Shown: positions 1 through 64,000 of the stretch, in pieces | How the letters are laid out: the number at the start of each line of letters is the position of its first letter | Numbering within the stretch: the first letter of the stretch is position 1 | NCBI GenBank assembly: GCA_035546615.1 | Contig: DASZWM010000003.1 | Coordinates: 32,001-96,000, forward strand | Reading direction: 5' to 3' | Source: Minisyncoccota bacterium | GTDB lineage: Bacteria; Patescibacteriota; Minisyncoccia; Phycocordibacterales; SBAW01 | DNA: 64,000 nucleotides | Notes under the pieces: generated by a model | What the model saw: the letters and a program-made list of their open reading frames with translations, nothing else | Databases searched by the model: none | Told to the model about the DNA's origin: nothing | Made by a program: the position numbers and the translations under genes

Positions 1-438
1 AGCACATAGCGCACCGCAAGCGGCGGGTAAAATACCTGCGGGTACGTATCGGGAGATACGTTCTCGTTTATAGAAACCACGTTTCCCGTCTCGGAAATAA
101 AAAGTATGTCTATGGGGAACCGCATGTCCTTCATCCATATTCCCCAATCGCCGTTGTGCTCGAATGCCAAAAGCATTCCCCTGCCCTCAGGTAAAGAAGT
201 GCGGCCCGACAGCCCCTGCTCCTCCTGAGCTTGGTCGCTGGCTACTTCCACGACAATTGTGGTCGTGCCGACGGATATTTCTTTCGTTGGGAGCATAGTC
301 GGAACGGCAGGCATAGGATTGAAAGAATAATACAGCAAGAAAACTGCTACAGCAGCTGCGCCTATGCCGATGGCAACAAATGCCGATTTCATATCGATAC
401 TATAACCCTTCAAGTGTTGAGTTTTGCGTTAAGAGCTT

Positions 439-866
439 TTACCGCCACGCGGCGATAATCGCTCCCATCGCCGCCATCGAAGCAGCCGAGCACGCGCATT
501 CAAACAGCCACAGCTTTGCCGACCGTCCCATCCAAATGACTTCTATGGAAGAAGAGGTCACTAGGAATCCGAGCCAGACCAAGAGAGCGCAAGCGACGCC
601 GCCCCATATTCCGGCAATGCCGAAGATCGGAGATGAAGACACAAGCAGGTAGACCACCGCAAGAACGTATGCGGTAGCCAAATTCGCCGCAAGATTCCAC
701 GACATCTGCGGAACCATGTCGGAAAGCTTTTCCTTTCCGGTCGGATGGATATTGGCCAATTTCATCCACACCTTGCCGAAGAGGGGGCCGTGGAATAAAA
801 AGCCCAGAACGAAAGAAGCGACTGCCGCCGCGAGCACTGCCAGATAATTTATCGGGAGGTCCATAT
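439..866 (-). CDS. DUF1761-like small integral membrane protein
   Basis: The track ORF 439..951 starts at a GTG that overlaps tRNA-Ser. I trimmed it to the internal ATG (MDLPINYLAVLAAAV...). The product is hydrophobic throughout. Confidence 0.5.
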
Positions 867-911
867 ATAAAAGCCTAGTGATTAAGACTATACACTTAAG
901 TATACACTCGG

Positions 912-996
912 CGGAGGGTAGGAGATTCGAACTCCTGGTGGGTTGCCCCACACACGCTTTCCAAGCGTGCGCACTAGACCGCTATGCGAACCCTCC
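912..996 (-). tRNA. tRNA-Ser (anticodon GGA), type II with long variable arm
   Basis: Hand-folded cloverleaf. Acceptor GGAGGGT/ACCCTCC, anticodon stem ACGCT/AGCGT, loop TTGGAAA, a long extra arm, and T-loop TTCGAAT. Confidence 0.8.
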
Positions 997-1028
997 TATG
1001 CGAAGAAAATATAGCACAAAAAACGGTT

Positions 1029-1919
1029 TTATTCCCTCCCCACCAAGGCCGCGATGCGCTCCTCAATTGGTGGATGCGTCAGGAATAGTTTTGATACCGC
1101 GCTTGCAGCGGCGCGCGGGCCGAACGGATTCGATATGTACAAATGCGCAATCGCATTATTGGCGCGCTTCATGGGCGCCTGGTAGCTCCCAATCTTGCGC
1201 AGCGCGGACGCCAAGCCTTCTGGATAGCGTGTCAGCAAAGCGCCGGATGCGTCAGCGAGGAACTCGCGCTTGCGCGAGATCGCAAGCTGCAAAAGCGTTG
1301 CCATAATGGGCGCCAGCACGATAAGAGCGATGGCGACAACGGCAAGCAGCGGATTCTTGTTATCACGGTCGCCTCCCCCGCCGAGGATGCTGGAGCGCAG
1401 GAAGAAATCGGAAATAAGCGTGATGAATCCGACAAGCACCACCGCAACGGTTGAGACGAGCATGTCGCGATTGCCTACATGGGAAAGCTCGTGCGCTATA
1501 ACGCCCTCAAGCTCGGTTCGGCTCATCATGCCGAGCAACCCGGTCGTAACGGCGATGACCGCGTGCTTGGCATCGCGGCCGGTCGCGAAGGCGTTTGGCG
1601 CCGGGTCGTTGATGATGAAAATCCGCGGCTTCGGAAGCCCCGCGGTGATGGCGAGGTTCTCCACGACATTGTGGAGGTCCGGAAACTCCGCCTCGGCCGC
1701 CTCGCGCGCTCCTGCCATCGATACCACTATCTTGTCGGAGAACCAGTAGCTCGTGATATTCATGGCTACGGCAAAAATGACCGCGAATATGAGCAGTCCG
1801 GGGTTATTGAAATACCATGACACCGCCCAGCCTATCGCGATAACGACGCCGAAGAACAAAGTCATAAGGACCCAGGTTTTCGCGATGTTCTCGTCCTTAT
1901 GGGTGTAGAGAGTGGCCAT
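1029..1919 (-). CDS. htpX: Zinc metalloprotease HtpX (M48 family)
   Basis: HELSHV HExxH motif, four TM segments, typical HtpX length. Confidence 0.9.
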   Translation of the reverse strand: MATLYTHKDENIAKTWVLMTLFFGVVIAIGWAVSWYFNNPGLLIFAVIFAVAMNITSYWFSDKIVVSMAGAREAAEAEFPDLHNVVENLAITAGLPKPRIFIINDPAPNAFATGRDAKHAVIAVTTGLLGMMSRTELEGVIAHELSHVGNRDMLVSTVAVVLVGFITLISDFFLRSSILGGGGDRDNKNPLLAVVAIALIVLAPIMATLLQLAISRKREFLADASGALLTRYPEGLASALRKIGSYQAPMKRANNAIAHLYISNPFGPRAAASAVSKLFLTHPPIEERIAALVGRE

Positions 1920-1974
1920 ATGGGTACACTATACCAAACCGGCGGCCATATAAAGAGAAAGGGCAGCCCGCGGG

Positions 1975-2472
1975 CTACCCAGTTGAAATAAGCAGTATTT
2001 TCTTTTCGAATCCGCCGACCCGTAAGCGCTTTTCTTGCCGGGCGCTTTCTATCTGCGCGAAGGAAAGTCCTTCCGCTCTCGCCAGGCTGATAAGCGCCCA
2101 GTAGAAGCCCGTGAGAAGCTCCGCGTAGCGGGCTCGCTCGCTGCCCGCAATGCCGGTAGCGCGGACGAAGATACGCCGCCTGAGATGCGAGCTATCGGCA
2201 TCGTACAGCTCCGGCGTGTGGACGCTCGCGTCGGGATATATGACGCATCGGCGCTCAAGCTCACGCCAGACCTCAAGGACGTCCGCGCACTCCGAAAGAA
2301 CATCCTTAGGCTCCTGGGCTTTTTCCAGCTCCTCGCTTTCTTCGGCAAGCTTCTCAACAAGCCGGGGCAGGAATTCGTCGGCGGAAAGGGGCCTCCAATC
2401 CGCCGTTTCGCCGCCACGAAGGATCTTGTCGATTATTCCGTCGCGCACGAGTTTATTGTGGTACGTCGTCAT
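1975..2472 (-). CDS. MazG-like nucleoside triphosphate pyrophosphohydrolase (YpjD-like)
   Basis: N-terminal MTTYHNKLVRDGIIDKI and an acidic EE..E motif resemble the MazG/HisE-like all-alpha NTP-PPase fold. Assigned from memory. Confidence 0.5.
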   Translation of the reverse strand: MTTYHNKLVRDGIIDKILRGGETADWRPLSADEFLPRLVEKLAEESEELEKAQEPKDVLSECADVLEVWRELERRCVIYPDASVHTPELYDADSSHLRRRIFVRATGIAGSERARYAELLTGFYWALISLARAEGLSFAQIESARQEKRLRVGGFEKKILLISTG

Positions 2473-2516
2473 GACGATCCCCTTTCCTTTTCCGAAGGCA
2501 CTCTACCAGAAACGGC

Positions 2517-3077
2517 TTAGAACTGCACCTTCACCGGCTCGCGGGCGGCGGCCTCGTCGGCGCTCAGCTCGAAATATTCTTTTTGCTCGAAATGGAAGAC
2601 GCCGGCTATCACGTTGCCGGGGAACGACTGAAGGCCGGTGTTGAGGTCGCGCACGTTGCCGTTGTAGAAGCGGCGGGCCGCCTGGATCTTGTTCTCGGTG
2701 TCGGAAAGCTCTGTCTGGAGGCCGAGGAAATTCTGGTTCGCCTTGAGGTCCGGATACGCTTCCGCGACCGCAAAGAGCGACTTCAAAGCGCCGGACAGCA
2801 TATTCTCCGCCTGGCCCTTTTCCTCGGGCCCTTGCGCGCCCATCGCGGCAGCGCGCGCCTTCGTTACGTTCTCGAACGCCTCGCGCTCGTGCGTCGCGTA
2901 TCCTTTGACGGTCTCGACAAGATTCGGGATAAGGTCGTAGCGGCGCTTGAGCTGCACATCGATATCCGCCCATGCTTCCTTAACGCGCTGCACGAGCGTG
3001 ACGAAATGGTTGTACGAGACGATAACCCAGAACACGAGCACCGCAGCAGCTGCCAGCACTATATAGAGAGGTGTCAT
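2517..3077 (-). CDS. lemA: LemA family protein
   Basis: N-terminal TM helix followed by SYNHFVTLVQRVKEAWADIDVQLKRRYDLIPNLVETVKGYATHE, which is LemA-typical. The track start at 3095 is TTG; an ATG lies at 3077. Confidence 0.85.
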   Translation of the reverse strand: MTPLYIVLAAAAVLVFWVIVSYNHFVTLVQRVKEAWADIDVQLKRRYDLIPNLVETVKGYATHEREAFENVTKARAAAMGAQGPEEKGQAENMLSGALKSLFAVAEAYPDLKANQNFLGLQTELSDTENKIQAARRFYNGNVRDLNTGLQSFPGNVIAGVFHFEQKEYFELSADEAAAREPVKVQF

Positions 3078-3146
3078 ATGTATATGGTATCTCAAAAAGT
3101 ATGGATGTAAAGCATCAAAAAACCCCGCTGATGCGGGGTTTTTTGA

Positions 3147-4850
3147 TTAGTAGTCCATGTCGTCTCCGCCCATTCCTCCCATGCCTCCCTGCATGCCGGG
3201 GCTTCCCTTTTCTTCCTTCGGCTCCTCCGCTATCACCGCTTCGGTCGTCAACAGCATTGCCGCCGCGGATGCCGCGCGCTCCAGGCCCGTGCGCGCCACC
3301 TTGACCGGGTCAATGATGCCGGCCGCTATCATATCGGGCACCACTTCGTTCTTGACCGCGTCGTAGCCGGCGTTCCCGCTTGCCTCGCGCACCTTCTCCA
3401 CGACCACGCCCGGGTCCACGCCCGCGTTCATGGCTATCTGGCGGAGCGGCTGCTCAAGCGCCTTGATGATTATTTCGTAGCCCACGCGCTCTTCGTGGCT
3501 CATACTCGTGAGCGAAGACTCCACGACCGGCGCGATGGAGCCGCGGCGCGGCTTTATCTTGGCGAACCCTTCCACTACCTTTTGTGCCGCCTTCACGAGC
3601 GACGTGCCGCCGCCCGGAACGATACCCTCCTCAATGGCTGCCTTGGTCGCATTGACCGCGTCCTCGATCTTCAGCTTCAAATACTTCATTTCGGTCTCGG
3701 TCGCCGCGCCCACGCGGATGACAGCAACGCCGCCGGACAACTTTGCCAGGCGCTCGTTGAACTTCTCCTTGTCGAACTTGGAGTCGGTCGATTCTACCTG
3801 CGCGCGTATTTGCGCAATGCGCGCATCGATGTCTTTCTTGGCGCCCTTGCCGCCGACTATCACCGTCGAGTCCTTTGTTGCAATAACCTTGCCGGCCTTG
3901 CCAAGCATGCCAAGCGTCGCATTCTCGAACTTGACGCCGGTCTTCTCTGAAATCAGCTCGCCGCCGGTCATGATGGCGATGTCTTCGAGCATTTCCTGCT
4001 TGCGGTCGCCGTAGCCCGGCGCCTTTATCGCCAGCACGTTGAACGAGCCGCGCAGCTTGTTGAGGATAAATGTGGAGAGCGCTTCGCCGTCCACGTCGTC
4101 GGCCACGATGACCAAGTCCTTCTTGCCGGACTCCGCTACCTTCTGGAGTATCGGGAGCACTTCCTGCACGCTCGATATCTTTTTGTCGGTAATCAGTATC
4201 GGCGCGTCCTTATATACGGCTTCCATGCGGCTGGCGTCGGTCACCATGTAGGCGGACACGTAGCCGCGGTCGAACTCGAGGCCCTCTACGACCTCCTTTT
4301 CGATGCCGAGGCTCTGCGACTCTTCCACCGTCACTACGCCGTCCTTCCCCACTTCTTTAATAGTGTCGGCAATTATTGCGCCGATTTCCGCGGACTCCGC
4401 GGAAATGGTCGCGACCTGGCGTATCTCGTCGTCGTTTTGGATCTTCTTGGCAAGGCCGCGCAACGCGGCAACGGCATCGGCGGCAGCCTTCTCGATGCCG
4501 GCGCGCACGCCCATGGCATTCAGGCCCGCTTCCGTGTGCTTCATGCCTTCCTCGACTATCGCCTGAAGGAGCACGACGGAGGTCGTAGTGCCGTCGCCCG
4601 CGATGTCGTTGGTGCGGCTTGCCACTTCCTTCACTATCTCGGCGCCCATATTCTCGAACTTGTTGCTGAAAGATATCTCCTTGGCGATGGAAACGCCGTC
4701 GTTGGTGATGGTGGGGCTTCCGTAGCCCTTGTCCAGGGCGACGTTGCGGCCGCGGGGGCCGAGCGTTATCTTCACCGCGTTCGCGGCCTTGTCGATGCCT
4801 GCCTTCAGCGTCCGGCGCGCGCGCTCGTTAAAAAGGATTTGCTTTGCCAT
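3147..4850 (-). CDS. groL: Chaperonin GroEL (60 kDa)
   Basis: Full-length match to GroEL ([12 protein letters not shown], ...), C-terminal GGM repeats, and groES immediately upstream. Confidence 0.98.
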
Positions 4851-4881
4851 AGGTAAGGTAAAGAATTACGGGATAATCTGG

Positions 4882-5265
4882 TTATTTAAGTATTGCGAGG
4901 ATCTCGGATTCGGACACGAAGTAATATTCCACGCCGTTTATCTTCTCCGGCTCGCTCCACGGCTTCGTGAAGTACACGCGGTCGCCGACTTTTACGTCGA
5001 ACTGTAGCCGTTCGCCGTTCTCCCCCCGCTTGCCGGTACCGACCGCCACCACAATGCCGCGGTTGGGCTTGGTCTTGTCGACGGTCTCGGGAATAATGAT
5101 GCCGAAGGAGGTCGTGGTGCCCATTTCCTCCTCGGAGAGCGGCCGCACGAGCACTTTGTCGCCCAGCGGCATGATGCCGCTCTTGTTGACGGGCTCTGAA
5201 GCGCGCGCGGGCTTGGCTCCGGTTTTCTTAGCAGTCTTAGCCGCCTTTTTTGCCTTCTTTTTCAT
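4882..5265 (-). CDS. groS: Co-chaperonin GroES with N-terminal Lys/Ala-rich extension
   Basis: The core IMPLGDKVLVRP...GIIIPE...VVAVG is GroES. The ATG at 5265 adds a 30-aa KKAKKAAK tail. An alternative start is the internal ATG at about 5172. Confidence 0.9.
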   Translation of the reverse strand: MKKKAKKAAKTAKKTGAKPARASEPVNKSGIMPLGDKVLVRPLSEEEMGTTTSFGIIIPETVDKTKPNRGIVVAVGTGKRGENGERLQFDVKVGDRVYFTKPWSEPEKINGVEYYFVSESEILAILK

Positions 5266-5303
5266 ATGAAATAAGGTGGTTAAAAACGTATAAAGTCGGC
5301 AGA

Positions 5304-5333
5304 AGTATAGATAAAATCCGCCCTATTTGTCAA
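5304..5333 (-). promoter_or_regulatory. Sigma70-like promoter upstream of groES (TTGACA-N18-TATACT); no CIRCE seen
   Basis: The minus-strand sequence reads TTGACAAATAGGGCGGATTTTATCTATACT about 40 nt upstream of the groES ATG. Confidence 0.4.
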
Positions 5334-5364
5334 ACAGAAAACGTGTTGCGCTCTAGGGGAGCCC

Positions 5365-5616
5365 GTGATAACCTTGTGGGCAATGGCAGCAATAAGCGGG
5401 ATACTCCCGTACATACAGGTAGTGGTTTCCGTGCTTCTTATCGCATGCATCCTCTTGCAGCAGACGGGGGCAAGCATGGGCGGCGCGTTCGGCGGCGACA
5501 ATTTCAGCGCCGGATACCACACGCGCCGCGGTTCCGAAAAGACGTTCTTCTACGCGACGATGGTCCTCGCCGCGGTTCTTGCGGCGTTGTCATTGGCAAC
5601 CCTCTTGCTACAATAG
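5365..5616 (+). CDS. secG: Preprotein translocase subunit SecG
   Basis: Two TM helices separated by QQTGASMGGAFGGDNFSAGYHTRRGSEKT, which is the SecG signature Gly-rich loop. Confidence 0.75.
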   Translation: MITLWAMAAISGILPYIQVVVSVLLIACILLQQTGASMGGAFGGDNFSAGYHTRRGSEKTFFYATMVLAAVLAALSLATLLLQ

Positions 5617-5774
5617 AGGTTCATCGGGGCAGGCCCCGAAACTGAGTAGGACGAGCTTCGCTCGCACTCCATAATATTGAACCCATATTCACGTCGCTCG
5701 CTCGGAAATAAAAATGAGGACATTCTTATTTCTCTCACTCGCTAGCGAATAGTCAGCAAATCTAATTTATATCT

Positions 5775-7547
5775 ATGCGTTCACTTTGGCGTACTCTCTC
5801 GAGACCCGTATATATCCCGCTTGCCGACAGGGCGGAGGACACCTATCGCGCCCTTTCCCGCACCGGGCGGGCCCTTTTCATACTCCTGGCCGGCGTCATG
5901 ATAGCCAGCTGCGCGGGGCTCCTGTATCTCCTTAACGACTCGCTCATTAGGCCCGTGCCGGCGTACGGCGGCAGCGTATCGGAAGGCATCGTCGGCAGCC
6001 CGCGCTTCGTAAACCCCGTGCTCGCCGTGTCCGACGCCGACCGCGACCTTTCCATACTCATCTATTCCGGCCTCCTGCGCGCAACGCCCGAAGGCCGGTA
6101 CGTGCCCGACCTTGCCGAAAGCTATACGCTGTCCGACGACGGCCTCACGTACACGTTCGCGCTGCGCGGCAATGCCACCTTCCACGACCGCACGCCGGTC
6201 ACCGCCGACGATGTCGTATTTACCGTCGGGAAGGCGCAGAACGCGGCGATAAAAAGCCCGCTTCGCGCCAATTGGAACGGCGTCACGGTGGAGGCCGTGG
6301 ACCCGCGCACCGTGCGCTTCACCCTGCGCCAGCGCTACGCGCCGTTCATCCACAACCTCACGCTCGGCATCCTCCCGAAGCACTTGTGGCAGAACGTGAG
6401 CGACGAGGAATTCCCCTTCAGCGACCTCAATACCAGCCCCGTAGGCTCGGGGCCTTTCATGGTCGGGAACATCTCGCGCACGCCTTCCGGCATTCCCTCA
6501 AGCTACGAGCTTGACTCGTTCAGGGGCTACGCGCTCGGCGCCCCGTTCCTTTCCTCCATCGTGCTCTCTTTCTATCAAAGCGAAAGCGCGCTCGCCGACG
6601 CGCTCAAGCAGGGCGACGTGGAGGCCGGCAGCGGCCTCTCCCCCGCCATGCTCTCCGACATCCCGGGAGCCAACATAGAGCGCTCCGCGCTTAACCGCGT
6701 GTTCGGCGTCTTCTTCAACCAGAACCAGTCGGAGGTGCTGCGCGATATCGACGTCCGCCGCGCGCTTGCCGACTCCGTCGACCAGGACCGCCTGGTGAAA
6801 GAGGTGCTGGACGGCTACGGCACACCGCTCAAGGGCCCCATACCGCCCGACATTCTCCCCGGCTCGGCCCCCGCAGCTACGGAAAGCCCGGCGACCACGA
6901 GCGCCGACGCGCCGGTTATTGCGGCGCAAGACAGGCTCACGGCCAAAGGCTGGGTCAAGAACGACGCCGGAATACTCCAGAAAACCGTCGGCAAGGGAAA
7001 GGACGCCAAGACGACCGCGCTCGCCTTCTCGCTTTCGACCGGCAACGTGCCGGAACTGCGCGCCGCCGCCGAGTACCTGCGCCGCCAGTGGGGGGCTCTC
7101 GGCGCGGACGTAGACGTGAAAGTGTTCGACCAGGGCGACCTGTCGCAGAACGTCATCCGCCCCCGCAAGTACGACGCGCTCCTCTTCGGCGAGGTCGTCG
7201 GCCGCGAGCTCGACCTGTTCGCGTTCTGGCACTCGAGCCAGCGCAACGACCCGGGCCTCAACGTGGCGGCGTACGCCAACTCGACCGCGGACAAGATACT
7301 TGAGGACCTGCGCCAGACGAGCAATGACCAGGAGCGCGAAAGCCTGTACGAAAAGTTCCTGGCCGAGCTCAACCGCGACGTTCCGGCGGTATTTCTCTAT
7401 GCGCCCGATTTCGTGTATAGTATCCCTAAAGACGTGCAAGGCCTTGATCTCGGCTTTATCGAGACTCCAAGCGACCGTTTCCTCTCCGCGCCCTACTGGC
7501 ACCGGGAAGTAGACTACGTGTGGCCGCTATTCAGCCGGGGCAAATAG
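5775..7547 (+). CDS. ABC transporter substrate-binding protein, family 5 (peptide/nickel type), membrane-anchored
   Basis: N-terminal TM anchor followed by a roughly 520-aa domain with SBP_bac_5-like motifs (YTFALRGNATFHD, LLFGEVVGRELDLFAFWHSSQ). Confidence 0.75.
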   Translation: MRSLWRTLSRPVYIPLADRAEDTYRALSRTGRALFILLAGVMIASCAGLLYLLNDSLIRPVPAYGGSVSEGIVGSPRFVNPVLAVSDADRDLSILIYSGLLRATPEGRYVPDLAESYTLSDDGLTYTFALRGNATFHDRTPVTADDVVFTVGKAQNAAIKSPLRANWNGVTVEAVDPRTVRFTLRQRYAPFIHNLTLGILPKHLWQNVSDEEFPFSDLNTSPVGSGPFMVGNISRTPSGIPSSYELDSFRGYALGAPFLSSIVLSFYQSESALADALKQGDVEAGSGLSPAMLSDIPGANIERSALNRVFGVFFNQNQSEVLRDIDVRRALADSVDQDRLVKEVLDGYGTPLKGPIPPDILPGSAPAATESPATTSADAPVIAAQDRLTAKGWVKNDAGILQKTVGKGKDAKTTALAFSLSTGNVPELRAAAEYLRRQWGALGADVDVKVFDQGDLSQNVIRPRKYDALLFGEVVGRELDLFAFWHSSQRNDPGLNVAAYANSTADKILEDLRQTSNDQERESLYEKFLAELNRDVPAVFLYAPDFVYSIPKDVQGLDLGFIETPSDRFLSAPYWHREVDYVWPLFSRGK

Positions 7548-7575
7548 TTTTAATAACAGAGTTAACAGACAGTAT

Positions 7576-9459
7576 ATGGAAGAAAGAAAGAAATCGTTTC
7601 CCCCGCGAAGCGGCGCGGGTGCAGCAGGCGGCGGCAGGCGCTCCGGCGGAGGCCGCCGCGGCTTCGGCGGCAAAGGCGGGCGTCCCCGCCAGGGCGGCCC
7701 CCGCCCGCACCAGGTGCATCCCCCGCGCGAGATAAAAGAAAGCTTCGCGTCCGGCAATCCGGCCGACCCGGTCATTCCGCCGCTTGAAGCCGGAAATATC
7801 CGCATCATTCCCCTGGGCGGCGTGGAGGAAATCGGCAAGAACATGACGGCGGTCGAATTCGGCGACGATATCCTTATCATCGACGCCGGCTTCCAGTTCC
7901 GCGAGGCCGACACCCCGGGCATCGACTATATCCTTCCCAACACCAAGTACCTGGAGGAGCGCAAGGACAAGATCCGCGGGCTTTTCATCACGCACGGCCA
8001 CCTCGACCACATCGGCGCCATCCCCTACATCATCGACCGCATCGGCTATCCGGAGATCTACACCCGCCGGCTCACCGCCATCATGATAAAGAAGCGCCAG
8101 GAGGAATTCCCCAACCTGAAGCCGGTCACCATACACGAGGTTGAAAAGGACGACACCGTAAAGGTCGGCGGCCTGCGCGTGCGCTTCTTCTCCGTCTATC
8201 ACACCATCCCCGACTCGATGGGCATCATCGTCGAGACGCCGTACGGCGACCTGGTCTTCACCGGCGACCTGCGCCTGGACCACGTCGACGGCGTGCCGAC
8301 CGAGACCGAAGAGAAGGAGTTCTCCTGGTTCGCCGACCGCAAGGTCCTCTTCCTCGCCGCAGACTCGACCAACTGCGAGCGCCCCGGCTTCTCGCTCCCC
8401 GAGCGCATCGTCAAGAAGAACCTCGACGAGATAATAGCCACCACCCCCGGCCGCCTCATCATCGGCACGTTCTCCAGCCAGCTCGAGCGCCTCATGCGCA
8501 TGATAGAGCAGGCCGAGAAGGTGGGCCGCAAGATACTGGTCGAGGGCCGCTCCATGAAGGTCAACATCGAGATTGTGAAGCACCTCGGCCTTCTTAAGGT
8601 GAACGAAAAGACGTTCATCGACGCCGCCCAGCTCGAAAGCCTCCCCGACAGCAAGGTGGCCATTCTCGCCACGGGCGCCCAGGGCGACGAGTTCGCCGCG
8701 CTCATGCGCATCGCTATGAAGACGCACAAGTACGTCAAGATAAAGAAGGGCGACACTGTCGTGCTCTCCTCCTCCATCGTGCCGGGCAACGAGCGAAGCG
8801 TGCAGAAGCTCAAGGACAATCTTTCCCGCCAGGGCGCGCGCATCATCCATCGCGACACCATGGACGTTCACGCCTCGGGCCACGCCAACCGCGACGAGAC
8901 CTTCTGGATACATCAGAAGATAAACCCGCGCTTCTTCATGCCCATGCACGGCTACCACTACATGCTGCGCGTCCATGCCGACATCGCCAAGGCCTGCGGC
9001 CGCAGCGAGGACGAGGTGGTCATCCCCGACAACGGCTCCGTCATCGAGATCCGCGATGAAGGCCAGAGGATAGTCCGCCTCAAGGAGAGCGCGCCCAATT
9101 CCCTGCGCCTCGTGGACGGCTTCGCGATCGGCGACATCCAGGAAGTCGTTATCCGCGACCGCAACGTCTTGGCGGCCGAAGGCATGTTCGTCATCATCGC
9201 CACGGTCAACCCCAAGAACGGCCGCCTGCGCAAATCGCCCGACATCATCTCCCGCGGCTTCGTGTACCTGCGCGAATCGCAGGAACTGCTCCAGCAGGCG
9301 CGCATCATCGTTAAAAAGACGATCGAGGACACGGCAGCCGGCCAGCAGCCCGTCAACTTCGACATGGTCAAGAACAACGTTACCGACGCGGTAGCGAAGT
9401 TCCTCTTCGAAAAAACAAACAAGCGCCCCATCGTCATCCCCGTAGTGCTGGGAGTATAA
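7576..9459 (+). CDS. rnj: Ribonuclease J (metallo-beta-lactamase/beta-CASP) with RG-rich N-terminal extension
   Basis: HGHLDHIGA motif and beta-CASP region. Full-length similarity to RNase J, plus a 60-aa Arg/Gly-rich N-terminal extension. Confidence 0.95.
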   Translation: MEERKKSFPPRSGAGAAGGGRRSGGGRRGFGGKGGRPRQGGPRPHQVHPPREIKESFASGNPADPVIPPLEAGNIRIIPLGGVEEIGKNMTAVEFGDDILIIDAGFQFREADTPGIDYILPNTKYLEERKDKIRGLFITHGHLDHIGAIPYIIDRIGYPEIYTRRLTAIMIKKRQEEFPNLKPVTIHEVEKDDTVKVGGLRVRFFSVYHTIPDSMGIIVETPYGDLVFTGDLRLDHVDGVPTETEEKEFSWFADRKVLFLAADSTNCERPGFSLPERIVKKNLDEIIATTPGRLIIGTFSSQLERLMRMIEQAEKVGRKILVEGRSMKVNIEIVKHLGLLKVNEKTFIDAAQLESLPDSKVAILATGAQGDEFAALMRIAMKTHKYVKIKKGDTVVLSSSIVPGNERSVQKLKDNLSRQGARIIHRDTMDVHASGHANRDETFWIHQKINPRFFMPMHGYHYMLRVHADIAKACGRSEDEVVIPDNGSVIEIRDEGQRIVRLKESAPNSLRLVDGFAIGDIQEVVIRDRNVLAAEGMFVIIATVNPKNGRLRKSPDIISRGFVYLRESQELLQQARIIVKKTIEDTAAGQQPVNFDMVKNNVTDAVAKFLFEKTNKRPIVIPVVLGV

Positions 9460-9467
9460 AATCCTAC

Positions 9468-9496
9468 TTGACTTTTTAGTCGAATAGGTATATAAT
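9468..9496 (+). promoter_or_regulatory. Near-consensus sigma70 promoter (TTGACT-N17-TATAAT)
   Basis: Seen directly in sequence. No downstream plus-strand CDS. A structured ~100-nt region and a terminator follow. Confidence 0.5.
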
Positions 9497-9502
9497 AGAT
9501 TA

Positions 9503-9605
9503 AGTACGTGCGGGTGCCTGACAGCCCTGCACGAGGACTGGGGCCTTCCAGTGGCTCCTCCAGTCCGAAAAGGCGTACGCGGGTAACTCTGCGTACGTCT
9601 TTTTC
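9503..9605 (+). ncRNA. Candidate small RNA (promoter-to-terminator unit, two internal hairpins)
   Basis: Hairpins GUGCGGG..CCUGCAC and GGACUGG..CCAGUCC precede terminator stem GCGUACGC/GCGUACG plus a U-run. No match to known families could be tested. Confidence 0.3.
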
Positions 9606-9610
9606 TTTTC
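9572..9610. terminator. Bidirectional intrinsic terminator (also serves the minus-strand glycosylase gene)
   Basis: The palindromic GC stem is flanked by T-runs on both strands. Confidence 0.5.
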
Positions 9611-10398
9611 TAATCCAAAATCCTGAAGCGGCGGTTTTTCGCGGCTATCAGCCCTTCCTTCGCCAAGACCGCGACTATCGGAGCCAGGTCCTTGGAGCTG
9701 CGGCCGGTTGCGTCTATCAGCTCGTCGAATGTTTTGGGCATTTTGAGTAGCTCGCGCAGTATCAGGCCGCGTACCTGGCGGTAGGAGCCCTCGAATTTGC
9801 TCTGCTTCGTATAGTGCTTGCTTCTGCTGTTGAGCTTAATTCCCTTCTGCTTCAGGTACGAGCCGTAGTCCATGAGCGCGGCGTAGAAGTCGCGGGGCTC
9901 CATGCCCGACTTCGTGAGCGCCTCTTTCACTTTCGGGAGTATTTCGATATCGGGAATAAGAGAGTCGCTTCGGCGCCTGAAAAGATAGTGGATGAACACG
10001 GTGCGGATGTTCGTCTCTATAAATACGCTTGGCTTGTTATGGGCGAACGCCTCCACCGCGGCGGCGGTGTACGAACCGACGCCCGGAAGCTTGCCGCCGG
10101 TCCAGCCTTCCCGGGCGATTATCTTCGCGGCCTCGTGGAGATACTTCGCGCGGCGGTTGTAGCCCAGCCCCTGCCAAAGCGCCAGCACTTCGGAGAGCTT
10201 TGCTTTTGCGAGCCTCTGCGCGGTCGGGAACTTCCGTATGAACGTCTCGTACTTCGGCACTACCCTATCCACCTGCGTCTGCTGGAGCATCACTTCCGAC
10301 ACCAGTACTCCATACGGGTCATGCGTGTGGCGCCACGGCAGGTGTCCCCTTCCTCGGGTTTTATAAAAGCTTTTGAGGTCGCGCAGCAGCTTCGGCAT
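9610..10398 (-). CDS. HhH-GPD DNA glycosylase, MutY-like (A/G-specific adenine glycosylase-like) lacking Fe-S cysteines, C-terminal winged-helix
   Basis: VMLQQTQV...KLPGVGSYTAAAV HhH-GPD motifs, no Cys cluster, and a C-terminal ...LILRELLK...ELIDATG wHTH-like segment. Confidence 0.75.
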   Translation of the reverse strand: MPKLLRDLKSFYKTRGRGHLPWRHTHDPYGVLVSEVMLQQTQVDRVVPKYETFIRKFPTAQRLAKAKLSEVLALWQGLGYNRRAKYLHEAAKIIAREGWTGGKLPGVGSYTAAAVEAFAHNKPSVFIETNIRTVFIHYLFRRRSDSLIPDIEILPKVKEALTKSGMEPRDFYAALMDYGSYLKQKGIKLNSRSKHYTKQSKFEGSYRQVRGLILRELLKMPKTFDELIDATGRSSKDLAPIVAVLAKEGLIAAKNRRFRILD

Positions 10399-10458
10399 GC
10401 CTGCTATGGTAACAAAAAATCCCCCGAAGGGGATCTTTTGAGTGAGCCGTCGGAAGGC

Positions 10459-10710
10459 TTAGGCCTTCGGGCGGGCATCGGAGACCGTGAGCGTGCGGCC
10501 GTCGAAGTCCTTGCCATTCCACATGGAAATGGCGGCATCGGCGCCTGCATCATCGGCCATCTCCACGAAGCCGAAGCCACGAGAGCGACCGGTCTCACGA
10601 TCGGTGACGATGGACGCGGTGGCTACCTCTCCCGCCTTGGCGAACGCGTCTTTCAACTCGTCGCCCGTAGTGCGGTACGGAAGGCCTCCCACGAACAGTT
10701 TGCGTACCAT
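10459..10710 (-). CDS. RNA-binding protein with RRM domain
   Basis: RNP-2 KLFVGGLPY and RNP-1 RGFGFVEM motifs. The track start at 10725 is TTG; an ATG lies at 10710. Confidence 0.85.
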   Translation of the reverse strand: MVRKLFVGGLPYRTTGDELKDAFAKAGEVATASIVTDRETGRSRGFGFVEMADDAGADAAISMWNGKDFDGRTLTVSDARPKA

Positions 10711-10851
10711 ATTCGCGAAATACAATGAAGTTTACTAAGTTCCTTGTAAGACGACCCTCCGATACCGCAAAACGGCACACTGGAGAACTTACTGTAGAAC
10801 GCCCTCAAAGTAGCATAGGGCGGAGAGCGGCGCAATGCCGCCTGAAAGCCG

Positions 10852-11571
10852 CTAGATAAGCCTTGCCACGACCACCAAACGCTTGTCAAAAGAGTGCGCC
10901 ACGGAGTCCCAATCGCCGTCGCAGGTGATAAGGATTATCTGGGACGGGCCTTCGGTCGAAAATACCGCATCCGCAGGCGCGGCCTCGGCCGGATATTCCT
11001 CGATGCTTGTTACCTCATATGACAGGCTCCGGCCGTCTTTATCGAGAACCTGAATAGTCGCCCCCTCTTTGATCTGCGACAGGTGCGAAAAGACCCCCGC
11101 AGTCGTGAGCGCGTTATTGACATGCCCCGCGAAGACCGCGTTGCCCGGGCCGCCGGGCTTGGAGCCGGGCGCGTACCACGCCACGCTGCCGAAGGTACTC
11201 GGCGTGCCCATGGCGCCGTCGGCCTTCTTCCCCACATTCTCAACGGGCGCGTCTACGCCGAGCGAAGCTATCTTGAGCCGCGCGGGAGAAATCGGCTGCG
11301 TCGTGGTTGCGGCAGGTGCAGCGGGCGTTGCAAGCCTGTTGGCAACAGCAGGGTCCCCAAGCGCCGCGGCGGGCGCGAATGCAAGGAACGATGCCTTGGA
11401 GTCGAGCCCCGGAAGCTGCAGGCGCCTGAGCACGTCGACGCCGCCCACCAGTATAGCAAAGGCGCCGAGCGCGAGCGCGAGCTTGCGCAGCCAATGCGAA
11501 GGATGTCGGCGCTCTGTTGTCACGAGTACTCCCGACCTAGCGGACGATAGCAGCAAGGGTCTTTCTGACAT
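10852..11571 (-). CDS. Sortase family transpeptidase (class E/F-like)
   Basis: N-terminal TM anchor, a catalytic-like region with VFAGH and LITC (TLxTC) Cys motif. It overlaps the upstream FPNTG-protein gene by 35 nt. Confidence 0.65.
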   Translation of the reverse strand: MSERPLLLSSARSGVLVTTERRHPSHWLRKLALALGAFAILVGGVDVLRRLQLPGLDSKASFLAFAPAAALGDPAVANRLATPAAPAATTTQPISPARLKIASLGVDAPVENVGKKADGAMGTPSTFGSVAWYAPGSKPGGPGNAVFAGHVNNALTTAGVFSHLSQIKEGATIQVLDKDGRSLSYEVTSIEEYPAEAAPADAVFSTEGPSQIILITCDGDWDSVAHSFDKRLVVVARLI

Positions 11572-12190
11572 ACGGGATGGTAAGCGAAGCCAGAATCGCG
11601 AGCGCCGCGAGGACGAGCGACAGCAGAGCGACGTTCATGGGCTCGAAGCCGGTGTTCGGGAATGCGGGAACGTACTTGGAGACGACGGCCGGCTGTACCT
11701 GGCAGCCGCAGTTTTGGGCGCTGTAGGCATACGTCACCGGCTGCGCGTATTGGGAGCATCCGCAAGGCGTCTGGTAGGTGTAATTCTGGTACGGGTAGTA
11801 ATCGTTGTAGCCGCCGTAATAATCGTCGGTCTCGCGCATGGTAATGCGGCACGTTTCGGTGTCATTGCGGTCAAGATCGCCCCGGCAGCCGCTTGAGTAT
11901 GAAGGCGTGTAGCCGCTCCGGTTGCGGACGGAAACCGAGTACCAGCCGTCGACATACACCGTCGTGCCGTTGTCCGAACCCTTAAAGGATTCTTTTGAAA
12001 CATCGTCGCCGTCCACGCGCACGGTAAAGTCGGACGGGTCGTCGTTGCTGTAGCGGTCGTCCACGTCGACATAGACCTTGAGGCGGCCGTCGCTGCTGCT
12101 GGCGGCTGAGGAAACGGCGGGCGCGAGGGCGCCGGCCAAGAGAGCGACCGAGACAAGGGACAGCACGAGGGAGCGTTTAAAGTGGGTCAT
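11537..12190 (-). CDS. Secreted protein with C-terminal FPNTG sorting signal (putative sortase substrate)
   Basis: Signal peptide, and a Cys/Tyr/Asn-rich middle region. The C-terminus reads FPNTG, then a hydrophobic helix, then an RK tail. Confidence 0.6.
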   Translation of the reverse strand: MTHFKRSLVLSLVSVALLAGALAPAVSSAASSSDGRLKVYVDVDDRYSNDDPSDFTVRVDGDDVSKESFKGSDNGTTVYVDGWYSVSVRNRSGYTPSYSSGCRGDLDRNDTETCRITMRETDDYYGGYNDYYPYQNYTYQTPCGCSQYAQPVTYAYSAQNCGCQVQPAVVSKYVPAFPNTGFEPMNVALLSLVLAALAILASLTIPYVRKTLAAIVR

Positions 12191-12279
12191 ACGTTAGGAA
12201 ATTTAGTAGTAAAGCCGAGCGGGACCAGACCTGCTCCCATACTACGACATCGGCAATACCGCGCAAGGCGACCTGTTTT

Positions 12280-12486
12280 CTAGAACCCGGCCGGAAGGGC
12301 GAGGCTGCTTAGGAACGCCGGGATGACCAAAGGGAGCAAGACAAGCGGAACGGCGATAGCGCCCACCGTTATCCAAAAGCCCCAGAGCATGTACTTGCGC
12401 TGCTTTTCCGAGGAGGCGTACAGGGCGTCCACCTTCCCCTCAAGCTCGCGCAGCTTCATCTCCATCCGGTCGAGCTGTTCGTTCAT
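12280..12486 (-). CDS. Small membrane protein with N-terminal coiled-coil
   Basis: 68 aa. ELEGKVDALY helix followed by one TM segment. No family assignment. Confidence 0.35.
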   Translation of the reverse strand: MNEQLDRMEMKLRELEGKVDALYASSEKQRKYMLWGFWITVGAIAVPLVLLPLVIPAFLSSLALPAGF

Positions 12487-12493
12487 CAGCCTA

Positions 12494-13219
12494 TTATACC
12501 CCCGCCAAGCGGATGGCGATAAAGAGCACCGCCGCGCCCAGAACGGTCATCCCTGTGGTCCATAAGGTCGGGTGCTTGTGGTGGCTCTCCGGCACGAGGT
12601 CGCTTGCCCCGATGTAGAGGAAGAACCCGGCGAAGAGCGCCAGCAGAAGGCCCAAATGCTCGTCTGACACGCCGAAAAGAAGCGTCGCCAGGATGCCGAC
12701 GACCGGCGCCAGCGCGTCCACGGCAAGCCACTTCAGCGCCCGGCCGCGCGCTCCCCCGTTCTTAATGATCATGTTGACGGTATTGATGCCGTCGGAGAAA
12801 TCGTGCGTCAGGACGGCCGCGGCAACGACGATGCCGACCGCGGGCGATACCTGGAACGCCAGCCCGATGCCGATGCCGTCCAGAAAGCTGTGGAAGGAAA
12901 GCGACGAGGCCCCCACGATGCCGCGCTGCGCGTGATGATGCTCTTCGTCATGGTCGCCGTGGCCGTGAAGGATTATCAGGCGGTCGAGCCCGAGGTAGAC
13001 CAGAAACCCGAGCGCCGTCACGGCAAGCAGCGTGGATGCCTCGTAGGACGCGCTTCCCAATTCAAGCGCCTCCGGAAGCAGGTCGAAGAACGCGACGCCG
13101 ATGATGGCTCCGGCGCTGAAGCCGAGTATCAGGTGCAGGCGGTCGCGCAAGCGGAGCGCGAACAGGCCTCCGAGCATGGTAGAGACAAATGCGGCTATTG
13201 CGATAAGTGCGAGCGTCAT
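12494..13219 (-). CDS. zupT: ZIP family zinc transporter
   Basis: HGHGDHDEEHHH loop plus HSFLDGIGIG and HDFSDGI ZIP signatures. Confidence 0.9.
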   Translation of the reverse strand: MTLALIAIAAFVSTMLGGLFALRLRDRLHLILGFSAGAIIGVAFFDLLPEALELGSASYEASTLLAVTALGFLVYLGLDRLIILHGHGDHDEEHHHAQRGIVGASSLSFHSFLDGIGIGLAFQVSPAVGIVVAAAVLTHDFSDGINTVNMIIKNGGARGRALKWLAVDALAPVVGILATLLFGVSDEHLGLLLALFAGFFLYIGASDLVPESHHKHPTLWTTGMTVLGAAVLFIAIRLAGV

Positions 13220-13230
13220 GGTATGCGAAA

Positions 13231-13647
13231 TTAGCTAGTACACGTCTTGCACGTCCCGAAGAACTCCAGGTCGTGGCTCATAATGCTTGCGAACGTGCGG
13301 GAGCCGCGCAGGGCGACCTTCTCCATGGGCTCCACCGCGCAGGCGGCGACATCCTCCACCGCGCCGCAATTGGTGCAGACAAGATGGTGATGATGCGTCT
13401 TCTGAAGCTCATAGTGCGCGTGGCTGTGATGCAAGTCCACCCGGCGGACAATGCCCGCCTGCGCGAACGCTTCAAGCGCCCGGTAGAGCGTTGTCTCGTT
13501 AAGTTTGCCTTTCGTACCCTTCGCCACTTCCCCAACGGTCATGGGCTTCTCGCGTGCCCCAAGCGCTTCAATTATCCTGATGCGCCCGGGCGTGGCCTTG
13601 AATCCCGCTTCCCGGAGGCGCCGGGCGATGTCTGCATTTTTCTCCAT
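13231..13647 (-). CDS. zur: Fur family transcriptional regulator (likely Zur)
   Basis: Fur-like fold (RIRIIEAL...HHHHLVCTNCG...C..C), located directly upstream of zupT in the same orientation. Confidence 0.8.
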   Translation of the reverse strand: MEKNADIARRLREAGFKATPGRIRIIEALGAREKPMTVGEVAKGTKGKLNETTLYRALEAFAQAGIVRRVDLHHSHAHYELQKTHHHHLVCTNCGAVEDVAACAVEPMEKVALRGSRTFASIMSHDLEFFGTCKTCTS

Positions 13648-13682
13648 TGCCCCACCATATCATAAATGCAAAAAACTTGCAA

Positions 13683-14828
13683 TTACTTATGCACATGCCC
13701 GTGCGGGCGCTCTGAGGGCGGCAGTTCCCTGCCATGGAGCATCCAGACCGCCACGGCGGTGGTTATCGGAACCGTAAGGATGATGCCGATGGAGCCCAGC
13801 ATCGTGCGCAGTATCTCGGTGGCGAACAGTTCCTGGTTGAGCGTCACCTCAAGGCTCTGCGTGTAGGAGGCCTGGAAGAGCAGGAGAAGCGGCAATGCGG
13901 CGCCGACGTACGCTATCGCGAGCATATTCACGAGCGCGCCGATATGCTCGCGGCCGATGCGCAGCGCGCGGCGGTATATCTCGCGCGCGCTCAGGTGCCC
14001 GCCGGCGCTGATGAGCTCCTCGACCGCGATAGACTGCCCTATCGCCGCGTCATAGAGCACGCCGAGGATGCCTATCAGTATGCTGCCCAGAAGCAGGCCC
14101 ACGAGGTCTATGGAGCCGCGCGTGTCGAAATTAAGGTACACCGCCTCCTCGTTCGTGAAGCCGGTCAGATGCGACAGGTGTATGGCGGCGTACGCCAGCG
14201 CGCCGGTTATGGCGATGGTCGCGAGCATCCCGAGCACCGCGGTCGTCGTCGTGCGGTTGAACCCGTGCGTGACATAGGAGCCCAGCACGATGATAAGCGC
14301 CGACACCCCGAGCGCCACCAGGACCGGCGGATAGCCCGCCAGTATCCCGGGCAAAAGCAGGTACCCGATGAAGAAAAAGCTCATACAGAGCGCAACGAGC
14401 CCCCGCACGCCCTGGATGCCGCCGAAGAAGAAGAGGCACGCGAGGAAGAGCCCCACGAAGAACGCGATGACCGGCAGGCGGTACGGGGCCGAGACGCTGT
14501 ATGCGTCCACGCCGTCCAGCCGGTTTACGCGGTGCATGAGATACAGCACGTCCCCCGGCTTGGCCAGGAGAAAATCATTGTCTATGGTCAGGACGCTCCC
14601 CTCGCTCGGGCCGTCGAGCATCTTGACTTTTATCGTCTGAAAATTCGATTTGGTATCGGTGCCCGGCACCAGCTTTTCCTCGGAGCTCACCACCTCCGCT
14701 ACCCGCCCCTTTTCATACGTTACCGTATCGGGCACCACTTCCTGCGCGCGCGCAGGCGCGGCCGGCGCGAACGCCGCCGCTATAAGGAGCGCCGGAAGAA
14801 AGAGCCGCGCAAAAGCCGTACGTTTCAT
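13683..14828 (-). CDS. YibE/F-like multi-pass membrane protein with periplasmic N-terminal domain
   Basis: Signal peptide, a ~110-aa soluble region, then 7-8 TM helices with Gly-rich segments. The family call is from memory. Confidence 0.55.
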   Translation of the reverse strand: MKRTAFARLFLPALLIAAAFAPAAPARAQEVVPDTVTYEKGRVAEVVSSEEKLVPGTDTKSNFQTIKVKMLDGPSEGSVLTIDNDFLLAKPGDVLYLMHRVNRLDGVDAYSVSAPYRLPVIAFFVGLFLACLFFFGGIQGVRGLVALCMSFFFIGYLLLPGILAGYPPVLVALGVSALIIVLGSYVTHGFNRTTTTAVLGMLATIAITGALAYAAIHLSHLTGFTNEEAVYLNFDTRGSIDLVGLLLGSILIGILGVLYDAAIGQSIAVEELISAGGHLSAREIYRRALRIGREHIGALVNMLAIAYVGAALPLLLLFQASYTQSLEVTLNQELFATEILRTMLGSIGIILTVPITTAVAVWMLHGRELPPSERPHGHVHK

Positions 14829-15241
14829 TACTCGCGGTCGTGCTCGAAGATGTGCGTCAGGCGCAGGCGGCCGGCGCCGATGAGCGCGAGCCCGAAGGAA
14901 GTGGCGGCGAGCAGTATCTCGAACTCCCCGCCCGAGAATCCGCGCTTGGGGAGCACCGCAAGCGCAAGCGCCACCAGCATGGCAATGCCGGTCGCCACGG
15001 CCGCGGCGCGCACGGCTATGCCGAGCGCGAGCATCGCTCCGCCGACTATCTCAACGAAGGTGATGGCATACGCCATGAATCCCGGAAGCCCGATGGCCAT
15101 CATGAATCCGGCGGTGCCGCCCAGGTTCTCGAACTTCATCAGTCCGTGGTGGATGAATATGGCGCCCAGCGTGACGCGGATAAGCAGAAGTCCGAGCGAG
15201 GGGCGGTACCAGAAGCGGCTGACGCGATTAAGCAGTTCCAT
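14828..15241 (-). CDS. DoxX family membrane protein
   Basis: Four TM helices, with LIRVTLGAIFIHHGLMKF as the typical DoxX N-terminus. Confidence 0.8.
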   Translation of the reverse strand: MELLNRVSRFWYRPSLGLLLIRVTLGAIFIHHGLMKFENLGGTAGFMMAIGLPGFMAYAITFVEIVGGAMLALGIAVRAAAVATGIAMLVALALAVLPKRGFSGGEFEILLAATSFGLALIGAGRLRLTHIFEHDRE

Positions 15242-15269
15242 GATCCTTGGATTGGTTTAAGAATTGATA

Positions 15270-16037
15270 TTATTGCGCCTGTCCCGACGCCGACGCGGCC
15301 GCCGCGGGAGCCAGCGCGTGCAGGCTCTTGAGTATCGTGTCCACCGACTTCCGAGCCGCTGCAAGATCGGCATGCGCCGCGCCGACTTCCTTGCGCGCGC
15401 TTACGAGCGCGTCGGTGTTCGCCTTCATCTTGTCCTTGTCTCCCCCGTCCGGCACCAGCACCGCCGAAGAAGCCACGGCAGCCTGCGCGTGGGCCTGCGC
15501 GCTCCCGAGCGACTCTCCCATCCGGGTCAGCTCCGCGGTAACGTCCGTGACATTGCCGCCCGCGGCGCCTGCCGCCTGCACGCGCGCCTGGAGCTTGGCC
15601 CCGATGCCCGCGAGCATGTTGATTATCGTCGCCTCGCGGTCGGCGGCCGCGGCAATGCGCGCCTGCGGCACCACGAGCGCGAATATGCGGTAGGCCTGCG
15701 TGATGGAAGATATATCCGCGCGCAAGGTCGGGCCGTCCTGGTCGGCGGCAATCTTGGTCTTCAGCGCGGCAAGGCCGCTTATCTGCGTCTGCACGTTGGT
15801 GTTGAGATTGGCCTTGAAGTCGGCGGTTACCTTGGTCATCGCTCCCACGCGCACCGCCAGGTCCTGCAATACCTTAACGCGGCGGTCTATTTCCGTATTC
15901 GCCTTTTCCTTGGCGCGGGTCATGACCGCGGCGGAAACGGTAGTGGAAGCGGTCTGCGCGAGCGCGAAGGCCGGCGCCACAAGCGCCAGTCCGAGCGCTG
16001 CGGTGATAACTGCCTGCTTATAGATGGAGTGTGTCAT
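15270..16037 (-). CDS. Secreted Ala-rich coiled-coil protein
   Basis: Signal peptide MTHSIYKQAVITAALGLALVAPAFA at the ATG at 16037 (the track has GTG at 16097). Low-complexity, Ala-rich. Confidence 0.5.
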   Translation of the reverse strand: MTHSIYKQAVITAALGLALVAPAFALAQTASTTVSAAVMTRAKEKANTEIDRRVKVLQDLAVRVGAMTKVTADFKANLNTNVQTQISGLAALKTKIAADQDGPTLRADISSITQAYRIFALVVPQARIAAAADREATIINMLAGIGAKLQARVQAAGAAGGNVTDVTAELTRMGESLGSAQAHAQAAVASSAVLVPDGGDKDKMKANTDALVSARKEVGAAHADLAAARKSVDTILKSLHALAPAAAASASGQAQ

Positions 16038-16038
16038 A

Positions 16039-16359
16039 TTAGAATTCCTGCGCGGTTGGCTTGTCATTAATGCCCTGGTCGGCGCTCGTTTCGTCACTGC
16101 CGAGCCCCTGCAGCTGCAGGTCTACCGCCGCGCTGTCCTGCGCTATCGCCGCGTCCGAAACGTCGTCGCTTGCGGTCGGCAAGTCGGTAACGGGCGGCTG
16201 CGCCGCCGGCTGCTGCGGAGTCTCCGGCGTCGTGGTCGCCTGCTGAGCGGCCGTACCGCCCATAGTCGGCGGCAGGTAATCCTTAAGGAGCCCGCTCCAC
16301 CAGAGGCCTCCGGCGGCGACGGCGAGCAGCACGATACCGATAAGCGCTTTCATTATCAT
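16039..16359 (-). CDS. Membrane-anchored protein (GG-WW anchor, Thr/Pro/Gln-rich linker, acidic C-terminus)
   Basis: MIMKALIGIVLLAVAAGGLWWSG... The ATG is at 16359 (the track has TTG at 16365). Confidence 0.45.
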   Translation of the reverse strand: MIMKALIGIVLLAVAAGGLWWSGLLKDYLPPTMGGTAAQQATTTPETPQQPAAQPPVTDLPTASDDVSDAAIAQDSAAVDLQLQGLGSDETSADQGINDKPTAQEF

Positions 16360-16465
16360 AAGCAAGGGAAATTAACGTATAGTAGGACCTCGGTCCAGTA
16401 TACTCTCCCCGGCTTGGGTGTACACGATTTTATTCACCGCCCGGGCCGTCGCGCGGCTTGGGATG

Positions 16466-16966
16466 CTAGCGCTGGTTCTCCTCCAGCAGGCGCTTGTCCT
16501 CTTCGGTCGGCTCCAAATCCAGGCATACCGAGTTCAGGCAATAGCGCTTGCCGGTCGCGGTAGGGCCGTCGTCAAACACGTGGCCCAGATGGCTGCCGCA
16601 GTTGGCGCACAATACCTCCGTGCGGTGCATGCCGTAGGCGTTATCGGCCTTAAACTCCACCGCGCCCGGAAGCGCCTGGTCGAACGACGGCCAGCCGGTG
16701 CCGGAGTCGAATTTCGCGCTGGAGGCGAAAAGCGGATTGTTGCACGCCGCGCAGCGGTACACGCCGTCGCGATCTTCGTGCAGGAGCTTGCCGGAGAACG
16801 GCGCCTCCGTCCCGCGCTCGCGCAATATCGCGTACTGCTCGGGCGTGAGCTTCTGCTTCCAGCCCTCCTCGTCGCGCGGCATGTCGTCGTGGTCGTGATG
16901 TGTATTGGAATTAGTCATAGGTTTTCTGTCGAATCGATAGGTATAAGTATACAAACTCCTACTCAT
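16466..16966 (-). CDS. msrB: Peptide-methionine (R)-S-oxide reductase MsrB
   Basis: SelR domain with CxxC...CxxC zinc site and catalytic RYCLNSVCL. An alternative ATG lies at 16918. Confidence 0.9.
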
Positions 16967-17657
16967 AGACTACTTCTGTTATCTCCGCGTGCGGGTTCGG
17001 TATGACGCACAGGACCTTTCCGGCTATCTTAAAGTCCTCGCGGAGCACTATCGGGCGGTACTTGGGGTTCTTGGATTCCGGATACAGTATCGTGACGCCG
17101 TTCTTCTTTTCGTAGCGCTTCACCGTCACCATATCGCCCACTATCGCCGCCACCCGGTCGCCGTTCTGCGCCTCGTCGGTAAAGCGGATAAGCACGTAGT
17201 CGCCCGGATTGATGCCCGCGTCCTGCATGGAGTCGCCTACCGCGCGCACCGCCACGATGCCGCCCTCTTCCCCCGCGCCGCGCGGAGCAACCTCCTCGCC
17301 GCGGTACGGCCCGTCGGCTATGGTCTTGTCCACTTCAAGGAATTCGTCGTACTGCTCCTGCGCAAAAAGGCTCAGGTCGTCGCAGCCGACGTTCGCCACC
17401 ACCGGCACGCTGACCGTCCGGTTGGGCATGCCGTCGGAATCGGCATTGCGCAGCTCTATGTTGCGGCGCGCGTGCTTGCGGCGGTAGATGTAGCCTTTTT
17501 CCTCCAGCGCCTCCAGATACTGCGTCACGGTGCGCAGCGACTTGAGTTTGAGGCTCGCCTTGAGCTCCTCCAGGGTCGGCGGCTCCTTGTGCTTGAGCAT
17601 GTAGGCCTCAAGCGTATCGAGCACGTGCTGCTGTTTAATTGTGAGTGCGTGCTGCAT
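16959..17657 (-). CDS. lexA: LexA repressor (S24 peptidase)
   Basis: N-terminal wHTH, Ala-Gly cleavage region VANVGCDD, and a GDSM...K catalytic dyad region. Confidence 0.95.
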
Positions 17658-17760
17658 ACCTACATACTAAACCAGGTCTTTTTTGTGTGCAATACACAAC
17701 ATACACAAGTTGGGGATAACCGGCGCGACAAGCGTGCACACAAGTCTTTAGGCTACAGAG

Positions 17761-18381
17761 ATGGCTATCGCCCGCACCGCAGACCAGGGGAAACTATTTG
17801 ACTTGCCGCTGTCGCTCCCCAACGGATTGGTCTACCGGCCGGATTTCCTGACGCCCGAGGAAGAAGAACTGTTGCTGGCGTACGTAGAGAATCTGCCGAT
17901 GGTGCACCCCACATTCGAAGAGCACGAGGCAAAACGGCGGCTTGCCGCGTTCGGCTGGAGCTACGACTTTGAGCGCGAAAAGCTTATCGAGGGCCCGCCG
18001 CTTCCGAAATTCCTGCATCCGGCGCAAAGGAAGATCGCCAAATGGCTCGGTATCTCCCCCGCCCGGGTGGTTGAGGCGCTGGTGCAGGAGTACACGCCGG
18101 GCTCGGCCATAGGCTGGCACCGCGACAACGAAAAGTTCGAATCTATCATCGGCATTTCGCTCGCGGGCTGGTGCAGGATGCGTTTCAGGCCCTTGGGCCT
18201 GAAACAATCAAGAAGTAGGCCGCTCGCAGCGAAAGATGTTGTGGCTCTGGAGCTCGAACCCCGCTCCTGCTACATCATGCAGAAGGACGTGCGGTGGAAG
18301 TGGCAGCATTCGGTGGCGCCCGTCAAAACCCTGCGCTATTCGATAACGTTCCGGACCCTGCCGGAGGGGTTTCGGCCCTAA
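17761..18381 (+). CDS. alkB: AlkB-like 2OG-Fe(II) oxygenase (alkylated DNA repair dioxygenase)
   Basis: IGWHRDNE (HxD) ... H ... RYSITFR motifs. It is divergent from lexA. Confidence 0.85.
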   Translation: MAIARTADQGKLFDLPLSLPNGLVYRPDFLTPEEEELLLAYVENLPMVHPTFEEHEAKRRLAAFGWSYDFEREKLIEGPPLPKFLHPAQRKIAKWLGISPARVVEALVQEYTPGSAIGWHRDNEKFESIIGISLAGWCRMRFRPLGLKQSRSRPLAAKDVVALELEPRSCYIMQKDVRWKWQHSVAPVKTLRYSITFRTLPEGFRP

Positions 18382-18482
18382 GCCCGGTTCATGCAGATAT
18401 CAGGCGGCTCTGTATATAGTTGCATGTGTGCCCAGGGTTCGGCGGCGTGCGGCGGCTATTACAAAAGTATTTACACTTTTAT

Positions 18483-18686
18483 ATGAAAGTCATACTTTCC
18501 TGCAGCGAGTGCGACTTCCAGGCGTGGGGTTCGGCCGAAGGGCGGCTCATGAACAAGATAGTCATGTGGAACCATGCCAAGCGCGCGCACGCCGACCAAG
18601 CCGACCTCGTGATGCAGACCTACGAAGAGCAGGCGCAGCCCAGCGACATCTACGAAACGCGCCGGATAATCCCTATTACCGCGTAA
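18483..18686 (+). CDS. DUF1059-like small metal-binding protein
   Basis: MKVILSCSECDFQAW...AHA pattern, recalled as DUF1059. The ATG lies inside the track ORF 18420..18686. Confidence 0.45.
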   Translation: MKVILSCSECDFQAWGSAEGRLMNKIVMWNHAKRAHADQADLVMQTYEEQAQPSDIYETRRIIPITA

Positions 18687-18695
18687 TTTTTCCTG

Positions 18696-19403
18696 CTACT
18701 CGAGCGTTATCGAGTTTATGACCATCGGCTCGACCGGACGGTCGCCCGGGCCCGTCGGCGCGCTTTCTATGGCCTTAACCACGTCCATGCCCGCGGTCAC
18801 CTTGCCGAAGGTGGTGTGCTTGTCGTCCAGGAAGTTGTTGGCCGCGGTATTGATGAAGAATTGCGAGCCGTTTGTATTAGGGCCGGCGTTGGCCATGGAG
18901 ATGGTGCCGATGTCGTTATGGTTGTTCGCGCGTATCTCATCGGCAAACTGGTAACCCGGGCCGCCGGTGCCCCAGCGCGCCGCCTGGCTGTCGTCCTTGG
19001 AAAGCGGGTCGCCGCCCTGGATCATAAAGCCCGGAATGACGCGGTGGAACTTGGTGCCGTTGTAAAAGCCCTCCCCCGCGAGCTTCGTGAAGTTGGCGAC
19101 GGTGTTGGGCGCGTCGGCGCTGAAGAACTCTATCGTAATGTCCCCCTTATTGGTGTGGAGTAGCGCGTGCATGACTGTGTGTGGATTAGCGCTGCTGGTA
19201 ACGTCTTGTGTCTGCTGTATCGCCTCGGGCGAGAGCTCCTGCGGCACTCCGCCCTGTCCGGTAGGCGGGGCGCTCGGGGCGCCTGTTGTCGAGTACGCGT
19301 CGGCCGCGGATGCGGGGGGCGCGGGCGGCCGGTTCATAAAGTACCAGCCCCCGAGGGCCATGACTAGCAGGAGCGGAAAAATGGTCAGTACCGTCTTATC
19401 CAT
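18696..19403 (-). CDS. ppiB: Peptidyl-prolyl cis-trans isomerase, cyclophilin type, membrane-anchored
   Basis: Cyclophilin motifs (FHRVIPGFMIQGGD, SMANAGPNTNGSQFFI) follow an N-terminal GGWYF anchor. Confidence 0.9.
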   Translation of the reverse strand: MDKTVLTIFPLLLVMALGGWYFMNRPPAPPASAADAYSTTGAPSAPPTGQGGVPQELSPEAIQQTQDVTSSANPHTVMHALLHTNKGDITIEFFSADAPNTVANFTKLAGEGFYNGTKFHRVIPGFMIQGGDPLSKDDSQAARWGTGGPGYQFADEIRANNHNDIGTISMANAGPNTNGSQFFINTAANNFLDDKHTTFGKVTAGMDVVKAIESAPTGPGDRPVEPMVINSITLE

Positions 19404-19656
19404 GCTTCTTCTTTCCCTTCTTTACTAACGCGAGCTTCTCCGTGCGGGAAAGCTGCTTGAGCCGGTACTCCTCGCGGGAGGCCACTGAGCGGTCGGCGAA
19501 CGGCTCGCTGTAGGACAGCCTGACCGGCCGGCGCGTGCGCGTGTATTTTGCGCCGAGGTCCGAGGAGTTGTGCTCGCTCATGCGGCGCTCAAGATCGGTC
19601 GCGATGCCGGTGTAGAGCGTGCCGTCAGCGCAGGTGACTATATACACGTGGTACAT
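19396..19656 (-). CDS. GIY-YIG nuclease superfamily protein (YhbQ/UPF0213-like)
   Basis: YHVYIVTCADGTLYTGIATDLERRMSEHN is a GIY-YIG signature. Confidence 0.85.
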   Translation of the reverse strand: MYHVYIVTCADGTLYTGIATDLERRMSEHNSSDLGAKYTRTRRPVRLSYSEPFADRSVASREEYRLKQLSRTEKLALVKKGKKKHG

Positions 19657-19661
19657 GGCGC

Positions 19662-19988
19662 CTAGGCGTGGTGGTGGTCGTGGCCGTGATTATGGTCATG
19701 CCCGTGCCCTCCGGAATTCTTGGAGAACAGGTCGCGCCAGTGGAGTTTCGCCACGAAGAAGAGGTAGATAAGCTCGAGGATGCCGAGCGTGTTGATGACG
19801 AGAAGGATGATAAACCACCAGTACTCGCCGCGCCGCGCCGAATGCCACAAGGCGAGCCCCTTGCCGATAATAGACCAGACGACGAACAAAAGCGCGAACG
19901 GCGCGAGCACCAGGAGCACGGCCGGAACCCAAAACGGCATATTGATAAACCAAGCGTTGTCCATACCCGCCCAATGATTCATATACAT
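19662..19988 (-). CDS. Membrane protein with C-terminal His-rich tail
   Basis: Two or three TM helices, ending GGHGHDHNHGHDHHHA. Confidence 0.5.
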   Translation of the reverse strand: MYMNHWAGMDNAWFINMPFWVPAVLLVLAPFALLFVVWSIIGKGLALWHSARRGEYWWFIILLVINTLGILELIYLFFVAKLHWRDLFSKNSGGHGHDHNHGHDHHHA

Positions 19989-20054
19989 GCCCTAAGTATA
20001 CTCCAAACGGCTGTATACTTAATAGTGGGCGATATATCAGTAACCTAAGGCAAT

Positions 20055-20213
20055 ATGAACAATTCAAGCAACGTAAATACGATCCTCATAGTGGTGGTGC
20101 TGGTGCTCTTGGTGGGCGGCGGCGTGTGGTGGTACAAGACCTACGGCCCGGGTGCCGCGCCCAAGGACGGCGGAGGCCTTAACATCCAGATAGGCGGCGA
20201 CAGCAGCCAGTAA
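20055..20213 (+). CDS. Small membrane-anchored protein (52 aa, GGGVWWY anchor)
   Basis: Not in the ORF track (below its size cutoff). An ATG with a TM helix plus the GG-WWY motif, followed by a terminator. Confidence 0.4.
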   Translation: MNNSSNVNTILIVVVLVLLVGGGVWWYKTYGPGAAPKDGGGLNIQIGGDSSQ

Positions 20214-20227
20214 TTTTTTGGTACAGC

Positions 20228-20262
20228 GCAAAACCGCGCGGCCTTTGAGGCCGCGCGGTTTT
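20228..20262. terminator. Bidirectional rho-independent terminator
   Basis: AAAACCGCGCGGCC-TTTGA-GGCCGCGCGGTTTTTGC, a perfect 12-bp stem with flanking A- and T-runs. Confidence 0.65.
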
Positions 20263-20288
20263 TGCTTTGCTTTCCTGTGCCGCTTGGA

Positions 20289-20828
20289 TTACGGCTTGAT
20301 GACGAACCACACGCCTCCGTTGCCCTGGCCCGAAGCCTTTCCGGCTACGGTGTCCTTGGAGTAGAAGTACAAGGGCTTGCCATTGTACGTCACCTGGAGC
20401 GAGTTATCCGCGCGGCGGATAGTGCCTACGGTGCCGCTTACGTTGTCCGGAGCCTTGATGCTCGCGGAAGAGGAAACGGTGAACGGCGGCCACGTGTCTG
20501 CGCACGAGCCGGTGCAGTTGGAGACGCCGGTCGCGTCGCCGTCGTAGGTGTAGACGGCCATGCCGTTGTTGGCGGTCAGGAACTGGCCGAGCGTCGCGTC
20601 CGCGGTAATGGCCAGGACGTTCGTCTGGGTCGGGTTAGTGTTGCCCGCCGGAACGGTGCCGCCGGTATTCGGCTGGCCCGCTACGCCCTGATCATTGGTG
20701 CCGTTGTCGCCGGCCGTATCGGCAGCCGGAGTGCCCGGAAGCGCCATTTGTCCTGACGACCAGTACCAGTACGCTCCGCCGACCACGAGAAGCGCGGCGA
20801 CGACTGCGATAACAGTAGATGTTTTCAT
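20289..20828 (-). CDS. Exported protein, COG4315-like (YxWxxD-type secreted repeat)
   Basis: GG-YWYW anchor, then YTYDGD...CTGSCADTWPPF...TYNGKPLYFYSKD..GQG.GGVW motifs. Confidence 0.55.
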   Translation of the reverse strand: MKTSTVIAVVAALLVVGGAYWYWSSGQMALPGTPAADTAGDNGTNDQGVAGQPNTGGTVPAGNTNPTQTNVLAITADATLGQFLTANNGMAVYTYDGDATGVSNCTGSCADTWPPFTVSSSASIKAPDNVSGTVGTIRRADNSLQVTYNGKPLYFYSKDTVAGKASGQGNGGVWFVIKP

Positions 20829-20902
20829 AGAGTTAGTTATGAGTATGAAGCATTAATATTAATACTTCATTAGTATAGCAAATTAAGGCCTTTTTAGGGC
20901 GC

Positions 20903-21193
20903 CTACATCAGCTTCTTCACCTGGGACGCTATCTCGGACTCGATGCGGCCCTCGAATATCCGCCACATGAGCGGGAGCTTGGCGTCGAGCACGTAATCGG
21001 CATCGGTCACTTCCAGCTTGCCTGATATAGGTTTTCCCTGGAGCTCGACCCCGAAATGGAGCGTGTTCCCCTCCCACCGTTCTTCGGTTATTTTTGCCTG
21101 GCCGGCGATCTTCGAGCGGCCCTGCTCGATTCCGTCCTTCACCTTTTCTACAGCTTTGGACTGCGTCGTCTTGTGCGGAATGACTATATGCAT
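20903..21193 (-). CDS. Polyhydroxyalkanoate-system-like small protein (TIGR02610-like)
   Basis: 96 aa. The pattern resembles the PHA granule region family from memory. Low certainty. Confidence 0.35.
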   Translation of the reverse strand: MHIVIPHKTTQSKAVEKVKDGIEQGRSKIAGQAKITEERWEGNTLHFGVELQGKPISGKLEVTDADYVLDAKLPLMWRIFEGRIESEIASQVKKLM

Positions 21194-21242
21194 AGGCTCC
21201 TATTATACATATCCGGTACTTTCGAAACTAGAAGCCTGGCTC

Positions 21243-21524
21243 TTATTTTAGCTTTTTGCAAAAAGCTAAAATACTTTCGGCGCGGGGCGTGAGGGTATGG
21301 CGTACGTTCATCCCGTCGCTGCGCTTGTAGAGGAGCCCGGCGATAGCCATCTTGCGCAGATGGTCGGAAGCGTTCATATATCCCATCCCCAGCTTTTCCG
21401 CTATCCCCTCGATCGAGAGGCCCGGGGTCTGCTTGAGCAGATCCAATACCTGAAGGCGCCTATAGCTGGCAAAGCCTTTCACTATCCGCTCAAGCCGGCG
21501 ATATTCGCCCTGGTCTTTCGGCAT
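21243..21524 (-). CDS. ArsR/SmtB family transcriptional regulator
   Basis: HTH RLQVLDLLKQTPGLSIEGIAEKLGMGYMNASDHLRKM. The track start at 21560 is TTG; an ATG lies at 21524. Confidence 0.8.
   Translation of the reverse strand: MPKDQGEYRRLERIVKGFASYRRLQVLDLLKQTPGLSIEGIAEKLGMGYMNASDHLRKMAIAGLLYKRSDGMNVRHTLTPRAESILAFCKKLK
21246..21271. repeat. 26-bp perfect palindrome TTTTAGCTTTTTGCAAAAAGCTAAAA (copy 1 of 3) overlapping arsR stop
   Basis: Seen directly. Related copies lie at about 21551-21565 and 21609-21634. Confidence 0.8.
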
Positions 21525-21550
21525 GGCGAAGACTATATACGGTGTTTTAC

Positions 21551-21565
21551 GTTTTTGCAAAAAGC
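21551..21565. promoter_or_regulatory. Palindrome copy 2 (GTTTTTGCAAAAAGC) about 30 nt upstream of arsR ATG; candidate operator
   Basis: Seen directly. Confidence 0.5.
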
Positions 21566-21608
21566 TTTGATAAAAGGGCGGGGCGGGCGGGAACGAAAGG
21601 CTTTATCA

Positions 21609-21634
21609 CGGCTTTTTGCAAAAAGCTAAAATAA
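21609..21634. repeat. Palindrome copy 3 (GGCTTTTTGCAAAAAGCTAAAATA)
   Basis: Seen directly. Confidence 0.7.
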
Positions 21635-21647
21635 AAGAAATACATAA

Positions 21648-21671
21648 GGGAGGGAGGGAGGGAGGGAGGGA
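21648..21671 (+). repeat. (GGGA)x6 microsatellite / G-quadruplex-forming motif
   Basis: Seen directly. G3-N1 repeated six times. Confidence 0.9.
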
Positions 21672-21694
21672 GCCTTTACCTTTTTGCTTTTATT

Positions 21695-22105
21695 TTATCT
21701 GATGCGGATCCGGCGGAGGGCTTTGCGGGCTTTTTTGTAGTCCGGAATGGTCTCTTCGACCAGGGCCCAGAAGGCGGGGCTGTGGTTCATTTCCTTCAGG
21801 TGGCACAGCTCGTGGGTTACGACATATTCGGCCAGGCGCGGCGGCAAGAAAAGGAGGCGGTAGTTGAAGTTGAGGTTGCCGTGCTCCGAGCAGCTCCCCC
21901 ACCGCGAACGGCTGTTCTTTATGAATACCCGGCGCACGGCGTAGTCGTAGTGCGCGTTGAGGCGCGCGATGAGCGCATGGACAAGCGCGCGAGCCTCTTC
22001 CTTATACAGCTGGAACTTCCGCGAACTAGCCGCCGAAGCCGGGCGTCGTCTCCGTACCCGCCGCCGATATACGATTTTGTATCCAAACACCGAGGTATTG
22101 TACAA
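21695..22105 (-). CDS. YgjP-like metal-dependent hydrolase (DUF45/M48-like, HExxH)
   Basis: WGSCSEHGNLNFNYRLLFLPPRLAEYVVTHELCHLKEMNHSPAFW. TTG start, Arg-rich N-terminus. This is the last GC-rich gene before the island. Confidence 0.6.
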   Translation of the reverse strand: MYNTSVFGYKIVYRRRVRRRRPASAASSRKFQLYKEEARALVHALIARLNAHYDYAVRRVFIKNSRSRWGSCSEHGNLNFNYRLLFLPPRLAEYVVTHELCHLKEMNHSPAFWALVEETIPDYKKARKALRRIRIR

Positions 22106-22141
22106 CCTTACTTAATGGCAGGCTCAGATATAGATTTATAA

Positions 22142-22540
22142 CTACAAAATTGAGATAACTTTCTTAACGACGGAGTCTGAAGCACTCTTGAGTCGATGTT
22201 CCCATATTCTTAATACCTTCCAATTCATACTTTTTAATTGTTTATTAACCAATCTATCTCTTTTCTTATTTCTTTCTATTTTGTTAGTCCAATATGCGCG
22301 ATTTGTCTTTGGAACTCTACAGTGAGTCTTACATCCGTGCCAAAAACAAGAGTCAATGAAAATTGCTGTCTTAGAAACAGAAAAAACAATATCAGGTCTG
22401 CCTGGCAATTTTGCCACATGAGTTGTAAACTTTAGTTTACTTTTTTTCAGTTGCTTCTGAAAAGATTTTTCTATACCTGAATTTCTACTCTTAATGAGAC
22501 GCATTATTTCGCTGCGTCTTCCAGAAGATACATTGTCCAT
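22142..22540 (-). CDS. vsr: Very short patch repair endonuclease Vsr
   Basis: FIDSCFWHGC...P.TN..YW..KI..N..RD motifs. Confidence 0.9.
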   Translation of the reverse strand: MDNVSSGRRSEIMRLIKSRNSGIEKSFQKQLKKSKLKFTTHVAKLPGRPDIVFSVSKTAIFIDSCFWHGCKTHCRVPKTNRAYWTNKIERNKKRDRLVNKQLKSMNWKVLRIWEHRLKSASDSVVKKVISIL

Positions 22541-22544
22541 GCCT

Positions 22545-23612
22545 TTATTCTTCTATATCCCAACCTGTTGGAAGTGTGATTTTGGTATAGGCTCTTTCTT
22601 TGATAAAAGGGACAATCTCTGCGCTCGAAGGAAACTCTGCGTCAAATTCTCTCGTTAAATCACTTAACAAAGTGCCAGCAAGTCGTTCTCTATATTCTTT
22701 ACTGAGGCAAAGAGTATACCAGTCATGCAAATCTTTAAGAGTAATTATTCCTTGCACACGCTCAATAATCCCGAGCTGTTGTAGCAGGGCCTCAATAGGT
22801 TTCTTTTCTGCGTCTCGACAAACAATTACAATCCTGTCCGCTTCGATTCCCTCGACAATTCCTTCGGTTACTTCAGGAGTAAGTGTAAGGTGTTTTACCT
22901 GGATAGCTGTTCCAAAATTTGCCCACATATCTAATCCCCTATCCGCCGCATTCGTTACGCCAACTCTAAAAAGGGCTGCGGGCATAGCTACTTGAGTCTT
23001 TCTGGCATCTATGCCTAAAACCATTTTTATAAAACCTTCAAAATCAGTAAGTATTTCTTTGTCTTCATTTTTAATCGAAAGGGTGATTTCCGCTTTTAAT
23101 GCTCGTACAATAGCGGAAAAAAGAGCATGCACTGCTATTTCATATATTTTATCTGTGCTTCGTCTCAAGCCAGGACTTGATGTAAAAAGTTCCACTAATT
23201 CCATTATGGAAAAAGTGTCCACTGTTGACTGTTCGATATAGTCTCTTACCCGATGAACAGATAGTAACTTATTTTGTAAAGCTTTATAAATATAAGCCTC
23301 TACTCCGCCCTTACTTGTTGTATTTATTTTTCCTAACACTGCCAATAGTTGGGGCGGCATAGCATTAGGCTCAAAGATATTATCTTGGTACTTTGCGCTA
23401 GAAGTACTGCTCCTCCCAACAAGTAAGGTGGAGACTTCATCTCTCCAACGTTTAGAGACAGAGCGATAACTTTCTAGATCAGTTAGTTCTAGCTTTTTCT
23501 TAGTTCTATGATAGAAAAGTATCTCCGCTATCTGTATAGGTTTATAGAAGTGCACTCTGGCCTTCTTTATAACTGAATCCAGAGCCGCTTTTGCTTCTTC
23601 AGCCATTGACAT
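22545..23612 (-). CDS. Putative type II restriction endonuclease (family unassigned)
   Basis: The 355-aa ORF lies between the C5-MTase and vsr and overlaps the MTase stop by 14 nt. No family was identified by eye. Confidence 0.5.
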   Translation of the reverse strand: MSMAEEAKAALDSVIKKARVHFYKPIQIAEILFYHRTKKKLELTDLESYRSVSKRWRDEVSTLLVGRSSTSSAKYQDNIFEPNAMPPQLLAVLGKINTTSKGGVEAYIYKALQNKLLSVHRVRDYIEQSTVDTFSIMELVELFTSSPGLRRSTDKIYEIAVHALFSAIVRALKAEITLSIKNEDKEILTDFEGFIKMVLGIDARKTQVAMPAALFRVGVTNAADRGLDMWANFGTAIQVKHLTLTPEVTEGIVEGIEADRIVIVCRDAEKKPIEALLQQLGIIERVQGIITLKDLHDWYTLCLSKEYRERLAGTLLSDLTREFDAEFPSSAEIVPFIKERAYTKITLPTGWDIEE

Positions 23613-24621
23613 ACGCCCGTTCTACCATATTTATGTCTTTTCCGCTAAACAATTCAGTTTGTTCAATAAAAGGAACCGGGTCTTTCGACATTGCTTCAAC
23701 CATTGCGTGGGCCACTGCTTCCATCTGAGGAACCACTACAGCATTACCAGCTTGCTTCCGGATTTGCTGGTCAGCAACAACAAATTTATATGAATCGGGA
23801 AAACCCTGTAATCTAAACATCTCTCTAGGAGTCAGTCTTCTTTCTCCATTTACAATAAGATAGTTATATGAACCATTAGCCCTAAGAGCGCATGAATAAG
23901 CATTCACGCCTAGGTTTCCAGACTTATTTTCGTGCAAGATTAACGGACGAGAATGAAGTTCTTTGTGTTGTTCTTTTAATTGTCTCTGGACTTTCTGCAA
24001 CATATAATCGCTAAGAAAGTGTTTTTTATCGACCTCATTATCAGGCTCAAGGATGTCTTCAAGAGTTTTCTTTTTTCCCCTCCCTTTGGTAGGAAATTCA
24101 AAAGGGTAGTTTTCTCTAAAACCTACAATCATTATTCGCTCTCTCTTTTGCGGAACGCCAAAATCTAGACCATTTAAAACTTTAAAGTGCACAAAATAAC
24201 CTAGTTTTCTTAAACTATTTAGAATTACTGAAAACGTCCTTCCTTGATCATGATTGGTAAGTTGTTTTACATTTTCCAAAAATAGAGCTTTTGGTTTCTT
24301 TGCCTTTAGAATTCTCTCAACATCAAAAAACAACGTGCCTCTTGTTTCAGAGAAACCTTTCATATTCCCCATGATGCTAAAAGCTTGGCATGGAAAACCG
24401 CCTGTCAAAATATCATGGTCAGGCACATCTTTTGCAACTATTTTCGTTATATCTCCATCTGGCTGGTCGCCGAAATGATTCTTATACATCTTCTGCGCAG
24501 CTTCATCCCATTCTGATGTAAAAACACATTTACCTCCTGCCGCTTCAAAACCAAGTCTAATGCCTCCAATTCCTGCAAAGAGATCGATAAAAGTAAATTT
24601 ATTCTTATTCGTTGGAGCCAT
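23599..24621 (-). CDS. dcm: DNA (cytosine-5)-methyltransferase
   Basis: Motif I FIDLFAGIGG, motif IV GGFPCQAFS, motif VI ENV, motif VIII QRRERI-like. Confidence 0.95.
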   Translation of the reverse strand: MAPTNKNKFTFIDLFAGIGGIRLGFEAAGGKCVFTSEWDEAAQKMYKNHFGDQPDGDITKIVAKDVPDHDILTGGFPCQAFSIMGNMKGFSETRGTLFFDVERILKAKKPKALFLENVKQLTNHDQGRTFSVILNSLRKLGYFVHFKVLNGLDFGVPQKRERIMIVGFRENYPFEFPTKGRGKKKTLEDILEPDNEVDKKHFLSDYMLQKVQRQLKEQHKELHSRPLILHENKSGNLGVNAYSCALRANGSYNYLIVNGERRLTPREMFRLQGFPDSYKFVVADQQIRKQAGNAVVVPQMEAVAHAMVEAMSKDPVPFIEQTELFSGKDINMVERAYVNG

Positions 24622-24851
24622 AGAGCAATATATTTTAACACCTATTTTAAGCTTGCTATATTTTTAATAATAGCACTGAAATCTATATTTATACACAATA
24701 TACACAAGTCTTGGGGATAACTTTAGTGAGGGCCGTTTTTGGTCCAGGATAGCCGTATCCGCCAGCCGATAAAAATAGAGTAAGGGGGTAAAGATCAGCA
24801 ATCGTGGGATGAGCGTGTCTAATAGTCACCTAAGGATTTATAGCCATAAGG

Positions 24852-25193
24852 CTATTGTGGCAAACCCTTAATTTTGTTTCTGAAGAAATTAAATCGCATC
24901 TTAGCATAGTCCCAAAGAAAAGAGCAGAACGACTTATTTGGATGTCTTTTTATTTCACGCAAGTTCTCGAAAGCATAATTAAGTATATCTATAAATAATA
25001 ACCCTGGTACAACACCCAATGCGAATATATACCAATCAGAAAAACGTGTTTTTAACAAACTGTAAGTCGCATTTACTGCAATTCCAAGAACTACCGCAAG
25101 CGTCGCACCGAGTATCACAAATGCCCACTGTATTTGTAGACTTCTTTCCTCTTGTAAATCACCCTTGTTCATGGCGAATATATCTAATAACAA
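24852..25193 (-). CDS. Small two-TM membrane protein (candidate effector of the Ubl/E1 module)
   Basis: Two hydrophobic helices (WAFVILGATLAVVLGIAV; WYIFALGVVPGLLFIDIL). TTG at 25193 or ATG at 25172. It lies 8 nt after the upstream stop. Confidence 0.5.
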   Translation of the reverse strand: MLLDIFAMNKGDLQEERSLQIQWAFVILGATLAVVLGIAVNATYSLLKTRFSDWYIFALGVVPGLLFIDILNYAFENLREIKRHPNKSFCSFLWDYAKMRFNFFRNKIKGLPQ

Positions 25194-25201
25194 GTAAAAA
25201 A

Positions 25202-25612
25202 TTATTCGAAGAAGCTACGCAATTGGACTAATATCCAGTTTCCAAATCGTCGCCACCATGACAGGGAGGAATGAATAAAGTATGCATCCTTGATGGTATC
25301 GTCATATTCTCGCCCGTGGCGTATCTGTTCTCGAGTCATCTTCGACGCCCAAATCACTTGATTTTCAATAATCCAATAATGTGACTGACAAGGATGATTC
25401 CAGTTTCCTATTGAAGGACGTAGCGAGACCACCCCCTGCCAATCAACTAGCGTATATTCGGTCTTACGGAGAGGGGTAACGATTTTAGTGCCACAACTGC
25501 AACAGCACAAATGGCTCGCGGTTCCGAAACGTCGTGAGATATATAGAACACCACTCTCAAGCTCTCTTGGTATGAACTCAACATATTCAGGACGCACCAA
25601 CTCTGTCTTCAT
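25202..25612 (-). CDS. Cys-rich Zn-ribbon-like protein (DUF6527-like, recalled)
   Basis: HLCCCSCGTK...NHPCQSH cluster. The ATG at 25612 overlaps the E1-like gene stop (ATGA-type coupling). Confidence 0.5.
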   Translation of the reverse strand: MKTELVRPEYVEFIPRELESGVLYISRRFGTASHLCCCSCGTKIVTPLRKTEYTLVDWQGVVSLRPSIGNWNHPCQSHYWIIENQVIWASKMTREQIRHGREYDDTIKDAYFIHSSLSWWRRFGNWILVQLRSFFE

Positions 25613-26808
25613 ATACAATCCTCTTTTGTAAGGGCGTGGGTCGCAATCGTGTACAGCGAATGACGTTCTCGCACATCATCAGCATAAAAACCACACAATT
25701 GCTTCCATTTTCCCACAGCCATGGCAGCATTTAGCATATTTAGGTCCGCAACCTGCATATTACGGTACACCGCCTCGGCCGGCACTTTTGCAAATGAAAC
25801 AACTTCCGCAATATGTCCATGATGGTCGGGTGTTCCAACTGTAAAGCGACACTGTCCGCGCAGAGACGCCTGATTATCGAGTGCCAAGTCTATTCCAACG
25901 TCTATGAACGGCACACCAAGAGCAATAAGGCCATTAAGTATGTTCTTCCGGCTCTCTCCGTCGTCGATAGCAACAAACACGAAGTCGAACCCGGACAGCT
26001 CGTGGAGATGCGCGTCCTGGACATAGTAGGGATGACGCTTCAAGCCCTTGTGTATACGTTCGTATATACCACTGAACCAATCCACTTTTAGTGGATTGTT
26101 AAGCTCCTGCTTCATCGGAGCACCCGGTGCTCTAAACGCGTTGTGGAGTTCGAACGTATCCCCATCGAAAATGTGGATTTCTTTCACCGGCGTCTTAGCA
26201 ACAAGGTCGAGAATATACGAACCAGTACCACCTAGTCCTATAATCGCCACCCGACTTGCAAGGAGTTTCGCCGTGGCCGCTCCAATACCAGCACGGGTTG
26301 TTGCCATATCAGGATAATGGAATGCGAGTTCCTGAGCTTCGACTACCGCCGGTACTGGTTTTTCACTTCGTGGATCGCAAGTCCGATCAATTGCTTGAGC
26401 TTCGTGCCAAATCAGACGAACATATGTCCAGATTTTTTCGTAGTAGTCGGCATACTTGCGCTTATCAGCGTGCACACGCGAGAAGGCGACAGTCGTCTTA
26501 ATCCCATCGCCCTTATCCTCCTCAGCGTTGTTCGAAATCATCTCCGTCATTAGTTGACCATCCGCGTTGTGCGGGGGTTCTCCAATCCACCAACACTGAT
26601 GGTTGGAACATGGATTCACTGTCTTTCCGGCCGCATCAATTTCAAGTGGGCAATAGAGAATTCCAGGCACTATTTTGCCTTCAGAGGTAACAGCAGGAAT
26701 TCCCTCAATTAAAAGATGAGAGGCAGTCCCTTGAATGACCCGGAGACGAAAACCTTCCGCCTCCAACTTTGCCAAATCGGCATTATGACTTATCCGTATT
26801 TCTGACAT
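25609..26808 (-). CDS. E1-like ThiF/MoeB-fold enzyme with ~165-aa N-terminal domain of unknown fold
   Basis: VAIIGLGGTGSYILDLVAKTPVKEIHIFDGDTFELHNAFR is a ThiF nucleotide-binding motif. The N-terminal domain has conserved-looking C/H residues (YCPLE, NPCSNHQCWW, PPHN). Confidence 0.8.
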   Translation of the reverse strand: MSEIRISHNADLAKLEAEGFRLRVIQGTASHLLIEGIPAVTSEGKIVPGILYCPLEIDAAGKTVNPCSNHQCWWIGEPPHNADGQLMTEMISNNAEEDKGDGIKTTVAFSRVHADKRKYADYYEKIWTYVRLIWHEAQAIDRTCDPRSEKPVPAVVEAQELAFHYPDMATTRAGIGAATAKLLASRVAIIGLGGTGSYILDLVAKTPVKEIHIFDGDTFELHNAFRAPGAPMKQELNNPLKVDWFSGIYERIHKGLKRHPYYVQDAHLHELSGFDFVFVAIDDGESRKNILNGLIALGVPFIDVGIDLALDNQASLRGQCRFTVGTPDHHGHIAEVVSFAKVPAEAVYRNMQVADLNMLNAAMAVGKWKQLCGFYADDVRERHSLYTIATHALTKEDCI

Positions 26809-27040
26809 CGAAGTTCATATGATCGACCACATCTACACTTTGGCCCCGGCGAAGCGATCCTTCGTGTCCACCTGGCTTAGTCCATGAAACGCTGTAGCGA
26901 ACATCGCCTCCGAACGGACCAGTTGGGAATGCGAGCTTGATGACTTGCTCGTAGCTAATATCGTGTTCACCCCACTTCTCTTGAATACCGTTCACAACAA
27001 TGCTTATGGTGTGTCCATGCCCTTTATTATCGTCTGCCAT
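26783..27040 (-). CDS. Multiubiquitin-like beta-grasp protein (85 aa, no C-terminal GG)
   Basis: ISIVVNG...ISYEQVIKLAFP...RYSVSW...GQSVDVVDHMNFDVR matches, from memory, the multiubiquitin domain pattern of prokaryotic E1/E2 operons. It overlaps the E1-like gene start by 26 nt. Confidence 0.5.
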   Translation of the reverse strand: MADDNKGHGHTISIVVNGIQEKWGEHDISYEQVIKLAFPTGPFGGDVRYSVSWTKPGGHEGSLRRGQSVDVVDHMNFDVRNTDKS

Positions 27041-27224
27041 ATAATTTTAATTGTCGGCTTTTTAATTTAAGTGCGGCACCGGTCGACCGCACTTGTATCG
27101 TACACCCATTTCTGATACCCTTGCAAGGTAACTAGATGTATCAAATGTTACCTAAAGTACCATATTTGTTATATCTGATACCTGTTGTTACAACCTATAA
27201 CAAGTTACGCACAGATTTCAAATC

Positions 27225-27584
27225 ATGAGAAAATCATCCGCTACAATAAACAATGAAAGCAGATCCACAGAGCTTGAAATCCGGAAAGAGATTGGCAGAC
27301 GTATCGCTGAAATGCGTAGCAAACTGGGGCTTACAGCTCGCCTTGTTGCCAAAGAACTTCATGTCTCACGCGAAGCCATTACTCACATTGAAACAGGGCG
27401 AAACAATATATCTGCCGTATCGCTGTGGGAATTGGCGACTCTCTTCCATTGTGATATTGCTGATTTTTTCCCTGATATTCCTAATGGATATTCTTTAACT
27501 AGGGTCGATATTAATAAAGTAGCACAAATGAGTGGAAAGACAGGGGCGGCATGGGCTGAAAAGATTTTTGGGAAAAAGAAATAA
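27225..27584 (+). CDS. XRE-family HTH transcriptional regulator (CapH/ImmR-like)
   Basis: HTH_3 signature IGRRIAEMRSKLGLTARLVAKELHVSREAITHIETGRNNIS. Confidence 0.85.
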   Translation: MRKSSATINNESRSTELEIRKEIGRRIAEMRSKLGLTARLVAKELHVSREAITHIETGRNNISAVSLWELATLFHCDIADFFPDIPNGYSLTRVDINKVAQMSGKTGAAWAEKIFGKKK

Positions 27585-27588
27585 ATAT

Positions 27589-28083
27589 ATGATGTCAGAA
27601 AGAATTGAGAAAAAAGCGGAGGAAGTCTTAAGCGCACTGAATGTTAAGTCAATACCTATCTCTGTTGAAGAAATCGCGAATCAATTAAAGATCAAGATAG
27701 GAAGAGCACCTAGTAGTGAATTTTCTGGAATGTTGATTCGAAAAGATGGTCGAGCACTTATGGGTATAAATAACAGTGAAGGCACTGCGAGACAACGATT
27801 CACTATTGCGCATGAACTTGGGCATTATTTCTTACATCCACAAAATGATACTTTTGTAGACTATAGGCAGAACGAAAAAGAACCAAGAAATCATAGAGAA
27901 CGAGAGGCTGATATGTTTGCAGCAGCACTCTTAATGCCTAGGAAAGAAGTAACAAAAGACTTTCAGAAAATTGTTAGGAAAGGATTTTCAGAAATTGAAC
28001 TTCACAAACTGGCAGGAAAATATGAAGTGAGCGACAAAGCAATGAGATTTAGGTTAGTAAACTTAAATATGCTATTAGGTTAA
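27589..28083 (+). CDS. ImmA/IrrE family Zn-metallopeptidase (CapP/ImmA-like)
   Basis: HELGHYFLH HExxH motif in the COG2856 fold context. It lies immediately downstream of the XRE gene. Confidence 0.85.
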   Translation: MMSERIEKKAEEVLSALNVKSIPISVEEIANQLKIKIGRAPSSEFSGMLIRKDGRALMGINNSEGTARQRFTIAHELGHYFLHPQNDTFVDYRQNEKEPRNHREREADMFAAALLMPRKEVTKDFQKIVRKGFSEIELHKLAGKYEVSDKAMRFRLVNLNMLLG

Positions 28084-28087
28084 GATT

Positions 28088-28348
28088 TTATTGTCTACTC
28101 CCTTGTGATCCTAATCTATCCGTAAAAGGTCCCTCACGATGGGCCGCCGGATCTACATCCTTTTTTGTAATAACCTGGGGAAAGCGGGTATTTTCTTCAA
28201 TCTGCTCTAGTAACGTGACTATTCTGTTCAATTTCCAGTACCAGGTAAGGATTTCCCTGATCAGGAGGAATATCAGAGCGCCCACGCATAGGACAAAAAC
28301 GATATTTGGTAGCTGGGACCAGTAATATTGAAATAAGGGTTGAAGCAT
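28088..28348 (-). CDS. Small membrane protein (one TM helix), downstream partner of AbrB-like gene
   Basis: IVFVLCVGALIFLLI helix. Coordinates are from the track. Confidence 0.4.
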   Translation of the reverse strand: MLQPLFQYYWSQLPNIVFVLCVGALIFLLIREILTWYWKLNRIVTLLEQIEENTRFPQVITKKDVDPAAHREGPFTDRLGSQGSRQ

Positions 28349-28351
28349 ATA

Positions 28352-28540
28352 TTACTTCTTCCAGTCGCGGATTATCAGCTTCTTTCTCTTCAGATCCACC
28401 TCTACGGTGAGCTTTTGGCGCTCTTTCCACTTGAACTTGCGGATAGCCTCCACCGGAAGCGCGACCGTATAGGTACTTCCCCGCCCCGTCTTGGTGAGCT
28501 TGCGGACCTGCTTTTTCTGCCCCGCCTTCGGCCGTGCCAT
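28352..28540 (-). CDS. AbrB/MazE/SpoVT-like small DNA-binding protein (candidate antitoxin)
   Basis: VRKLTKTGRGSTYTVALPVEAIRKFKWKERQKLTVEV resembles the looped-hinge helix fold. Confidence 0.45.
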   Translation of the reverse strand: MARPKAGQKKQVRKLTKTGRGSTYTVALPVEAIRKFKWKERQKLTVEVDLKRKKLIIRDWKK

Positions 28541-28600
28541 GCGGATATGATACCACCGAACTCCTGAGCTAACTCAAGAGTTAGCTCAGGAGTTAATTAA

Positions 28601-28627
28601 AAACCGGCGCCTGGGGCGCCGGTTTGG
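28601..28627. terminator. Bidirectional intrinsic terminator at the island's right edge
   Basis: AAAAACCGGCGCC-TGGG-GCGCCGGTTT. Confidence 0.6.
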
Positions 28628-28642
28628 CCAAGGTTGGCCGGA

Positions 28643-28918
28643 TTACTGAAGCGTGGGGCTGGAGCGGGTCTCGCTTATAGCCCAGTTGCCGTACAGGGTA
28701 TCGAGCTCGAGCTTGAGCTGCACGACCCGCTCGACCATCCCGACGTCTACGACGCGGAGATTAATCATAAAGGCCTCGGCATTGCGTATCGCCGCTTTGA
28801 TCTCCTTCTTCTTCGCGATGATCTCGGGCGGGAGCCGCCGCTTCCCGCTGTGGAAATCTCCGGCAAGCCGGATCATTGTCCGCGCCTCGTCGGGAGTAAG
28901 TACCCGATACTGATCCAA
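28643..28918 (-). CDS. Hypothetical protein
   Basis: A 91-aa ORF with protein-like composition in a GC-rich context. Confidence 0.4.
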   Translation of the reverse strand: MDQYRVLTPDEARTMIRLAGDFHSGKRRLPPEIIAKKKEIKAAIRNAEAFMINLRVVDVGMVERVVQLKLELDTLYGNWAISETRSSPTLQ

Positions 28919-28983
28919 AGCCTCTCTCCTGTCTTATAAGCGGCCACCCGCTTTCGGGTACGATACTAGCATCGAAAAAAGAA

Positions 28984-29016
28984 ATAAAACAGGCCCGCGG
29001 CTTGCGCCGCGGGCCT
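28984..29016 (-). terminator. Intrinsic terminator downstream of 29040..29465
   Basis: GGCCCGCGGC-GCAA-GCCGCGGGCC followed by TTTTATTTCTTTTTT on the minus strand. Confidence 0.6.
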
Positions 29017-29039
29017 CTTGTCTGCCTAACTCCGTGGAG

Positions 29040-29465
29040 TTAGGACCTCTTCCCTGCCGGCTCCATGTAGAAGATCCAGAACTCCAGCGACGAATTGCCG
29101 ACATCCACCATCCAGCCGTGGGCGTACTCGTCGCCGTTATTCACCACGCCGTAGTCGATGTTTACTTTCCCGACCTGGACCGGACCGACCTGGTTGAGGC
29201 CGCAGCGGGGATAGCCGCGAGCGTCGACCTCCTGGTGATACACGGTGTATAGCGCCGTGCTTTCGGCCGGATCCCGATAGCGGGCGTCCAGGAGGGTCTT
29301 CAGATCTTCCTGAGATTTGCACCACAGGACCGGCTGGCGGAACCAACCGTAAAATTCCTCGCCCGGCGGCTGCGCCGAGACGGGAGCTACGAGGCACGCC
29401 ATGCACGCGAGAGCAATCAAAGAACGGTTGAACATCTTGGACCTCGTTGGTTGGTCCTTGGACAT
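29040..29465 (-). CDS. Secreted hypothetical protein
   Basis: Signal peptide MFNRSLIALACMACLVAPVSA from the internal ATG at 29435. Confidence 0.5.
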   Translation of the reverse strand: MSKDQPTRSKMFNRSLIALACMACLVAPVSAQPPGEEFYGWFRQPVLWCKSQEDLKTLLDARYRDPAESTALYTVYHQEVDARGYPRCGLNQVGPVQVGKVNIDYGVVNNGDEYAHGWMVDVGNSSLEFWIFYMEPAGKRS

Positions 29466-29530
29466 CCTCTCTGCCTACACCTTTTTTCGTCCTTGGGAGG
29501 ACATACCGATTGTATGACGTCTTGTGCCGA

Positions 29531-29559
29531 TGGCAAATAGTCCGCGCTTTTGCTAGAGT
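29531..29559 (+). promoter_or_regulatory. Promoter copy 1: TGGCAA-N17-TAGAGT
   Basis: Seen directly. Shares GCGCTTTTGCTA with copy 2. An AGGAGA SD and an ATG at 29590 follow. Confidence 0.5.
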
Positions 29560-29589
29560 ACTGGCTGGCACGAACAACAGGAGACGCGG

Positions 29590-29961
29590 ATGATCAATTG
29601 CCTTATGGTCCGGGGCACCGGCATCACGAACAGCATGTCGAGCCTTCTCTACCGGACCGCCATGCAGATGGTGCAGGAAAAGAAAAGCTCGAAGAAGTTC
29701 AAGGGCGGCGACTGCCAGGGCGTCCTTTCGACAGAATGGAAGTACGCCGGCATGGGCACGATATCGGGCCTGCAGTTCAGCGCGAAGGTGGAGAGCGCGG
29801 CGGGTACGACCGAGGTTACGTTCATCATCCGCTCGCTGGACCTGGACGAACCGGATGACGACTCGTGGGAAGCGGTACCCGACCAGGAGACGTTCGACCG
29901 CTACGCGGTTGCGGACGCGCTCGAAGAGCGGGACGCGATTCCCAGATCCAGGCTCAACTGA
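29590..29961 (+). CDS. Hypothetical protein
   Basis: ATG with a good SD (AGGAGA). 123 aa. Confidence 0.45.
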   Translation: MINCLMVRGTGITNSMSSLLYRTAMQMVQEKKSSKKFKGGDCQGVLSTEWKYAGMGTISGLQFSAKVESAAGTTEVTFIIRSLDLDEPDDDSWEAVPDQETFDRYAVADALEERDAIPRSRLN

Positions 29962-30020
29962 TGCGGATTGCTCCCGCCGAAAAAGCCCCGCGCGCCCCAC
30001 GGCGCGCGGGGCTTTCTGCA

Positions 30021-30049
30021 TGGCAAACGGCCCGCGCTTTTGCTACAGT
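30021..30049 (+). promoter_or_regulatory. Promoter copy 2: TGGCAA-N17-TACAGT
   Basis: A near-identical 35-nt element (ATGGCAAA..CCGCGCTTTTGCTA.AGTAC.GG) to copy 1. Confidence 0.5.
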
Positions 30050-30081
30050 ACGGGCGGATAGAAACTTGAGGAGTGCAGCTG

Positions 30082-30666
30082 ATGACACTAAAGAAGATGC
30101 AGATACTGCTTCCCAGGGGCTTTGTCGATCCGACGGGCCCCGGGATGAAAGACGTGCCGCTCTTCTTTTTGGGCGGGCCGGTGCGCGGCGGCGGAGACTG
30201 GCAGTCGAGAATGGCAATCATGCTGGCCGAGATGGTAGATGGCGACTGCCTGATAGCTATCCCTGCGCGGTGGAACGGAGACCATTGCCTGGCGCATCGC
30301 GTTACACCGACGGACAGGAAGTCAGACTTTCCGCGCCAGCTCAACTGGGAGCGATACTACCTGAACCATGCGGGATTCCATCCGCGCCCGGGATGCGTCG
30401 TTTTCTGGCTCGCAGTCCAGCGGGAATCCCGGCCGGCCGAAGACGGGCCGTACGCCCAGGACACCTACGGGGAGGTTGGCGAGTGGCGAGGGCGCATGAT
30501 GTACAACCCGTCGATACGCTTCGTCGCGGGAGCGGAAGCGACGTTCCCCGGCCTGGATGTCATCCAGCGCAACTTCAATATGGCGCTTAACCGCGAGTTC
30601 CCGATCTATAAGACGATGGAGGAAACCGCGGCGGCGGCCGTGAAAGCGGCGCTGGCGCAAGCGTAA
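30082..30666 (+). CDS. Nucleoside 2-deoxyribosyltransferase-like protein (tentative)
   Basis: The N-terminal VPLFFLGGPVRGGGDWQ resembles the Nuc_deoxyri_tr2-like Rossmann start. An ATG with a GAGGAG SD (the track uses GTG at 30073). Confidence 0.4.
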   Translation: MTLKKMQILLPRGFVDPTGPGMKDVPLFFLGGPVRGGGDWQSRMAIMLAEMVDGDCLIAIPARWNGDHCLAHRVTPTDRKSDFPRQLNWERYYLNHAGFHPRPGCVVFWLAVQRESRPAEDGPYAQDTYGEVGEWRGRMMYNPSIRFVAGAEATFPGLDVIQRNFNMALNREFPIYKTMEETAAAAVKAALAQA

Positions 30667-30676
30667 GGAGGAAACG

Positions 30677-30865
30677 ATGGAACAATGGATGGCGTACCTG
30701 CAAGAGCAAGAGGCGCAGGCCAAAGCGATGGTCGAGAACGCCGTTCCTGCGAACTGGGAAGATTTCCTGCTCCAGAATAAGCTTCTTATCGCGGCGGCGA
30801 TGTTTGCCGTAGCCTGGTTCCTACTGATGCCTGACTGGCTGAAGGACTGGTTCCGCGGGAAATAG
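30677..30865 (+). CDS. Small membrane protein
   Basis: AGGAGG SD, 62 aa, one TM helix. Confidence 0.45.
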   Translation: MEQWMAYLQEQEAQAKAMVENAVPANWEDFLLQNKLLIAAAMFAVAWFLLMPDWLKDWFRGK

Positions 30866-30882
30866 CGCTGTAGAAAAGGAAA

Positions 30883-30925
30883 TCGCCGCGGGCTTCCCAG
30901 CCCGCGGCGTTCTTTGTTTATTTAG
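30883..30925 (+). terminator. Intrinsic terminator
   Basis: GCCGCGGGC-TTCCCA-GCCCGCGGC followed by TTCTTTGTTTATTT. Confidence 0.55.
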
Positions 30926-31222
30926 TGCACCGTGCCGACGAGCGACTGCGCGAAATGGAGCACGAGCTCAAGCATCGAAATGAGGAAATTTATGAACAGC
31001 GTGAGCAGGCTGAGCAGGAAGCCCAGGATGAGATCAAGGATATGCGTTATGAAATCCATGGAACCAGTATACACCGCTCTTTTCCCTATATCAGGAATGA
31101 GTTTTGCAAAAATCGATGAGATGCAAGGCGCGGGCGAGGCTCGGACCGAGCAATAGGCCGCCTATTGTGAGGGAGACCCGCAGCCCGCAACGCGGCAGGT
31201 CGCGATTTTTGCGAAACGCAAG

Positions 31223-31882
31223 CTACTCCCAGGTGGTGGTACCGGTCCCGCCTATCGGAAACTGCGGCCCCAGATACTTGGGTACGCGATAGAACATGAT
31301 GTCGAGCTGGGCTTTGATGGTTGCAGGGGCTTCGCGCGCGTAGTTGTACAGCGACACGCCGTCGGCTCCCGCCTCAACGCCTATGGCCTGAAGACCCAGG
31401 CGCCGCGCAATGTAGACCGCGCGCGGCAGATGGAACGCCTGCGTCACTACGGTTACCGACGTGATCCCGAACACGTCGCGGGCGCGGTACATGCTCGAGT
31501 AGGTATCGAAGCCCGCATGGTCGAGGAATATGTCCTCCCCCGGCACGCCCGCGGCCAGGAGGTAGCGGCGCACGGGCTCGACCTCGTTGTGACTGAGCGT
31601 GCTGTTGTCGCCGGTCATGAGGATCTTGGCAATCTTCCCCGCCTGATAGAGCTCCACCGCCTTGTCCACGCGCTCGCGCAGGACCGGCGACAGCGTGCCG
31701 TCCCGCATGACCGATGCGCCCAGCACGAGGGCAGCCTGCGTCTGCGGCGCAGAGGAGACGCTCTTGTATATGTACTCGCGCGCGCTCAGCTGAACCGGAA
31801 GGTACAGGGACAGCGCAACGCAAAGCCCGGCAAGGACCGCTCCGGCTATGTAGTGCCACCATCGCATATATCCAGTATACAA
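31223..31882 (-). CDS. SanA/YdcF (DUF218) family protein
   Basis: Membrane anchor plus DUF218 core (ALVLGASV...ILMTGDNS...DHAGFDTY...TQAFHLPRA). Confidence 0.75.
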   Translation of the reverse strand: MYTGYMRWWHYIAGAVLAGLCVALSLYLPVQLSAREYIYKSVSSAPQTQAALVLGASVMRDGTLSPVLRERVDKAVELYQAGKIAKILMTGDNSTLSHNEVEPVRRYLLAAGVPGEDIFLDHAGFDTYSSMYRARDVFGITSVTVVTQAFHLPRAVYIARRLGLQAIGVEAGADGVSLYNYAREAPATIKAQLDIMFYRVPKYLGPQFPIGGTGTTTWE

Positions 31883-31986
31883 GGTCGGGGTATTTTTACT
31901 TTAAAGCGCGCGCGTGGTATAGAAGAAAGAGACTTGCGTTCGCCCTATATACCCCTACTCACACCGAAAGACGAGGAGGACTTATA

Positions 31987-32520
31987 TTGTTCACCCAAGG
32001 CATATACGTACCGCACCGGGAGTCCGGACCGGACAGGATATGGGCCGGCAAGCCCGTGCTCCTGTGCGGAGCGCTGGAGCTCTCCCGCACCGTGGAGGAA
32101 AATCTGGCCCAGATCCGCACCCAGGCTATCGACATGGAAGCCGTTCGCCCGTTCGCGGGCGGGAAGAAGCGCTACGCCGTCGAGTTCCTGATGCTCGGGC
32201 AGAAGGCGGCCTTCTACGGCGAAGACAGCCTGCGCAGGCAGATACACAAGAGCCGGCTGGCCCAGTGCAAGGGCAAGACGATAGCGCTGTCCCTCGGCTC
32301 CCCGGGCCGCGTGCGGGTCATCGCGCGAGGCGTGCTTGAATCAGTGGAGGGCGAGTACGTTACCGTCTCGAGAGGCATCCTCTCGCGGGTGAACGGGCAT
32401 CGCATCAGCAGGACCCCGAAGCCGGAGGAGCCGAAGCGCGGCCGCGGCGACCTGTTCTTCAAGCTCCGCAAGGTCGTGGACATTTACCTGCCGGAACCCC
32501 CCGCCGAAGCGCCGGCTTAG
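31987..32520 (+). CDS. Hypothetical protein (TTG start)
   Basis: A GAGGAGGA SD lies 8 nt before the TTG at 31987. The track ORF is extended upstream into the SanA gene. Confidence 0.4.
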   Translation: MFTQGIYVPHRESGPDRIWAGKPVLLCGALELSRTVEENLAQIRTQAIDMEAVRPFAGGKKRYAVEFLMLGQKAAFYGEDSLRRQIHKSRLAQCKGKTIALSLGSPGRVRVIARGVLESVEGEYVTVSRGILSRVNGHRISRTPKPEEPKRGRGDLFFKLRKVVDIYLPEPPAEAPA

Positions 32521-32585
32521 GCGCAGCGAGCACGAACGAAAGGCCGCCCTCCAGGAGGGCGGCCTTTTCCTTTACCTTCTTTAAT

Positions 32586-33455
32586 TTACCTGCCGAGCAC
32601 GAGGCTGCGGCGGATGAAGTCGAACTCGGTGACGAGCTTCGCCTTGTCAAACGCGGTTACCGTGCCCTCCGGATAGTTCCCTAGTTGCGTTGAGTGTATG
32701 TAGTAGCGCACCGCGGTGCACGGATTGGTCCCGGGTATGGAGAACACCGCTTCGTCGTAGAGGTTGCCCGCGCCCGCGCCGCTTGAAGTAGCGGCCGAGT
32801 AATCGACGCCCGAATCGCTGAAGGTTATCGCCTTGCCGCCGTCCAGGAAGGACGTTGCGAGACACGCGCTATTTCCCGGAAGCCACTCAACGCTGATGTA
32901 GGAATCTTTAGACAGGTTGGTGCCTTGCGCGCTCGAGGCGGGAATGGTGAACTTCACGCCCGAAATATTCTTGCCCGGGCCGAGCGCCTGGTACGTATAG
33001 GGCGCGGCCGTGTAGCCCGCCGGGAAGCGGAGGCTGAAGCCCGCGGTCGAGGTCGCGTATACCTGGTTGAGAAGCCCTGTGGCGTCCGGAGCGACCATGA
33101 CGCAGCCGCTGTAGGTCTCCTGCTGGGAGGCGCCCTCCTCTACGAAGGCGGTATTGCCTTTGCCCCAGAAGACGAAGCTCTCGTCCTGATTGGCATAGCG
33201 GATGCCCGAACCCGAAACGGCCTGCGGGAGCGCCATGGTGCGGCCGTCGCTGAGGCTGAGCGCCACGCTCCCCTCAAAAAATGCCGCGCTGATGGAGCGG
33301 CCCGCGTCGCACGCGAATGCGGCGGTCGCGACCGGCTGGGGGCCCGCGGCCGTGTCGGCGGGCGCAGCGGACTTCGTGCCCGCGAAATACCACCACCCTG
33401 CGCCGAGGACGGCGATGAGCGCGACGACGACTATTACTGCTGTTGATGTTTTCAT
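32586..33455 (-). CDS. Exported hypothetical protein (GAGWWYF anchor)
   Basis: N-terminus MKTSTAVIVVVALIAVLGAGWWYF, paralogous to the 20289 gene. Probably beta-rich. Confidence 0.55.
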   Translation of the reverse strand: MKTSTAVIVVVALIAVLGAGWWYFAGTKSAAPADTAAGPQPVATAAFACDAGRSISAAFFEGSVALSLSDGRTMALPQAVSGSGIRYANQDESFVFWGKGNTAFVEEGASQQETYSGCVMVAPDATGLLNQVYATSTAGFSLRFPAGYTAAPYTYQALGPGKNISGVKFTIPASSAQGTNLSKDSYISVEWLPGNSACLATSFLDGGKAITFSDSGVDYSAATSSGAGAGNLYDEAVFSIPGTNPCTAVRYYIHSTQLGNYPEGTVTAFDKAKLVTEFDFIRRSLVLGR

Positions 33456-33493
33456 GATGAGAAAATGATAAGTAAATAACTGCCGCCGAGGCG

Positions 33494-33865
33494 CTACCCT
33501 TCAGCCTGCGCCCCTGCGCGTGAAGCGCGCGTGAGCATCAGGGCGAGAGCGATGCCTGCTATAGATACGTCGCGGAAGAGCGTGTCGAAGCCGTGCAGGT
33601 GCGTGCCGACGATAGCGAGCAAGGTCAGCAGGGCCAGCGCGCACGGCCAGATTATCTTCCAGCCTGAGAGTATCCAGAGCGCGATGACGGCCTCGAACAA
33701 CCCGAACCCGTGGAGCAGTACCGCGTCGGGCACGATGCCGTGCATGAAGCCGGGAAAATAGCCGAGCCAGGTGTCCGGATCCCGCAGGGCATCCAGCGGC
33801 GGATACAGGAACGCGAAGGCCAGCGATGCGCGCAAGACCAGATCGCTCAAGCGGCCGAGGTTCAT
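33494..33865 (-). CDS. Integral membrane protein
   Basis: Four predicted TM helices. Confidence 0.45.
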   Translation of the reverse strand: MNLGRLSDLVLRASLAFAFLYPPLDALRDPDTWLGYFPGFMHGIVPDAVLLHGFGLFEAVIALWILSGWKIIWPCALALLTLLAIVGTHLHGFDTLFRDVSIAGIALALMLTRASRAGAQAEG

Positions 33866-33866
33866 A

Positions 33867-34358
33867 TTATTCTACGACCCTGATAGTCCCGTAATTCTCC
33901 TCGTCGCGGTGGTTGTGATAGTTGAACGAGCCCACCTTGTCGAAGGTGAAGGAGAACGTGTCGCCGGTCGAACACTGATCAAACGGCTTGGAGCCCGCAT
34001 AGTCCGCCGCGCAGTGCTCGGAACGGGTCGTGCCGTCGTAGCCGTCGTGGTCGGGGTGCGGGGCGCTGCCGATCCACATATCGGTACCGCTCCGGTTGAC
34101 CCAGGTAACGGTGCCGCCTTTCTTGATAGTTACGGTCTGGGGCTGGAAAGCGGCAGCGGCGGTATACGTGACGGTTGCTTCCATAGGAGCCTGCGAGACA
34201 TCGCCCAAGCCCTGATCTTCATTCGCGGAACCCGCCGCCGCCTGGGTATCTTCTGCCCCCGGAGCCGGAGTGCCGGTTTGCGACGTGACGTACCAGTATC
34301 CCCCGCCCACGACGATAATGAGGATGGCAAGCATTCCTACAGCTGTTTTTATATCCAT
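33867..34358 (-). CDS. Exported cupredoxin-like protein
   Basis: GGGYWY anchor, and TVTIKKGGTVTWVNRSG...H.DHDG...C...H.H resembles a plastocyanin-like fold. Confidence 0.45.
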   Translation of the reverse strand: MDIKTAVGMLAILIIVVGGGYWYVTSQTGTPAPGAEDTQAAAGSANEDQGLGDVSQAPMEATVTYTAAAAFQPQTVTIKKGGTVTWVNRSGTDMWIGSAPHPDHDGYDGTTRSEHCAADYAGSKPFDQCSTGDTFSFTFDKVGSFNYHNHRDEENYGTIRVVE

Positions 34359-34424
34359 ATAGTCAAGAGATTACGGGAAGTAATGGACAATGAACGCTAC
34401 ATACTCAAGTATAACACGCGAGCC

Positions 34425-35573
34425 TTATTGGATGAGATTCCAGGTATTCTGGTCTTCCCCGCCGTCGAATTTGAAGAATGCGACGCCCCTGATGCCGAGC
34501 TTTTTGGCGAGCGCTATCTTTTGTGCGATGGCGGTCGAGTCGCTCCACGAAAGGATATTGATGGTCTGAGCGCCTGCGGCGGCGGGACCCGCCGCCGCCG
34601 AGGACGTGCGCACGCCGGCAACGGTCGGCGTAGACGTGGCGAGGTAGGTCAGCTGTAGCTCGCCGGCGCTGTTGCGGATGGGCTTGAGGCCGAGGCTCAT
34701 CGCGAGGTCGGTGCCGTACTTGGGATTGAACGCCCAGAGCCTGCTATAGCTGTAGCCGGAGGTCGGAAGCGGCGTCACGGTGTATTCGTAGCCGTAGGTC
34801 GGGATGCCGAGCACAAGCTTTTTCTTGGAAATGGTCTGCGCGGCCAGAGTCATCACCTTCTCCACCCACGCAACGTCGGCCACGGGAATGTACGGACCTG
34901 CGGCGGTACCATTGAGCTTAACGTCGATGGCGCCCTGGTCGTACGCCATTATCTGCACGCGGTCGCAGTACTTGTTTATCTGCACGAAATCGTTGGCGTA
35001 AACGCCGGCGTCCTTGGGCGGCGTGCCGTCGTAGCGCGAGTCCAGCGGGGTGCGCGACTCGATAGTGCAGTAGACCCACTTCTGCCCCATCCGCTGGTAG
35101 AGGCCCTTGAGGAAGAGCGAGAAATAATCGCGCGTCTCGGCGTATTTGCTTTCGAAATCGATATCGATGCCGTCGAAGCCCTCGCGCACTACGAGCGCCG
35201 CCACGTCGTCCTCGAGCTTCTGGCGCGTCGTTGCGTTTGAAAGGATGCGGTGCATTGAGGCGCCGTCGCTCCACATGATGGTCGGAATATAGCGCACGCC
35301 GTTCTTCTTCGCGGCGGCGCGGAGGCTCTTCCACGGTTCGTCGGCAAAGCCGGTCGGGTCGGACAGGACGCCGGTGTTGGTAACGATGTAGCCGAACGGA
35401 TGCACGGCCGTGAGGCTTGCGATGCGCGGCAATACGTCGGCGGTGCCGGTTGCGGCGCGCCAGTACGGGATCCAGCCGGACACCTCAAGCGCGGACTTGA
35501 GAGGCGCGGCGTGCGCCGCGCCGGGGAGTGCCATGAGAAGGCCGAGTATGGAGAATAGGAAAAAACGCTTCAT
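34425..35573 (-). CDS. Glycoside hydrolase family 18-like (chitinase-like) secreted protein
   Basis: Signal peptide. GFDGIDIDFE matches the GH18 DxxDxDxE catalytic motif. Confidence 0.7.
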   Translation of the reverse strand: MKRFFLFSILGLLMALPGAAHAAPLKSALEVSGWIPYWRAATGTADVLPRIASLTAVHPFGYIVTNTGVLSDPTGFADEPWKSLRAAAKKNGVRYIPTIMWSDGASMHRILSNATTRQKLEDDVAALVVREGFDGIDIDFESKYAETRDYFSLFLKGLYQRMGQKWVYCTIESRTPLDSRYDGTPPKDAGVYANDFVQINKYCDRVQIMAYDQGAIDVKLNGTAAGPYIPVADVAWVEKVMTLAAQTISKKKLVLGIPTYGYEYTVTPLPTSGYSYSRLWAFNPKYGTDLAMSLGLKPIRNSAGELQLTYLATSTPTVAGVRTSSAAAGPAAAGAQTINILSWSDSTAIAQKIALAKKLGIRGVAFFKFDGGEDQNTWNLIQ

Positions 35574-35640
35574 ATATCCAGTATACGATATGACGCAGGA
35601 ATAAGGGTTTTATTACCCCTCCGGACCAGGAAGCCCGAAA

Positions 35641-36861
35641 CTATCCGACACGGGGACGGCGCCTGCCCAAGAAAAGAACCGCCCACGAAGCGCCTATCAG
35701 GAGAGCGCCGAATATGAATGAGGAGTTGAGACCCACCAGCGCGATAACGCCGCCGCCGAAAACCGGTATGACGCCCTGCGACAGCGCCATGAGCGAGCCG
35801 TTGATGCCGAGCGCCGCGCCCTGCTTTTCGGGCGAGACGCTCTTGCTCACGAGCGCGCCCAGGTTGGCGAAAGAAAGCCCCTGCGGCACCGCCAGTATCG
35901 GCAGGAGCACGTAGAGCCAGAAGGCGCTCGGCATGAAGGGGTACAGCGCGATGGCGCCGCCCACGAGCAGGATGGTGTAGCGGAGTATTGCGCGCTCGCT
36001 GTACTTCCCCGCCACCAGGCGCAGGAGGAAGAGCTGGGTCACGACCATCCAGGCGCCCACGACGCCGAAGAACGTGCCGATGGAGGCTTCGCTGAAGTGG
36101 AACTTGGCCACGAGAAGCACGCCTATAAAGGATACGAAGAACGAAAAGCCCGACATATAGAGGAAGTTCGTGAGGTACACCGGCCGCGCGTCGCGGTCGC
36201 GGAAGGCGTCGCGGATGTTATGAATGCCCTTGAGCCAGTGGAAATGATGCGCGCCGCTCATGGTCTTGTGCGTCTCCGGCAGCATGAGGGAGATGAACAG
36301 GACGTTGATTATGCCGAGGATGCCGGCGAACCAGAACGGGGCCGCCGCGTTATGCGTCGTCTCGGCGATGAAGCCGCCGAGCAAGGGCCCGAGGATGAAG
36401 CCGATGCCGAACGCGGCGCCGATGAGGCCGAAGTTCTTGGCGCGCTCGTTCGGAGCGCTAACATCGGCGATGGCCGCCTGCGCAATGGAGAAGTTGGCGC
36501 CCGCAAGCCCCGCGACCATGCGCGAGACCAGGAGCAGCCAAAGCGACGCTATCTCGATGCCGAAGCCGAAGATGAGCTGGGAGACCGCAAGCACTGCGAC
36601 ACCCAAAGTGAGGAGCTTCTTGCGGCCGTACGCGTCGGATAGCTCGCCCAAAATGGGAGAAGCGATGAACTGCATAAGCCCGAAGAGCGCGGTCAGAAGG
36701 CCCGCCATGAAATACTGAGCCTCTACCGAATAGCCGTGGAGTATAAATGAGGGCGAGGTCGGGTCGGTGAAGAGCACGGGCAATATCGGCACGAGCATGC
36801 CGACGCCTATCATGTCCAGCAGCAGCGTGCTGAACAGCACTATGAGCACTTTTTTCTGCAT
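35641..36861 (-). CDS. MFS transporter (drug:H+ antiporter-like)
   Basis: 12 TM helices, G.LSD..GRK motif. Confidence 0.9.
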   Translation of the reverse strand: MQKKVLIVLFSTLLLDMIGVGMLVPILPVLFTDPTSPSFILHGYSVEAQYFMAGLLTALFGLMQFIASPILGELSDAYGRKKLLTLGVAVLAVSQLIFGFGIEIASLWLLLVSRMVAGLAGANFSIAQAAIADVSAPNERAKNFGLIGAAFGIGFILGPLLGGFIAETTHNAAAPFWFAGILGIINVLFISLMLPETHKTMSGAHHFHWLKGIHNIRDAFRDRDARPVYLTNFLYMSGFSFFVSFIGVLLVAKFHFSEASIGTFFGVVGAWMVVTQLFLLRLVAGKYSERAILRYTILLVGGAIALYPFMPSAFWLYVLLPILAVPQGLSFANLGALVSKSVSPEKQGAALGINGSLMALSQGVIPVFGGGVIALVGLNSSFIFGALLIGASWAVLFLGRRRPRVG

Positions 36862-36876
36862 GATTGGATAGCTACA

Positions 36877-37326
36877 CTATACCCCTTGTTTCGTGATGGC
36901 TGCGAAGTCCGCGCCGCGGCCATCCGCGGCGGTAATGGCTCCGCGCTTGAGCACGAGCTTGTCGCTGTCTTTGAAGACGCCTATTTCCGTTCCCGAAGCG
37001 CCGTTGCGGCAGATGACGCCGGAGAGCTCGCCGGGAAGATACGCGACCGATCTGCCGTTTATCTCGTCGCACTCCCCCGGGTACGCGCCCGCGGGAAGGT
37101 CGACGCCCGCGACATGGAGCACGACGACGGTGGTAGTCGCCTGCGCGCCTGCGGCGGGCACTATCTCAAAATTCCACACGAACTGGCCGCGCAGGGTTTC
37201 GTCGACGAGCGGCTGGGTATGAAAGCTGTAATACGCGAACCATCCGGCAAGTATGACGACCGCCGCCACGGCGGCGATGACGGGCCACTTATACTGCTGG
37301 CCCTGCTCGTTTTGTTCTTCAGACAT
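36877..37326 (-). CDS. Membrane-anchored hypothetical protein (AGWFAYYSF anchor)
   Basis: N-terminal TM helix plus a soluble domain. Confidence 0.45.
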   Translation of the reverse strand: MSEEQNEQGQQYKWPVIAAVAAVVILAGWFAYYSFHTQPLVDETLRGQFVWNFEIVPAAGAQATTTVVVLHVAGVDLPAGAYPGECDEINGRSVAYLPGELSGVICRNGASGTEIGVFKDSDKLVLKRGAITAADGRGADFAAITKQGV

Positions 37327-37377
37327 ATAGTGTGAAAGTGTACGTTACCTAGCCTGTACGATTAATGAACGGTTCAA

Positions 37378-39147
37378 TTACGCGCGGCGCTTTTCCTGCG
37401 GCTTCTTGCGCAGGCGGGTGCTGACCGGCGTTATTTCAAGATACTCGTCTTCGGCCATAACCTCAAGCCCGCGCTCGATGGTAAGGGTGTACGGCGGCAC
37501 CAGATTGATAGCCTCGTCGGAGCCGGAAGCGCGCATGTTGGTAAGCTGCTTGCCCTTGGTCGGGTTCACTTCCATCTCCTCGCCCTTGGAGGTATTGCCG
37601 ATGACCTGGCCCTCATACACTTCGGTCGCGGGGGAAATATAGAGCACGCCGCGGTCCTGGAGGTTCCAGAGGCTGAAGCCAAGCGCCTTGCCTGAGGCCA
37701 TGGACACCATGGAGCCCACGACGCGCTTTTGGATCTCGCCGGCGTACGGGCGGAATTCGATGAAGCGGCTCGAAAGGATGCCTTCGCCCTTGGTGTCGAG
37801 CACGAATTGCGAGCGGTAGCCCAGCAGGCCGCGGGTGGGGCCCTCAAATATCATGCGCACCGTCTCGCTGTGCTGGCGCATATCCTTGAGGATGCACTTG
37901 CGCTGGCCCAGGCGCTCGATGATGGGGCCCTGGAAGTCCACCGGCGTGTCGATGACGATTTCCTCAAACGGCTCGTAGCGGACGCCGTCGCGCTCTTCAA
38001 AAATAACGTGCGGCTGGGAGACCTGGATCTCGTAGCCCTCGCGGCGCATATTCTCCAGGAGAATCGCGATATGGAGCTCGCCGCGGCCGGAGACATGGAA
38101 GGTTTCGGAAGTGCCGAAGTCCACCTGGAGGCCGACGTTGACCTCAAGCTCGTGCTCGAGGCGCTCGCGGATCTGGCGCGAGGTAACGAACTTGCCTTCG
38201 CGGCCCGCGAACGGCGAATTGTTGACGAGGAAGTCCAGCGTAATGGTCGGCTCGTCGATGGCGATGGCCGGAAGCGGCGTGGCCCCGGCGTCGCTGGTAA
38301 CGGTCTCGCCGATGTAGATGTCCGGAAGGCCCGCTACAAGCACGATGTCGCCGGCCTCGGCGCTCGGTATCTCTATCTTCTGGAGGCCCTTGAACGAAAA
38401 GAGTTTCGTTACCTTGCCCTGGCGCATGGCGCCGTCGGGTTTCTTGATGAAAACGCTGTCGCCTACCGACACGGAGCCCTGGTAGATGCGGGCGAACGCG
38501 AGGCGGCCGAGGAAGTTGTCGTAGCCGAGGTTGAACGGCTGCATCATGAGCGCGCCGCCCTGCACCACATCGGCGTTGGCGGGCTTCACGTGCTCCAATA
38601 TTACGTCCAGAAGCGGCATGAGGTCCTTCGAGTCGTCGGCGAGCTTGCGCTTGGCGATACCCTGGCGGCCGATGGCGTACACTACGGGGAAATTGCTCTG
38701 GTCATCGTTTGCGCCGAGCTCGAGGAAGAGCTCCAATACCGCTTCCTCGCACTTGGCGGGATCGGCGGCCGGCTTGTCTATCTTGTTGATGACGACGATA
38801 GGCTTGAGGCCGAGCTCGAGCGACTTCTTGAGCACGAAGCGCGTCTGCGGCATCGGGCCCTCCTGGGCGTCCACGACAAGGAGCACCGAGTCGATGGAGC
38901 GCAGCACGCGCTCGACCTCGGAGCCGAAGTCGGCGTGGCCGGGGGTGTCCACGATGTTTATCTTGGTGCCCTTGTACGGCACCGAGGCGTTCTTTGCGTA
39001 AATAGTGATACCGCGCTCGCGCTCGAGGGTGTTGGAGTCCATAGACACGCCTTCCTCCCCCACGCCGGTCTGCTTAAGCAAAGCGTCGGTTAAGGTGGTC
39101 TTGCCGTGGTCCACGTGCGCGATGATAGCTATATTGCGGATTTCCAT
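37378..39147 (-). CDS. typA: Translational GTPase TypA/BipA
   Basis: AHVDHGKTT, DTPGHADF, NKIDK G-motifs. The track ORF is extended; the ATG is at 39147 (MEIRNIAIIAHVDHGKTT). Confidence 0.95.
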   Translation of the reverse strand: MEIRNIAIIAHVDHGKTTLTDALLKQTGVGEEGVSMDSNTLERERGITIYAKNASVPYKGTKINIVDTPGHADFGSEVERVLRSIDSVLLVVDAQEGPMPQTRFVLKKSLELGLKPIVVINKIDKPAADPAKCEEAVLELFLELGANDDQSNFPVVYAIGRQGIAKRKLADDSKDLMPLLDVILEHVKPANADVVQGGALMMQPFNLGYDNFLGRLAFARIYQGSVSVGDSVFIKKPDGAMRQGKVTKLFSFKGLQKIEIPSAEAGDIVLVAGLPDIYIGETVTSDAGATPLPAIAIDEPTITLDFLVNNSPFAGREGKFVTSRQIRERLEHELEVNVGLQVDFGTSETFHVSGRGELHIAILLENMRREGYEIQVSQPHVIFEERDGVRYEPFEEIVIDTPVDFQGPIIERLGQRKCILKDMRQHSETVRMIFEGPTRGLLGYRSQFVLDTKGEGILSSRFIEFRPYAGEIQKRVVGSMVSMASGKALGFSLWNLQDRGVLYISPATEVYEGQVIGNTSKGEEMEVNPTKGKQLTNMRASGSDEAINLVPPYTLTIERGLEVMAEDEYLEITPVSTRLRKKPQEKRRA

Positions 39148-39469
39148 AGGATTCAATAAAAATCGCCCGCGAGGGGCATATATATAGTATACATCACTTT
39201 CCGCATACAGCAAAGAGCGCCCGGGAGGGCGCTCTTTGCTGTGTTCCCCACGTATGTATCTTAGGAGTTGCGGGACGAGGACGTGTCCGAGCCCGAAGAG
39301 CCGTTGTCGCGGCTGTTATTGGTGCTGCCGGCAGAAGAGCCCTGATCGCTGCCCGTGTTGCGCTTGTCGTCGTTCATATTGTTTGCCATATGATTGTATT
39401 TATTATTGCTTGAATAATTAATACTGTTCGACCTGCACTCAGTCTACAGAACCGACCCTGAAGAGCACA

Positions 39470-39928
39470 TTAAGGCCTCCCGCCCTGCATCTGCGTGGCC
39501 CCTGCGGGCCGTATCTGCACCGACTGCGCGGTAATGCTGCCGTCGCTGTTGCCTGAGCCCGTAACGACGACGCTTGTTCCCGGCGCCAGGTCGTCGAGCG
39601 TACCCGCGGCGCTCTTGGTAACCGCTGTCGAGGCGCTGAGGAGCACTATTTTCGTGCTGCCGTCCGCCATTTTCAGCGTTATGCCAGACGCGTCCCTGGA
39701 AAGGACTTCGCCGGCGGTAAAGCCGCCCCCCACGCGCGCATTCATGCCGCCCTGGAAGCCCGCTCCCCCGCCCGTACCCATGCCGCGGGTGAATGCGGCG
39801 CCCGCGAACTGTCCGCGGCCCTGGCTGCCGCTCTTTGCATACAGCGTGCCGGCCCAGAACGAGGCGCCGACAAGCACGACCGCTATGACGCCCGCGATGA
39901 TCTTCGTATTGTTGCTTATGGTGTTCAT
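39470..39928 (-). CDS. Membrane-anchored Gly-rich hypothetical protein
   Basis: TM anchor plus a Gly-rich soluble part. Confidence 0.45.
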   Translation of the reverse strand: MNTISNNTKIIAGVIAVVLVGASFWAGTLYAKSGSQGRGQFAGAAFTRGMGTGGGAGFQGGMNARVGGGFTAGEVLSRDASGITLKMADGSTKIVLLSASTAVTKSAAGTLDDLAPGTSVVVTGSGNSDGSITAQSVQIRPAGATQMQGGRP

Positions 39929-39979
39929 ATTTTTTAATTAGTCCTATTAATTGTCGAATAACATTTCTCTGCGAAAACG

Positions 39980-41215
39980 TTATTCGTACCGCAGCGCCTC
40001 GATTGGGTTAAGCGCTGCCGCGCGGCGCGCCGGGTAGTACCCGAACACGATGCCGATCAAGGCAGATACGCCGAACGCAAGAATGATGGATGTCGGCGAT
40101 ACCGCGGTCTTCACGATGCCGGTCAGATTGACGGCGAAGGATATGCCCCACCCCAGGGCGATGCCGATGACGCCGCCGATAAGCGTCAGCGCGATGGCCT
40201 CGATGAGAAACTGCTTGGTGATGTCGCTCTTTCTCGCGCCTATCGCCTTGCGCAGGCCTATCTCGCGCGTGCGCTCGGTTACCGTCGTGAGCATCATGTT
40301 CATGATGCCGATGCCGCCGACCAGCAAACTGATGCCGCCTATCGCGGCAAGAAGGTACGTCAGGGTGGCCGTGACGCTCGACGCCGACGCGAGGATGTCC
40401 GCCTGGTTAAGCACGCTGAAATCCGCAGCGGTCGCGTCGGAGATATGGTGCCGGTCCAGAAGCAGCGCGGTAATGTCGGCCGAGGCCTGCGTCATGACAT
40501 CGGCGCTTGCGGCCTGCACGTCGATGGATGTCAGGTACTGGTCGCCGGAGAAGTAGCGCTGCGCGCTTTTGACCGGGATGTAGACGATATCGTCGGCGTT
40601 GGTGAATCCGCTGCCGCCCTTGGCCGCGGTAACGCCGATAACCTTGAACTCCATGCCCTTGATGCGGATTATCTTTCCTATCGCGTCCGCCGCCGCCGTG
40701 TCCTCCCCGAACAAGTCGCTTACTACCGTCGGCCCCAGCACCGCCACTTTGGCGGCGGAATCGTTTTGCGTGTCGCTGATGAACGAGCCTTCAGCCACGG
40801 CAATGTTGCGGATAGCCGGATAGCTCGCCGTGGTGCCGTTGACGGTCGTATTGGTATTGGTGCCCTTGGCGGTTATCTGATAGCGGCCGGTTACTTCCTG
40901 CGCGACCGCCTCCACGCCCGAGACCTGCGCGAGTATTGCGTCGGCGTCGGCCGCGGTCAGCGACTTTGCTCCCCCGCGGCCGGCGGAAGCGGTAAAGCCA
41001 CCGGCCATGCGCTGTACCCCCGGCGTTATCTGCAAAAGATTGGAACCCAAGGCGCTGATGCTTGAAGAAATAGACGCCGAAGCGCCGCTGCCTATCGAGA
41101 CCATCGCGATGACGGACGAAATGCCGATAACGATGCCGAGTATAGTGAGCCCGGAGCGGACCTTGTTGGCCGAAAGGGCCGTATAGGTTTCGTGTAAGGT
41201 ATCTTTTAAAGTCAT
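39980..41215 (-). CDS. ABC transporter permease, MacB/FtsX family
   Basis: MacB periplasmic core plus a C-terminal FtsX four-helix domain. The ATG is at 41215 (MTLKDTLHETYTAL). Confidence 0.85.
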   Translation of the reverse strand: MTLKDTLHETYTALSANKVRSGLTILGIVIGISSVIAMVSIGSGASASISSSISALGSNLLQITPGVQRMAGGFTASAGRGGAKSLTAADADAILAQVSGVEAVAQEVTGRYQITAKGTNTNTTVNGTTASYPAIRNIAVAEGSFISDTQNDSAAKVAVLGPTVVSDLFGEDTAAADAIGKIIRIKGMEFKVIGVTAAKGGSGFTNADDIVYIPVKSAQRYFSGDQYLTSIDVQAASADVMTQASADITALLLDRHHISDATAADFSVLNQADILASASSVTATLTYLLAAIGGISLLVGGIGIMNMMLTTVTERTREIGLRKAIGARKSDITKQFLIEAIALTLIGGVIGIALGWGISFAVNLTGIVKTAVSPTSIILAFGVSALIGIVFGYYPARRAAALNPIEALRYE

Positions 41216-41373
41216 GTGTGTATCACTGCGAAAGATGGAAGTGAAATAGGATAGTCGCACCTATACGGTCCCAAGCCCCCGTGGAGGAAGGTTTGGGAAA
41301 CCGAGAGGTTTCCCAGACGGGGGTCGGGGGCTTGGGCGGTATATGTTTCATGGAGGGTGTCTTTTAAAGTCAT
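41177..41373. repeat. 39-nt imperfect direct repeat of the permease gene start (41177-41215 and about 41335-41373) flanking a nested GC-rich hairpin (about 41270-41336)
   Basis: Seen directly. 33 of 39 nt identical. The hairpin has a 12-bp outer stem (CCCAAGCCCCCG/CGGGGGCTTGGG) and an 8-bp inner stem. Confidence 0.6.
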
Positions 41374-41385
41374 ACGAAGAAATTT

Positions 41386-42099
41386 TTAAGCGTCATGATG
41401 TTTGGCGCGGCGGCGCGCGTGGGCTTTGGAGTCGGACACAATAAGCCCGTCGCGCAGGACGATGATGCGCTGCGCATGCTCGGCAACGTCGGGCTCGTGG
41501 GTGATGAGGATTATCGTGCGCCCCTGCTCCTCGTTGAGCTTCTGGAACGTGCCGAGCACGACTTCGCCGGTCTTGGTGTCGAGGTTGCCGGTCGGCTCGT
41601 CGGCCAAAATGAGCGACGGCTCGTTGACAAGCGCGCGGGCGATGGCGACGCGCTGTATCTGCCCGCCGGACAATTCATTGGAGCGGTGAAGAAAATGCGT
41701 TTCGGAAAGCCCCGCGTCCACCAATGACTTCTTCGCGCGCTTTTCGCGCGCCTCCTCGTCTACGCCGGCGTACACGAGCGGCAGCATCACGTTGCGCAGC
41801 ATGGTCGTGCGCGGAAGCAGGTTGAACGACTGGAACACGAAGCCCACTTTGCCTTTGCGGATATCGGCCAATTGCTCGTCGTCGAGCTTGGATACGTCTT
41901 TTTTGTCCAGCCGGTACGAGCCCGAAGTCGGCGTGTCGAGGCAGCCGAGAATATGCATGAGCGTCGACTTGCCCGATCCGGAGGGGCCCATGATTGCGAC
42001 GAACTCGCCGTCCTCTATCGTGAAGGACACTCCCTTGAGCGCCTGGAATGCGGTATCGCCCGAGCCGTACGTCTTCGTTATGTCTTTTATTTCGATCAT
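41386..42099 (-). CDS. ABC transporter ATP-binding protein (MacB/LolD type)
   Basis: Walker A GPSGSGKST, signature LSGGQ, Walker [12 protein letters not shown]. Confidence 0.95.
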   Translation of the reverse strand: MIEIKDITKTYGSGDTAFQALKGVSFTIEDGEFVAIMGPSGSGKSTLMHILGCLDTPTSGSYRLDKKDVSKLDDEQLADIRKGKVGFVFQSFNLLPRTTMLRNVMLPLVYAGVDEEAREKRAKKSLVDAGLSETHFLHRSNELSGGQIQRVAIARALVNEPSLILADEPTGNLDTKTGEVVLGTFQKLNEEQGRTIILITHEPDVAEHAQRIIVLRDGLIVSDSKAHARRRAKHHDA

Positions 42100-42104
42100 G
42101 AGGG

Positions 42105-43736
42105 CTAGAAAGCTCTGAGCGTCGCGCCGCCGAAGCCGCCCCTGTTGGCGCCTGTGGCAGCCGTAGCGGCAGTTGCCGCGGTGGCCGAAATAGTGCGCGT
42201 TACCACCTGCTCCCCTTCCGACAGGCCGGACACTATCTCGACGTTCGTATCGTCGGAAAGGCCCGTCTCTACCGCTACCTGCCGCGGCGCCGTCTTTGAC
42301 GCGACGCCGGCAGCGCCTCCGGTCTCCGCAAGCGGCGGATCGAATACCTGCACGTAGGAGGCGCCGCCCACGGTCTTCACGGCGCTCGACGGCACGATGA
42401 GCACGTCGGATTTGACGCTTGTCTGGATACTGGCGTTCACCGTCATGCCGGCCTTGATGCGCGGATCCTGCGCGTCGAAAGCGATCTCAAGCGCGTAGCT
42501 GACAACGCCCTGGCTCACGGTGCCCGCCGCGTCTATCGACGCCACGGTGCCCGTGAGCGTGAGGCCGTCTATCGCGTCGAACGTAAGCGTCGCCTTGTTG
42601 CCCACTTGCACTTTCGCCGCGTCGACCTCGTTGAGGCTGAGCGTCGCGACCTGCGTCTTGCTGATGACGGTCGCGATGGCGGTGCCGCTGCCGACCGTGT
42701 CGCCGACGGAGACGTTCACTTTGGAGACGATGCCGTCAAACGGCGCGCGGACGTAGGTGTCCGCAAGGGCATCCTTTTTCTGCTGGAGCGACAGCATCTC
42801 CGAGCGCAGGTCGAGCGCGTCGGGGCCGCTCTCAAGGTCGGCGAGCGCCTGCCGGCTTTTTATCGCGGAGCTTCTGGAGGAAGACGTGTTGGAGACGGCA
42901 TTGTTGGCCGTGCTTGCCAGGGACGTGACCGACGAATACGCGGCGTCCGCGTCGGCCGCAGTCGCGATGCTGTTATGGGTGCGCAGATACACGACCGCAT
43001 CCTGGGCGGACTTGGCGCTCTGCGCCGCCGAAAGGGCCGCATCATACGCCTGCGACAGCGCGTTCTCTATATCGGACTGGCTCGACGCCGTCGAGACGGA
43101 GCGCAGCGTCGCATCGTACGCCTTGAGAAGGTCGTCCGACGCGTAATAGCTCTTTTCGGCGGTAGATACGTATCCGCGGCCGGTCGCGCTGACGCCCGAG
43201 TTATTGGAAAGGCTGAGATAGCCGCTGAAAAGATCGTGCAGCCCGTCGAGTACGGTGTGCATGTCGCTTGAAGCCTTGGAAAGGGATGCGCGGGCGTCCG
43301 CGTACGCGCTTACGACCGAATCTTTGGCGTCTTGCAGGTCTTCCGGGTCGACGGTAACGAGCCTGTCGTACGAAAGCTGCGCGGTCCCAAGGTCGTACAA
43401 GGCGTCGGTCGGATCGACCTGCGCCAAGAGCGCGCCCGCCTTAACTTCCTGCCCGGCTTTCACGTTGACCGCGATGAGCTTGCCGGAGGAGGCGCCGGAA
43501 ACATCGACTTCGCTTGATGCCGCGACCTGCCCGCTGCCGGAAACCGAGGCAACGATGGTGCCCATCTGCGCGCTACCCAGCACGTACCGCGTCTCGGCGC
43601 TCGCGGATGTGGCGCGGCTATACGCCCACCAGCCGCCGCCCACAAGAACGACGATGGCTGCGGCGCTTATAACCTTGTGCGCGAGCGCGTATTTGGAGGC
43701 GCGCGCGTAGAGATTCTTAAATGCGGCTGTATTCAT
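42105..43736 (-). CDS. Periplasmic adaptor / membrane fusion protein (HlyD/MacA-like)
   Basis: N-terminal TM anchor, a long coiled-coil, and beta-barrel and lipoyl-like segments. Confidence 0.75.
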   Translation of the reverse strand: MNTAAFKNLYARASKYALAHKVISAAAIVVLVGGGWWAYSRATSASAETRYVLGSAQMGTIVASVSGSGQVAASSEVDVSGASSGKLIAVNVKAGQEVKAGALLAQVDPTDALYDLGTAQLSYDRLVTVDPEDLQDAKDSVVSAYADARASLSKASSDMHTVLDGLHDLFSGYLSLSNNSGVSATGRGYVSTAEKSYYASDDLLKAYDATLRSVSTASSQSDIENALSQAYDAALSAAQSAKSAQDAVVYLRTHNSIATAADADAAYSSVTSLASTANNAVSNTSSSRSSAIKSRQALADLESGPDALDLRSEMLSLQQKKDALADTYVRAPFDGIVSKVNVSVGDTVGSGTAIATVISKTQVATLSLNEVDAAKVQVGNKATLTFDAIDGLTLTGTVASIDAAGTVSQGVVSYALEIAFDAQDPRIKAGMTVNASIQTSVKSDVLIVPSSAVKTVGGASYVQVFDPPLAETGGAAGVASKTAPRQVAVETGLSDDTNVEIVSGLSEGEQVVTRTISATAATAATAATGANRGGFGGATLRAF

Positions 43737-43795
43737 GCAAAGAAGTGAATGGGTAAAAATGCCTTATACCCATTAGTACAAGCGGACAGGCGGCT

Positions 43796-44527
43796 TTATT
43801 TCATCGCGCCCTGCGGCAGTTTCCGCACGCCGAAAGCCCGTATGACCCCGCCTTCATCCGCGTCGCCCGCGATAAATACCACATCGCCGACCGCAAGGCC
43901 GGTCGTCGTAGCGCGGGGGGAGCCCGCGGGAATAAGGATTGAAAGCTGCCTCGTGGTAGTGCCCCGCGCATCCTCTACCGTCAGCATGCTGCCCGCTATG
44001 GCGGTAATGGTGCATTTGCACACGCCGCTTCCCGGCATCGGCCGGCGCGCGCCCTCGAAGAAATCGCCGAAGAAATACAGCTCGTGCCGGTCCGCGCGGT
44101 GAAGCAGGCGGTCGTTGAAGTCGGTGCCGCGGTCTATGAGGACCGCGGCCGCGGCCGTTGCCGCCAGGATGCCCAGCAAAAGGTACAGCACGGGCGTCTT
44201 GTATCCGAAGCGGAACCACCGGAGCATCCATTGCAGAAGGAGGACAAGGCCGACGTCTATGAGGAGCAGGTTCCACGGGAAAAAATACAGGAAAGCGCCG
44301 ATGCCCCGCGGCCCGAAGCCAAGCAGCGAGTCATGGCTGTTGATGCGGATGCCGAACAGGATGAAATTGAAAATAAAGACGGAGATCAGGAGGGCGGCGA
44401 GCGCCACCAGCATGATGGCGGCCATCTTGAGCGCGAAGTAGGCGCGCGGGCGCATGGAAAGCTCGTCCGCGCGGATGCGGCGAAGAACGGCTTCCTGCAT
44501 AGTGTCGTGCTTTTCGTTATTCTCCAT
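43796..44527 (-). CDS. Putative anti-sigma factor (membrane protein)
   Basis: It overlaps the ECF sigma gene by 11 nt and has multiple TM helices. Confidence 0.45.
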   Translation of the reverse strand: MENNEKHDTMQEAVLRRIRADELSMRPRAYFALKMAAIMLVALAALLISVFIFNFILFGIRINSHDSLLGFGPRGIGAFLYFFPWNLLLIDVGLVLLLQWMLRWFRFGYKTPVLYLLLGILAATAAAAVLIDRGTDFNDRLLHRADRHELYFFGDFFEGARRPMPGSGVCKCTITAIAGSMLTVEDARGTTTRQLSILIPAGSPRATTTGLAVGDVVFIAGDADEGGVIRAFGVRKLPQGAMK

Positions 44528-45122
44528 AGCGCATGTTCATCTTCTCATAGGCGGCCCTGAGCGCCTCCTTCCCCCGCTTGATGCGGATGCCGACCGTTCC
44601 GGCCGGGATCTGGAGGATGTCGGCTATTTCCTTGTACTGCATGTCCTCAAGATAGTGGAGGATGAGCACTTCGCGGTATTTCGGCTGCAGTTCCCCGAGC
44701 CCGCGATCGATCATCCGCCGGAGCTCTTTTTGCTCGCGCTCCCCCGGCGCCGGGTCCTCGTACGCGGTGTGCGACACCAGGGTATCGAAATCGACCAGCG
44801 TGAGCGGATTGTACGAGTTGCGCTTGAGGGCGTTGACGAAGGCGTTGTGGGCGATGCGGTACACCCAGGGCGAGAACCGCTGCGATACGTCGAAGTCCCG
44901 AATGTTCTGGTACGCGCTTACGAATACGTCCTGTACGATATCCTCTATGTCCTCGCTTCGGGCGAGGAACTTCCTGCCGTAGCGCAGGAGCTTTTCCTCG
45001 TACCGTTCCATCAGCGCGCCGAACACCTCCTTGTCGCCTTTTTGCACGCGCGCGGCCAGCTCCTCGTCGGTGAGTTGTTCGCGCGCGGAATCCACCTGCC
45101 TATAGTACACCGCGGCACCCAT
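44517..45122 (-). CDS. RNA polymerase ECF sigma factor
   Basis: Region 2 (FGALMERYEEKLLRYGRKF...DIVQDVFVSAY) and region 4 (KYREVLILHYLEDMQYKEIADIL). ATG at 45122 (the track has TTG at 45143). Confidence 0.85.
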   Translation of the reverse strand: MGAAVYYRQVDSAREQLTDEELAARVQKGDKEVFGALMERYEEKLLRYGRKFLARSEDIEDIVQDVFVSAYQNIRDFDVSQRFSPWVYRIAHNAFVNALKRNSYNPLTLVDFDTLVSHTAYEDPAPGEREQKELRRMIDRGLGELQPKYREVLILHYLEDMQYKEIADILQIPAGTVGIRIKRGKEALRAAYEKMNMRYGE

Positions 45123-45235
45123 ATTTATTTCATAACTCAACAAGCCCCCAAAGGGGGCTTGGAGAAGCGGCCGTTTCCGGCCTCCGCGTAGTAGTACACC
45201 CGGGCCGTGGAGATTATTTCACCCGGAGGAAGGAC

Positions 45236-46687
45236 CTATTTCTCCAGGTCGAGCGTCTCGTCGATGCGTATCTGCAATACGAAATCCGGCACGTGGCTCA
45301 CGAGTATCATGGCGCCTTCAAACTGGCTCAATGCGTGGGCGATGACCGGCAAGTGGCGGAAGTTTATATGGTTGGTGGGCTCGTCGAGTATGAGGAGTCC
45401 GGGCTTAAGCAACGTGAGGCGCGCGAATGCCACGAGGCCTTTCTGGCCTTCGGACAGCGTGCCTATTTTGGCGTGCACGAGATCGCCGGTTATCAAGAAT
45501 GCGGCGGCGACCGAACGCAGCGTCTCCTCCACCTGCTTTTCCATCACCGCGGCGAGCTCCTGGTACACGGTCTTGTCGAAATCGAGGTTCGAGAAATCCT
45601 GGCGGTAGTAGCCCACGCGCACGCCGGGCGCAATAACCGAGCCTTCCGCGTTCCCCGACGCGATCGATTCCAAAAGCGTGCTCTTGCCGATGCCGTTAGG
45701 GCCCTTGAGGAGCAGGTGCTGGTTGCGGCGCAGCGTTATCTTTGCCGTGCGCTTCACGGCCTTGTGGTTCTTGATGGTCAGATACGACGTGATGTTGATG
45801 ATGTCGCCGACTATCCCCTGCTGCGCGGGTATCGTGAACGCGCGGATAGTCTTGTCTTCGCGGCGGACATCCACCTTCTCCTCCTCCAGTTCTTCGGCCT
45901 TTTCGCGCATGCGCTTTGCCACCATGCGCATCTGGCCGCCCTTGTTTGCGAAAAAGTTCGCCTTGTCCTTGTTCTCCTGTATTTCCTTCGCCAAAAGCGC
46001 GTTCTTCCGGTTCTCCTTCTCGATGCGCGCGGTTATCTGCTCGGTTACGTCGAAATAGTCGCCCACATACTGCTCGACATGCTTCGTATGCACGTCCAGG
46101 TACAAGACGCCGTCGGTGAACGAATTGAGGAACTCCGCATCGTGCGAAATGACGATGCAGGTCTTGTTGTAGGCGACGAGGAACTTCGTCAGATGCTCAA
46201 TGCCCGCCTTGTCGAGGTTGTTGGTCGGCTCGTCCAAAAGCAGCAGGTCCGGGTCCTGAATGAGCGCAGATGCAAGGAGGAGCCGCGCCTGCTGCCCGCC
46301 GGAGAACTTCTCTATTACTTTGTCGTGCGGGGCGGCGAGATTCACCACTTCAAGCACGGCGTCTATCTTGGGGTCGATATCGTAGACCTTCTCCGGGAAT
46401 ACTCTTTCAAAAAATTCGCGCACCGTGAGCTTCATCTGCTCGCGCGGAATGACCTGGCGCGCGATGGCGATAGTGAGCCCGTGCGCAATGGTGATGCGGC
46501 CCTTCTCCGGCTTGTGCGCGCCCGTGATGAGCCCGAATATGGTGCTTTTGCCCGCGCCGTTCTGCCCCATAATGGTCAGCTTGCCGCCGCGGCGCACCGA
46601 AAAATCCACTTCTTCCAAAATGGGCTTCTTGACGCCAAAATCAAATGACACCTTCTCGAATTTGAGAATAGCTTCGCCTCGGGACAT
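45236..46687 (-). CDS. ABC-F family ATPase (tandem ABC domains)
   Basis: Two Walker A motifs (GQNGAGKST, GPNGIGKST) and two LSGGQ/LSEGQ signatures. No TM domain. Confidence 0.9.
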   Translation of the reverse strand: MSRGEAILKFEKVSFDFGVKKPILEEVDFSVRRGGKLTIMGQNGAGKSTIFGLITGAHKPEKGRITIAHGLTIAIARQVIPREQMKLTVREFFERVFPEKVYDIDPKIDAVLEVVNLAAPHDKVIEKFSGGQQARLLLASALIQDPDLLLLDEPTNNLDKAGIEHLTKFLVAYNKTCIVISHDAEFLNSFTDGVLYLDVHTKHVEQYVGDYFDVTEQITARIEKENRKNALLAKEIQENKDKANFFANKGGQMRMVAKRMREKAEELEEEKVDVRREDKTIRAFTIPAQQGIVGDIINITSYLTIKNHKAVKRTAKITLRRNQHLLLKGPNGIGKSTLLESIASGNAEGSVIAPGVRVGYYRQDFSNLDFDKTVYQELAAVMEKQVEETLRSVAAAFLITGDLVHAKIGTLSEGQKGLVAFARLTLLKPGLLILDEPTNHINFRHLPVIAHALSQFEGAMILVSHVPDFVLQIRIDETLDLEK

Positions 46688-47443
46688 TTATTTCTGAGTT
46701 AGCGCTTGCGGGTGCTTGCGGCTCCAGGCGTATAAAGCGACGGCGCCCGAGGTTGCGACGTTGAGCGACTCCGCCCGCGGGCTTATCGGCACCGACAGCA
46801 TCTGGTCGCACAAGGCTTTGGCGGACGCGGGGATGCCTTCGGACTCGTTGCCGAGCACGAAGAGCGCGGGCTCGTTGAAGTCTTCGCTGTCAATGCCCTT
46901 CTTTGCGTCCCCGGCAAGGCCGTGCACGCGGACGCCCTTTTTCTTGAGCTGTGCTATCGCCTGCTGGATGTTCTCCACGGTGACGAGCGGAATGCGGAAC
47001 GCCATGCCGGCGGACGCCTTGATAACTGCCCCGGTTATAGGCGACTGATTGTGCGTGGGCATAAGCACGGCCGCAGCGCCGAATGCAGCGGCAGAGCGGA
47101 TAGCTGAGCCGACATTGTGCGGGTCCTGCACTTCATTCAGAAAGAGAAGTGCGGTGTCCGGAGTCGGGTTGAACGTATCCATGAACTTCTCGAACGGCAG
47201 CGCGAAACTGCCGAGCGAAATGAGCGCGATAATGCCCTGATGCGGAGCGCCGCCTTCGGCCTGCGAGGTCGCCTTGCGCTCATCGAGCGGCTCGACGGGA
47301 ATGCCGGAATGCCTGATAAGCTCCTGGAGCTTGCGGTCTTCCATCCGCGGCGAAAGGTGTATCTTGCGCAAAACCTGCGGCGCGTGCCGCAGGGCTTCCT
47401 CGACGGCATGCTTGCCGTATATGTAGATCTTGCTTTGCTTCAC
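46688..47443 (-). CDS. TrmH/SpoU family RNA 2'-O-methyltransferase
   Basis: SpoU_sub_bind N-terminus plus a SpoU methylase domain (LVLGNESEGI...). Confidence 0.85.
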   Translation of the reverse strand: MKQSKIYIYGKHAVEEALRHAPQVLRKIHLSPRMEDRKLQELIRHSGIPVEPLDERKATSQAEGGAPHQGIIALISLGSFALPFEKFMDTFNPTPDTALLFLNEVQDPHNVGSAIRSAAAFGAAAVLMPTHNQSPITGAVIKASAGMAFRIPLVTVENIQQAIAQLKKKGVRVHGLAGDAKKGIDSEDFNEPALFVLGNESEGIPASAKALCDQMLSVPISPRAESLNVATSGAVALYAWSRKHPQALTQK

Positions 47444-47532
47444 GTTCTTATAATTATACTCCTTTTGGAGCTTTTTGTCAATTAGCCCTTCGGAAAAGGC
47501 TTACATAGGGGCTTATTTGAAATTAGGGAACA

Positions 47533-47883
47533 CTATGCAAAGCCGAACAGCGTGTCTCGGAAATTCTTAATTCTATTCTTGCTATCCACTTCTATCCCCT
47601 CTTTTTTGTAGAGCTTCATGCGCTTCTGGTGATACTGGGGGCTGGTCCAGATGCGGCCATCGGAATAGACGATGCGATGAAACGGAATATTCTTCTCGCC
47701 CTGGTCGTACGCCTTGTCCAAAATGGCGGAGACGCTGCGCGCCGCCTGTCCGCCGCCTCCGGCCGCGCGAGCAAGCGCGCCGTACGTCGTAACCCGGCCC
47801 GGAGGGACCGAAAGCGCGAGCTTCACAACACGCTTGCTGAACTCGCCGGGAGCGTTAAAAGCATTTTGCTGTATGCGCTTCAT
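47533..47883 (-). CDS. MGMT-family alkyltransferase-like protein (Atl-like, catalytic Cys replaced: PFHRIV)
   Basis: A DNA_binding_1 domain with PFHRIV in place of PCHRVV. Confidence 0.6.
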   Translation of the reverse strand: MKRIQQNAFNAPGEFSKRVVKLALSVPPGRVTTYGALARAAGGGGQAARSVSAILDKAYDQGEKNIPFHRIVYSDGRIWTSPQYHQKRMKLYKKEGIEVDSKNRIKNFRDTLFGFA

Positions 47884-48422
47884 ACCTTTAAAAATTCAGA
47901 TACCTTTTCTAAGGCTATCTTGCGCATCGACGTCTGATGTTTTTCTTCGTCGCTCATTTCCGCCCAGGTTTTATCATACCCCTTCGGTATAAATATGGGG
48001 TCCCAGCCGAATCCCATCTCTCCTTTTGGCGATTCTGCAATAGTTCCCTCTATTGAGCCGCCGAATGTGTGAACGCCAGTTTCGTCGCAAATAGCGAATT
48101 CCACTTCAGCAAGAGCACTCCTGTCATTCAAGCTATCGGCCAACCGGCACAAGCCTTCATTCCCGAGGGTTTCCAGAAACCATTTGATGAGCGGACCGGG
48201 CAACTGTTTCAAGCCAGCAAACACGAGCGAAACGTCTTCCACCAAAACCGGCGCTTTCACTATGTCATATGCGCGCCTTGCCTTGTCTTCAACCACTTCT
48301 CTCAGGCTAAGCGATTGGATCTCTTTCAAGTCGAGCTTGATATGATCGACAGGCATATGAAAATGCTCGCTCAGATACTTTGCTTTTCCTGCGTTCCCGG
48401 TGATGAAAGTAAGTTTTTCCAT
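47880..48422 (-). CDS. rdgB: Non-canonical purine NTP pyrophosphatase RdgB/HAM1
   Basis: FITGNAGK and GFGWDPIF motifs. Confidence 0.9.
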   Translation of the reverse strand: MEKLTFITGNAGKAKYLSEHFHMPVDHIKLDLKEIQSLSLREVVEDKARRAYDIVKAPVLVEDVSLVFAGLKQLPGPLIKWFLETLGNEGLCRLADSLNDRSALAEVEFAICDETGVHTFGGSIEGTIAESPKGEMGFGWDPIFIPKGYDKTWAEMSDEEKHQTSMRKIALEKVSEFLKV

Positions 48423-48423
48423 A

Positions 48424-48897
48424 TTATTCTTTCATCCTCGCTTCGAACGCATCGATGATGCCTTGCTGGTATTCGCTCATTTTTATCCTCGCCTCCTTGA
48501 TAGTAAAGAAATCGCCGCGGTCTATTTCTGGTATCTCCATCTTTTTCCCCGAGCGCGGCGGCCAGTCTATGACGACCGTGTTGCTCTTTATTTTTGCGGG
48601 ATCGCAATCGCCCTCGAACATCCACGCCGTCAGGACCTTGCCGTCGCGAGCGCGCGTGACGGAGATAAGGTATTGAAACTCCCCTTCCGGCTTGAATCCG
48701 GTCTCTTCCTCGAACTCGCGCAGGGCGACAGAAAGGAGTTCATCGCCCTCCTCGCCATCGTCAGCCTGGCCCTTCGGGATGCCCCACGCACCTTCGTCTT
48801 TATTCTGCCAGAACGGCCCGCCCGGATGCACCAAAAGTATCTGAGGGATTCCTTCCTTCAGGCGATACATGAGGAGCCCAGCGGACACCTGCTTCAT
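48424..48897 (-). CDS. NUDIX hydrolase
   Basis: Nudix box GIPKGQADDGEEGDELLSVALREFEEETG. Confidence 0.85.
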   Translation of the reverse strand: MKQVSAGLLMYRLKEGIPQILLVHPGGPFWQNKDEGAWGIPKGQADDGEEGDELLSVALREFEEETGFKPEGEFQYLISVTRARDGKVLTAWMFEGDCDPAKIKSNTVVIDWPPRSGKKMEIPEIDRGDFFTIKEARIKMSEYQQGIIDAFEARMKE

Positions 48898-48909
48898 CTA
48901 TATATAGTA

Positions 48910-49230
48910 CTACAGCGGCTGCTGGGTGACGCTTGCGACAGCCTCGGGAATGGCATTGACGGTCTTGCGCAATGAGGCGACTTCGTCCTCAAGCGCTTTC
49001 TTCTCGCGCTTTATCTGGCCCAGGTACATCAGATCGCGCATGAGGCTCGGAACAAGAATGAGGAGCGCGGTGATAAGGCCGACAAGCAGCGTCGTAAGAA
49101 GCACGAGCGCCAGCGAAGCGGCGAACTGGAAGCCCAAGAAGGTGACGGTGACGACCGCAACGTTCTGCAGGATGAATATGACGGCTACGGCGCCGAGGAT
49201 GATGCCCGCCAAAAGAGAAATAATGGTCAT
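48910..49230 (-). CDS. LapA-like / DUF1049 membrane protein
   Basis: Two TM helices plus a C-terminal coiled-coil. Confidence 0.5.
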   Translation of the reverse strand: MTIISLLAGIILGAVAVIFILQNVAVVTVTFLGFQFAASLALVLLTTLLVGLITALLILVPSLMRDLMYLGQIKREKKALEDEVASLRKTVNAIPEAVASVTQQPL

Positions 49231-49315
49231 GGAATATAAAAAGTTATTGGTAAGCGCACGCTCAGACTATACGATTTCTCCCCTGCCGGGTCAATGAACA
49301 GCGCATAGGGCATTA

Positions 49316-49567
49316 ATGCGATTTTCAGATACTGCCGCGCACACTATATGCATGAAAAAATACGGCGCAGCAGCAGGACGAAAGGTAGAAAAAGTGATGC
49401 ATGAGTATAAAAAAGGCACGCTGAAGTCCGGGCGCGGCGGCAAAGGAGGCCGCGTGAAAAGCCGCAAGCAGGCCATCGCCATCGGGCTTTCGGAAGCGCG
49501 CAAGCGCGGCGCGAAGGTACCGAAAAAGCGTGCGGCAAAAAAGAGGCGCCCCTCGCGCAAAAGCTAG
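49316..49567 (+). CDS. Small basic protein, DUF6496-like (tentative)
   Basis: HEYKKGTLKSGRGGKGGRVKSRKQAIAIGLSEARKRG. Family recall is uncertain. Confidence 0.4.
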   Translation: MRFSDTAAHTICMKKYGAAAGRKVEKVMHEYKKGTLKSGRGGKGGRVKSRKQAIAIGLSEARKRGAKVPKKRAAKKRRPSRKS

Positions 49568-50076
49568 ATCTTCCTGCTGTCGTAGGCCCAGTGGAGCACC
49601 GCCTGCCGCTGCTTGGCATGGCAGGAAAAGTCTCCCTTTTTGCAATGCTTTTTTATTTGCGCTATGTGCCGGCGGATGGCGACCCAGCGCTGTATCTGCC
49701 TGTCATCATCCGGTCCCCGACGGCCCATATAATAGCGGCAGTACCATTGGAACCAGCCGCGCGGGTCATCCTTGTAGATCCATCCTTTCTTGCGCCACAC
49801 GGAGAGCGGCTGGCTTGCGTTAACGCCGAACAAGTTGATGCGCGGGTCATGCGCGTATAAGCCCTTCTTCTGAAACTTCGCTTTGGCAAACCAGTCTTTC
49901 GGGAATTCCTTTATGCAGTCGCGCATGTATACGCCGCCGAAGACCCCCAGCGCGAGCATCTGCTTGGGCGTCAGCTCGGGCTTGAAGCGCGGGTCGAAGC
50001 GTTTGCCCATGGGCTCCGCGAGTTCGTAGCGGTAGCCCTTTTGCATCTTGTCGCTCACCCGTATTGTTCGGCTCAT
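49564..50076 (-). CDS. Conserved hypothetical protein (Trp-rich)
   Basis: 170 aa, WFQWYCRYYMGRRGPDDDRQIQRW. No family was assigned. Confidence 0.45.
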   Translation of the reverse strand: MSRTIRVSDKMQKGYRYELAEPMGKRFDPRFKPELTPKQMLALGVFGGVYMRDCIKEFPKDWFAKAKFQKKGLYAHDPRINLFGVNASQPLSVWRKKGWIYKDDPRGWFQWYCRYYMGRRGPDDDRQIQRWVAIRRHIAQIKKHCKKGDFSCHAKQRQAVLHWAYDSRKI

Positions 50077-50555
50077 GAGTTAAGCGTCCAGAGCATGAAG
50101 TTGAGATACGAGGCGAAGCTGACCCATACAAGATAGGGCGCCAGAAGCAGTGCAGCCGTGCCCGAAACTTTCGAGAACGACCATACGGTTGCGGCTATAG
50201 AAACCCAGAGGAGCGCGATCTCAGCGAGCGCGGCCCCCGGATTGTGCAGGCCGAAGAACACGAGCGACCATCCGACGTTGAGAAGAAGCTGGACAAAGAA
50301 CAGCTTGAGCGCCAGCGTCCGGCCCCGGCTTGCCGGCCTCTTCCATACCAAATACGCGGCAATGCCCATGAGCAGAAACAACGCTGTCCACACCGGCGCG
50401 AATATCCAGTTGGGCGGAGCGAGGTCGGGCCTGGCGAGCGTGGCATACCACCCGCCTACTGCCGGAGCGGTAAAAAGCGATCCCAGGAGGCCGGCCCCCT
50501 CCGCCAGCAGTATCCATGCCGCGAGCGGCGCGAGGTTTTTTCTGAAAGAGATCAT
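50073..50555 (-). CDS. tspO: TspO/MBR family tryptophan-rich sensory protein
   Basis: Five TM helices with the conserved PP.W.F..VW and LYL.W..FA motifs. The ATG at 50555 overlaps the upstream stop; the track ORF is over-extended. Confidence 0.85.
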   Translation of the reverse strand: MISFRKNLAPLAAWILLAEGAGLLGSLFTAPAVGGWYATLARPDLAPPNWIFAPVWTALFLLMGIAAYLVWKRPASRGRTLALKLFFVQLLLNVGWSLVFFGLHNPGAALAEIALLWVSIAATVWSFSKVSGTAALLLAPYLVWVSFASYLNFMLWTLNS

Positions 50556-50974
50556 TTGAAGATGATAAGCAGCGTGCCCGCAATGGTAAGTACCAGCCCC
50601 AGACCGCTGCGCATAGTGAACGCCTCGCCGAGGAACGCGGCGGCAAGCAGAAGCACCAGCACGACGCTCAGCTTGTCGATGACCGCCACGGCGCCGGCCG
50701 GGCCCTGTTGCAGCGCGATGAAGTAGAGGAGCCATGATGCCGCGCCCGCGAGACCCGATAGCGCTATAAATATCCACGCCCTGCCGCCCAGCGACGCCAC
50801 GCTGAATCCGGCGAACTTGCCGAACGCGATTCCCCCCAGCGCGAGAATGGCGGCCATAATGATGCCGCGGATGACGGTCGCCTGCGTCGGATCAACCTGC
50901 TGCAGGCCTATCTTGCCGAATATGGAAACGAGCGCGGCCGCTGCCGCCGAACCAAGCGCGTATGCCACCCACAT
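50552..50974 (-). CDS. EamA-like small DMT transporter (4 TM)
   Basis: Four hydrophobic helices, a Gly-rich protein of SMR/EamA size. Confidence 0.65.
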   Translation of the reverse strand: MWVAYALGSAAAAALVSIFGKIGLQQVDPTQATVIRGIIMAAILALGGIAFGKFAGFSVASLGGRAWIFIALSGLAGAASWLLYFIALQQGPAGAVAVIDKLSVVLVLLLAAAFLGEAFTMRSGLGLVLTIAGTLLIIFK

Positions 50975-51244
50975 GCAAAAAGTATAGCACCGAGTTTTGC
51001 ATTCGGGTTCCCTGCGAATAGTCCGGCTTCGTCACCCTGTTCCTCAGCTGCCAGACTTGAGATAGAACCGGTCGCGGGTACGGTGTCCAGATTTGCTGCG
51101 GGTGTAGGAATGTCACTTGTGTATTTTTTGTGGCTTAAAATATAGGGCTCGGTTTCTATTTTAGTTCGAATCTCAGGGGGGTCAAAGAAAAAGCCGCCCG
51201 ACGAACTGAGCCGTCGGGGGCTTTGTTCGCGGGCGGTCGCTGCT

Positions 51245-51724
51245 TCAGGGAACGAAGTCGACCTTCGCTTCCCTGAGGTCGGTGAAATATCGCTTTGCCT
51301 CGGCCTGAATCGCCGCAGCGAGCCAGTACGAAAACATCTCGTCGTAGAAGCCCTCGACGCCGGAACAGGCCACGACGATGCCATCAATGACCGCACTCCC
51401 GGAATTGACGGTATCGTCGTCGAGCAGATATTGCGGGGCCACCTTGGTCGTCGGGAGGCCCGTGCGAACCGAGATCTCTGCTTTCGACAGCGCGATCTTC
51501 TTGTATGGCCATTCGTACTTGGCCGGATCGCCGAACTCGTGCACGAGGTAACAGTTGTCCTCGAAGGATTTGCCCTCGGTCATCGGATTGATGATTTCGA
51601 CGGCATTTGCAACGACGACGAGATCTCTCCGCCTGGTGACGCCAGACCTCAGAGTCAACTCGATGCACGGACGCACGAACTCGAACGCGCGGGCTACCGT
51701 GTTGGCAGTCAGGATGCCTTGCAT
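51245..51724 (-). CDS. DUF336 (GlcG/HbpS-like) protein (tentative)
   Basis: The C-terminal SAVIDGIVVACSGVEGFYDEMFSYWLAAA resembles the GxxGVSG...DE motif. The region has lower GC. Confidence 0.35.
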   Translation of the reverse strand: MQGILTANTVARAFEFVRPCIELTLRSGVTRRRDLVVVANAVEIINPMTEGKSFEDNCYLVHEFGDPAKYEWPYKKIALSKAEISVRTGLPTTKVAPQYLLDDDTVNSGSAVIDGIVVACSGVEGFYDEMFSYWLAAAIQAEAKRYFTDLREAKVDFVP

Positions 51725-51756
51725 GTCAGTTACTCCTTCTGTCTATATTGTTGAAC

Positions 51757-52149
51757 TCAGCGGCAGAAAGCTTTGACGATTTCACCCGTCAGCTTCTGCC
51801 GGCAACCCATGACAAAGAGACGGTCACCTCTTTGGAAATCAGACGCAACCAGAGTGCCGGCCTTCGCGCCGCCTCCCATGTACAGGAGGGGCCCGTCCTG
51901 GTGCCCGCCCGCATACTGCGCAAAGAGGCACTCGTGATACTCCAAGGCCGACTCAGGCCTGCGAGCGGGGCCGCGAAAGACAACGATGGGAACCTGTGGA
52001 GACTCCCGATCAACACCGAATGCATCCAGGCTGATTGCAGTGAAGACCAGCGAGCCTCCCTTGTCGATCTGCTCGAGCCATCTGAACTGCAGTCTTTTTC
52101 GATCTCTTTCGACGGTCAGTACTTCCACGTTCAGACCTGCTAAACGCAT
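51757..52149 (-). CDS. Hypothetical protein
   Basis: 130-aa ORF co-directional with 51245..51724. Strand choice over the overlapping plus-strand ORF is uncertain. Confidence 0.3.
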   Translation of the reverse strand: MRLAGLNVEVLTVERDRKRLQFRWLEQIDKGGSLVFTAISLDAFGVDRESPQVPIVVFRGPARRPESALEYHECLFAQYAGGHQDGPLLYMGGGAKAGTLVASDFQRGDRLFVMGCRQKLTGEIVKAFCR

Positions 52150-52357
52150 GGCGTATCCTTTCGTGCTTAATCCGTCGCGTACTATGCCACAAATATCTAA
52201 TAAAAGGAAGTCACGATGTTTCTAGGATTCGAACCAATTTTGTGGCTCAAAATATAGAAACTAGTTTTTGACCCGTCTAGGTCATTTTTGAAACTTTTGG
52301 AAACGAGCCTTATGACACAACGATGTGCCTAGGTCTTTCGATACCGCGTCCATGACT

Positions 52358-52410
52358 GCTGCCAGACTTGGAACTTCGATACCCAAGATAAACGGATCCA
52401 GAGTCCCCTA
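52358..52410 (-). pseudogene. Degenerate partial copy of the tRNA-Gln 3' half
   Basis: gctgccagacttgga-acttcgata-cccaagataaacggatccagagtcc aligns with the 3' ~50 nt of the adjacent tRNA-Gln, with several substitutions. Confidence 0.5.
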
Positions 52411-52429
52411 TTGTCGCTTTATGCGCAAA

Positions 52430-52502
52430 GCTGCCAGACTTGGATTCGAACCAAGATAAACGGATTCAGAGTCCGTTGTCCTACCATTAGACGATCTGGC
52501 AG
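52430..52502 (-). tRNA. tRNA-Gln (anticodon CTG)
   Basis: Hand-folded. Acceptor TGCCAGA/TCTGGCA, anticodon stem ACGGA/TCCGT, loop CTCTGAA, T-arm CTTGG-TTCGAAT-CCAAG. Confidence 0.75.
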
Positions 52503-52857
52503 CTTTACTCACAAAGAACGACAATTTCCTAAAGGAACCGGATGCAAAGGCAAAGCAGTCTGCCTTTCATTCCCGCCACTAGAGGATCTGGCAATAGGTA
52601 TATGCCTGAGGCAAATACACACAAAAGATACCTGAAAACGCGCCAAATCTCAACCTATCTTCCGCTTCATCCTATCCTAAGGATGCCTTCAGTAAGCTTT
52701 AGGCATGATAGCCATACTGCTTATATTAGGCTTCAGCATATTCCTGCTCTTTCTCACGGGCATCATCAACATCGCTACCGACCCGATGAGCATCGACCAG
52801 GAGGAAGAAAGGAAGGAAAGGCATAAAGCCCGCTATGCCGCCTCGACGTACCAGTAG

Positions 52858-54489
52858 CTAGCGGACGCGTTCCCCTGCCGCGCGCACGAATGCCGTAAAA
52901 AGCGGGTGCGGCGTGAGCGGCCGTGAAAGGAATTCCGGGTGGAACTGCGTGCCGAGCATGAACGGATGCGCTTCCTTCGGGAGTTCCGCTATTTCCATGA
53001 GCACGCCGTCGGGCGAGCGGCCGGAAAATACGAGCCCGGCTTTTTCTATCTGCTCTATATATTGCGGGTTCACCTCGTAGCGGTGGCGGTGCCTTTCGCG
53101 CACTTCAGGCGCGCCGTAAGCCGCCGCGGCAATGCTGCCGTCGCGAAGCAGGGCCGGATAGCCGCCCAAGCGCATGGTGCCGCCGAGCTTATTGGTGGCG
53201 ACATTCTCTTTCTGGCTTTCCATAACGGCAATGACCGGGAATTTCGTATTCGGGTCAACTTCGGTCGTATGTGCGCCGGCGAGGCCCGCGACATTGCGCG
53301 CGTATTCGATGACCATGAGCTGCATGCCGTAGCACAGGCCGAAGTACGGTATCTTGTGCGTGCGCACGTACTCGATGACCTTTATTTTTCCTTCGATGCC
53401 GGTGGCCCCGAAGCCGCCCGGAATGAGCACGCCGTCGTATGTATCAAGCACACTCAGAGGCGTCTCGCCAGTTTCGAATTTCTGCGAGCCAAGGTAGGAA
53501 AGCTTCAATTTGAAGCCCTGATGATAGGAAGCGGTCTTCAGCGCTTCGAGCACTGAAATATACACATCGGAGAGCACGAAGTCGCCGGAGTCGAAGTACT
53601 TTCCTACGACGGCAATGTTCACTTCCTTACTGCTGCTCTTTGCCTTTTCAACGAACGCTTTCCACTCGGCCATATTGGTAGGCCGCTTCGGGAGGCCGAG
53701 AACCTCGCACAAAATATCTCCCAGGCCGTCAGCCTCGTAATTGAGGGGCACGTCGTAAATGCTGTCGACATCGGGGGCCGAGATGACGCGCTCCGGCTTC
53801 ACGTTGCAGAAGGTCGCTATCTTTTCTTTACGCTTGGCATCGAGCGCCACTTCCGCGCGGGCGAGAATGACATCGGCCTGGAGGCCCGCGGAGTTAAGCT
53901 CGCGCGAGGCGTACTGGGTCGGCTTAGTCTTCATTTCGCCGATGTTGTGCGGTATCGGCAGGTACGAGAGCATCACGATGGCCACATCGCCGGGGTGCTC
54001 ATGCTTCATCATGCGCGCCGCCTCGAGGAATATGATGTTCTGATATTCGCCGATGGTTCCGCCCACCTCGATAAGCGTTACATCCGCCTGCGCGAGCTTC
54101 TGCGCCTCGGTGATGCGGCGGATAACCTCCATAGGCACGTGCGGCACTACCTCAACGTTCTTGCCTTTGTACTCGAGATTGCGCTCGCGGCGGATTATCT
54201 CCATGTATACGCGCCCCGTGGTCATGTAATTGACCTCGCTCAGGGTCTCGCCCAAAAAACGCTCGTAGTTGCCCATGTCCTGGTCGGTCTCATAGCCGTC
54301 GTCCAGCACGAACACCTCGCCGTGCTCGGTCGGGTTCATCGTGCCCGCGTCAACGTTGATGTACGGGTCTATCTTGAGGGCGGTCACCTTGAGGCCCTTG
54401 TCCTTGAGGATGCGCGCAATGGCGGAGGAGGCGATGCCCTTGCCTATTCCCGACATCACCCCGCCAACGACAAAGATATATTTCGGCAT
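52858..54489 (-). CDS. pyrG: CTP synthase
   Basis: Full-length. N-terminal synthetase domain (KYIFVVGGVMSGIGKG) plus a C-terminal GATase (GLCYGMQ). Confidence 0.97.
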   Translation of the reverse strand: MPKYIFVVGGVMSGIGKGIASSAIARILKDKGLKVTALKIDPYINVDAGTMNPTEHGEVFVLDDGYETDQDMGNYERFLGETLSEVNYMTTGRVYMEIIRRERNLEYKGKNVEVVPHVPMEVIRRITEAQKLAQADVTLIEVGGTIGEYQNIIFLEAARMMKHEHPGDVAIVMLSYLPIPHNIGEMKTKPTQYASRELNSAGLQADVILARAEVALDAKRKEKIATFCNVKPERVISAPDVDSIYDVPLNYEADGLGDILCEVLGLPKRPTNMAEWKAFVEKAKSSSKEVNIAVVGKYFDSGDFVLSDVYISVLEALKTASYHQGFKLKLSYLGSQKFETGETPLSVLDTYDGVLIPGGFGATGIEGKIKVIEYVRTHKIPYFGLCYGMQLMVIEYARNVAGLAGAHTTEVDPNTKFPVIAVMESQKENVATNKLGGTMRLGGYPALLRDGSIAAAAYGAPEVRERHRHRYEVNPQYIEQIEKAGLVFSGRSPDGVLMEIAELPKEAHPFMLGTQFHPEFLSRPLTPHPLFTAFVRAAGERVR

Positions 54490-54496
54490 GCGTTAG

Positions 54497-55429
54497 TTAT
54501 ATCTGGAGGTACCGGCGCACCGCAAGGAAGCTTGCCGCGGCGCCAAGCACGATGCCCGAACCCGCGATGACGCCGAAGAACAGCGGGAAATGCGTGATGA
54601 AGTAGTTGAAGACGTTCACGCCGCCGAAGAAATTAACGGTGGCGCTCCCGAGCCACCACGTGAGCGGATACATAAGGAGGAGCGTGATGACCGCGGCTAC
54701 CAGGCCGTACAGCACGCCTTCCACCATGAACGGCGCGCGGATGTAGCTCTTGGTGGCGCCAACGAGCCGCATCACCTGTATCTCATCGCGGCTGGAGTAG
54801 ATGGCGAGCCTGAGCGTGTTAAAGGAAATGGCGATGGTCATGAGTATGAATATGACTATAACGACGAGCCCTATCCATTTGGCGGAGTCGGTTATCTGCG
54901 CGAGCCGGTCCACCGCCGCGCGGTGCTCCGCGTCGTAGTAGTTTATCTTCTCGATAATCGGCGTGGCGCCGCTCCCCAGCGCGTCCTGGTCGTTGAGGAA
55001 GCTCGCAAGACCCTCGTACTGCGTTATCTCATGCGCCTTGATGTTGAGGACCGCTCCCAGCGGATTGTCGCCGAGCTCTTCGAGGGCCTGAAGGGTCAGC
55101 TGGTCGTTCTGATGGCGCTCGCGGAAGGCGGCAAGCGCCGCTTCGCGGGTCGTGTAGGTCACCGTTTCCACTTCGGGAAGCGCCTCAAGCGAGCTCTTTA
55201 TCTCGAGTATGCGGTCCTCCGGCGCGTCGGTCGTGAAGTACACGTTCATATCGGCCTTGTCGCGGAATTCCTCGAGCGTGGAGCTCAGTATCACGCCGGT
55301 GAACATGGCCAGCCCTATGACGCACAGCGTAAAGACCATCATAAGGACGGACGCGAAGGACACGAAGCCGTTCCTCCAGAAATCGAGGAACCCCGCCCTA
55401 AACACGCGTTTTATGCTGAGCCAATTCAT
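54497..55429 (-). CDS. ftsX: Cell division permease-like protein FtsX
   Basis: FtsX topology: one TM, a periplasmic domain, then three TM. Confidence 0.9.
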   Translation of the reverse strand: MNWLSIKRVFRAGFLDFWRNGFVSFASVLMMVFTLCVIGLAMFTGVILSSTLEEFRDKADMNVYFTTDAPEDRILEIKSSLEALPEVETVTYTTREAALAAFRERHQNDQLTLQALEELGDNPLGAVLNIKAHEITQYEGLASFLNDQDALGSGATPIIEKINYYDAEHRAAVDRLAQITDSAKWIGLVVIVIFILMTIAISFNTLRLAIYSSRDEIQVMRLVGATKSYIRAPFMVEGVLYGLVAAVITLLLMYPLTWWLGSATVNFFGGVNVFNYFITHFPLFFGVIAGSGIVLGAAASFLAVRRYLQI

Positions 55430-55431
55430 AG

Positions 55432-56112
55432 TTACAGTATGTACTTCCCTTCCCGGTCGTCGCGCACGACCTTCCCGCGGTCAAGCGTTACGACGCGCTT
55501 CTTGAGGCTGTCGATGACGCCCTTGTTGTGGGTCGTGAGGATGATGGTGGTGCCGAGGTCGTTTATCTTCTTGAGTATCTGAACGACCTCGAACGTGTTG
55601 ACCGGGTCGAGGTTGCCGGTCGGCTCGTCGGCGATGATGACATCGGGCTGGTTCACTATGGCCCGCGCGATAGCGACGCGCTGCTGCTCGCCGCCGGAAA
55701 GCTCGTCGGGGAAATTGTTCATCTTCTCGCCCAGGTCTACGAGCTCGAGCACGTGCGGCACGTCGGACTGTATCTCGTCCTCGCTGCGGCCGGCCGCCTC
55801 CATGGCGAAGGCCACGTTCTCGTACGCGGTTTTCTGCGGCAGGAGGCGGAAATCCTGGAATACCGTCCCTATCTTGCGGCGCAGGTCGTTCATCCTGCGG
55901 CTGTGCACCTCGTGGACGTTGACCGACTCGAAGAATACCGAGCCGGAGGAGGGGCGCTCTTCGGCCAAGAGCATTTTGACCAGCGTGGTCTTGCCGGCGC
56001 CCGAGTGTCCGACGAGGGAGATGAATTCTCCCGGTTCGACCGAGAAACTGACGTCGTTGAGAGCAACGGAGTTATCTGCGTAGATTTTTGATACGCGGTC
56101 GTAGTAGATCAT
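55432..56112 (-). CDS. ftsE: Cell division ATP-binding protein FtsE
   Basis: Walker [18 protein letters not shown], and Walker B. Adjacent to ftsX. Confidence 0.95.
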
Positions 56113-56157
56113 GACAACCTATGTATTTTACCCCTTTAGGGGCCGATGTGCAAAAAA

Positions 56158-57015
56158 CTAGGCCAGGAAGGGGTCAAGCGCCCCTTCAAGCACGCCTTCG
56201 GCATCGCGGACCTCCACATTGGTGCGGTGGTCCTTCACTAATTTGTACGGATGAAGCACGTAGGAGCGTATCTGATTGCCCCATTCGATCTTGCCGACTG
56301 CGGTTGAAAGTTCGTCTATGCGCTCTTTGCGCTCCTCTGCCATAAAATGGAGCAGTTTCGCCTCTACTATCGCAAGCGCCTTCTCCTTGTTCGCTCCCTG
56401 CGTGCGCTCGCCGTCAACGTGCGCGGAAATGCCGGTAGGCTTATGCACGATGCGCACCGCCGTTTCGCGCTTGTTGACGTTCTGGCCGCCCGGGCCGCCG
56501 GAGCGCGCCACCGTTATTTCAAGGTCGTCTTCGGGAATATCGATATCGGACACTTTTTCCAAGACCGGCAGGACCTCCACGAGCACGAAGGACGTGTGCC
56601 GTTTGGCGGAGGCATTGAACGGCGAGATGCGCACGAGCCGATGCACGCCGTACTCGTTTTTGAGCGTGCCGTACGCGCGCTTCCCCGCTATTTCTATCGA
56701 AAGGTTGCGGTAGCCGCCGCGGTCGTTCCGGTTCTCGTGCAGCAGCTTGTAGCCCCAGCCGCGGTTTTCTATGAACTTGCGGTACATCTCAAAGAGCATG
56801 TGCGCGAAATCCTCGGCATCGTCCCCGCCCGCGCCCGCGACGATGGTGAGTATGGCGTTGCCGTTCTCGTATTTGCTGCCCCCCTCAAGCTCTGCCTTGA
56901 GGTCCTGGAGCTCTTTTATGAGATTCCGGGCCTCGGCAGGGTTGCTCCAAAAGTCCGGAGCCTGCATCGCTCCTTCTATCTCCCTGATGCGCTTTTCTAC
57001 CTCTTCTTTGGTCAT
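56158..57015 (-). CDS. prfB: Peptide chain release factor 2 (short form, 285 aa, single ORF)
   Basis: SPF and GGQ motifs. It starts at a position equivalent to just after the usual RF2 frameshift site. The ATG directly abuts the tRNA-Thr CCA end. Confidence 0.9.
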
Positions 57016-57091
57016 TGGAGCCGGAGGCCAGGATTGAACTGGCGACCCCGTCTTTACGAAAGACGTGCTCTACCAACTGAGCTACTCCGGC
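57016..57091 (-). tRNA. tRNA-Thr (anticodon CGT), CCA encoded
   Basis: GCCGGAGTAGCTCAGTTGGTAGAGCACGTCTTTCGTAAAGACGGGGTCGCCAGTTCAATCCTGGCCTCCGGCTCCA. Confidence 0.85.
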
Positions 57092-57113
57092 AAAGGAAGT
57101 CAAAGAAAATCTA

Positions 57114-57554
57114 TCATATAAGCAAACGGGCGGCAATCGCTCTTTTACTTATTGCGCGCCCTTTTCTGCCGTTTCCTTTATTGAGATTAGCATAAGTAGG
57201 ACTTAATGCGTCACAGTTCGGACAAACTAGTCTAAGATTTTCTTCTGTATTATTCTGCCAATTACCATCGATATGGTCCGCAACTAACGGCACAAGTCCG
57301 GTAACCGGATTAACTTCCGACCAACCGCACATACAACACTTATCGCCAAACTTTTCTCGCAGATAACGCTTGACCGGCCTTGAGACTATCCCCGTTACCT
57401 TTAGTCCTGTTATCTTTCCCTCTTTCCACTTTTTGATATAAGATTCGTGCTGCAATTGTGCCTGGCACTTGTTACTGCAATAGGTGTATCCAGCGCGAGC
57501 AGTCTCTGTACCACACAGAACACACGCGCTACGTGGTTTTTTAGGCATCGACAT
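57114..57554 (-). CDS. HNH endonuclease
   Basis: N-terminal Zn-ribbon (CVLCG...C..C) and an HNH core DHIDGNWQNNTEENLRLVCPNCD. ATG at 57554 or 57548 (the track has TTG at 57575). Confidence 0.8.
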   Translation of the reverse strand: MSMPKKPRSACVLCGTETARAGYTYCSNKCQAQLQHESYIKKWKEGKITGLKVTGIVSRPVKRYLREKFGDKCCMCGWSEVNPVTGLVPLVADHIDGNWQNNTEENLRLVCPNCDALSPTYANLNKGNGRKGRAISKRAIAARLLI

Positions 57555-57627
57555 ACCTACAAGAAGTATATGCAAACTGCTTATCGGTGTAAATAATTAC
57601 ATCGGAAGCAATTTACAGCATATTTTG

Positions 57628-57880
57628 AGCCGAAGGCCGGAATCGAACCGGCGACCTACTCCTTCGCTTACACCTCTTTTTTCTTTATAAGAGGGCTAGA
57701 CTGTATCTTTCTCCTGCGAACAGGAGACCCTTGTCAGTCGTTCGAGCGTCTAGGACGCTACGGTCTGGACCAGTCATGTGGCCTTTAACCGTTATTCGGG
57801 ATTCATTCCGACGTTACCGTCGGGATGGGCGGGGTCTGCGACCCACCATGGAGTTGCTCTACCATCTGAGCTACTTCGGC
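57628..57880 (-). tRNA. tRNA-Thr (anticodon GGT) interrupted by a ~180-nt intervening sequence in the anticodon loop
   Basis: The 5' half GCCGAAGTAGCTCAGATGGTAGAGCAACTCCATGGT lies at 57880..57845. The 3' half AAGGAGTAGGTCGCCGGTTCGATTCCGGCCTTCGGCT lies at 57664..57628. The acceptor, anticodon and T stems all pair across the insertion. Confidence 0.55.
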
Positions 57881-58017
57881 TTATTGTACTGAGTCCCGAC
57901 GCTTTGGTCGGGAGGCCGACTGACACGTCGGCCCTACTTCGGCTTATACAAGAACATCTATCAACTTACAATAAAAACGGCAAAATTGCCAAAAAATATA
58001 GGCGGTATACTGGTGGC

Positions 58018-58380
58018 ATGAACGAATTTTTCAGGAAGGTGGCGCACGGGGCAAGCAGGACCATGGGCTCGCCGTGGGCGTTCCTTATCGCGCTCAGCAT
58101 CGTGGCGCTGTGGGCCGGCACCGGATGGCTGTTCGACTTTTCCAACACCTGGCAGCTGGTCATCAATACCGGCACGACCATCGTGACGTTCCTTATGGTA
58201 TTCCTTATCCAGAACACGCAGAACCGCGACGCGCACGCAACACACCTGAAGCTGGACGAGCTTATTAAGGCGCTCGGCCCCGCAGACAATGAGCTTATCG
58301 ATGTGGAGGACGAGACGGACGAGCGGATAAGCGCGCTGGAGGCGGAACTGAAAAAATTCAAGGACGAGCACAAGCACTAA
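58018..58380 (+). CDS. Low-affinity iron permease (Fet4-like) family protein
   Basis: [33 protein letters not shown]...IQNTQNRD pattern. The track ORF is extended upstream across the tRNA. Confidence 0.55.
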
Positions 58381-58424
58381 GGGCGGCCGAAGCCGCCCTT
58401 AAGCGCATACGCCTCTTTTCTAAA

Positions 58425-58520
58425 CTACATCTCGCCGCTCGGGCATGCCTTGCCGCACGCGGCGCACGTCGCATCCCCTACTTTGCACGTACTGGCCGCA
58501 CCGCAGTCACATTTGTCCAT
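58425..58520 (-). CDS. Candidate 31-aa Cys-rich peptide (metallothionein-like or RiPP-like)
   Basis: MDKCDCGAASTCKVGDATCAACGKACPSGEM has 9 Cys in 31 aa. It is below the ORF-track cutoff. Confidence 0.25.
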   Translation of the reverse strand: MDKCDCGAASTCKVGDATCAACGKACPSGEM

Positions 58521-58576
58521 ATAAACATGGTTATTGCTAATGGCGCCCTGTCTTATCAGTATAGACCCTCTTTTTG

Positions 58577-58651
58577 CGCGAGAGACGGGACTTGAACCCG
58601 CAACCTCTTCCGTGACAGGGAAGCGCTCTAACCAAATTGAGCTACTCCCGC
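58577..58651 (-). tRNA. tRNA-Asp (anticodon GTC)
   Basis: GCGGGAGTAGCTCAATTTGGTTAGAGCGCTTCCCTGTCACGGAAGAGGTTGCGGGTTCAAGTCCCGTCTCTCGCG. Confidence 0.85.
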
Positions 58652-58795
58652 ATATACTATGCGGACACAGGCTATTCTAGCCGAAAAATGCTGATTTTCC
58701 AAGATAGCGAGGAAATCGGCTTCTAGGCGTGAGGCTTGCAAGTTCTTACGGTCCATCCTCAAGGAGGGACCTCGGCCGCACATGCTGCGCATTTG

Positions 58796-58869
58796 TGTCG
58801 GCGGAAGGACTTGCACCTTCGACCTTGGGTTTATGAGTCCCATGCTCTAACTACCTGAGCTACGCCGAC
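58796..58869 (-). tRNA. tRNA-Met (anticodon CAT; elongator or Ile2-type, G1-C72)
   Basis: GTCGGCGTAGCTCAGGTAGTTAGAGCATGGGACTCATAAACCCAAGGTCGAAGGTGCAAGTCCTTCCGCCGACA. Confidence 0.8.
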
Positions 58870-58930
58870 ATGCCCTGCCCTATCGGACAAAGTAGGCTCA
58901 AAATAGCATTTTTACGGCCTTACTTCAACG

Positions 58931-59551
58931 CTACGCGTGCGCGTGATGATGCGCGTGGAGTTTCCGGTATACGTGGGCGTAGGCGATCGTGCTGACCGGA
59001 ACGGTTACGAGAAGCCCCACCATCAGAAGTATCGCGCCCAGCATATTGACCAGGCCGCACAAGAGAAGGAATCCCAGCAGCTTCCATTTTACTCCCCGCG
59101 TCATCGCGCCGCTTTTCTTGAGGCTCTCTTTGACGCCCGCGCCTTCAAGCACCGCGAAGCGCACCATCGAGAAGCGCAGCGACAGGTAGATACCCGGGAT
59201 GATAAGAAGGACAAACCCAAGGAGGATGAGCAGGCCCGCAGCCAGCGAGGCGAGCAGGTACGTCCACACCAGCCGCACGGGCGGAAGTATGTCGGCGTAC
59301 TGCGCGCGCTCCCCTTTTGCTATCTTGAGCATGATAAGGACGAAGCCGACGCCGGCCACGCATTCGGCCGCGAGCACGGCTACAAGGGCGAGCACGCCGA
59401 TAAGCTGGTCCATAAGCGTCGCGGTAACCAGGGCCTGGGCAACCTGGAGCGCGAAGATCGTAAGCATCGCCCCGAAGAGGAGGCCGCTATGCTCCCTGGT
59501 CTTCTGCCAGCCGAACGCGAAGGACTCTTTGATCGAAAAAGCGGATTCCAT
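58931..59551 (-). CDS. Integral membrane protein with His-rich C-terminus
   Basis: Four or five TM helices, ending KLHAHHHAHA. Confidence 0.5.
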   Translation of the reverse strand: MESAFSIKESFAFGWQKTREHSGLLFGAMLTIFALQVAQALVTATLMDQLIGVLALVAVLAAECVAGVGFVLIMLKIAKGERAQYADILPPVRLVWTYLLASLAAGLLILLGFVLLIIPGIYLSLRFSMVRFAVLEGAGVKESLKKSGAMTRGVKWKLLGFLLLCGLVNMLGAILLMVGLLVTVPVSTIAYAHVYRKLHAHHHAHA

Positions 59552-59615
59552 AATGCAAATTTACTTATTAAATTACTTGTACTATAGCACTAATCTTGAT
59601 ATAATTGCATTTCAT

Positions 59616-59687
59616 CGCGGGGTGGAGCAGTAGTAGCTCGCAAGGCTCATAACCTTGAGGTCGCAGGTGCAAGTCCTGCCCCCGCAA
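59616..59687 (+). tRNA. Initiator tRNA-fMet (anticodon CAT, C1-A72 mismatch)
   Basis: CGCGGGGTGGAGCAGTAGTAGCTCGCAAGGCTCATAACCTTGAGGTCGCAGGTGCAAGTCCTGCCCCCGCAA. The unpaired 1-72 position is the initiator hallmark. Confidence 0.75.
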
Positions 59688-59688
59688 C

Positions 59689-59731
59689 AAGCCAAAAGTA
59701 AGACACCCCTTCGGGGGTGTCTTACTTTTGC
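59689..59731. terminator. Bidirectional intrinsic terminator
   Basis: AAAAGTAAGACACCCC-TTCG-GGGGTGTCTTACTTTTG, a 14-bp stem with a UUCG loop. Confidence 0.7.
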
Positions 59732-59934
59732 TGCTTTTGCGAGGGAAAGAAGCGAACTGCTTCGCTTCTGGCAGGACTTGCAGGCCGGAGCGCGACCTCA
59801 TTTTCTTAGAGGTATTCCTCTTAGAAAATGGAAGTACTCCTGTGGTGTTGTTTTGCACTTGCAAAACCGCGAGGCCGGGCTGCAGCCGAGCCGAGTGACG
59901 ACGAGGCGAGAGCGAAGGCCAAGCCTATTCTCCC

Positions 59935-60564
59935 CTACACAAAATCGAATTCCTCAAAAACCCGCCGATACAAATCGATAGTCGCGTTCGCTTCGCGCTG
60001 CGACAAATGGTAAGTCTCTCCCTGATGCGCGATGTCGTTGCGCACCTTGTGCGCCTTCCATGCCAAGTCGAGTGTCGAGAACTGGAGGGGGTTCGCATCG
60101 CGCAGCTTCTCCCCTATATCCTTGCCCCGATAGCCCTGGGTATTGAGCAGGTCGCCAAGCATGATATCGGCTTCGAGTATGGCACGACGCCAATCGCTCT
60201 CGCTGCCCGAGCTTGACCACTCCCGGATCTTCTCCCAATGCGGGTTCTTGTGCGGATCTTCCGGATGCTCGACCTTGTGTTCGTGCGCTTCCTTCCCGTG
60301 GAACCCTTCGTGCTCGACCGTTACAAGCCGGATGCGGACCCACACCGCCAGCGCAAAGAGGAATACGGTCGCAACCATGCCGATGACGGCGATAAGCCCG
60401 AGGGAGAAAGAGAATCCTGACGCCACATGCGACGCAGTGGCGGCCTGGTCTGCCGGCGTCGCGGAGCCGTCCAAAGGAAAGCCGAAGAACGCAAAGACGG
60501 CATTTACGATATCGAACCCGCGCAAAAGGATGTACTCAATGTTAAGGAAATGGACGTTCTCCAT
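59935..60564 (-). CDS. Membrane protein, hypothetical
   Basis: Two TM helices plus a charged, His-rich soluble domain. ATG at 60564 (the track has TTG at 60585). Confidence 0.45.
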   Translation of the reverse strand: MENVHFLNIEYILLRGFDIVNAVFAFFGFPLDGSATPADQAATASHVASGFSFSLGLIAVIGMVATVFLFALAVWVRIRLVTVEHEGFHGKEAHEHKVEHPEDPHKNPHWEKIREWSSSGSESDWRRAILEADIMLGDLLNTQGYRGKDIGEKLRDANPLQFSTLDLAWKAHKVRNDIAHQGETYHLSQREANATIDLYRRVFEEFDFV

Positions 60565-60568
60565 CCGG

Positions 60569-61990
60569 TTATTGTACCTCGCCAAGCAGCAGCTTGCCGA
60601 CGGCGAACAGCCCGGCTTCGTCGCCGTGCGCGCCGGTGAACTGGATGCCTACCGGAAGCTCCTTTCCTTCACGTGCTACCGTCCCCATGGGCAGAGAGAT
60701 GGCGGGATTGCCTGTGAGGTTGGCGGTTACCGTAAAGATATCGAGCAGATACATGGTCAGAGGGTCGGCGGTGTTCTCGCCGAGTTTCGGCGCGGGGGAA
60801 GGAGCCGACGGCGTAACAATGAAGTCAACGCGCTCAAGCGCGGAAGCTACTTCCTTTGAAAGCTGCGCGCGGGCCGCAGTCGCCTTGCCGTAGTACGCAT
60901 CATAATAGCCGGAGGAGAGCACGTACGTGCCGAGCATGATGCGGCGGCGGGCTTCCGGACCGAACCCTTCGCCGCGGGTTTTCGCATAATCCTCCCACAG
61001 GCTGTCGCCCTTGAGCGACAGCCCGTAGCGCACGCCGTCGAAGCGCGCGAGGTTGGTCGATACCTCGGCCGGCATGATCACATAGTAGATCGCGAGCGCC
61101 AGTCCGGCTGAAGGCAGATCGATATCGACGATTTCGTAGCCTTGCGCCCTCAGCTTGTCGAGCGACTCTTCAAAATGCCCGAGCACATCGGCATCCACGC
61201 CTCTTGCCAGAAGCGCGCGGGGCACGCCGATTTTTTTCTTGGATGCGCGCTTTGGGTAGAAATTTTCATCAATTGACGTGCTATCAAGCGGGTCCTTGCC
61301 GCGCATAGCGTTAAAAATGAGCTCGGCGTCGGCCACGCTGCGCGCGAGCGGGCCGGCCTGGTCGAGGCTGCTGCCCATCGCGATGAGTCCCGATCGGGAC
61401 ACGGCTCCGTACGTCGGCTTAAACCCAACCAGGCCGCAGAAGCTCGCGGGCTCGCGAATAGAGCCGCCTGTGTCGGTACCCAATGCGCCCAGCGCCATGT
61501 TCGCGGCGACGGCCGCCGCGGAGCCGCCGGAGGAGCCGCCGGGGACGCGCGAGGTATCGTGGGGATTTTTGGTCGGGCCGTAGGCCGAGTTCTCGGTAGA
61601 GCTGCCGTGAGCGAATTCATCCATGTTGGTGCGGCCCAGGAATACCGCGCCGGCTTCCTTAAGCTTGCGTATGAGCGTCGCGTCGTAGCTTGCGACGTAG
61701 TTCTCGAGAATTTTGGAGGCCGCCGATACGCGCCGCCCTTCTATCAAAATATTGTCCTTTAGCGCGAGCGGTATGCCGAGCAGGGGACCGCTCTCCCCCG
61801 CCCTTCGCCGCTCATCGGCTTTTGCGGCCTGCGCTTCAACATCGTCGAACACTTCCAGGTAGGCGTTAAGCTCGCCGTTGCGCGCCTTGACGTTATCGAG
61901 GCAGGCGCGGGCGAGATCGACCGCCGTTATGTCCCCGGCCGCCAGCTTTTTGCCCGCCTCAAGTATGGAAAGCTCCGCTAGATTATTCAT
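60569..61990 (-). CDS. gatA: Glutamyl-tRNA(Gln)/Aspartyl-tRNA(Asn) amidotransferase subunit A
   Basis: Amidase signature GGSSGGSAAAVAA. Full-length GatA. Confidence 0.97.
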   Translation of the reverse strand: MNNLAELSILEAGKKLAAGDITAVDLARACLDNVKARNGELNAYLEVFDDVEAQAAKADERRRAGESGPLLGIPLALKDNILIEGRRVSAASKILENYVASYDATLIRKLKEAGAVFLGRTNMDEFAHGSSTENSAYGPTKNPHDTSRVPGGSSGGSAAAVAANMALGALGTDTGGSIREPASFCGLVGFKPTYGAVSRSGLIAMGSSLDQAGPLARSVADAELIFNAMRGKDPLDSTSIDENFYPKRASKKKIGVPRALLARGVDADVLGHFEESLDKLRAQGYEIVDIDLPSAGLALAIYYVIMPAEVSTNLARFDGVRYGLSLKGDSLWEDYAKTRGEGFGPEARRRIMLGTYVLSSGYYDAYYGKATAARAQLSKEVASALERVDFIVTPSAPSPAPKLGENTADPLTMYLLDIFTVTANLTGNPAISLPMGTVAREGKELPVGIQFTGAHGDEAGLFAVGKLLLGEVQ

Positions 61991-62282
61991 CTTTCTGTAT
62001 TATCTTGCGGACGACGTTGTACTCGCCTTCGCGCCTGGGAAGGGCCGTCAGGAGCGCCTCGCGCTTTTCCGCCATAGGGTCGCCCCCTTCGCGCGGCATA
62101 TCCGCGCGCATACTATTGCGGTTCTGCGTTGACGCCTCTGCACCCTCGGCCGACACGGAGGCCACTTGCCCCACATAATCGAGGATAGAAGAGATATCCT
62201 TCTGCAAAACGGCGGCTTCACCCTCGCTGAGGGTTAGGCGCGCCAGCTGGGCCAAATTTTGCACCTCGTCCCTCGAAATCAT
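61983..62282 (-). CDS. gatC: Glu/Asp-tRNA amidotransferase subunit C
   Basis: A 99-aa protein directly upstream of gatA with a GatC-like N-terminus (ISRDEVQNLAQLARLTLSEGEA). Confidence 0.9.
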   Translation of the reverse strand: MISRDEVQNLAQLARLTLSEGEAAVLQKDISSILDYVGQVASVSAEGAEASTQNRNSMRADMPREGGDPMAEKREALLTALPRREGEYNVVRKIIQKDE

Positions 62283-62368
62283 GAGCTTATTGTCTAGCGG
62301 AGCGAGTGAAAAGTAAAGCTTGCTTTCTTTTACGAGCGGAGCGACGACAATATCCGGGCCTTGCCCGG

Positions 62369-64000
<1,632 letters not shown>

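What the first reader, a model, noticed from the sequence alone, without database searches (positions are those of the whole stretch)
24686..24725. Site B of the shared lexA-promoter motif, upstream of the island dcm-REase-vsr operon
See the site A entry. The second copy of the ATACACAA tandem repeat plus TTGGGGATAAC lies about 70-100 nt upstream of the dcm start codon (24621, minus strand) and downstream of the Ubl/E1 operon stop.

This suggests co-option of a host regulatory site by the island, or deliberate mimicry.
Basis: seen in the sequence. Interest (0 to 1): 0.6.

Follow-up and report, generated by a model that had tools for sequence, protein, structure and literature searches.

The report
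SOS operator on restriction-modification promoter
The island's restriction-modification operon carries a full copy of the three-part DNA site found at the host's lexA promoter, and unrelated restriction-modification operons in other candidate-phyla bacteria carry it too, so these defence genes appear wired to the DNA-damage (SOS) repressor.

Summary
Site B (24691-24720, dcm-sense strand TTATCCCCAA-gac-TTGTGTAT-a-TTGTGTAT) matches site A at the lexA promoter (17692-17719) at 27 of 28 aligned bases, plus a 2-nt indel.

It is neither chance nor an att scar. All nine distinct lexA loci retrieved by protein homology alone (62-91% LexA identity) carry the module just before lexA, immediately upstream of or overlapping the inferred -35 position. 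In one relative it fills the 80-nt gap between lexA and a divergent umuD/umuC-like pair. I read it as the SOS (LexA) operator of this Patescibacteria clade.

A metagenome scan for the module found lexA in 2 of 12 distinct loci. Six loci were restriction-modification operons of unrelated enzyme families. The closest dcm homolog (79%) has the module; others (74-76%) lack it.

Site B lies 18 nt upstream of an extended -10 (TGCTATTAT), the geometry seen elsewhere. The likely mechanism is LexA repression of dcm-HaeII REase-vsr.

LexA binding is inferred, not shown. The clade's LexA also has Cys-Asp where E. coli has the Ala-Gly cleavage site.

Interest is moderate to high.

The parts
24711..24720 (-). 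Site B unit H1, TTATCCCCAA. It is inverted relative to H2/H3, since ATCCCCAA resembles the reverse complement of TTGTGTAT. It also matches the DnaA-box consensus TTATCCACA at 8 of 9 positions.
   Evidence: H1 is TTATCCACAA or TTATCCCCAA in 15 of 19 aligned lexA and RM sites. The gap to H2 is 3 nt here and 1-4 nt in genuine lexA promoters.
24700..24707 (-). Site B unit H2, TTGTGTAT.
   Evidence: It is identical to H2 of the lexA promoter (17701-17708).
24691..24698 (-). Site B unit H3, TTGTGTAT, exactly 1 nt after H2 (9-nt period).
   Evidence: The H2-n-H3 spacing is invariant in all 19 sites.
24667..24675 (-). Candidate extended -10 (TGCTATTAT) of the operator-controlled promoter P1. Its hexamer starts 18 nt after H3, so H3/H2 would cover the -35 region.
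   Evidence: Read from the sequence. The same geometry, with a -10 hexamer 18-22 nt after H3, holds at lexA (window, L085, L086, L002, L222) and at RM loci L212, L215, L216, L217, L220 and L221. The simple consensus scan did not call it.
24632..24640 (-). Second candidate extended -10 (TGTTAAAAT), ending 10 nt before the dcm ATG. This would be a near-leaderless promoter P2, which the operator would not occlude.
   Evidence: Read from the sequence. Similar TGGTAAAAT-type elements abut the start codons in L220 and L221. It is unresolved which -10 is used.
23599..24621 (-). dcm (C5 cytosine methyltransferase), first gene of the operon downstream of site B.
   Evidence: PF00145, E=8e-98. PADLOC MTase_II.
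22545..23612 (-). HaeII-family restriction endonuclease. It overlaps the end of dcm by 14 nt.
   Evidence: PF09554, E=4e-127. PADLOC REase_II.
22142..22540 (-). vsr (very-short-patch repair endonuclease), last gene of the operon.
   Evidence: PF03852, E=7e-18. PADLOC Vsr.
17692..17719 (-). Site A, the same module at the lexA promoter: H1 at 17710-17719, H2 at 17701-17708, H3 at 17692-17699. It is followed by TTGCAC (17687-17692), a 17-nt spacer, TAGTAT (17664-17669) and the lexA ATG 6 nt later, implying a leaderless mRNA.
16959..17657 (-). lexA, encoding the presumed binding protein. It has a LexA_DNA_bind domain and a Peptidase_S24 domain.
   Evidence: The best named match is LexA of Candidatus Paceibacterota.
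17761..18381 (+). AlkB-like 2OG-Fe(II) oxygenase, divergent from lexA across the 103-nt operator region. A fourth half-site-like TTGTGTGC lies at 17736-17743 (minus strand) near its start.
   Evidence: The arrangement and the extra half-site are conserved in L082.

Best explanation
Site B is a complete copy of the SOS operator module used by this Patescibacteria lineage: TTATCC(A/C)CAA, a 1-4 nt gap, then TTGTGTAT-n-TTGTGTAT. It sits on the promoter of the island's dcm-HaeII REase-vsr operon.

Proposed mechanism:
1. The host LexA repressor binds the TTGTGTAT direct repeat. H1 may act as a third, inverted contact.
2. The repeat lies where RNA polymerase would contact the -35 region of the promoter whose extended -10 (TGCTATTAT) begins 18 nt downstream.
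3. The RM operon is therefore held low in undamaged cells and released together with lexA and repair genes when LexA is inactivated.

Steps shown: the sequence module, its conservation at lexA promoters, its recurrence and fixed orientation and geometry in front of RM operons, and the absence of any other regulator gene in those RM loci.

Steps inferred: LexA is the binder, P1 is the active promoter, and LexA is inactivated by DNA damage.

The module most likely travelled with the RM cassette between Patescibacteria that share LexA specificity. It was probably not copied from this host's own lexA promoter.
For: 1. All nine distinct lexA loci fetched by LexA protein similarity alone carry the module directly before lexA. 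These are L082, L085, L086, L227, L229, L230, L002, L003 and L004, at 62-91% identity. L003, L004 and L230 carry degenerate versions.
2. Across about 260 kb of host-type DNA (the window plus relatives' loci), the tandem at 3 or fewer mismatches occurs at lexA promoters and site B. The only other matches are two 3-mismatch hits in the window, neither at an identifiable promoter.
3. In L229 the module fills the 80-nt gap between lexA and a divergent Peptidase_S24 (umuD-like) plus IMS (umuC-like) operon, the archetypal SOS pair. In the window and L082 it is shared with a divergent alkB-like repair gene.
4. The -10 hexamer starts 18-22 nt after H3 in most sites, so the repeat lies immediately upstream of or overlapping the -35 position.
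5. Erill and co-workers cite the Patescibacteria as one of several cases in which LexA evolved recognition of a direct-repeat motif (PMC7739468, citing Sanchez-Osuna et al. 2017).
6. An exact-pattern metagenome scan returned 15 loci, 12 of them distinct. Two are lexA. Six are RM operons confirmed by Pfam: C5 MTase plus D12 MTase, NgoPII REase plus C5 MTase, N6_N4 MTase, N6_N4 MTase plus a MutH-like protein (presumed REase), C5 MTase, and N6_N4 MTase. All have the module oriented toward the first gene.
7. The C5 MTases behind these modules are only 30-41% identical to each other.
8. Those loci come from Patescibacteria, for example Ca. Daviesbacteria.
9. The closest dcm homolog (L232, 79%) has the module with the same 3-nt H1-H2 gap.
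Against: - No binding or expression data exist.
- The published Patescibacteria LexA consensus could not be read, so identity with it is unverified.
- H1 is a perfect DnaA box (TTATCCACA) in most sites, never has the ATACACAA form of H2/H3, and has variable spacing to H2. It could therefore belong to a different protein.
- A second candidate -10 (TGTTAAAAT, 24632-24640) lies next to the dcm ATG. If that is the only active promoter, the module would sit at about -60 to -90 and could not repress by occlusion.
- Other dcm-HaeII(-vsr) loci at 74-76% identity lack the module (L207, L209-211, L233), so it is not needed for the operon to function.
- The clade's LexA has invariant Cys-Asp where E. coli has the Ala84-Gly85 scissile bond. 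Asp at that position matches the G85D substitution of PDB chain 1jhf_A, which I recall, without having checked it here, as the non-cleavable lexA3 (Ind-) allele. Damage-induced cleavage is therefore uncertain.
- recA and other core SOS genes could not be examined in this genome.
Confidence: 0.66

Rival explanations
1. The module, or at least H1, is bound by a host factor other than LexA. The most obvious candidate is DnaA, because H1 equals the DnaA-box consensus TTATCCACA. On this reading lexA and RM promoters are coupled to replication status rather than, or in addition to, LexA autoregulation.
For: H1 is TTATCCACA(A) in 11 of 19 sites and TTATCCCCA(A) in 5 more. It never takes the ATACACAA form of the other two units. 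The TT that extends it to a full DnaA box is conserved. Its distance to H2 varies from 1 to 4 nt while the H2-H3 spacing is fixed.
Against: The H2-H3 tandem is not a DnaA box; it has 2 mismatches to TTATNCACA. DnaA-box-like 9-mers are not enriched in the window: 10 found against 6.8 expected. The module co-occurs with lexA, umuDC-like and alkB-like genes, which points to SOS control. An autoregulatory operator at lexA is the near-universal rule.
Confidence: 0.12
2. Site B is a non-functional passenger. On this reading it is a piece of a portable RM promoter cassette, or of a foreign lexA promoter, that came in by horizontal transfer and has no regulatory effect in this host.
For: Several homologous dcm-HaeII operons work without it. 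A second -10 next to the ATG could drive the operon on its own. The island is recent and low in GC.
Against: Both TTGTGTAT units are perfect and H1 matches the host's own variant. Orientation and distance to the extended -10 match those of the other operons. A host LexA whose own promoter has identical H2 and H3 units would be expected to bind it whatever its origin.
Confidence: 0.12
3. The two copies are attL/attR-type direct repeats, or a recombination scar, left by a mobile element that integrated at the lexA promoter.
For: The two copies are in direct orientation 7 kb apart, and one of them lies inside a foreign island.
Against: The genes between the copies (alkB-like, PPIase, GIY-YIG, DUF5652, Lipoprotein_15, PHA_gran_rgn, HTH) are conserved next to lexA, in the same order, in the relative L082, which has no island. 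Much of this set also flanks lexA in L085 and L086. The module is present at lexA in every relative, with or without an island. No integrase lies nearby. Each metagenomic RM locus has one copy only.
Confidence: 0.03
4. The similarity between the two sites is due to chance.
For: None beyond the AT-rich, low-complexity look of the repeat. In AT-rich viral contigs the bare tandem is common.
Against: Shuffles gave a mean of 0.06 matches even with 3 mismatches allowed. None of the viral tandems has H1. Identity extends over 28 aligned positions.
Confidence: 0.01

Closest known systems
LexA (SOS) boxes, specifically the direct-repeat LexA motif cited for the Patescibacteria (Sanchez-Osuna, Barbe and Erill 2017, as cited in PMC7739468 and PMC8565304)
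   Same: It is conserved at lexA's own promoter, it has a direct-repeat architecture, it overlaps promoter elements, and it is shared with umuDC-like and other repair genes.
   Different: The published consensus and regulon could not be read here, so equivalence is unverified. Here the module has a third, inverted unit that coincides with a DnaA box, and its most frequent non-lexA targets in the metagenome scan are RM operons.
LexA boxes carried by mobile genes, such as integron integrase promoters, colicin operons and temperate phages like GIL01 (PMC4551915). Apart from GIL01, these are from my own knowledge.
   Same: Horizontally moving genes carry the operator of a chromosomal, host-encoded repressor. 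They are therefore silent until the SOS response, in any host that shares the LexA specificity.
   Different: The cargo here is Type II restriction-modification, with the methyltransferase usually first. The operator comes in an approximately 85-nt cassette that is near-identical in front of enzymes only 30-40% identical to each other.
Controller (C) protein and C-box regulation of Type II RM systems
   Same: A short repeated operator lies on the promoter of an RM operon and sets the expression level.
   Different: There is no C gene in this operon or in the metagenomic RM loci, so the regulator must be host-encoded. The same site occurs at lexA.
CapH/CapP (XRE repressor plus IrrE-like protease) DNA-damage control of defence operons
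   Same: It couples an anti-phage system to DNA damage. A capH/capP-like pair sits in the same island next to the ubiquitin-like operon.
   Different: CapH/CapP is self-contained and encoded next to its target. Site B depends on the chromosomal LexA and shows no sequence relation to the capH-proximal intergenic region.
DnaA box (TTATCCACA)
   Same: H1 equals the consensus in most sites and matches it at 8 of 9 positions in site B.
   Different: It is a single box, always paired with the TTGTGTAT tandem at lexA and RM promoters, not in an oriC-like cluster.

Membership tests
LexA (SOS) operator of the host clade | The same sequence is present at the lexA gene's own promoter (autoregulation) and is conserved among relatives. 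| tested here: met
   The window and nine distinct lexA loci fetched by protein similarity carry it.
LexA (SOS) operator of the host clade | It is present at other canonical SOS genes. | tested here: inconclusive
   It is shared with a divergent umuD/umuC-like operon in L229 and with alkB-like in the window and L082. recA, uvrA and similar genes were not available in any fetched locus.
LexA (SOS) operator of the host clade | It overlaps RNA-polymerase contact elements of the regulated promoter. | tested here: inconclusive
   An extended -10 begins 18 nt after H3, as in the other loci. However, a second -10 lies next to the ATG, and the consensus scan called neither. No transcription start data exist.
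LexA (SOS) operator of the host clade | It matches the experimentally validated LexA-binding consensus of the phylum. | not testable with these tools
   The 2017 paper is not held. Only its description as a direct-repeat motif is available.
LexA (SOS) operator of the host clade | LexA binds it in vitro, and the downstream genes are induced by DNA damage. | not testable with these tools
   This needs EMSA or footprinting and expression assays.
C-protein-controlled RM system | A small HTH controller gene lies in or next to the RM operon, with C-boxes upstream of it. | tested here: not met
   The operon is dcm-REase-vsr only. The nearest HTH_3 gene (27225-27584) is 2.6 kb away and paired with capP. 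The metagenomic RM loci have no HTH gene next to the module.
att site flanking an integrated element | The repeats bound foreign DNA, the site is single in genomes lacking the element, and a recombinase lies nearby. | tested here: not met
   Host genes conserved in L082 lie between the copies. No recombinase was found.
DnaA box | The 9-mer TTATNCACA. | tested here: inconclusive
   Site B's H1 is TTATCCCCA (8 of 9). H1 is a perfect box in 11 of 19 related sites. DnaA binding cannot be tested here.

The most novel reading that the evidence does not exclude
Across the Patescibacteria (CPR), restriction-modification operons of many unrelated families are placed under the SOS repressor by a portable promoter cassette of about 85 nt. 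The cassette comprises a conserved 27-nt 5' element, an H1-H2-H3 operator and a -10. RM expression, and hence methylation and restriction capacity, would then be a DNA-damage-inducible trait in these reduced-genome bacteria. The controlling LexA also lacks the canonical Ala-Gly cleavage site, which would imply a non-standard induction mechanism.
Probability: 0.4. Interest if true: 0.75.

Novelty: new variant of a known kind. Interest (0 to 1): 0.6.

Why it matters
Regulation of defence systems is an active question. So far, DNA-damage coupling has been shown mainly for self-contained regulators such as CapH/CapP and WYL proteins.

Here a chromosomal global repressor's operator appears to be a standard fitting of RM cassettes that circulate in an entire uncultivated radiation. 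This gives a directly testable prediction: LexA EMSA on a 30-bp site.

It would also explain how incoming RM systems are kept non-toxic in any host that shares the LexA specificity. The same island pairs this with a capH/capP-controlled ubiquitin-like system, so both defence modules may answer to DNA damage by two different routes.

Finally, it identifies a practical marker, the module itself, for finding SOS-controlled cargo in Patescibacteria metagenomes.

Tried and rejected
- **Viral contig scan for the bare tandem.** It returned at least 120 AT-rich hits, including giant-virus tandem arrays, and none had H1. This was uninformative.
- **Genome-contig scan with a LexA alignment.** Only L002-L004 were useful.
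- **Att-site or recombination-scar model.** Rejected by synteny.
- **C-protein model.** No C gene is present.
- **Literature.** The Patescibacteria LexA paper is not held. Searches for LexA together with RM, Parcubacteria or ydiO found nothing relevant. My recollection that B. subtilis LexA controls the BsuM methylase operon could not be confirmed.
- **Rfam on the RM loci with the conserved 27-nt flank.** The only hit was an unrelated tRNA.
- **Weak 3-mismatch tandem matches at 38774-38790 and 51117-51133.** Neither lies at an identifiable promoter.
- **Simple sigma-70 consensus scan.** It called no minus-strand promoter at either site. The promoter assignment therefore rests on cross-locus conservation.
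- **Regex search for RecA, UvrA, UvrB, DinB, RuvB and DnaA signatures in the window.** It found nothing.
- **L208 (dcm 75%).** It has one TTGTGTAT next to TTGGGATAA in a different arrangement and at a different distance. I treated this as not comparable.

Full report
**1. Observation**

Site B is present as described. On the + strand, ATACACAA-t-ATACACAA-gtc-TTGGGGATAAC occupies 24691-24721. Site A at 17692-17720 reads ATACACAA-c-ATACACAA-g-TTGGGGATAAC. The 18-mer core matches exactly only at these two places in the window, and 100 shuffles gave a mean of 0.06 matches even with three mismatches allowed.

Pfam confirms the surrounding genes:
- lexA, 16959-17657, minus strand.
- An alkB-like oxygenase, 17761-18381, plus strand.
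- vsr (22142-22540), a HaeII-family REase (22545-23612) and dcm (23599-24621), all minus strand.
- A Multi_ubiq / DUF6791-ThiF / DUF6527 operon, 24852-27040, minus strand.

The RM and ubiquitin-like genes lie in a stretch of 36-50% GC within a genome of about 60% GC. The host is a Candidatus Paceibacterota / Adlerbacteria-like member of the Patescibacteria.

**2. Anatomy**

Read on the strand of lexA and dcm, the element is TTATCCCCAA (H1), a gap of 1 nt (site A) or 3 nt (site B), TTGTGTAT (H2), 1 nt, and TTGTGTAT (H3).

H1 is an inverted, imperfect version of the H2/H3 unit, since ATCCCCAA resembles the reverse complement ATACACAA. In most relatives H1 reads TTATCCACAA.

At lexA, H3 abuts TTGCAC, followed by 17 nt, TAGTAT, 6 nt and the ATG. 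This implies a leaderless transcript. At dcm, an extended -10 (TGCTATTAT, 24667-24675) begins 18 nt after H3. A second one (TGTTAAAAT, 24632-24640) ends 10 nt before the ATG.

**3. The module is native to lexA promoters**

I retrieved LexA homologs by protein similarity and fetched their contigs. Nine distinct loci carry the module directly in front of lexA:

| Locus | LexA identity |
|---|---|
| L085 | 91% |
| L082 | 90% |
| L086 | 81% |
| L227 | 74% |
| L229 | 69% |
| L004 | 64% |
| L230 | 63% |
| L003 | 63% |
| L002 | 62% |

L222 was found separately, through the motif scan. In all of them the H2-n-H3 spacing is invariant, the H1-H2 gap is 1-4 nt, and a -10-like hexamer lies 18-22 nt after H3. 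Site B's 3-nt gap also occurs in the genuine lexA promoters of L222 and L227.

Across these loci plus the window (about 260 kb), the tandem at three or fewer mismatches occurs at lexA promoters and at site B. The only other matches are two 3-mismatch hits in the window that lie at no identifiable promoter.

In L229 the module fills the 80-nt gap between lexA and a divergent Peptidase_S24 plus IMS (umuD/umuC-like) operon. In the window and L082 it is shared with the divergent alkB-like gene.

Erill and co-workers cite the Patescibacteria as one of several cases in which LexA evolved recognition of a direct-repeat motif (PMC7739468). The original 2017 paper is not held. I therefore read the module as the SOS operator of this clade. 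This reading is an inference.

**4. It is not an att scar**

blastn shows that the genes between sites A and B down to about 22054 are syntenic with L082, which has no island. The island replaces about 1.2 kb of L082 between window positions 22055 and 30037. No recombinase is present.

**5. The module recurs in front of RM operons**

One exact-pattern scan of the metagenome collection (ATACACAANATACACAAN{1,3}TTGKGG) returned 15 loci, 12 of them distinct.
- Two are lexA promoters (L222 and L225, the latter being the same contig as L085).
- Six are RM operons, each with the module oriented toward the first gene and confirmed by Pfam:
  - L212/219/224: C5 MTase plus D12 MTase.
  - L214: NgoPII REase plus C5 MTase.
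  - L216: N6_N4 MTase.
  - L217/226: N6_N4 MTase plus a MutH-like protein, presumed to be the REase.
  - L220: C5 MTase.
  - L221: N6_N4 MTase.
- L215 has the same cassette before a gene with no Pfam match.
- L213, L218 and L223 are unclear.

The C5 enzymes are only 30-41% identical to one another and to the window's dcm. The loci belong to Patescibacteria; one is Candidatus Daviesbacteria.

Among close homologs of the window's dcm:
- The closest (L232, 79%) carries the module with a 3-nt gap and a leaderless -10.
- L207, L209-211 and L233 lack it. L233 is a dcm-HaeII-vsr operon at 75% identity.

The operator is therefore a frequent but optional fitting of RM cassettes. It probably entered this genome with the island rather than being copied from the host's lexA promoter.

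**6. Mechanism proposed**

LexA bound to H2-H3, and possibly H1, covers the -35 region of promoter P1 and represses dcm-REase-vsr. Loss of LexA would release it together with lexA and repair genes. Possible benefits, which are speculation:
- Low, non-toxic RM expression in any recipient that shares the LexA specificity.
- More methylase, and Vsr, when repair synthesis creates unmethylated DNA.
- More restriction when infection generates an SOS signal.

**7. Caveats**

- LexA binding has not been shown.
- H1 equals the DnaA-box consensus and might belong to another protein.
- The ATG-proximal -10 could make the operator irrelevant for occlusion.
- Alignment to E. coli LexA structures places invariant Cys92-Asp93 at the Ala84-Gly85 scissile bond, while Ser143 and Lys180 are kept. 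Asp at that position matches the G85D substitution seen in PDB chain 1jhf_A. From memory that substitution is the non-cleavable lexA3 (Ind-) allele. Whether and how this LexA is inactivated by damage is therefore open.

**8. Comparison and novelty**

The site is an instance of a known kind, a LexA operator. It also parallels LexA boxes on integron integrases, colicins and phages, which I cite from my own knowledge apart from GIL01 (PMC4551915).

What I could not find described is SOS-operator control of RM operons as a recurrent feature of the Patescibacteria. The same applies to the near-identical promoter cassette, including a 27-nt element GTAGCTAAATCCTTCATATTTGATAGG, in front of unrelated RM genes. 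The unread 2017 paper may already list such targets, and I lowered the novelty and interest scores for that reason.

Noticed in passing
window 27225-28083 (+), with the divergent operon at 24852-27040 (-): An HTH_3 gene (capH-like, PADLOC E=3.5e-5) overlaps a Peptidase_M78 gene (capP, E=4.8e-38). They are divergent from the Multi_ubiq / DUF6791-ThiF E1 / DUF6527 / 113-aa operon. This looks like a CapH/CapP-type DNA-damage switch on a ubiquitin-like defence system, so both modules of the island may respond to DNA damage by different routes. The intergenic region 27041-27224 has a repeated TCTGATACC and a GGTAAC...GTTACC inverted repeat.
   Followed up: partly
window 16959-17657 (LexA residues 88-95, VANVGCDD): The clade's LexA has invariant Cys-Asp aligned with the E. 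coli Ala84-Gly85 self-cleavage bond. Asp at that position matches the G85D substitution of PDB chain 1jhf_A, which I recall as the non-cleavable lexA3 allele. The catalytic Ser (GDSM) and Lys (TVKR) are conserved. The LexA is possibly cleaved differently or not cleavable.
   Followed up: partly
L212 (also L219, L224), L214, L215, L220 and L232, immediately 5' of H1: A conserved 27-nt element, GTAGCTAAATCCTTCATATTTGATAGG, precedes the operator in five distinct RM loci whose upstream genes differ and whose methyltransferases are only 30-40% identical to each other. It has no conserved ORF and no Rfam match. It is absent from site B and from lexA promoters. It may be the end of a portable RM promoter cassette.
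   Followed up: partly
L220 and L221, around the start codons: A C5 MTase gene and an N6_N4 MTase gene share TGGTAAARTTATGGAACARCTAHCWCTTATG and the N-terminus MEQL(T/S)LM. The conserved cassette therefore appears to run into the first codons, or into a short leader ORF.
   Followed up: no
window 21240-21637: There are three copies of the palindrome-containing repeat (A)GCTTTTTGCAAAAAGCT(AAAATA), at about 21251, 21550 and 21611. They flank a small ArsR/HTH_5-type gene that is syntenic with L082, and are probably its operators. A (GGGA)n run lies at 21650-21675.
   Followed up: no
window 17655-17669, and several lexA and RM loci: The -10 hexamers lie only 6-10 nt before the start codons at lexA in the window, L082, L086, L222 and L229, and at the RM genes of L215, L216, L217 and L232. 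This implies leaderless mRNAs are common in these Patescibacteria.
   Followed up: no
window 22055-30037: The synteny break relative to L082 is larger than the low-GC island. The segment from about 28.4 to 30.0 kb has host-like GC and encodes proteins with no Pfam match (86 aa, 101 aa and 294 aa).
   Followed up: no
L229 1761-2574: A relative's lexA neighbourhood also contains an HTH_31/HTH_3 plus Peptidase_M78 pair, so capH/capP-like pairs recur in this lineage.
   Followed up: no

What the first reader, a model, noticed from the sequence alone, without database searches (positions are those of the whole stretch)
27041..28083. CapH/CapP- or ImmR/ImmA-like HTH plus metallopeptidase switch divergent from the Ubl/E1 operon, with multiple operator-like inverted repeats
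An XRE HTH (27225-27584) is immediately followed by an ImmA/IrrE-type Zn-metallopeptidase (HELGHYFLH, 27589-28083). Both are transcribed away from the Ubl/E1 operon across a 184-bp AT-rich intergenic region.

That region contains:
- AAGTGCGG-N10-CCGCACTT (about 27069-27094), a GC-rich hairpin in an AT-rich background.
- AGGTAAC-N14-GTTACCT (about 27126-27153).
- TTGTTA-N7-TAACAA (about 27185-27203).
- A direct repeat TCTGATACC at about 27111 and about 27174.

This is the architecture of the DNA-damage-responsive repressor/protease pairs that gate CBASS (CapH/CapP) and ICEBs1 (ImmR/ImmA). It implies the adjacent module is kept silent and derepressed on stress.
Basis: partly seen in the sequence, partly recalled or inferred. 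Interest (0 to 1): 0.75.

Follow-up and report, generated by a model that had tools for sequence, protein, structure and literature searches.

The report
CapH/CapP switch guarding a Bub operon
This is a repressor plus zinc-protease gene pair of a published type (CapH/CapP) sitting head-to-head with a bacterial ubiquitin-like "Bub" operon; the pairing is ordinary, but the control region holds a conserved array of repressor sites and a possibly new folded RNA leader.

Summary
An XRE HTH gene (27225-27584) is followed by an intact 164-aa M78 Zn-peptidase gene (27589-28083). Both diverge across 184 bp from a Multi_ubiq / DUF6791-ThiF / DUF6527 operon, which is a Type II Bub operon.

The CapH/CapP reading is supported but already published: 168 of 544 Bub operons carry CapH+CapP (PMC11601596; Lau 2022).

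About 40 distinct related loci refine three points:

- **Operators.** The real operators are three 15-bp dyads, GKTAY-N5-RTAMC, at 27147, 27168 and 27187. A weaker fourth lies at 27128 and a half-site at 27115-27119. The motif is about 4,500-fold enriched upstream of capH.
- **GC hairpin.** The hairpin at 27069-27094 is not an operator. It starts where the bubA transcript is predicted to start, varies with compensating changes, and its loop can pair with 27054-27058 to form a pseudoknot. Rfam has no match.
- **Peptidase.** It lacks the GAF domain of characterised CapP/IrrE and is ImmA-sized, so its activating signal is open.

Verdict: a new member of a known kind, of modest interest. The leader RNA is the only possibly new element.

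The parts
27225..27584 (+). capH-like XRE helix-turn-helix repressor, 119 aa. The HTH spans about residues 22-82; a conserved C-terminal tail spans 83-119.
   Evidence: Pfam HTH_3, E 4e-10. PADLOC capH, E 3.5e-5. It is 55-69% identical to 60 metagenome relatives, each followed by the same peptidase.
27589..28083 (+). capP-like M78 Zn-metallopeptidase, 164 aa. It has the peptidase domain and a helical linker, but no GAF domain and no cysteine.
   Evidence: Pfam Peptidase_M78, E 3e-23. PADLOC capP, E 3e-38, covering profile positions 3-153 of 242. H75, E76, H79 and E104 are invariant. AF2 pLDDT 87; best PDB matches are 7T5T CapP and then IrrE/PprI, with TM-scores normalised to the target of 0.38-0.45.
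27147..27161 (.). Operator OA, GTTACCTAAAGTACC (dyad GKTAY-N5-RTAMC).
   Evidence: One of only 3 matches to the pattern in the 64-kb window, against 0.39 expected. Half-site columns carry up to 2.0 bits and spacer columns 0.2-1.1 bits across 34 loci.
27168..27182 (.). Operator OB, GTTATATCTGATACC. It overlaps a -35-like TTGTTA (27166-27171) of the inferred capH promoter.
   Evidence: The promoter assignment is inference.
27187..27201 (.). Operator OC, GTTACAACCTATAAC. Its left half plus spacer reads TATWnT in most relatives, which is an inferred capH -10 (27189-27194).
   Evidence: The promoter assignment is inference.
27128..27142 (.). Weaker fourth dyad O0, GTAACTAGATGTATC (consensus GKAAY-N5-RTAMC). 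It abuts the -35 of the bub promoter.
   Evidence: Moderate column conservation, 0.5-1.4 bits.
27115..27119 (.). Orphan half-site ATACC inside the spacer of the bub promoter.
   Evidence: Conservation of 1.0-1.8 bits per position across 34 loci.
27097..27126 (-). Predicted bub promoter. Read on the minus strand, the -35 is TTGCAA (27121-27126) and the -10 is TACGAT (27097-27102), with an 18-nt spacer.
   Evidence: The TTG of the -35 and the T, A, A, T positions of TAnnAT are the most conserved non-operator columns (1.4-2.0 bits). The generic scan did not report it because it scores 8 of 12 against a threshold of 9. No experimental transcription start site is available.
27041..27094 (-). bubA leader. 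Stem S1 pairs 27087-27094 with 27069-27076. Candidate pseudoknot stem S2 pairs the loop at 27078-27082 with 27054-27058. An A-rich linker lies between them.
   Evidence: The core of S1 starts 6-8 nt after the -10 in the 14 loci inspected by eye (sequences printed). 95% of cells are paired, 6 pairs change on both sides, slid controls give 19-42%, and 0 of 500 shuffles reach the observed value. S2 was not part of the search model. There is no Rfam match. The window's own S2 forms only 4 of 5 pairs.
24852..27040 (-). Controlled cargo, a Type II Bub operon: bubA (26783-27040), bubBD E2-E1 fusion (25609-26808), bubE/DUF6527 (25202-25618), and an orphan 113-aa membrane ORF (24852-25193).
   Evidence: Pfam Multi_ubiq, DUF6791+ThiF and DUF6527. 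NCBIfam PRK06153.1-3 scores 422 bits against a cutoff of 340. The definition of Type II Bub comes from PMC11601596. The membrane ORF has no homologue.

Best explanation
The two genes form a CapH/CapP-type (ImmR/ImmA-like) repressor-protease cassette. It controls a divergent Type II Bub (bacterial ubiquitination-like) operon on a horizontally acquired low-GC defence island.

**Proposed mechanism.**
1. Dimers of the HTH protein bind cooperatively to an array of 15-bp dyads, GKTAY-N5-RTAMC. The dyads are spaced 19-21 bp apart, about two helical turns, so they lie on one face of the DNA.
2. OB and OC lie over the inferred capH promoter, giving autorepression.
3. O0 and a half-site flank the -35 of the bub promoter, repressing the cargo.
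4. On a stress signal, the Zn-peptidase cleaves the repressor's C-terminal region. This breaks oligomerisation and DNA binding and switches on both promoters.
5. The bubA transcript begins with a conserved hairpin or pseudoknot just upstream of the ribosome-binding region. This probably adds a post-transcriptional layer, acting on mRNA stability or translation.

**Shown here:** gene identities, the architecture and its recurrence, the operator motif with its enrichment and phasing, conserved promoter hexamers, and base-pair covariation in the leader.

**Inferred:** DNA binding, cleavage, the nature of the signal, which promoter is repressed, and the function of the RNA.
For: - **Domains and catalytic residues:**
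- **Closest solved structures:** CapP, then IrrE/PprI.
- **Recurrence of the pair with divergent cargo:** the 2 closest genome loci carry it. Among 40 distinct close loci, 22 show a clear Bub II operon; 7 more, on truncated contigs, show partial BubBD or BubA only.
- **Conserved spacing:** the bubA-capH distance is about 180-190 bp in most Bub-linked loci where the bubA start is unambiguous.
- **Operator motif:** 3 matches in the 64-kb window, all in this region. There are 78 matches in 3.7 kb upstream of capH against 2 in 423 kb elsewhere. Half-sites are conserved while spacers vary.
- **Leader RNA:**
- **Published mechanism for the family:** CapH binds its promoter, CapP cleaves the CapH C-terminal domain at F82/R83, and ssDNA activates CapP. 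CapH+CapP is found at 168 of 544 Bub operons.
Against: - The peptidase lacks the GAF domain. In PprI the essential ssDNA-binding patch includes residues R207 and R267. By my own mapping of the IrrE domain layout, not stated in the retrieved text, these lie in the GAF-like domain. The ssDNA or DNA-damage trigger therefore cannot be transferred directly.
- The three strongest dyads lie upstream of the bub -35, centred at about -64, -85 and -104 from the predicted start. They lie over the capH promoter rather than the bub promoter. Only the weaker O0 and a half-site touch the bub promoter.
- The HTH is only weakly CapH-like by sequence (PADLOC E 3.5e-5), and no CapH chain appears among the PDB hits at E <= 1.
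- The structure of its C-terminal domain could not be modelled with confidence (pLDDT 50).
- No promoter passed the generic scan.
- Bub operons have no demonstrated anti-phage phenotype (PMC13373217).
Confidence: 0.8

Rival explanations
1. The cassette regulates only itself, or is a stand-alone Xre/COG2856 toxin-antitoxin-like pair. The Bub operon would then be expressed independently.
For: The three strongest operators overlap the inferred capH promoter, not the bub core promoter. PDB entry 7T5T is deposited as 'CapP toxin'. The same cassette sits next to several unrelated cargoes.
Against: The divergent arrangement and the roughly 185-bp spacing to the cargo start are conserved. The bub -35 is flanked by a conserved half-site and by O0. 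Published reporters show that CapH represses its divergent cargo. A cassette that swaps cargo while keeping the promoter and leader is what a portable controller should look like.
Confidence: 0.1
2. It is an ImmR/ImmA immunity module of an integrative element or prophage, controlling excision rather than defence.
For: The peptidase is ImmA-sized and lacks a GAF domain. The locus lies in a low-GC island inside a roughly 60% GC genome.
Against: No integrase-sized or excisionase ORF stands out in the ORF list for 20000-34000, but not every ORF there was scanned against Pfam. The divergent genes are Bub genes. Only one weak relative was found in 2.9 million viral contigs.
Confidence: 0.04
3. The HTH is the controller (C) protein of the neighbouring HaeII-like restriction-modification system.
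For: PDB hits include C.BclI and C.AhdI. PADLOC 'control protein' models hit weakly. A HaeII restriction enzyme, a C5 methylase and Vsr lie at 22142-24621.
Against: The HTH is 2.6 kb from the restriction-modification genes, with the Bub operon in between. It is always paired with the peptidase. Most related loci have no restriction-modification genes.
Confidence: 0.02
4. The GC hairpin and its loop partner are DNA-level sites for a second protein, or chance, rather than an RNA structure.
For: In the window the hairpin alone is not exceptional: folding z-score -1.6 and inverted-repeat P = 0.08. The window's S2 forms 4 of 5 pairs, including one G-U. Only about 17 of 40 distinct loci carry the motif. 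The sequences are related, so the shuffle controls overstate significance.
Against: All four S1 pairs and two S2 pairs change on both sides while staying paired. S2 was not in the search model and is 95% paired, against 19-42% when the partners are slid. The stem starts at the predicted +1 in the 14 loci inspected. By my count, G-U pairs (about 9) outnumber A-C mismatches (about 5) on the mRNA strand.
Confidence: 0.4

Closest known systems
CapH/CapP (E. coli MS115-1 / Thauera sp. K11 CBASS regulators; Lau et al. 2022)
   Same: An XRE HTH is followed by an HExxH M78 peptidase, and both are divergent from the controlled defence operon. The best solved-structure match is CapP 7T5T. The association with '6e'/Bub operons is already reported.
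   Different: The peptidase here is 164 aa, with no GAF domain and no cysteine-switch loop. The repressor has an N-terminal extension of about 20 aa and is only weakly similar to CapH. The operators are an array of 3-4 dyads rather than the single 22-bp site described.
ImmR/ImmA of ICEBs1 and phage phi105
   Same: A GAF-less M78 peptidase, similar in size to ImmA as I recall it (about 170 aa; from memory, not retrieved here), is paired with an XRE repressor. Derepression by repressor cleavage is the expected logic.
   Different: There is no integrase or excisionase context and the cargo is a Bub operon. The PDB match of the HTH to the ImmR N-terminal domain is insignificant (E 0.12).
DdrO/IrrE (PprI) of Deinococcus
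   Same: The same peptidase fold (Foldseek E about 3e-5) and the same cleavage-of-repressor logic.
   Different: IrrE has a GAF-like domain that contributes to ssDNA sensing. It acts as a global regulator through RDRM sites, not as a local divergent cassette.
Type II Bub operon (BubA, BubBD, BubE; Ye et al. 2024/2026)
   Same: The gene order and Pfam domains match: Multi_ubiq, DUF6791-ThiF and DUF6527. There is no JAB peptidase.
   Different: BubA is a short 85-aa protein with a single beta-grasp domain. An extra orphan 113-aa membrane ORF follows bubE. The host is a Paceibacterota (CPR) MAG.
Small H-type pseudoknot leaders such as preQ1-I or SAM-II riboswitches (resemblance in geometry only, from memory)
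   Same: A 5' hairpin whose loop pairs with a segment just upstream of the ribosome-binding site, joined by an A-rich linker of 11-15 nt.
   Different: There is no sequence or covariance-model match to any Rfam 15 family. No ligand is implied by the context.

Membership tests
CapH/CapP | An XRE HTH gene immediately upstream of, and co-oriented with, an M78 (HExxH) peptidase gene. | tested here: met
   The HTH stop codon is at 27584 and the peptidase start at 27589. The same order is seen in nearly all of about 140 related loci.
CapH/CapP | The pair is encoded upstream of, and on the opposite strand to, the controlled operon. | tested here: met
   The feature is as stated by Lau 2022.
CapH/CapP | Intact catalytic site: HExxH plus a downstream Glu ligand. 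| tested here: met
   H75, E76, H79 and E104 are invariant in 24 homologues.
CapH/CapP | Three-domain CapP: peptidase, HTH-like linker and C-terminal GAF domain. | tested here: not met
   The protein is 164 aa. The PADLOC capP profile is covered only over positions 3-153 of 242. The AF2 model ends after the helical linker. TM-scores normalised to the target are 0.38-0.45. All 120 best homologues are 162-184 aa long.
CapH/CapP | Cysteine-switch loop (present in 33% of CBASS CapP proteins, so optional). | tested here: not met
   The protein contains no cysteine (translation).
CapH/CapP | A repressor C-terminal oligomerisation domain that carries the cleavage site. | tested here: inconclusive
   A conserved 37-aa C-terminal tail is present. 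The single-sequence AF2 model has pLDDT 50, with two short C-terminal helices.
CapH/CapP | The repressor binds the promoter region of the associated operon. | not testable with these tools
   Indirect support only: conserved, phased dyads that are about 4,500-fold enriched upstream of capH.
CapH/CapP | The peptidase is activated by ssDNA or DNA damage. | not testable with these tools
   The GAF domain is absent. The essential ssDNA patch of PprI includes R207 and R267. Placing those residues in the GAF-like domain is my own mapping, not stated in the retrieved text.
ImmR/ImmA (ICEBs1-type) | A short GAF-less M78 peptidase paired with an XRE repressor. | tested here: met
ImmR/ImmA (ICEBs1-type) | Sits in an integrative element next to an integrase and controls an excisionase or transfer promoter. 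| tested here: not met
   No integrase-sized or excisionase ORF stands out in the ORF list for 20000-34000, though not every ORF was scanned against Pfam. The divergent genes are Bub genes.
Type II Bub operon | BubA ubiquitin-like protein, BubBD E2-E1 fusion and BubE (DUF6527), with no JAB peptidase. | tested here: met
   Pfam PF14452, PF20590+PF00899 and PF20137. The definition is from PMC11601596.
Any Rfam 15 RNA family (for the bubA leader) | A covariance-model match at or near the gathering score. | tested here: not met
   The best hits score 10-16 bits against gathering thresholds of 34-80 bits, with E > 1.

The most novel reading that the evidence does not exclude
The 'GC hairpin' may be the 5'-terminal stem of a previously undescribed pseudoknotted leader RNA of about 45 nt. 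It would travel with this GAF-less CapH/CapP cassette in front of different cargoes: Bub II, a type-I-like Bub operon, and DUF1508+M23. It would give the cassette a second, post-transcriptional checkpoint, acting through mRNA stability, translation, or possibly ligand or protein sensing.
Probability: 0.4. Interest if true: 0.6.

Novelty: new member of a known kind. Interest (0 to 1): 0.33.

Why it matters
The locus is a clean natural example of how a costly or toxic defence module is kept silent by a portable repressor-protease cassette.

The operator consensus (GKTAY-N5-RTAMC in 3-4 copies, phased at about 20 bp) and the promoter map give exact probes and mutations for EMSA and reporter work on Bub regulation. 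The biological role of Bub operons is still unknown.

Two open points could be tested directly:
- What activates a CapP that has no GAF domain.
- Whether the conserved leader pseudoknot adds an RNA-level control to defence-operon expression.

The host is a CPR bacterium (Paceibacterota) with a roughly 60% GC genome, and the island is 37-50% GC. This documents horizontal spread of the whole cassette.

Tried and rejected
- **Rfam.** Searches of the window region and of L089 gave nothing near threshold.
- **Promoter and terminator scan.** The generic scan found no site. Promoters were instead inferred from conservation. The hairpin is not a terminator, because no T-run follows it on either strand.
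- **First covariance model.** Model R1 was too sequence-specific. Rebuilding it as R2 recovered four independent members (L081, L083, L085, L086) but none among the 78 more distant CapP loci.
- **CapH structure.** The single-sequence AF2 model of the HTH protein was too poor to judge the C-terminal domain.
- **Viral contigs.** Only one weak relative of the peptidase was found.
- **113-aa membrane ORF.** It has no homologue in 5.8 billion proteins. It is not similar to the membrane proteins that end the type-I-like Bub operons.
- **NCBIfam.** It gives no specific name to either regulator.
- **Restriction-modification controller reading.** Considered and rejected on position and co-occurrence.

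Full report
**What is there**

The finding lies in a low-GC island (about 22.1-28.4 kb, 36-50% GC) inside a contig of roughly 57-66% GC. NCBI names the source a Candidatus Paceibacterota MAG.

On the plus strand are two genes:
- A 119-aa XRE HTH gene at 27225-27584 (HTH_3, E 4e-10).
- Five bases later, a 164-aa M78 peptidase gene at 27589-28083 (Peptidase_M78, E 3e-23).

On the minus strand, across 184 bp of 36% GC DNA, are four genes:
- An 85-aa Multi_ubiq protein at 26783-27040.
- A 399-aa DUF6791+ThiF protein at 25609-26808.
- A 138-aa DUF6527 protein at 25202-25618.
- A 113-aa membrane ORF at 24852-25193.

Further along the minus strand come a C5 methylase, a HaeII-type endonuclease and Vsr.

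The Multi_ubiq / E2-E1 fusion / DUF6527 set without a JAB peptidase is exactly the published Type II Bub operon, BubA-BubBD-BubE (PMC11601596).

**The observation**

A single 8-bp inverted repeat is not unusual in a shuffled 184-bp region (P = 0.08). The number of inverted repeats with arms of at least 6 bp is unusual (9 against a mean of 1.5, P = 0.0005).

**The proteins**

The peptidase:
- It matches the PADLOC capP model at E 3e-38, but only over profile positions 3-153 of 242.
- Its best solved relative by sequence is CapP 7T5T (E 3e-7), then IrrE/PprI.
- An AF2 model built on 24 homologues (pLDDT 87) gives the same ranking by fold. TM-scores are about 0.6 normalised to the query but only 0.38-0.45 normalised to the targets.
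- The model contains the peptidase domain and a helical linker and then stops.
- The 120 best homologues are all 162-184 aa and 56-67% identical across several phyla.
- H75, E76, H79 and E104 are invariant.

So this is an intact, conserved, GAF-less CapP/IrrE-type peptidase. From memory rather than from retrieved sources, it is about the size of ImmA. It has no cysteine, and therefore no cysteine switch of the kind seen in a third of CBASS CapP proteins.

The HTH protein is only weakly CapH-like by sequence (PADLOC capH E 3.5e-5; no CapH chain among PDB hits). It has a conserved 37-aa C-terminal tail. A single-sequence AF2 model was too poor (pLDDT 50) to say whether the tail is a CapH-like two-helix oligomerisation domain.

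**Related loci**

A genome scan with the peptidase alignment returned 80 loci. A metagenome scan with the HTH alignment returned 60 loci that are 41-69% identical, most of them 55-69%.

- In nearly all loci the HTH gene directly precedes the peptidase gene.
- Among 40 distinct close loci, 22 have a clear divergent Bub II operon. Seven more, on truncated contigs, show a partial BubBD or BubA only.
- The remainder carry other cargo in the same position:
  - type-I-like Bub genes (Prok-E2_E plus an E1);
  - DUF2188 plus an M23 peptidase;
  - DUF1508/YegP plus an M23 peptidase;
  - a weak Cas2-like gene.
- These cargo types match those listed for CapH/CapP and CapK/CapS cassettes in the literature.
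- The distance from the bubA start to the capH start is about 180-190 bp in most Bub-linked loci where the bubA start is unambiguous.

**The operators**

Aligning the region upstream of capH from 34 distinct loci shows the whole intergenic region is a conserved module.

Three 15-bp dyads, G[GT]TA[TC]-N5-[AG]TA[AC]C, sit at about -80, -60 and -40 from the capH ATG. In the window they are:
- OA, 27147-27161;
- OB, 27168-27182;
- OC, 27187-27201.

These are the only three matches to the pattern in the 64-kb window, against 0.39 expected.

Across 41 distinct loci the pattern occurs 78 times in 3.7 kb of -105..-15 sequence. It occurs twice in 423 kb of the remaining sequence on both strands, roughly a 4,500-fold enrichment.

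Half-site columns carry 1-2 bits while the five spacer columns are mostly close to random. That is the expected signature of a dimeric HTH site.

A weaker fourth dyad, O0 (27128-27142, GKAAY-N5-RTAMC), and a conserved orphan half-site ATACC (27115-27119) extend the array. Start-to-start spacing is 19, 21 and 19 bp.

- AGGTAAC-N14-GTTACCT joins the left halves of O0 and OA.
- TTGTTA-N7-TAACAA is OC.
- TCTGATACC is the right half of OB plus the orphan half-site.

**Promoters (inferred from conservation)**

On the minus strand, the TTG of a -35 (27124-27126; hexamer TTGCAA at 27121-27126) and the T, A, A, T positions of a TAnnAT -10 (TACGAT, 27097-27102) are the most conserved non-operator columns. 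They lie 16-18 nt apart. The generic scan missed this promoter because it scores 8 of 12.

- O0 abuts this -35, and the half-site lies in the spacer.
- For capH, a TTGTTA (27166-27171) within OB and a TATWnT-like hexamer (27189-27194; TACAAC in the window) within OC are 17 nt apart.
- The strongest operators therefore cover the capH promoter. The bub promoter is touched only by the weaker sites. For this reason I keep 'autoregulation only' as a rival at about 0.1.

**The GC hairpin**

The core of the stem begins 6-8 nt after the predicted -10 in the 14 loci I inspected by eye (sequences). That places it at the expected first transcribed base. No T-run follows it on either strand, so it is not a terminator.

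- Its stem sequence differs between loci while staying paired: GUGCGG/CCGCAC, GCAG/CUGC, GUGG/CCAC, GCGA/UCGC, ACAG/CUGU.
- Its loop carries CCAGC (CCGGU in the window). This can pair with GCUGG (GCCGA in the window) 11-15 nt downstream, just before the ribosome-binding region. The result is an H-type pseudoknot topology.

I built a covariance model containing only the hairpin from seven sequences. It found the window's element at 27040-27097 (E 0.06). A second model recovered four further independent members at the correct position. It found none in the 78 more distant CapP loci.

On that alignment:
- 95% of cells pair.
- All four hairpin pairs and two of five pseudoknot pairs change on both sides.
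- 0 of 500 shuffles reach the observed covariation.
- Sliding the partners by 1-3 columns gives 19-42% pairing.

The pseudoknot helix was not part of the model.

Caveats:
- The sequences are related.
- The window's own S2 forms only 4 of 5 pairs, one of them G-U.
- The hairpin alone folds at z = -1.6.
- Only about 17 of 40 distinct loci carry the motif.

Rfam 15 has no match. The motif is also present ahead of non-Bub-II cargo (L118/L121, L093, L081). It therefore belongs to the regulatory cassette rather than to Bub.

**How it most likely works**

I follow the published CapH/CapP mechanism. The repressor binds the promoter, oligomerisation is needed for binding, the peptidase cuts the C-terminal domain, and ssDNA activates the peptidase.

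On that basis the HTH protein is proposed to occupy the phased dyads, silencing both divergent promoters until the peptidase inactivates it.

The trigger is the weakest link. In PprI the essential ssDNA-binding patch is R85/R207/R267 (PMC10904395). By my own mapping of the IrrE domain layout, R207 and R267 fall in the GAF-like domain. This peptidase has no such domain.

**Comparison and novelty**

- The architecture, the cargo and their association are all published: Lau 2022 for '6e' systems, Ye et al. for 168 of 544 Bub operons, and the 2026 EMBO J paper.
- The locus is a new member of a known kind, in an unusual host.
- The operator consensus and promoter map are useful details but not conceptually new.
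- The GAF-less peptidase is a variant worth noting.
- The leader pseudoknot is the only candidate for something undescribed. I give it about 0.4 probability of being a functional RNA element.

Overall interest is 0.33.

Noticed in passing
window 27041-27094 (minus strand); also L002:6449-6502, L089:3816-3872, L121:3754-3811 and others: A conserved 5'-terminal hairpin has a loop that can pair with a segment 11-15 nt downstream, giving an H-type pseudoknot in the leader of the cargo's first gene. It shows compensatory changes, has no Rfam match, and is present in about 17 of 40 distinct close loci, including ones whose cargo is not Bub II.
   Followed up: yes
window 24852-25193 (-): A 113-aa ORF that looks hydrophobic and membrane-spanning by eye starts 8 bp after bubE. 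It has no homologue among 5.8 billion proteins except itself. It is absent from all related loci and is unrelated to the multi-pass membrane proteins that end the type-I-like Bub operons in L090 and L122.
   Followed up: partly
window 22142-24621 (-): A HaeII-type restriction endonuclease, a C5 cytosine methylase and a Vsr mismatch endonuclease lie directly downstream of the Bub operon in the same low-GC island (about 22.1-28.4 kb, 36-50% GC against roughly 57-66% in the flanks). The published CapK/CapS work also notes restriction-modification systems next to such cassettes.
   Followed up: partly
L104:2887-3826, L121:2739-3628, L090:1394-3590, L122:1366-3802, L105:1060-1326: The same closely related repressor-protease cassette with the same dyads drives other cargoes: DUF2188 plus M23 peptidase; DUF1508/YegP plus SH3-M23 peptidase; a small protein plus Prok-E2_E plus an E1 plus a membrane protein of 131-136 aa; and a weak Cas2-like gene.
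   Followed up: partly
window 27202-27224: capH has no recognisable Shine-Dalgarno sequence and a predicted leader of only about 23 nt. A block GTTnYnCACA (27204-27213) after OC is conserved across loci and remains unexplained. It starts with another GTTAC half-site.
   Followed up: no
L002:6449-6470 and L118:3754-3775 (minus strand): In two loci the 3' strand of the candidate pseudoknot reads GCTGGTGG, which from memory is the E. coli Chi sequence. Other loci differ, so this is probably coincidence.
   Followed up: no
window 28088-28540 (-): Two small ORFs of 86 aa and 62 aa sit at the GC-content boundary just past capP. They have no Pfam or PADLOC assignment of note and no counterpart downstream of capP in related loci.
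   Followed up: no

What the first reader, a model, noticed from the sequence alone, without database searches (positions are those of the whole stretch)
51040..52510. tRNA-Gln flanked by a degenerate partial copy and by two classes of direct repeats bracketing a lower-GC segment
The 13-mer GCTGCCAGACTTG, which is the complement of the tRNA-Gln 3' end, occurs at about 51047, about 52358 and inside the tRNA (about 52428).

The copy at 52358-52410 continues as a recognisable but mutated tRNA 3' half.

A second 20-mer, TTTTGTGGCT(C/T)AAAATATAG, occurs at about 51126 and about 52237.

The intervening 1.2 kb is less GC-rich and encodes two small hypothetical proteins (one DUF336-like). The pattern resembles att-site duplications left by serial integration or excision of small elements into the 3' end of a tRNA gene, with the integrase since lost.
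Basis: seen in the sequence. Interest (0 to 1): 0.5.

Follow-up and report, generated by a model that had tools for sequence, protein, structure and literature searches.

The report
Scarred tRNA-Gln insertion hotspot
A glutamine tRNA gene in an uncultured Paceibacteria (CPR) bacterium is surrounded by leftover pieces of itself that bracket a small two-gene cargo with no integrase, which is the ordinary signature of repeated insertions at a tRNA gene, with the twist that the working tRNA copy itself lies inside the inserted DNA.

Summary
The repeats are real and non-random. The 13-mer occurs three times, at 51047, 52358 and 52430. The 20-mer occurs twice, at 51126 and 52238. 52358-52415 is a mutated copy of tRNA-Gln positions 22-72.

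- a copy of tRNA positions 1-23 upstream (52571-52593);
- a T-arm relic (52222-52237);
- 15-nt inverted repeats that extend the acceptor stem of the intact gene.

A close relative (L091, PyrG 89% aa identity) keeps ftsX-pyrG-tRNA-Gln...EamA-TspO but lacks both ORFs. Its tRNA leader matches the DNA upstream of the window's 5' relic. Its tRNA 3' end plus trailer matches the 51047 copy and its flank. So the old gene's two ends now lie about 1.5 kb apart, around a functional tRNA-Gln, a 3' part copy and the two genes.

Relatives show that tRNA 3' ends are insertion targets in this clade. One 4.7-kb element carries a large serine recombinase and has a 21-nt repeat. ORF-less elements of 54-197 nt show empty and occupied sites.

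The window holds no recombinase. GC is not lower in the genes. "DUF336-like" holds only at fold level. The 20-mer's role is unresolved.

Verdict: a decayed, integrase-less stack of insertions at a tRNA hotspot. This is a known kind in a new clade, of modest interest.

The parts
52594..52678 (-). Native leader and promoter region of the ancestral tRNA-Gln gene. It contains a promoter-like site, TTGAGA-17-TATCTT, at 52653->52625.
   Evidence: Together with the first ~18 nt of the 5' relic, it aligns to the DNA just upstream of, and into, the tRNA-Gln of L091 (window 52678->52576 with L091 3216-3318; 84% over 106 nt, E 5e-22). The GGTATCTTTTG core is also upstream of the L018 tRNA.
52571..52593 (-). 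5' relic: a copy of tRNA-Gln positions 1-23 (19/23 identical), still joined to the native leader.
   Evidence: Repeat family D4. The alignment to L091 ends at tRNA position 23. The 69 nt that follow are unrelated to the tRNA or to the leader.
52502..52570 (-). Spacer between the 5' relic and the intact gene. Its last ~30 nt form the leader of the intact gene. The last 15 nt pair with the trailer.
   Evidence: Inverted repeat I1, 52417-52438 / 52495-52516, is 86% complementary. 12/15 flank pairs form, against 5.8 +/- 1.8 for 194 tRNAs. This leader aligns with the tRNA-Gln leader of L073 and not with that of L091.
52430..52501 (-). Intact tRNA-Gln(CTG), the only one in the window.
   Evidence: ARAGORN. 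Rfam tRNA 66.2 bits. 100% identical to the tRNA-Gln of L091 and L023.
52416..52429 (-). Trailer of the intact gene (TTTGCGCATAAAGC). It is complementary to the leader. It is neither the native CCA-ACTTGAGCTAG trailer nor the small-element trailer.
52358..52415 (-). Copy of the 3' part of the tRNA (positions 22-72). It has a 3-nt insertion and an altered T loop (GGGTATCGAAGTTCC). It covers what the 5' relic lacks, with a 2-nt overlap.
   Evidence: Local alignment score 73.5 against 23.9 +/- 3.5 in shuffles. The alignment starts at GACAA, tRNA positions 22-26.
52327..52357 (-). Trailer-like flank of the 3' part copy. It is a weak homologue of the trailer that follows the tRNA in L091.
   Evidence: Gapped alignment to L091 3373-3400. 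It is weaker than the flank of the 51047 copy.
52238..52257 (.). 20-mer copy 2 (TTTTGTGGCTCAAAATATAG). On the - strand it supplies the TATATT of a promoter-like site upstream of the 130-aa ORF.
   Evidence: The promoter-like site TAGACG-17-TATATT at 52279->52251 is.
52222..52237 (-). T-arm relic (TTGGTTCGAATCCTAG on the tRNA strand, 15/16 identical to the tRNA-Gln T arm). It abuts 20-mer copy 2.
   Evidence: Repeat family D9. Score 28, which is not significant alone under gapped scoring.
51757..52149 (-). 130-aa ORF of unknown function. It belongs to a small, sporadic family.
   Evidence: Only itself was found by the word-indexed search. Nine further small proteins of 115-140 aa were found by full HMMER (about 31-49% identity). 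Homologues sit in unrelated contexts without tRNAs or integrases. No family hit. The single-sequence structure model is unusable, pLDDT 47.
51245..51724 (-). 159-aa ORF with a GlcG/HbpS/EfgA-like (DUF336) fold.
   Evidence: AlphaFold2 pLDDT 94.6. The top 15 Foldseek PDB hits are all DUF336-type proteins, probability 0.87-1.0, TM-score 0.44-0.65. No Pfam, PHROG or PADLOC hit. 14 homologues besides itself occur in varied CPR contexts.
51197..51218 (-). Intrinsic terminator-like hairpin closing the two-gene unit.
   Evidence: 8-pair stem with 6 G-C pairs, followed by CGGCTTTTTC.
51126..51145 (.). 20-mer copy 1 (TTTTGTGGCTTAAAATATAG).
51047..51069 (-). Displaced older tRNA-Gln 3' end (positions ~50-72). 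The last 13 nt are exact and the T-loop part is mutated.
   Evidence: (D3, 20/24 identical).
51026..51046 (-). Flank of the displaced 3' end (TGAGGAACAGGGTGACGAAGC). It is homologous to the sequence that follows the tRNA-Gln in L091, L018 and L060, which is the left end of their small inserted element. The rest of that element is missing here.
   Evidence: blastn of window 51059->51026 against L091 3360-3393 gives 85% over 34 nt. Alignments. The native CCA-trailer and the core motif are absent from the window. The stretch does not fold better than shuffles, z +1.07.

Best explanation
The locus is a decayed stack of site-specific insertions at a tRNA-Gln gene in a Paceibacteria (CPR) genome.

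Shown:
- The ancestral gene's leader plus positions 1-23, and its 3' end plus the flank it has in relatives, now lie about 1.5 kb apart.
- Between them lie a functional tRNA-Gln with different, self-complementary flanks, a copy of positions 22-72, and a promoter-to-terminator unit of two small accessory genes. One gene has a DUF336-type fold. The other is of unknown function.
- The window contains no recombinase.

Inferred order of events:
(1) A small ORF-less element, of the kind still intact in L091, L018 and L060, inserted into the 3' end of the tRNA and duplicated that end.
(2) A cargo-carrying element inserted at the tRNA-proximal site. It pushed the old 3' end and the left end of the small element outwards, to 51069-51026.
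(3) A roughly 155-nt piece holding a complete tRNA-Gln unit came to lie between positions 23 and 22 of the then-functional gene. That gene's two halves (52571-52593 and 52358-52415) then decayed.
(4) Deletions removed the rest of the small element and any recombinase.

The recombinase was most likely a large serine recombinase acting in cis or in trans, as in the relatives. Today the pieces are inert scars. The intact tRNA is probably transcribed from the native promoter through the 5' relic. The two genes use their own promoter-like site, which overlaps 20-mer copy 2.
For: - Repeats are non-random.
- The native leader is joined to the 5' relic, not to the intact gene.
- The 51047 copy keeps the flank that follows the tRNA in L091, L018 and L060.
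- L091 (PyrG 89% and EamA 92% aa identity) has the same outer synteny but lacks both ORFs, and carries other genes at the site.
- Across 80 pyrG loci, ftsX-pyrG is conserved. Most of the 26 top-ranked loci scanned also carry a tRNA-Gln downstream of pyrG. Its distance, its orientation and the genes beyond it vary.
- L080 has a 4.7-kb element with a large serine recombinase abutting tRNA-Gln(TTG) and a 21-nt repeat of the tRNA 3' end. Recombinase genes or fragments also lie near tRNAs in L063, L053 and L008.
- 14 of 163 tRNAs in these loci have an exact copy of at least 12 nt of their own 3' end within 300 nt downstream. The figure is 0 of 19 in unrelated loci.
- Empty and occupied sites show that these are insertions.
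- The 5' relic (positions 1-23) and the 3' part copy (22-72) are complementary in coverage.
- The flanks of the intact gene resemble those of tRNA-Gln genes in L073 and L087, not L091.
- Both cargo genes belong to sporadic families found in unrelated contexts.
- The general model of partial tRNAs, integrase-less att-flanked remnants and accretion is described in PMC9897764, PMC5704250 and 10.1101/2020.12.28.424599.
Against: - No recombinase gene or pseudogene is in the window.
- The cargo shows no compositional deviation.
- The identity of the distal copy is short: 13 nt exact, about 23 nt in all.
- Only one close relative was available, and it has its own different insertions, so no clean empty site exists for the cargo.
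- The order of events is not determined. Step (3) has no demonstrated mechanism.
- Insertion at tRNA position 22/23 is not a classical integrase sublocation (my knowledge of Williams 2002, cited in PMC9897764).
- The 20-mer pair is not explained by this model.
Confidence: 0.6

Rival explanations
1. Local duplication and decay. The tRNA-Gln gene with its trailer was duplicated in tandem several times by slippage or unequal crossing-over. One copy stayed functional and the others decayed to a 5' piece, a 3' part copy and a 3' end. The two ORFs arrived separately or are native.
For: - All pieces lie on the same strand and in gene order.
- Both 3' copies carry trailer-like flanks.
- An exact 51-nt partial duplicate of tRNA-Gln lies 54 nt downstream of the gene in L052.
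- Degenerate pseudo-tRNAs lie upstream of other tRNAs in relatives.
Against: - The spacers are not repeats of each other or of the native leader.
- The spacing of the copies does not fit a constant period. The 3' part copy begins only 14 nt after the intact gene.
- The intact copy has flanks of a different type from the relics.
- In relatives, the distal copy, not the proximal one, carries the native CCA and trailer. That is the signature of insertion, not of tandem duplication.
Confidence: 0.15
2. The 20-mer pair marks a second, nested insertion. A 1,112-bp unit (promoter, two ORFs, terminator) integrated at a 20-bp site. The 20-mers are then its att cores or a long target duplication.
For: - 19/20 identity and direct orientation.
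- Only two copies exist in 64 kb, and they bracket exactly the two-gene unit with its promoter-like and terminator-like sites.
- A T-arm-like 16-mer abuts copy 2.
Against: - No other instance of the 20-mer with similar flanks was found. There were 0 viral hits, and the 98 metagenome hits of the 18-mer core have chance-level flanks.
- The repeat does not extend beyond 20 nt.
- No recombinase is present.
- Homologues of the two ORFs are never neighbours elsewhere.
Confidence: 0.3
3. The 20-mer is a shared promoter or operator element (a small palindrome, TTTTG-N5-CAAAA, next to a TATATT box). It was duplicated upstream of two transcription units, orf130-orf159 and EamA-TspO. It is not a recombination scar.
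For: - On the - strand both copies lie upstream of start codons, 89 nt and 152 nt away.
- Copy 2 supplies the -10 box of a predicted promoter.
Against: - Only two copies exist in 64 kb.
- Copy 1 lacks a matching -35 box. A better promoter-like site (TTGACC-16-TAAAAT, 10/12) lies just upstream of it.
- The motif is not conserved upstream of EamA in L091, where EamA follows the preceding gene by 26 nt.
Confidence: 0.25
4. The tRNA pieces are functional parts of structured RNAs (tRNA-mimicking trailers) rather than scars.
For: - In relatives, the elements that end in a copy of the tRNA 3' end have covarying hairpins, and the L091 element folds better than shuffles (z -2.5).
- The intact window gene has an unusually long leader-trailer helix, shared with tRNA-Gln genes of L087, L073, L049 and L054.
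Against: - The window's own pieces are degenerate.
- The 51047-51185 stretch folds no better than shuffles (z +1.07).
- The conserved core motif is absent from the locus.
- No Rfam family matches.
Confidence: 0.08
5. Assembly artefact: the arrangement is a chimera created by the metagenome assembler at the repeated tRNA segments.
For: The source is a MAG contig. Repeats cluster here.
Against: - The repeats are only 13-24 nt, shorter than assembler k-mers (my general knowledge; the assembler settings are not known).
- An independent Logan contig is 100% identical over 52459-50097.
- The part from 52459 to 52700 is covered only by the MAG.
Confidence: 0.03

Closest known systems
Genomic islands and integrative elements in tRNA genes (Reiter 1989; Williams 2002; Islander; reviewed in PMC9897764)
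   Same: A complete tRNA gene at one end and a partial direct copy of its 3' part at the other. Variable cargo lies between them. Content differs between relatives.
   Different: No integrase is present. The cargo is only about 1.3 kb. A 5' piece of the old gene also survives, and the functional gene lies inside the inserted DNA with its own flanks. Classically only the 3' part is replaced.
CIMEs (cis-mobilizable elements) and tandem accretion at att sites (Pavlovic 2004; reviewed in PMC5704250)
   Same: att-flanked remnants that lack integration genes, stacked in tandem. Newer arrivals sit next to the target gene.
   Different: CIMEs are defined in Firmicutes as decayed ICEs or IMEs, usually with tyrosine integrases and conjugation-related ancestry. 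None of that is shown here, and mobility was not tested.
Tycheposons and tRNA-seeded additive islands of Prochlorococcus (10.1101/2020.12.28.424599)
   Same: A streamlined genome in which flexible genes accumulate next to particular tRNAs. Partial tRNAs separate successive elements, and degenerated remnants remain.
   Different: Most tycheposons carry a particular clade of tyrosine recombinases plus replication modules. Here the only recombinases seen at tRNAs in relatives are large serine recombinases, and the window has none.
Large serine recombinase integrases of phages and mobile elements
   Same: The L080 element encodes Resolvase + Recombinase + Zn_ribbon_recom domains and sits at a tRNA gene between direct repeats.
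   Different: Serine-integrase sites usually share only a few bases and often disrupt genes (PMC5704250). Here the shared block is 21 nt and restores the tRNA end. No such enzyme is encoded in the window.
MITEs (miniature non-autonomous transposons), as an analogy for the small elements in relatives
   Same: Short (54-197 nt), ORF-less, structured, and with internal inverted repeats. Several copies can occur per genome. One subtype shares an end motif with a recombinase-bearing element.
   Different: Their ends are tailored to each tRNA. The duplicated target is 12-24 nt of the tRNA 3' end, not a 2-10 bp target duplication. No DDE transposase is implicated.
DUF336 / GlcG-HbpS-EfgA-NahX-PduO C-terminal domain proteins (for the 159-aa ORF)
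   Same: Same fold by Foldseek (probability 0.87-1.0, TM-score 0.44-0.65), and similar length.
   Different: 11-17% sequence identity. No Pfam match at E<=0.1. Ligand and function are unknown.

Membership tests
Integrase-mediated insertion in a tRNA gene (genomic island / integrative element) | Intact tRNA at one boundary and a direct partial copy of its 3' part at the other | tested here: met
   Intact gene at 52430-52501. Copies at 52358-52415 and 51047-51069 lie on the same strand.
Integrase-mediated insertion in a tRNA gene (genomic island / integrative element) | The distal copy keeps the flank that the tRNA has in genomes without the insertion | tested here: met
   The flank of the 51047 copy matches the sequence that follows the tRNA in L091, L018 and L060. 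That flank is itself the left end of an older small insertion. The truly native CCA-ACTTGAGCTAG trailer is absent from the window.
Integrase-mediated insertion in a tRNA gene (genomic island / integrative element) | Integrase or recombinase gene inside the element, usually next to the tRNA | tested here: not met
   The coding content is two small ORFs without recombinase domains. tblastn with two large serine recombinases from relatives finds nothing in the window.
Integrase-mediated insertion in a tRNA gene (genomic island / integrative element) | Presence/absence polymorphism among related genomes | tested here: met
   L091 (PyrG 89% aa identity) and 80 further pyrG loci lack both ORFs at this site. 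No exact empty site for the cargo was available.
Integrase-mediated insertion in a tRNA gene (genomic island / integrative element) | Excision to a circle and regeneration of attB | not testable with these tools
   This needs reads or PCR from the source sample.
CIME (integrase-less, att-flanked remnant) in tandem accretion | Retains attL and attR, has lost the integration and transfer genes, and lies in tandem with other elements at the same target | tested here: inconclusive
   att-like tRNA copies are present, no recombinase is present, and at least two stacked units exist. Descent from an autonomous element and cis-mobilization are not shown.
Tycheposon | tRNA-specific tyrosine recombinase of the tycheposon clade plus replication genes | tested here: not met
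   No recombinase, primase or helicase lies in the segment.
DUF336 (Pfam PF03928-type) family, for the 159-aa ORF | Match to the family profile above threshold | tested here: not met
   No Pfam family at E<=0.1. A profile search of PDB sequences finds nothing relevant.
DUF336 (Pfam PF03928-type) family, for the 159-aa ORF | Shared fold with solved members (ORFY, HbpS, EfgA, NahX, PduO C-terminal domain) | tested here: met
   Model pLDDT 94.6. The top 15 Foldseek hits are all from this family, probability 0.87-1.0.
Group I intron in a Patescibacteria tRNA gene (PMC13011429) | An intron interrupting the tRNA (anticodon loop) that matches the group I model | tested here: not met
   The tRNA is uninterrupted. 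No group I intron hit at E<=10 in the window locus or in the two relatives' elements searched at that threshold (L070, L091), and none at gathering score in nine relatives' loci.

The most novel reading that the evidence does not exclude
Paceibacteria may carry an undescribed class of ORF-less, structured mini-elements of 54-197 nt. They insert site-specifically into the 3' end of tRNA genes (Gln, Asp, Met, Thr). They duplicate the last 12-24 nt. Most carry an inverted copy of the same segment, so that the element closes on a mimic of the tRNA acceptor and T stems. They have covarying internal hairpins, and one subtype shares its end motif with an element that bears a large serine recombinase. 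Under this reading the window's locus is a decayed stack of such elements. One would be a cargo-carrying version (the two ORFs) and one would have delivered a replacement tRNA-Gln gene into the old one. The elements could be miniature non-autonomous integrative elements, or tRNA-mimicking RNAs co-transcribed with the tRNA.
Probability: 0.3. Interest if true: 0.65.

Novelty: new member of a known kind. Interest (0 to 1): 0.38.

Why it matters
Mobile elements and the routes of gene flow in CPR/Patescibacteria are poorly known (my own assessment; one literature search turned up no paper on tRNA-targeted integration in this group). This locus and its relatives show that a tRNA-Gln gene next to pyrG is a recurrent entry point for small accessory genes. 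They also show that large serine recombinases are associated with tRNA 3' ends in this group.

For annotation, the locus illustrates that partial tRNA copies mark old insertion boundaries, and that the functional tRNA gene can be the incoming copy rather than the resident one.

The window itself adds little beyond that. The more interesting lead is the family of small structured insertions at tRNA 3' ends in the relatives. If these are mobile or transcribed, they would be a new kind of miniature element or tRNA mimic.

Tried and rejected
- Pfam, PHROGs and PADLOC on both ORFs gave nothing.
- The 20-mer had no hit in viral contigs. The 159-aa protein had no relative in viral contigs.
It returned 98 hits whose flanks are at chance identity (mean 17/62). 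The motif is therefore not a widespread site, and that scan was wasted.
- I suspected that the 20-mer repeat extends to about 40 nt with a 16-nt T-arm insertion. This is not significant.
- I suspected that the 5' relic is a whole decayed pseudo-tRNA (positions 1-55). I rejected this because the 69 nt after position 23 score at chance against the tRNA and the leader.
- I tested whether 51047-51185 is a degenerate copy of the relatives' small element. Only the closing pairing is predicted, the fold is no better than shuffles (z +1.07), and the core motif is absent.
- Rfam, at gathering and at E-value thresholds, found only tRNAs in the window locus and in the relatives' elements. No ribozyme, intron, tmRNA or sRNA family appeared.
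- The single-sequence AlphaFold model of the 130-aa ORF has pLDDT 47 and is unusable, so no fold search was run.
- I looked for direct repeats around the recombinase genes near tRNAs in L063, L008 and L053. None of 10 nt or more lies within the DNA held.
- The literature search on tRNA-like RNAs in CPR returned nothing relevant. The group I intron paper describes a different thing.
Full report
**What is in the sequence**

The window comes from a Candidatus Paceibacterota MAG. The source names of both ORFs say so, and the nearest PyrG relatives are Adlerbacteria.

tRNA-Gln(CTG) lies on the - strand at 52430-52501 (Rfam 66 bits). The 13-mer GCTGCCAGACTTG, the complement of its 3' end, occurs exactly at 51047, 52358 and 52430 (0.13 expected).

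The 52358 copy continues to 52415 as a copy of tRNA positions 22-72. It has a 3-nt insertion and an altered T loop. Its score is 73.5, against 23.9 +/- 3.5 in shuffles. The 51047 copy is convincing for positions about 50-72 only (20/24 identical).

The 20-mer TTTTGTGGCTYAAAATATAG occurs at 51126 and 52238. It occurs nowhere else in the window, even with 3 mismatches. It does not extend significantly beyond 20 nt.

- a copy of tRNA positions 1-23 at 52571-52593, 69 nt upstream of the intact gene (19/23 identical);
- a T-arm relic at 52222-52237 that abuts 20-mer copy 2 (15/16 identical);
- 15-nt inverted repeats that prolong the acceptor stem of the intact gene (52417-52438 / 52495-52516). 12 of 15 flank pairs form, against 5.8 +/- 1.8 over 194 tRNAs.

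**The genes in between**

Two ORFs lie on the tRNA strand, each with a ribosome-binding-site-like sequence read directly from the DNA. A promoter-like site uses the TATATT of 20-mer copy 2. A terminator-like hairpin lies at 51197-51218.

The 159-aa protein has no Pfam, PHROG or PADLOC match. It gives a confident model (pLDDT 94.6). The 15 best PDB matches of that model are all DUF336-type proteins: ORFY, NahX, EfgA, HbpS and the PduO C-terminal domain (probability 0.87-1.0). So 'DUF336-like' holds at fold level only. It has 14 homologues besides itself, in varied CPR neighbourhoods.

The 130-aa protein has nine remote small homologues of 115-140 aa, in unrelated contexts. Its structure model is unusable. 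The two families are never neighbours elsewhere.

GC of both ORFs is 0.58, equal to the window mean of 0.575. Only the non-coding parts are AT-richer.

**Comparison with relatives**

Eighty pyrG loci from GTDB species representatives keep ftsX-pyrG. Most of the 26 top-ranked loci scanned for tRNAs carry a tRNA-Gln downstream of pyrG. Its distance from pyrG runs from 47 nt to 4 kb, its orientation varies, and the genes beyond it vary.

The closest genome found is L091, reached through a 92%-identical EamA. PyrG is 89% identical at the protein level. L091 has ftsX, pyrG, a phosphatase-like gene, tRNA-Gln (100% identical to the window's), a 137-nt structured element, two other genes, then EamA, TspO, DUF6496 and LapA. 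It lacks both window ORFs.

Window 52678->52576, which is the leader plus the first ~18 nt of the 5' relic, aligns to the L091 leader plus the start of its tRNA (84%, E 5e-22). Window 51059->51026, which is the distal 13-mer plus 21 nt, aligns to the L091 tRNA 3' end plus what follows it.

The ancestral gene's two ends are therefore separated by about 1.5 kb. The intact gene lies inside that interval. Its leader and trailer resemble those of tRNA-Gln genes in the more distant L073 and L087, not L091.

The 69 nt between the 5' relic and the intact gene are unrelated to the tRNA or to the native leader. The 5' relic (positions 1-23) and the 3' part copy (22-72) together cover one whole gene, split by about 155 nt that hold the functional one.

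**Evidence that tRNA 3' ends are insertion targets in this clade**

In L080, a 4.7-kb element abuts tRNA-Gln(TTG). It encodes a large serine recombinase with Resolvase, Recombinase and Zn_ribbon_recom domains. It ends in a 21-nt copy of the tRNA 3' end. Related recombinase genes or fragments lie near tRNAs in L063, L053 and L008.

14 of 163 tRNAs in the CPR loci have an exact copy of at least 12 nt of their own 3' end within 300 nt downstream. In unrelated loci the figure is 0 of 19. Ten of the 14 also have an inverted copy in between.

For tRNA-Gln(CTG), genomes without the element read ...GCAGCCA(A/G)CTTGAGCTAG. In L091, L018 and L069 it is the distal copy that carries this native CCA and trailer. 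The intervening sequences of 54-197 nt are therefore insertions that duplicated the tRNA end.

These elements are structured:
- The L091 element folds with z -2.5.
- One hairpin covaries among six loci.
- Two G-U pairs in the predicted closing stem of the L091 element fit a transcript of the tRNA strand.

No Rfam family matches them. One subtype shares its right-end motif (ACTGAAnCTGTAAGnT followed by the tRNA copy) with the L080 recombinase element.

In the window, the flank of the 51047 copy is the left end of the L091/L018/L060-type small element. The rest of that element and the native trailer are gone.

**Interpretation**

The best reading is serial insertion at a tRNA hotspot followed by decay. 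The inferred order is as follows:
1. An old small element inserted.
2. A cargo-bearing insertion pushed the previous 3' end outwards.
3. A tRNA-Gln unit came to lie inside the then-functional gene.
4. Deletions removed the rest of the small element and any recombinase.

This matches the general model of partial tRNAs at element boundaries (PMC9897764). It also matches integrase-less att-flanked remnants that accrete in tandem (CIMEs, PMC5704250) and tRNA-seeded additive islands in streamlined genomes (10.1101/2020.12.28.424599).

What is shown:
- the repeats;
- the split of the ancestral flanks;
- the absence of the cargo in relatives;
- the absence of a recombinase;
- insertion at tRNA 3' ends in relatives.

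What is inferred:
- the order of events;
- the enzyme;
- any past mobility of the window's own pieces.

The 20-mer pair remains unexplained. It could be the boundary of a nested 1.1-kb insertion or a duplicated promoter or operator. It has no counterpart in viral or metagenome collections.

A pure tandem-duplication history is less likely. The spacers are not repeats. The intact copy has different flanks. In relatives the distal copy is the native one.

An assembly artefact is unlikely for 52459-50097, which an independent assembly reproduces exactly.

**Verdict**

The thing is a new member of a known kind, a decayed integrase-less insertion stack at a tRNA gene. The small structured insertions at tRNA 3' ends in related genomes are the part worth following.

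Noticed in passing
L091:3373-3509; L018:6940-7083; L039:7329-7519; L060:12868-13003; L082:3514-3691; L083:12124-12276; L069:10791-10965 (- strand): Downstream of tRNA-Gln in several Paceibacteria there is an ORF-less structured element. It consists of a trailer, then an inverted copy of the tRNA T arm or 3' end, then a conserved core (GGGGTCGG-hairpin-CCGTGGAGGAA, then AACCGNGGGTT), then a direct copy of the tRNA 3' end. Empty and occupied sites show that it is an insertion. One hairpin covaries. No Rfam family matches.
   Followed up: partly
L070:2941-3108 (tRNA-Asp), L045 downstream of tRNA-Asp 1510-1584, L081:5023-5219 (tRNA-Met), L059:408-530 (tRNA-Thr); L057:10649-10702, L085:4741-4900, L077, L070:10074-10248, L080:14970-15141: There are other subtypes of the same architecture at tRNA-Asp, tRNA-Met, tRNA-Thr and tRNA-Gln. 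One has a last hairpin GGGGTCG...GTGACC. Another has a hairpin with a conserved UGUAA loop and a covarying stem. In L045 only the last 12 nt match the local tRNA, and the T-loop part looks like that of another genome's element. This suggests transfer between genomes.
   Followed up: partly
L070 downstream of tRNA-Asp (3109-3183, - strand); L027 downstream of tRNA-Met (3972-4046, - strand); L076:3945-4232: The small elements can be tandemly repeated. After the tRNA-end copy the same element starts again. L076 has three inverted tRNA-Asp 3'-end copies at a 135-nt period.
   Followed up: no
L080:10146-15141: A 4.7-kb element at tRNA-Gln(TTG) encodes a 500-aa large serine recombinase. Its reading frame runs antisense into the tRNA gene, which supplies about the last 19 codons. 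The element ends in a 21-nt tRNA repeat and is followed by a small element and a further degenerate repeat.
   Followed up: partly
L058:3267-3283, L063:2674-2690, L070:794-808, L076:5025-5049, L054:3233-3253: Exact copies of the first 15-25 nt of a tRNA (Asp, Met, Thr) lie 64-90 nt upstream of the intact gene, like the 5' relic in the window. Some are followed by scrambled pieces of the same tRNA.
   Followed up: partly
window 52417-52516; L087 around 5878; L073 around 13358; L049 around 6560; L054 around 15977: Several tRNA-Gln(CTG) genes have a leader and trailer that are complementary for 11-13 of 15 nt. This extends the acceptor stem through the discriminator base. It is an outlier among 194 tRNAs (mean 5.8, sd 1.8).
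   Followed up: partly
window 49564-50076 (- strand): A 170-aa ORF without a Pfam match lies between TspO and DUF6496 in the window. It is absent from that position in L091. 80%-identical homologues lie a few kb downstream of pyrG in L022 and L023. This is another indel in the same variable neighbourhood.
   Followed up: no
L010, L011, L017, L019, L026, L028, L029, L032 (tRNA-Gln near pyrG): The orientation of tRNA-Gln relative to pyrG is inverted in about a third of the relatives examined. In L010 the 4 kb between them holds small accessory genes (DoxX, DUF1801, glyoxalase, NUDIX, methyltransferase) and no integrase.
   Followed up: partly
L008:5789-6498: A homologue of the 159-aa DUF336-fold protein (59% identity) lies 140 nt from a tRNA-Gln(TTG), divergently oriented. 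A large serine recombinase lies 4 kb downstream of that tRNA.
   Followed up: no
L052:13956-14131: An exact 51-nt copy of tRNA-Gln positions 18-68 lies 54 nt downstream of the gene. It looks like a recent partial duplicate, similar in layout to the window's 52358-52415 copy.
   Followed up: no
window 52705-52857 (+ strand): A 50-aa hydrophobic ORF lies between pyrG and the tRNA leader. It has a weak counterpart at the same place in L091 (43% over 37 aa), so it may be a real small membrane protein.
   Followed up: no
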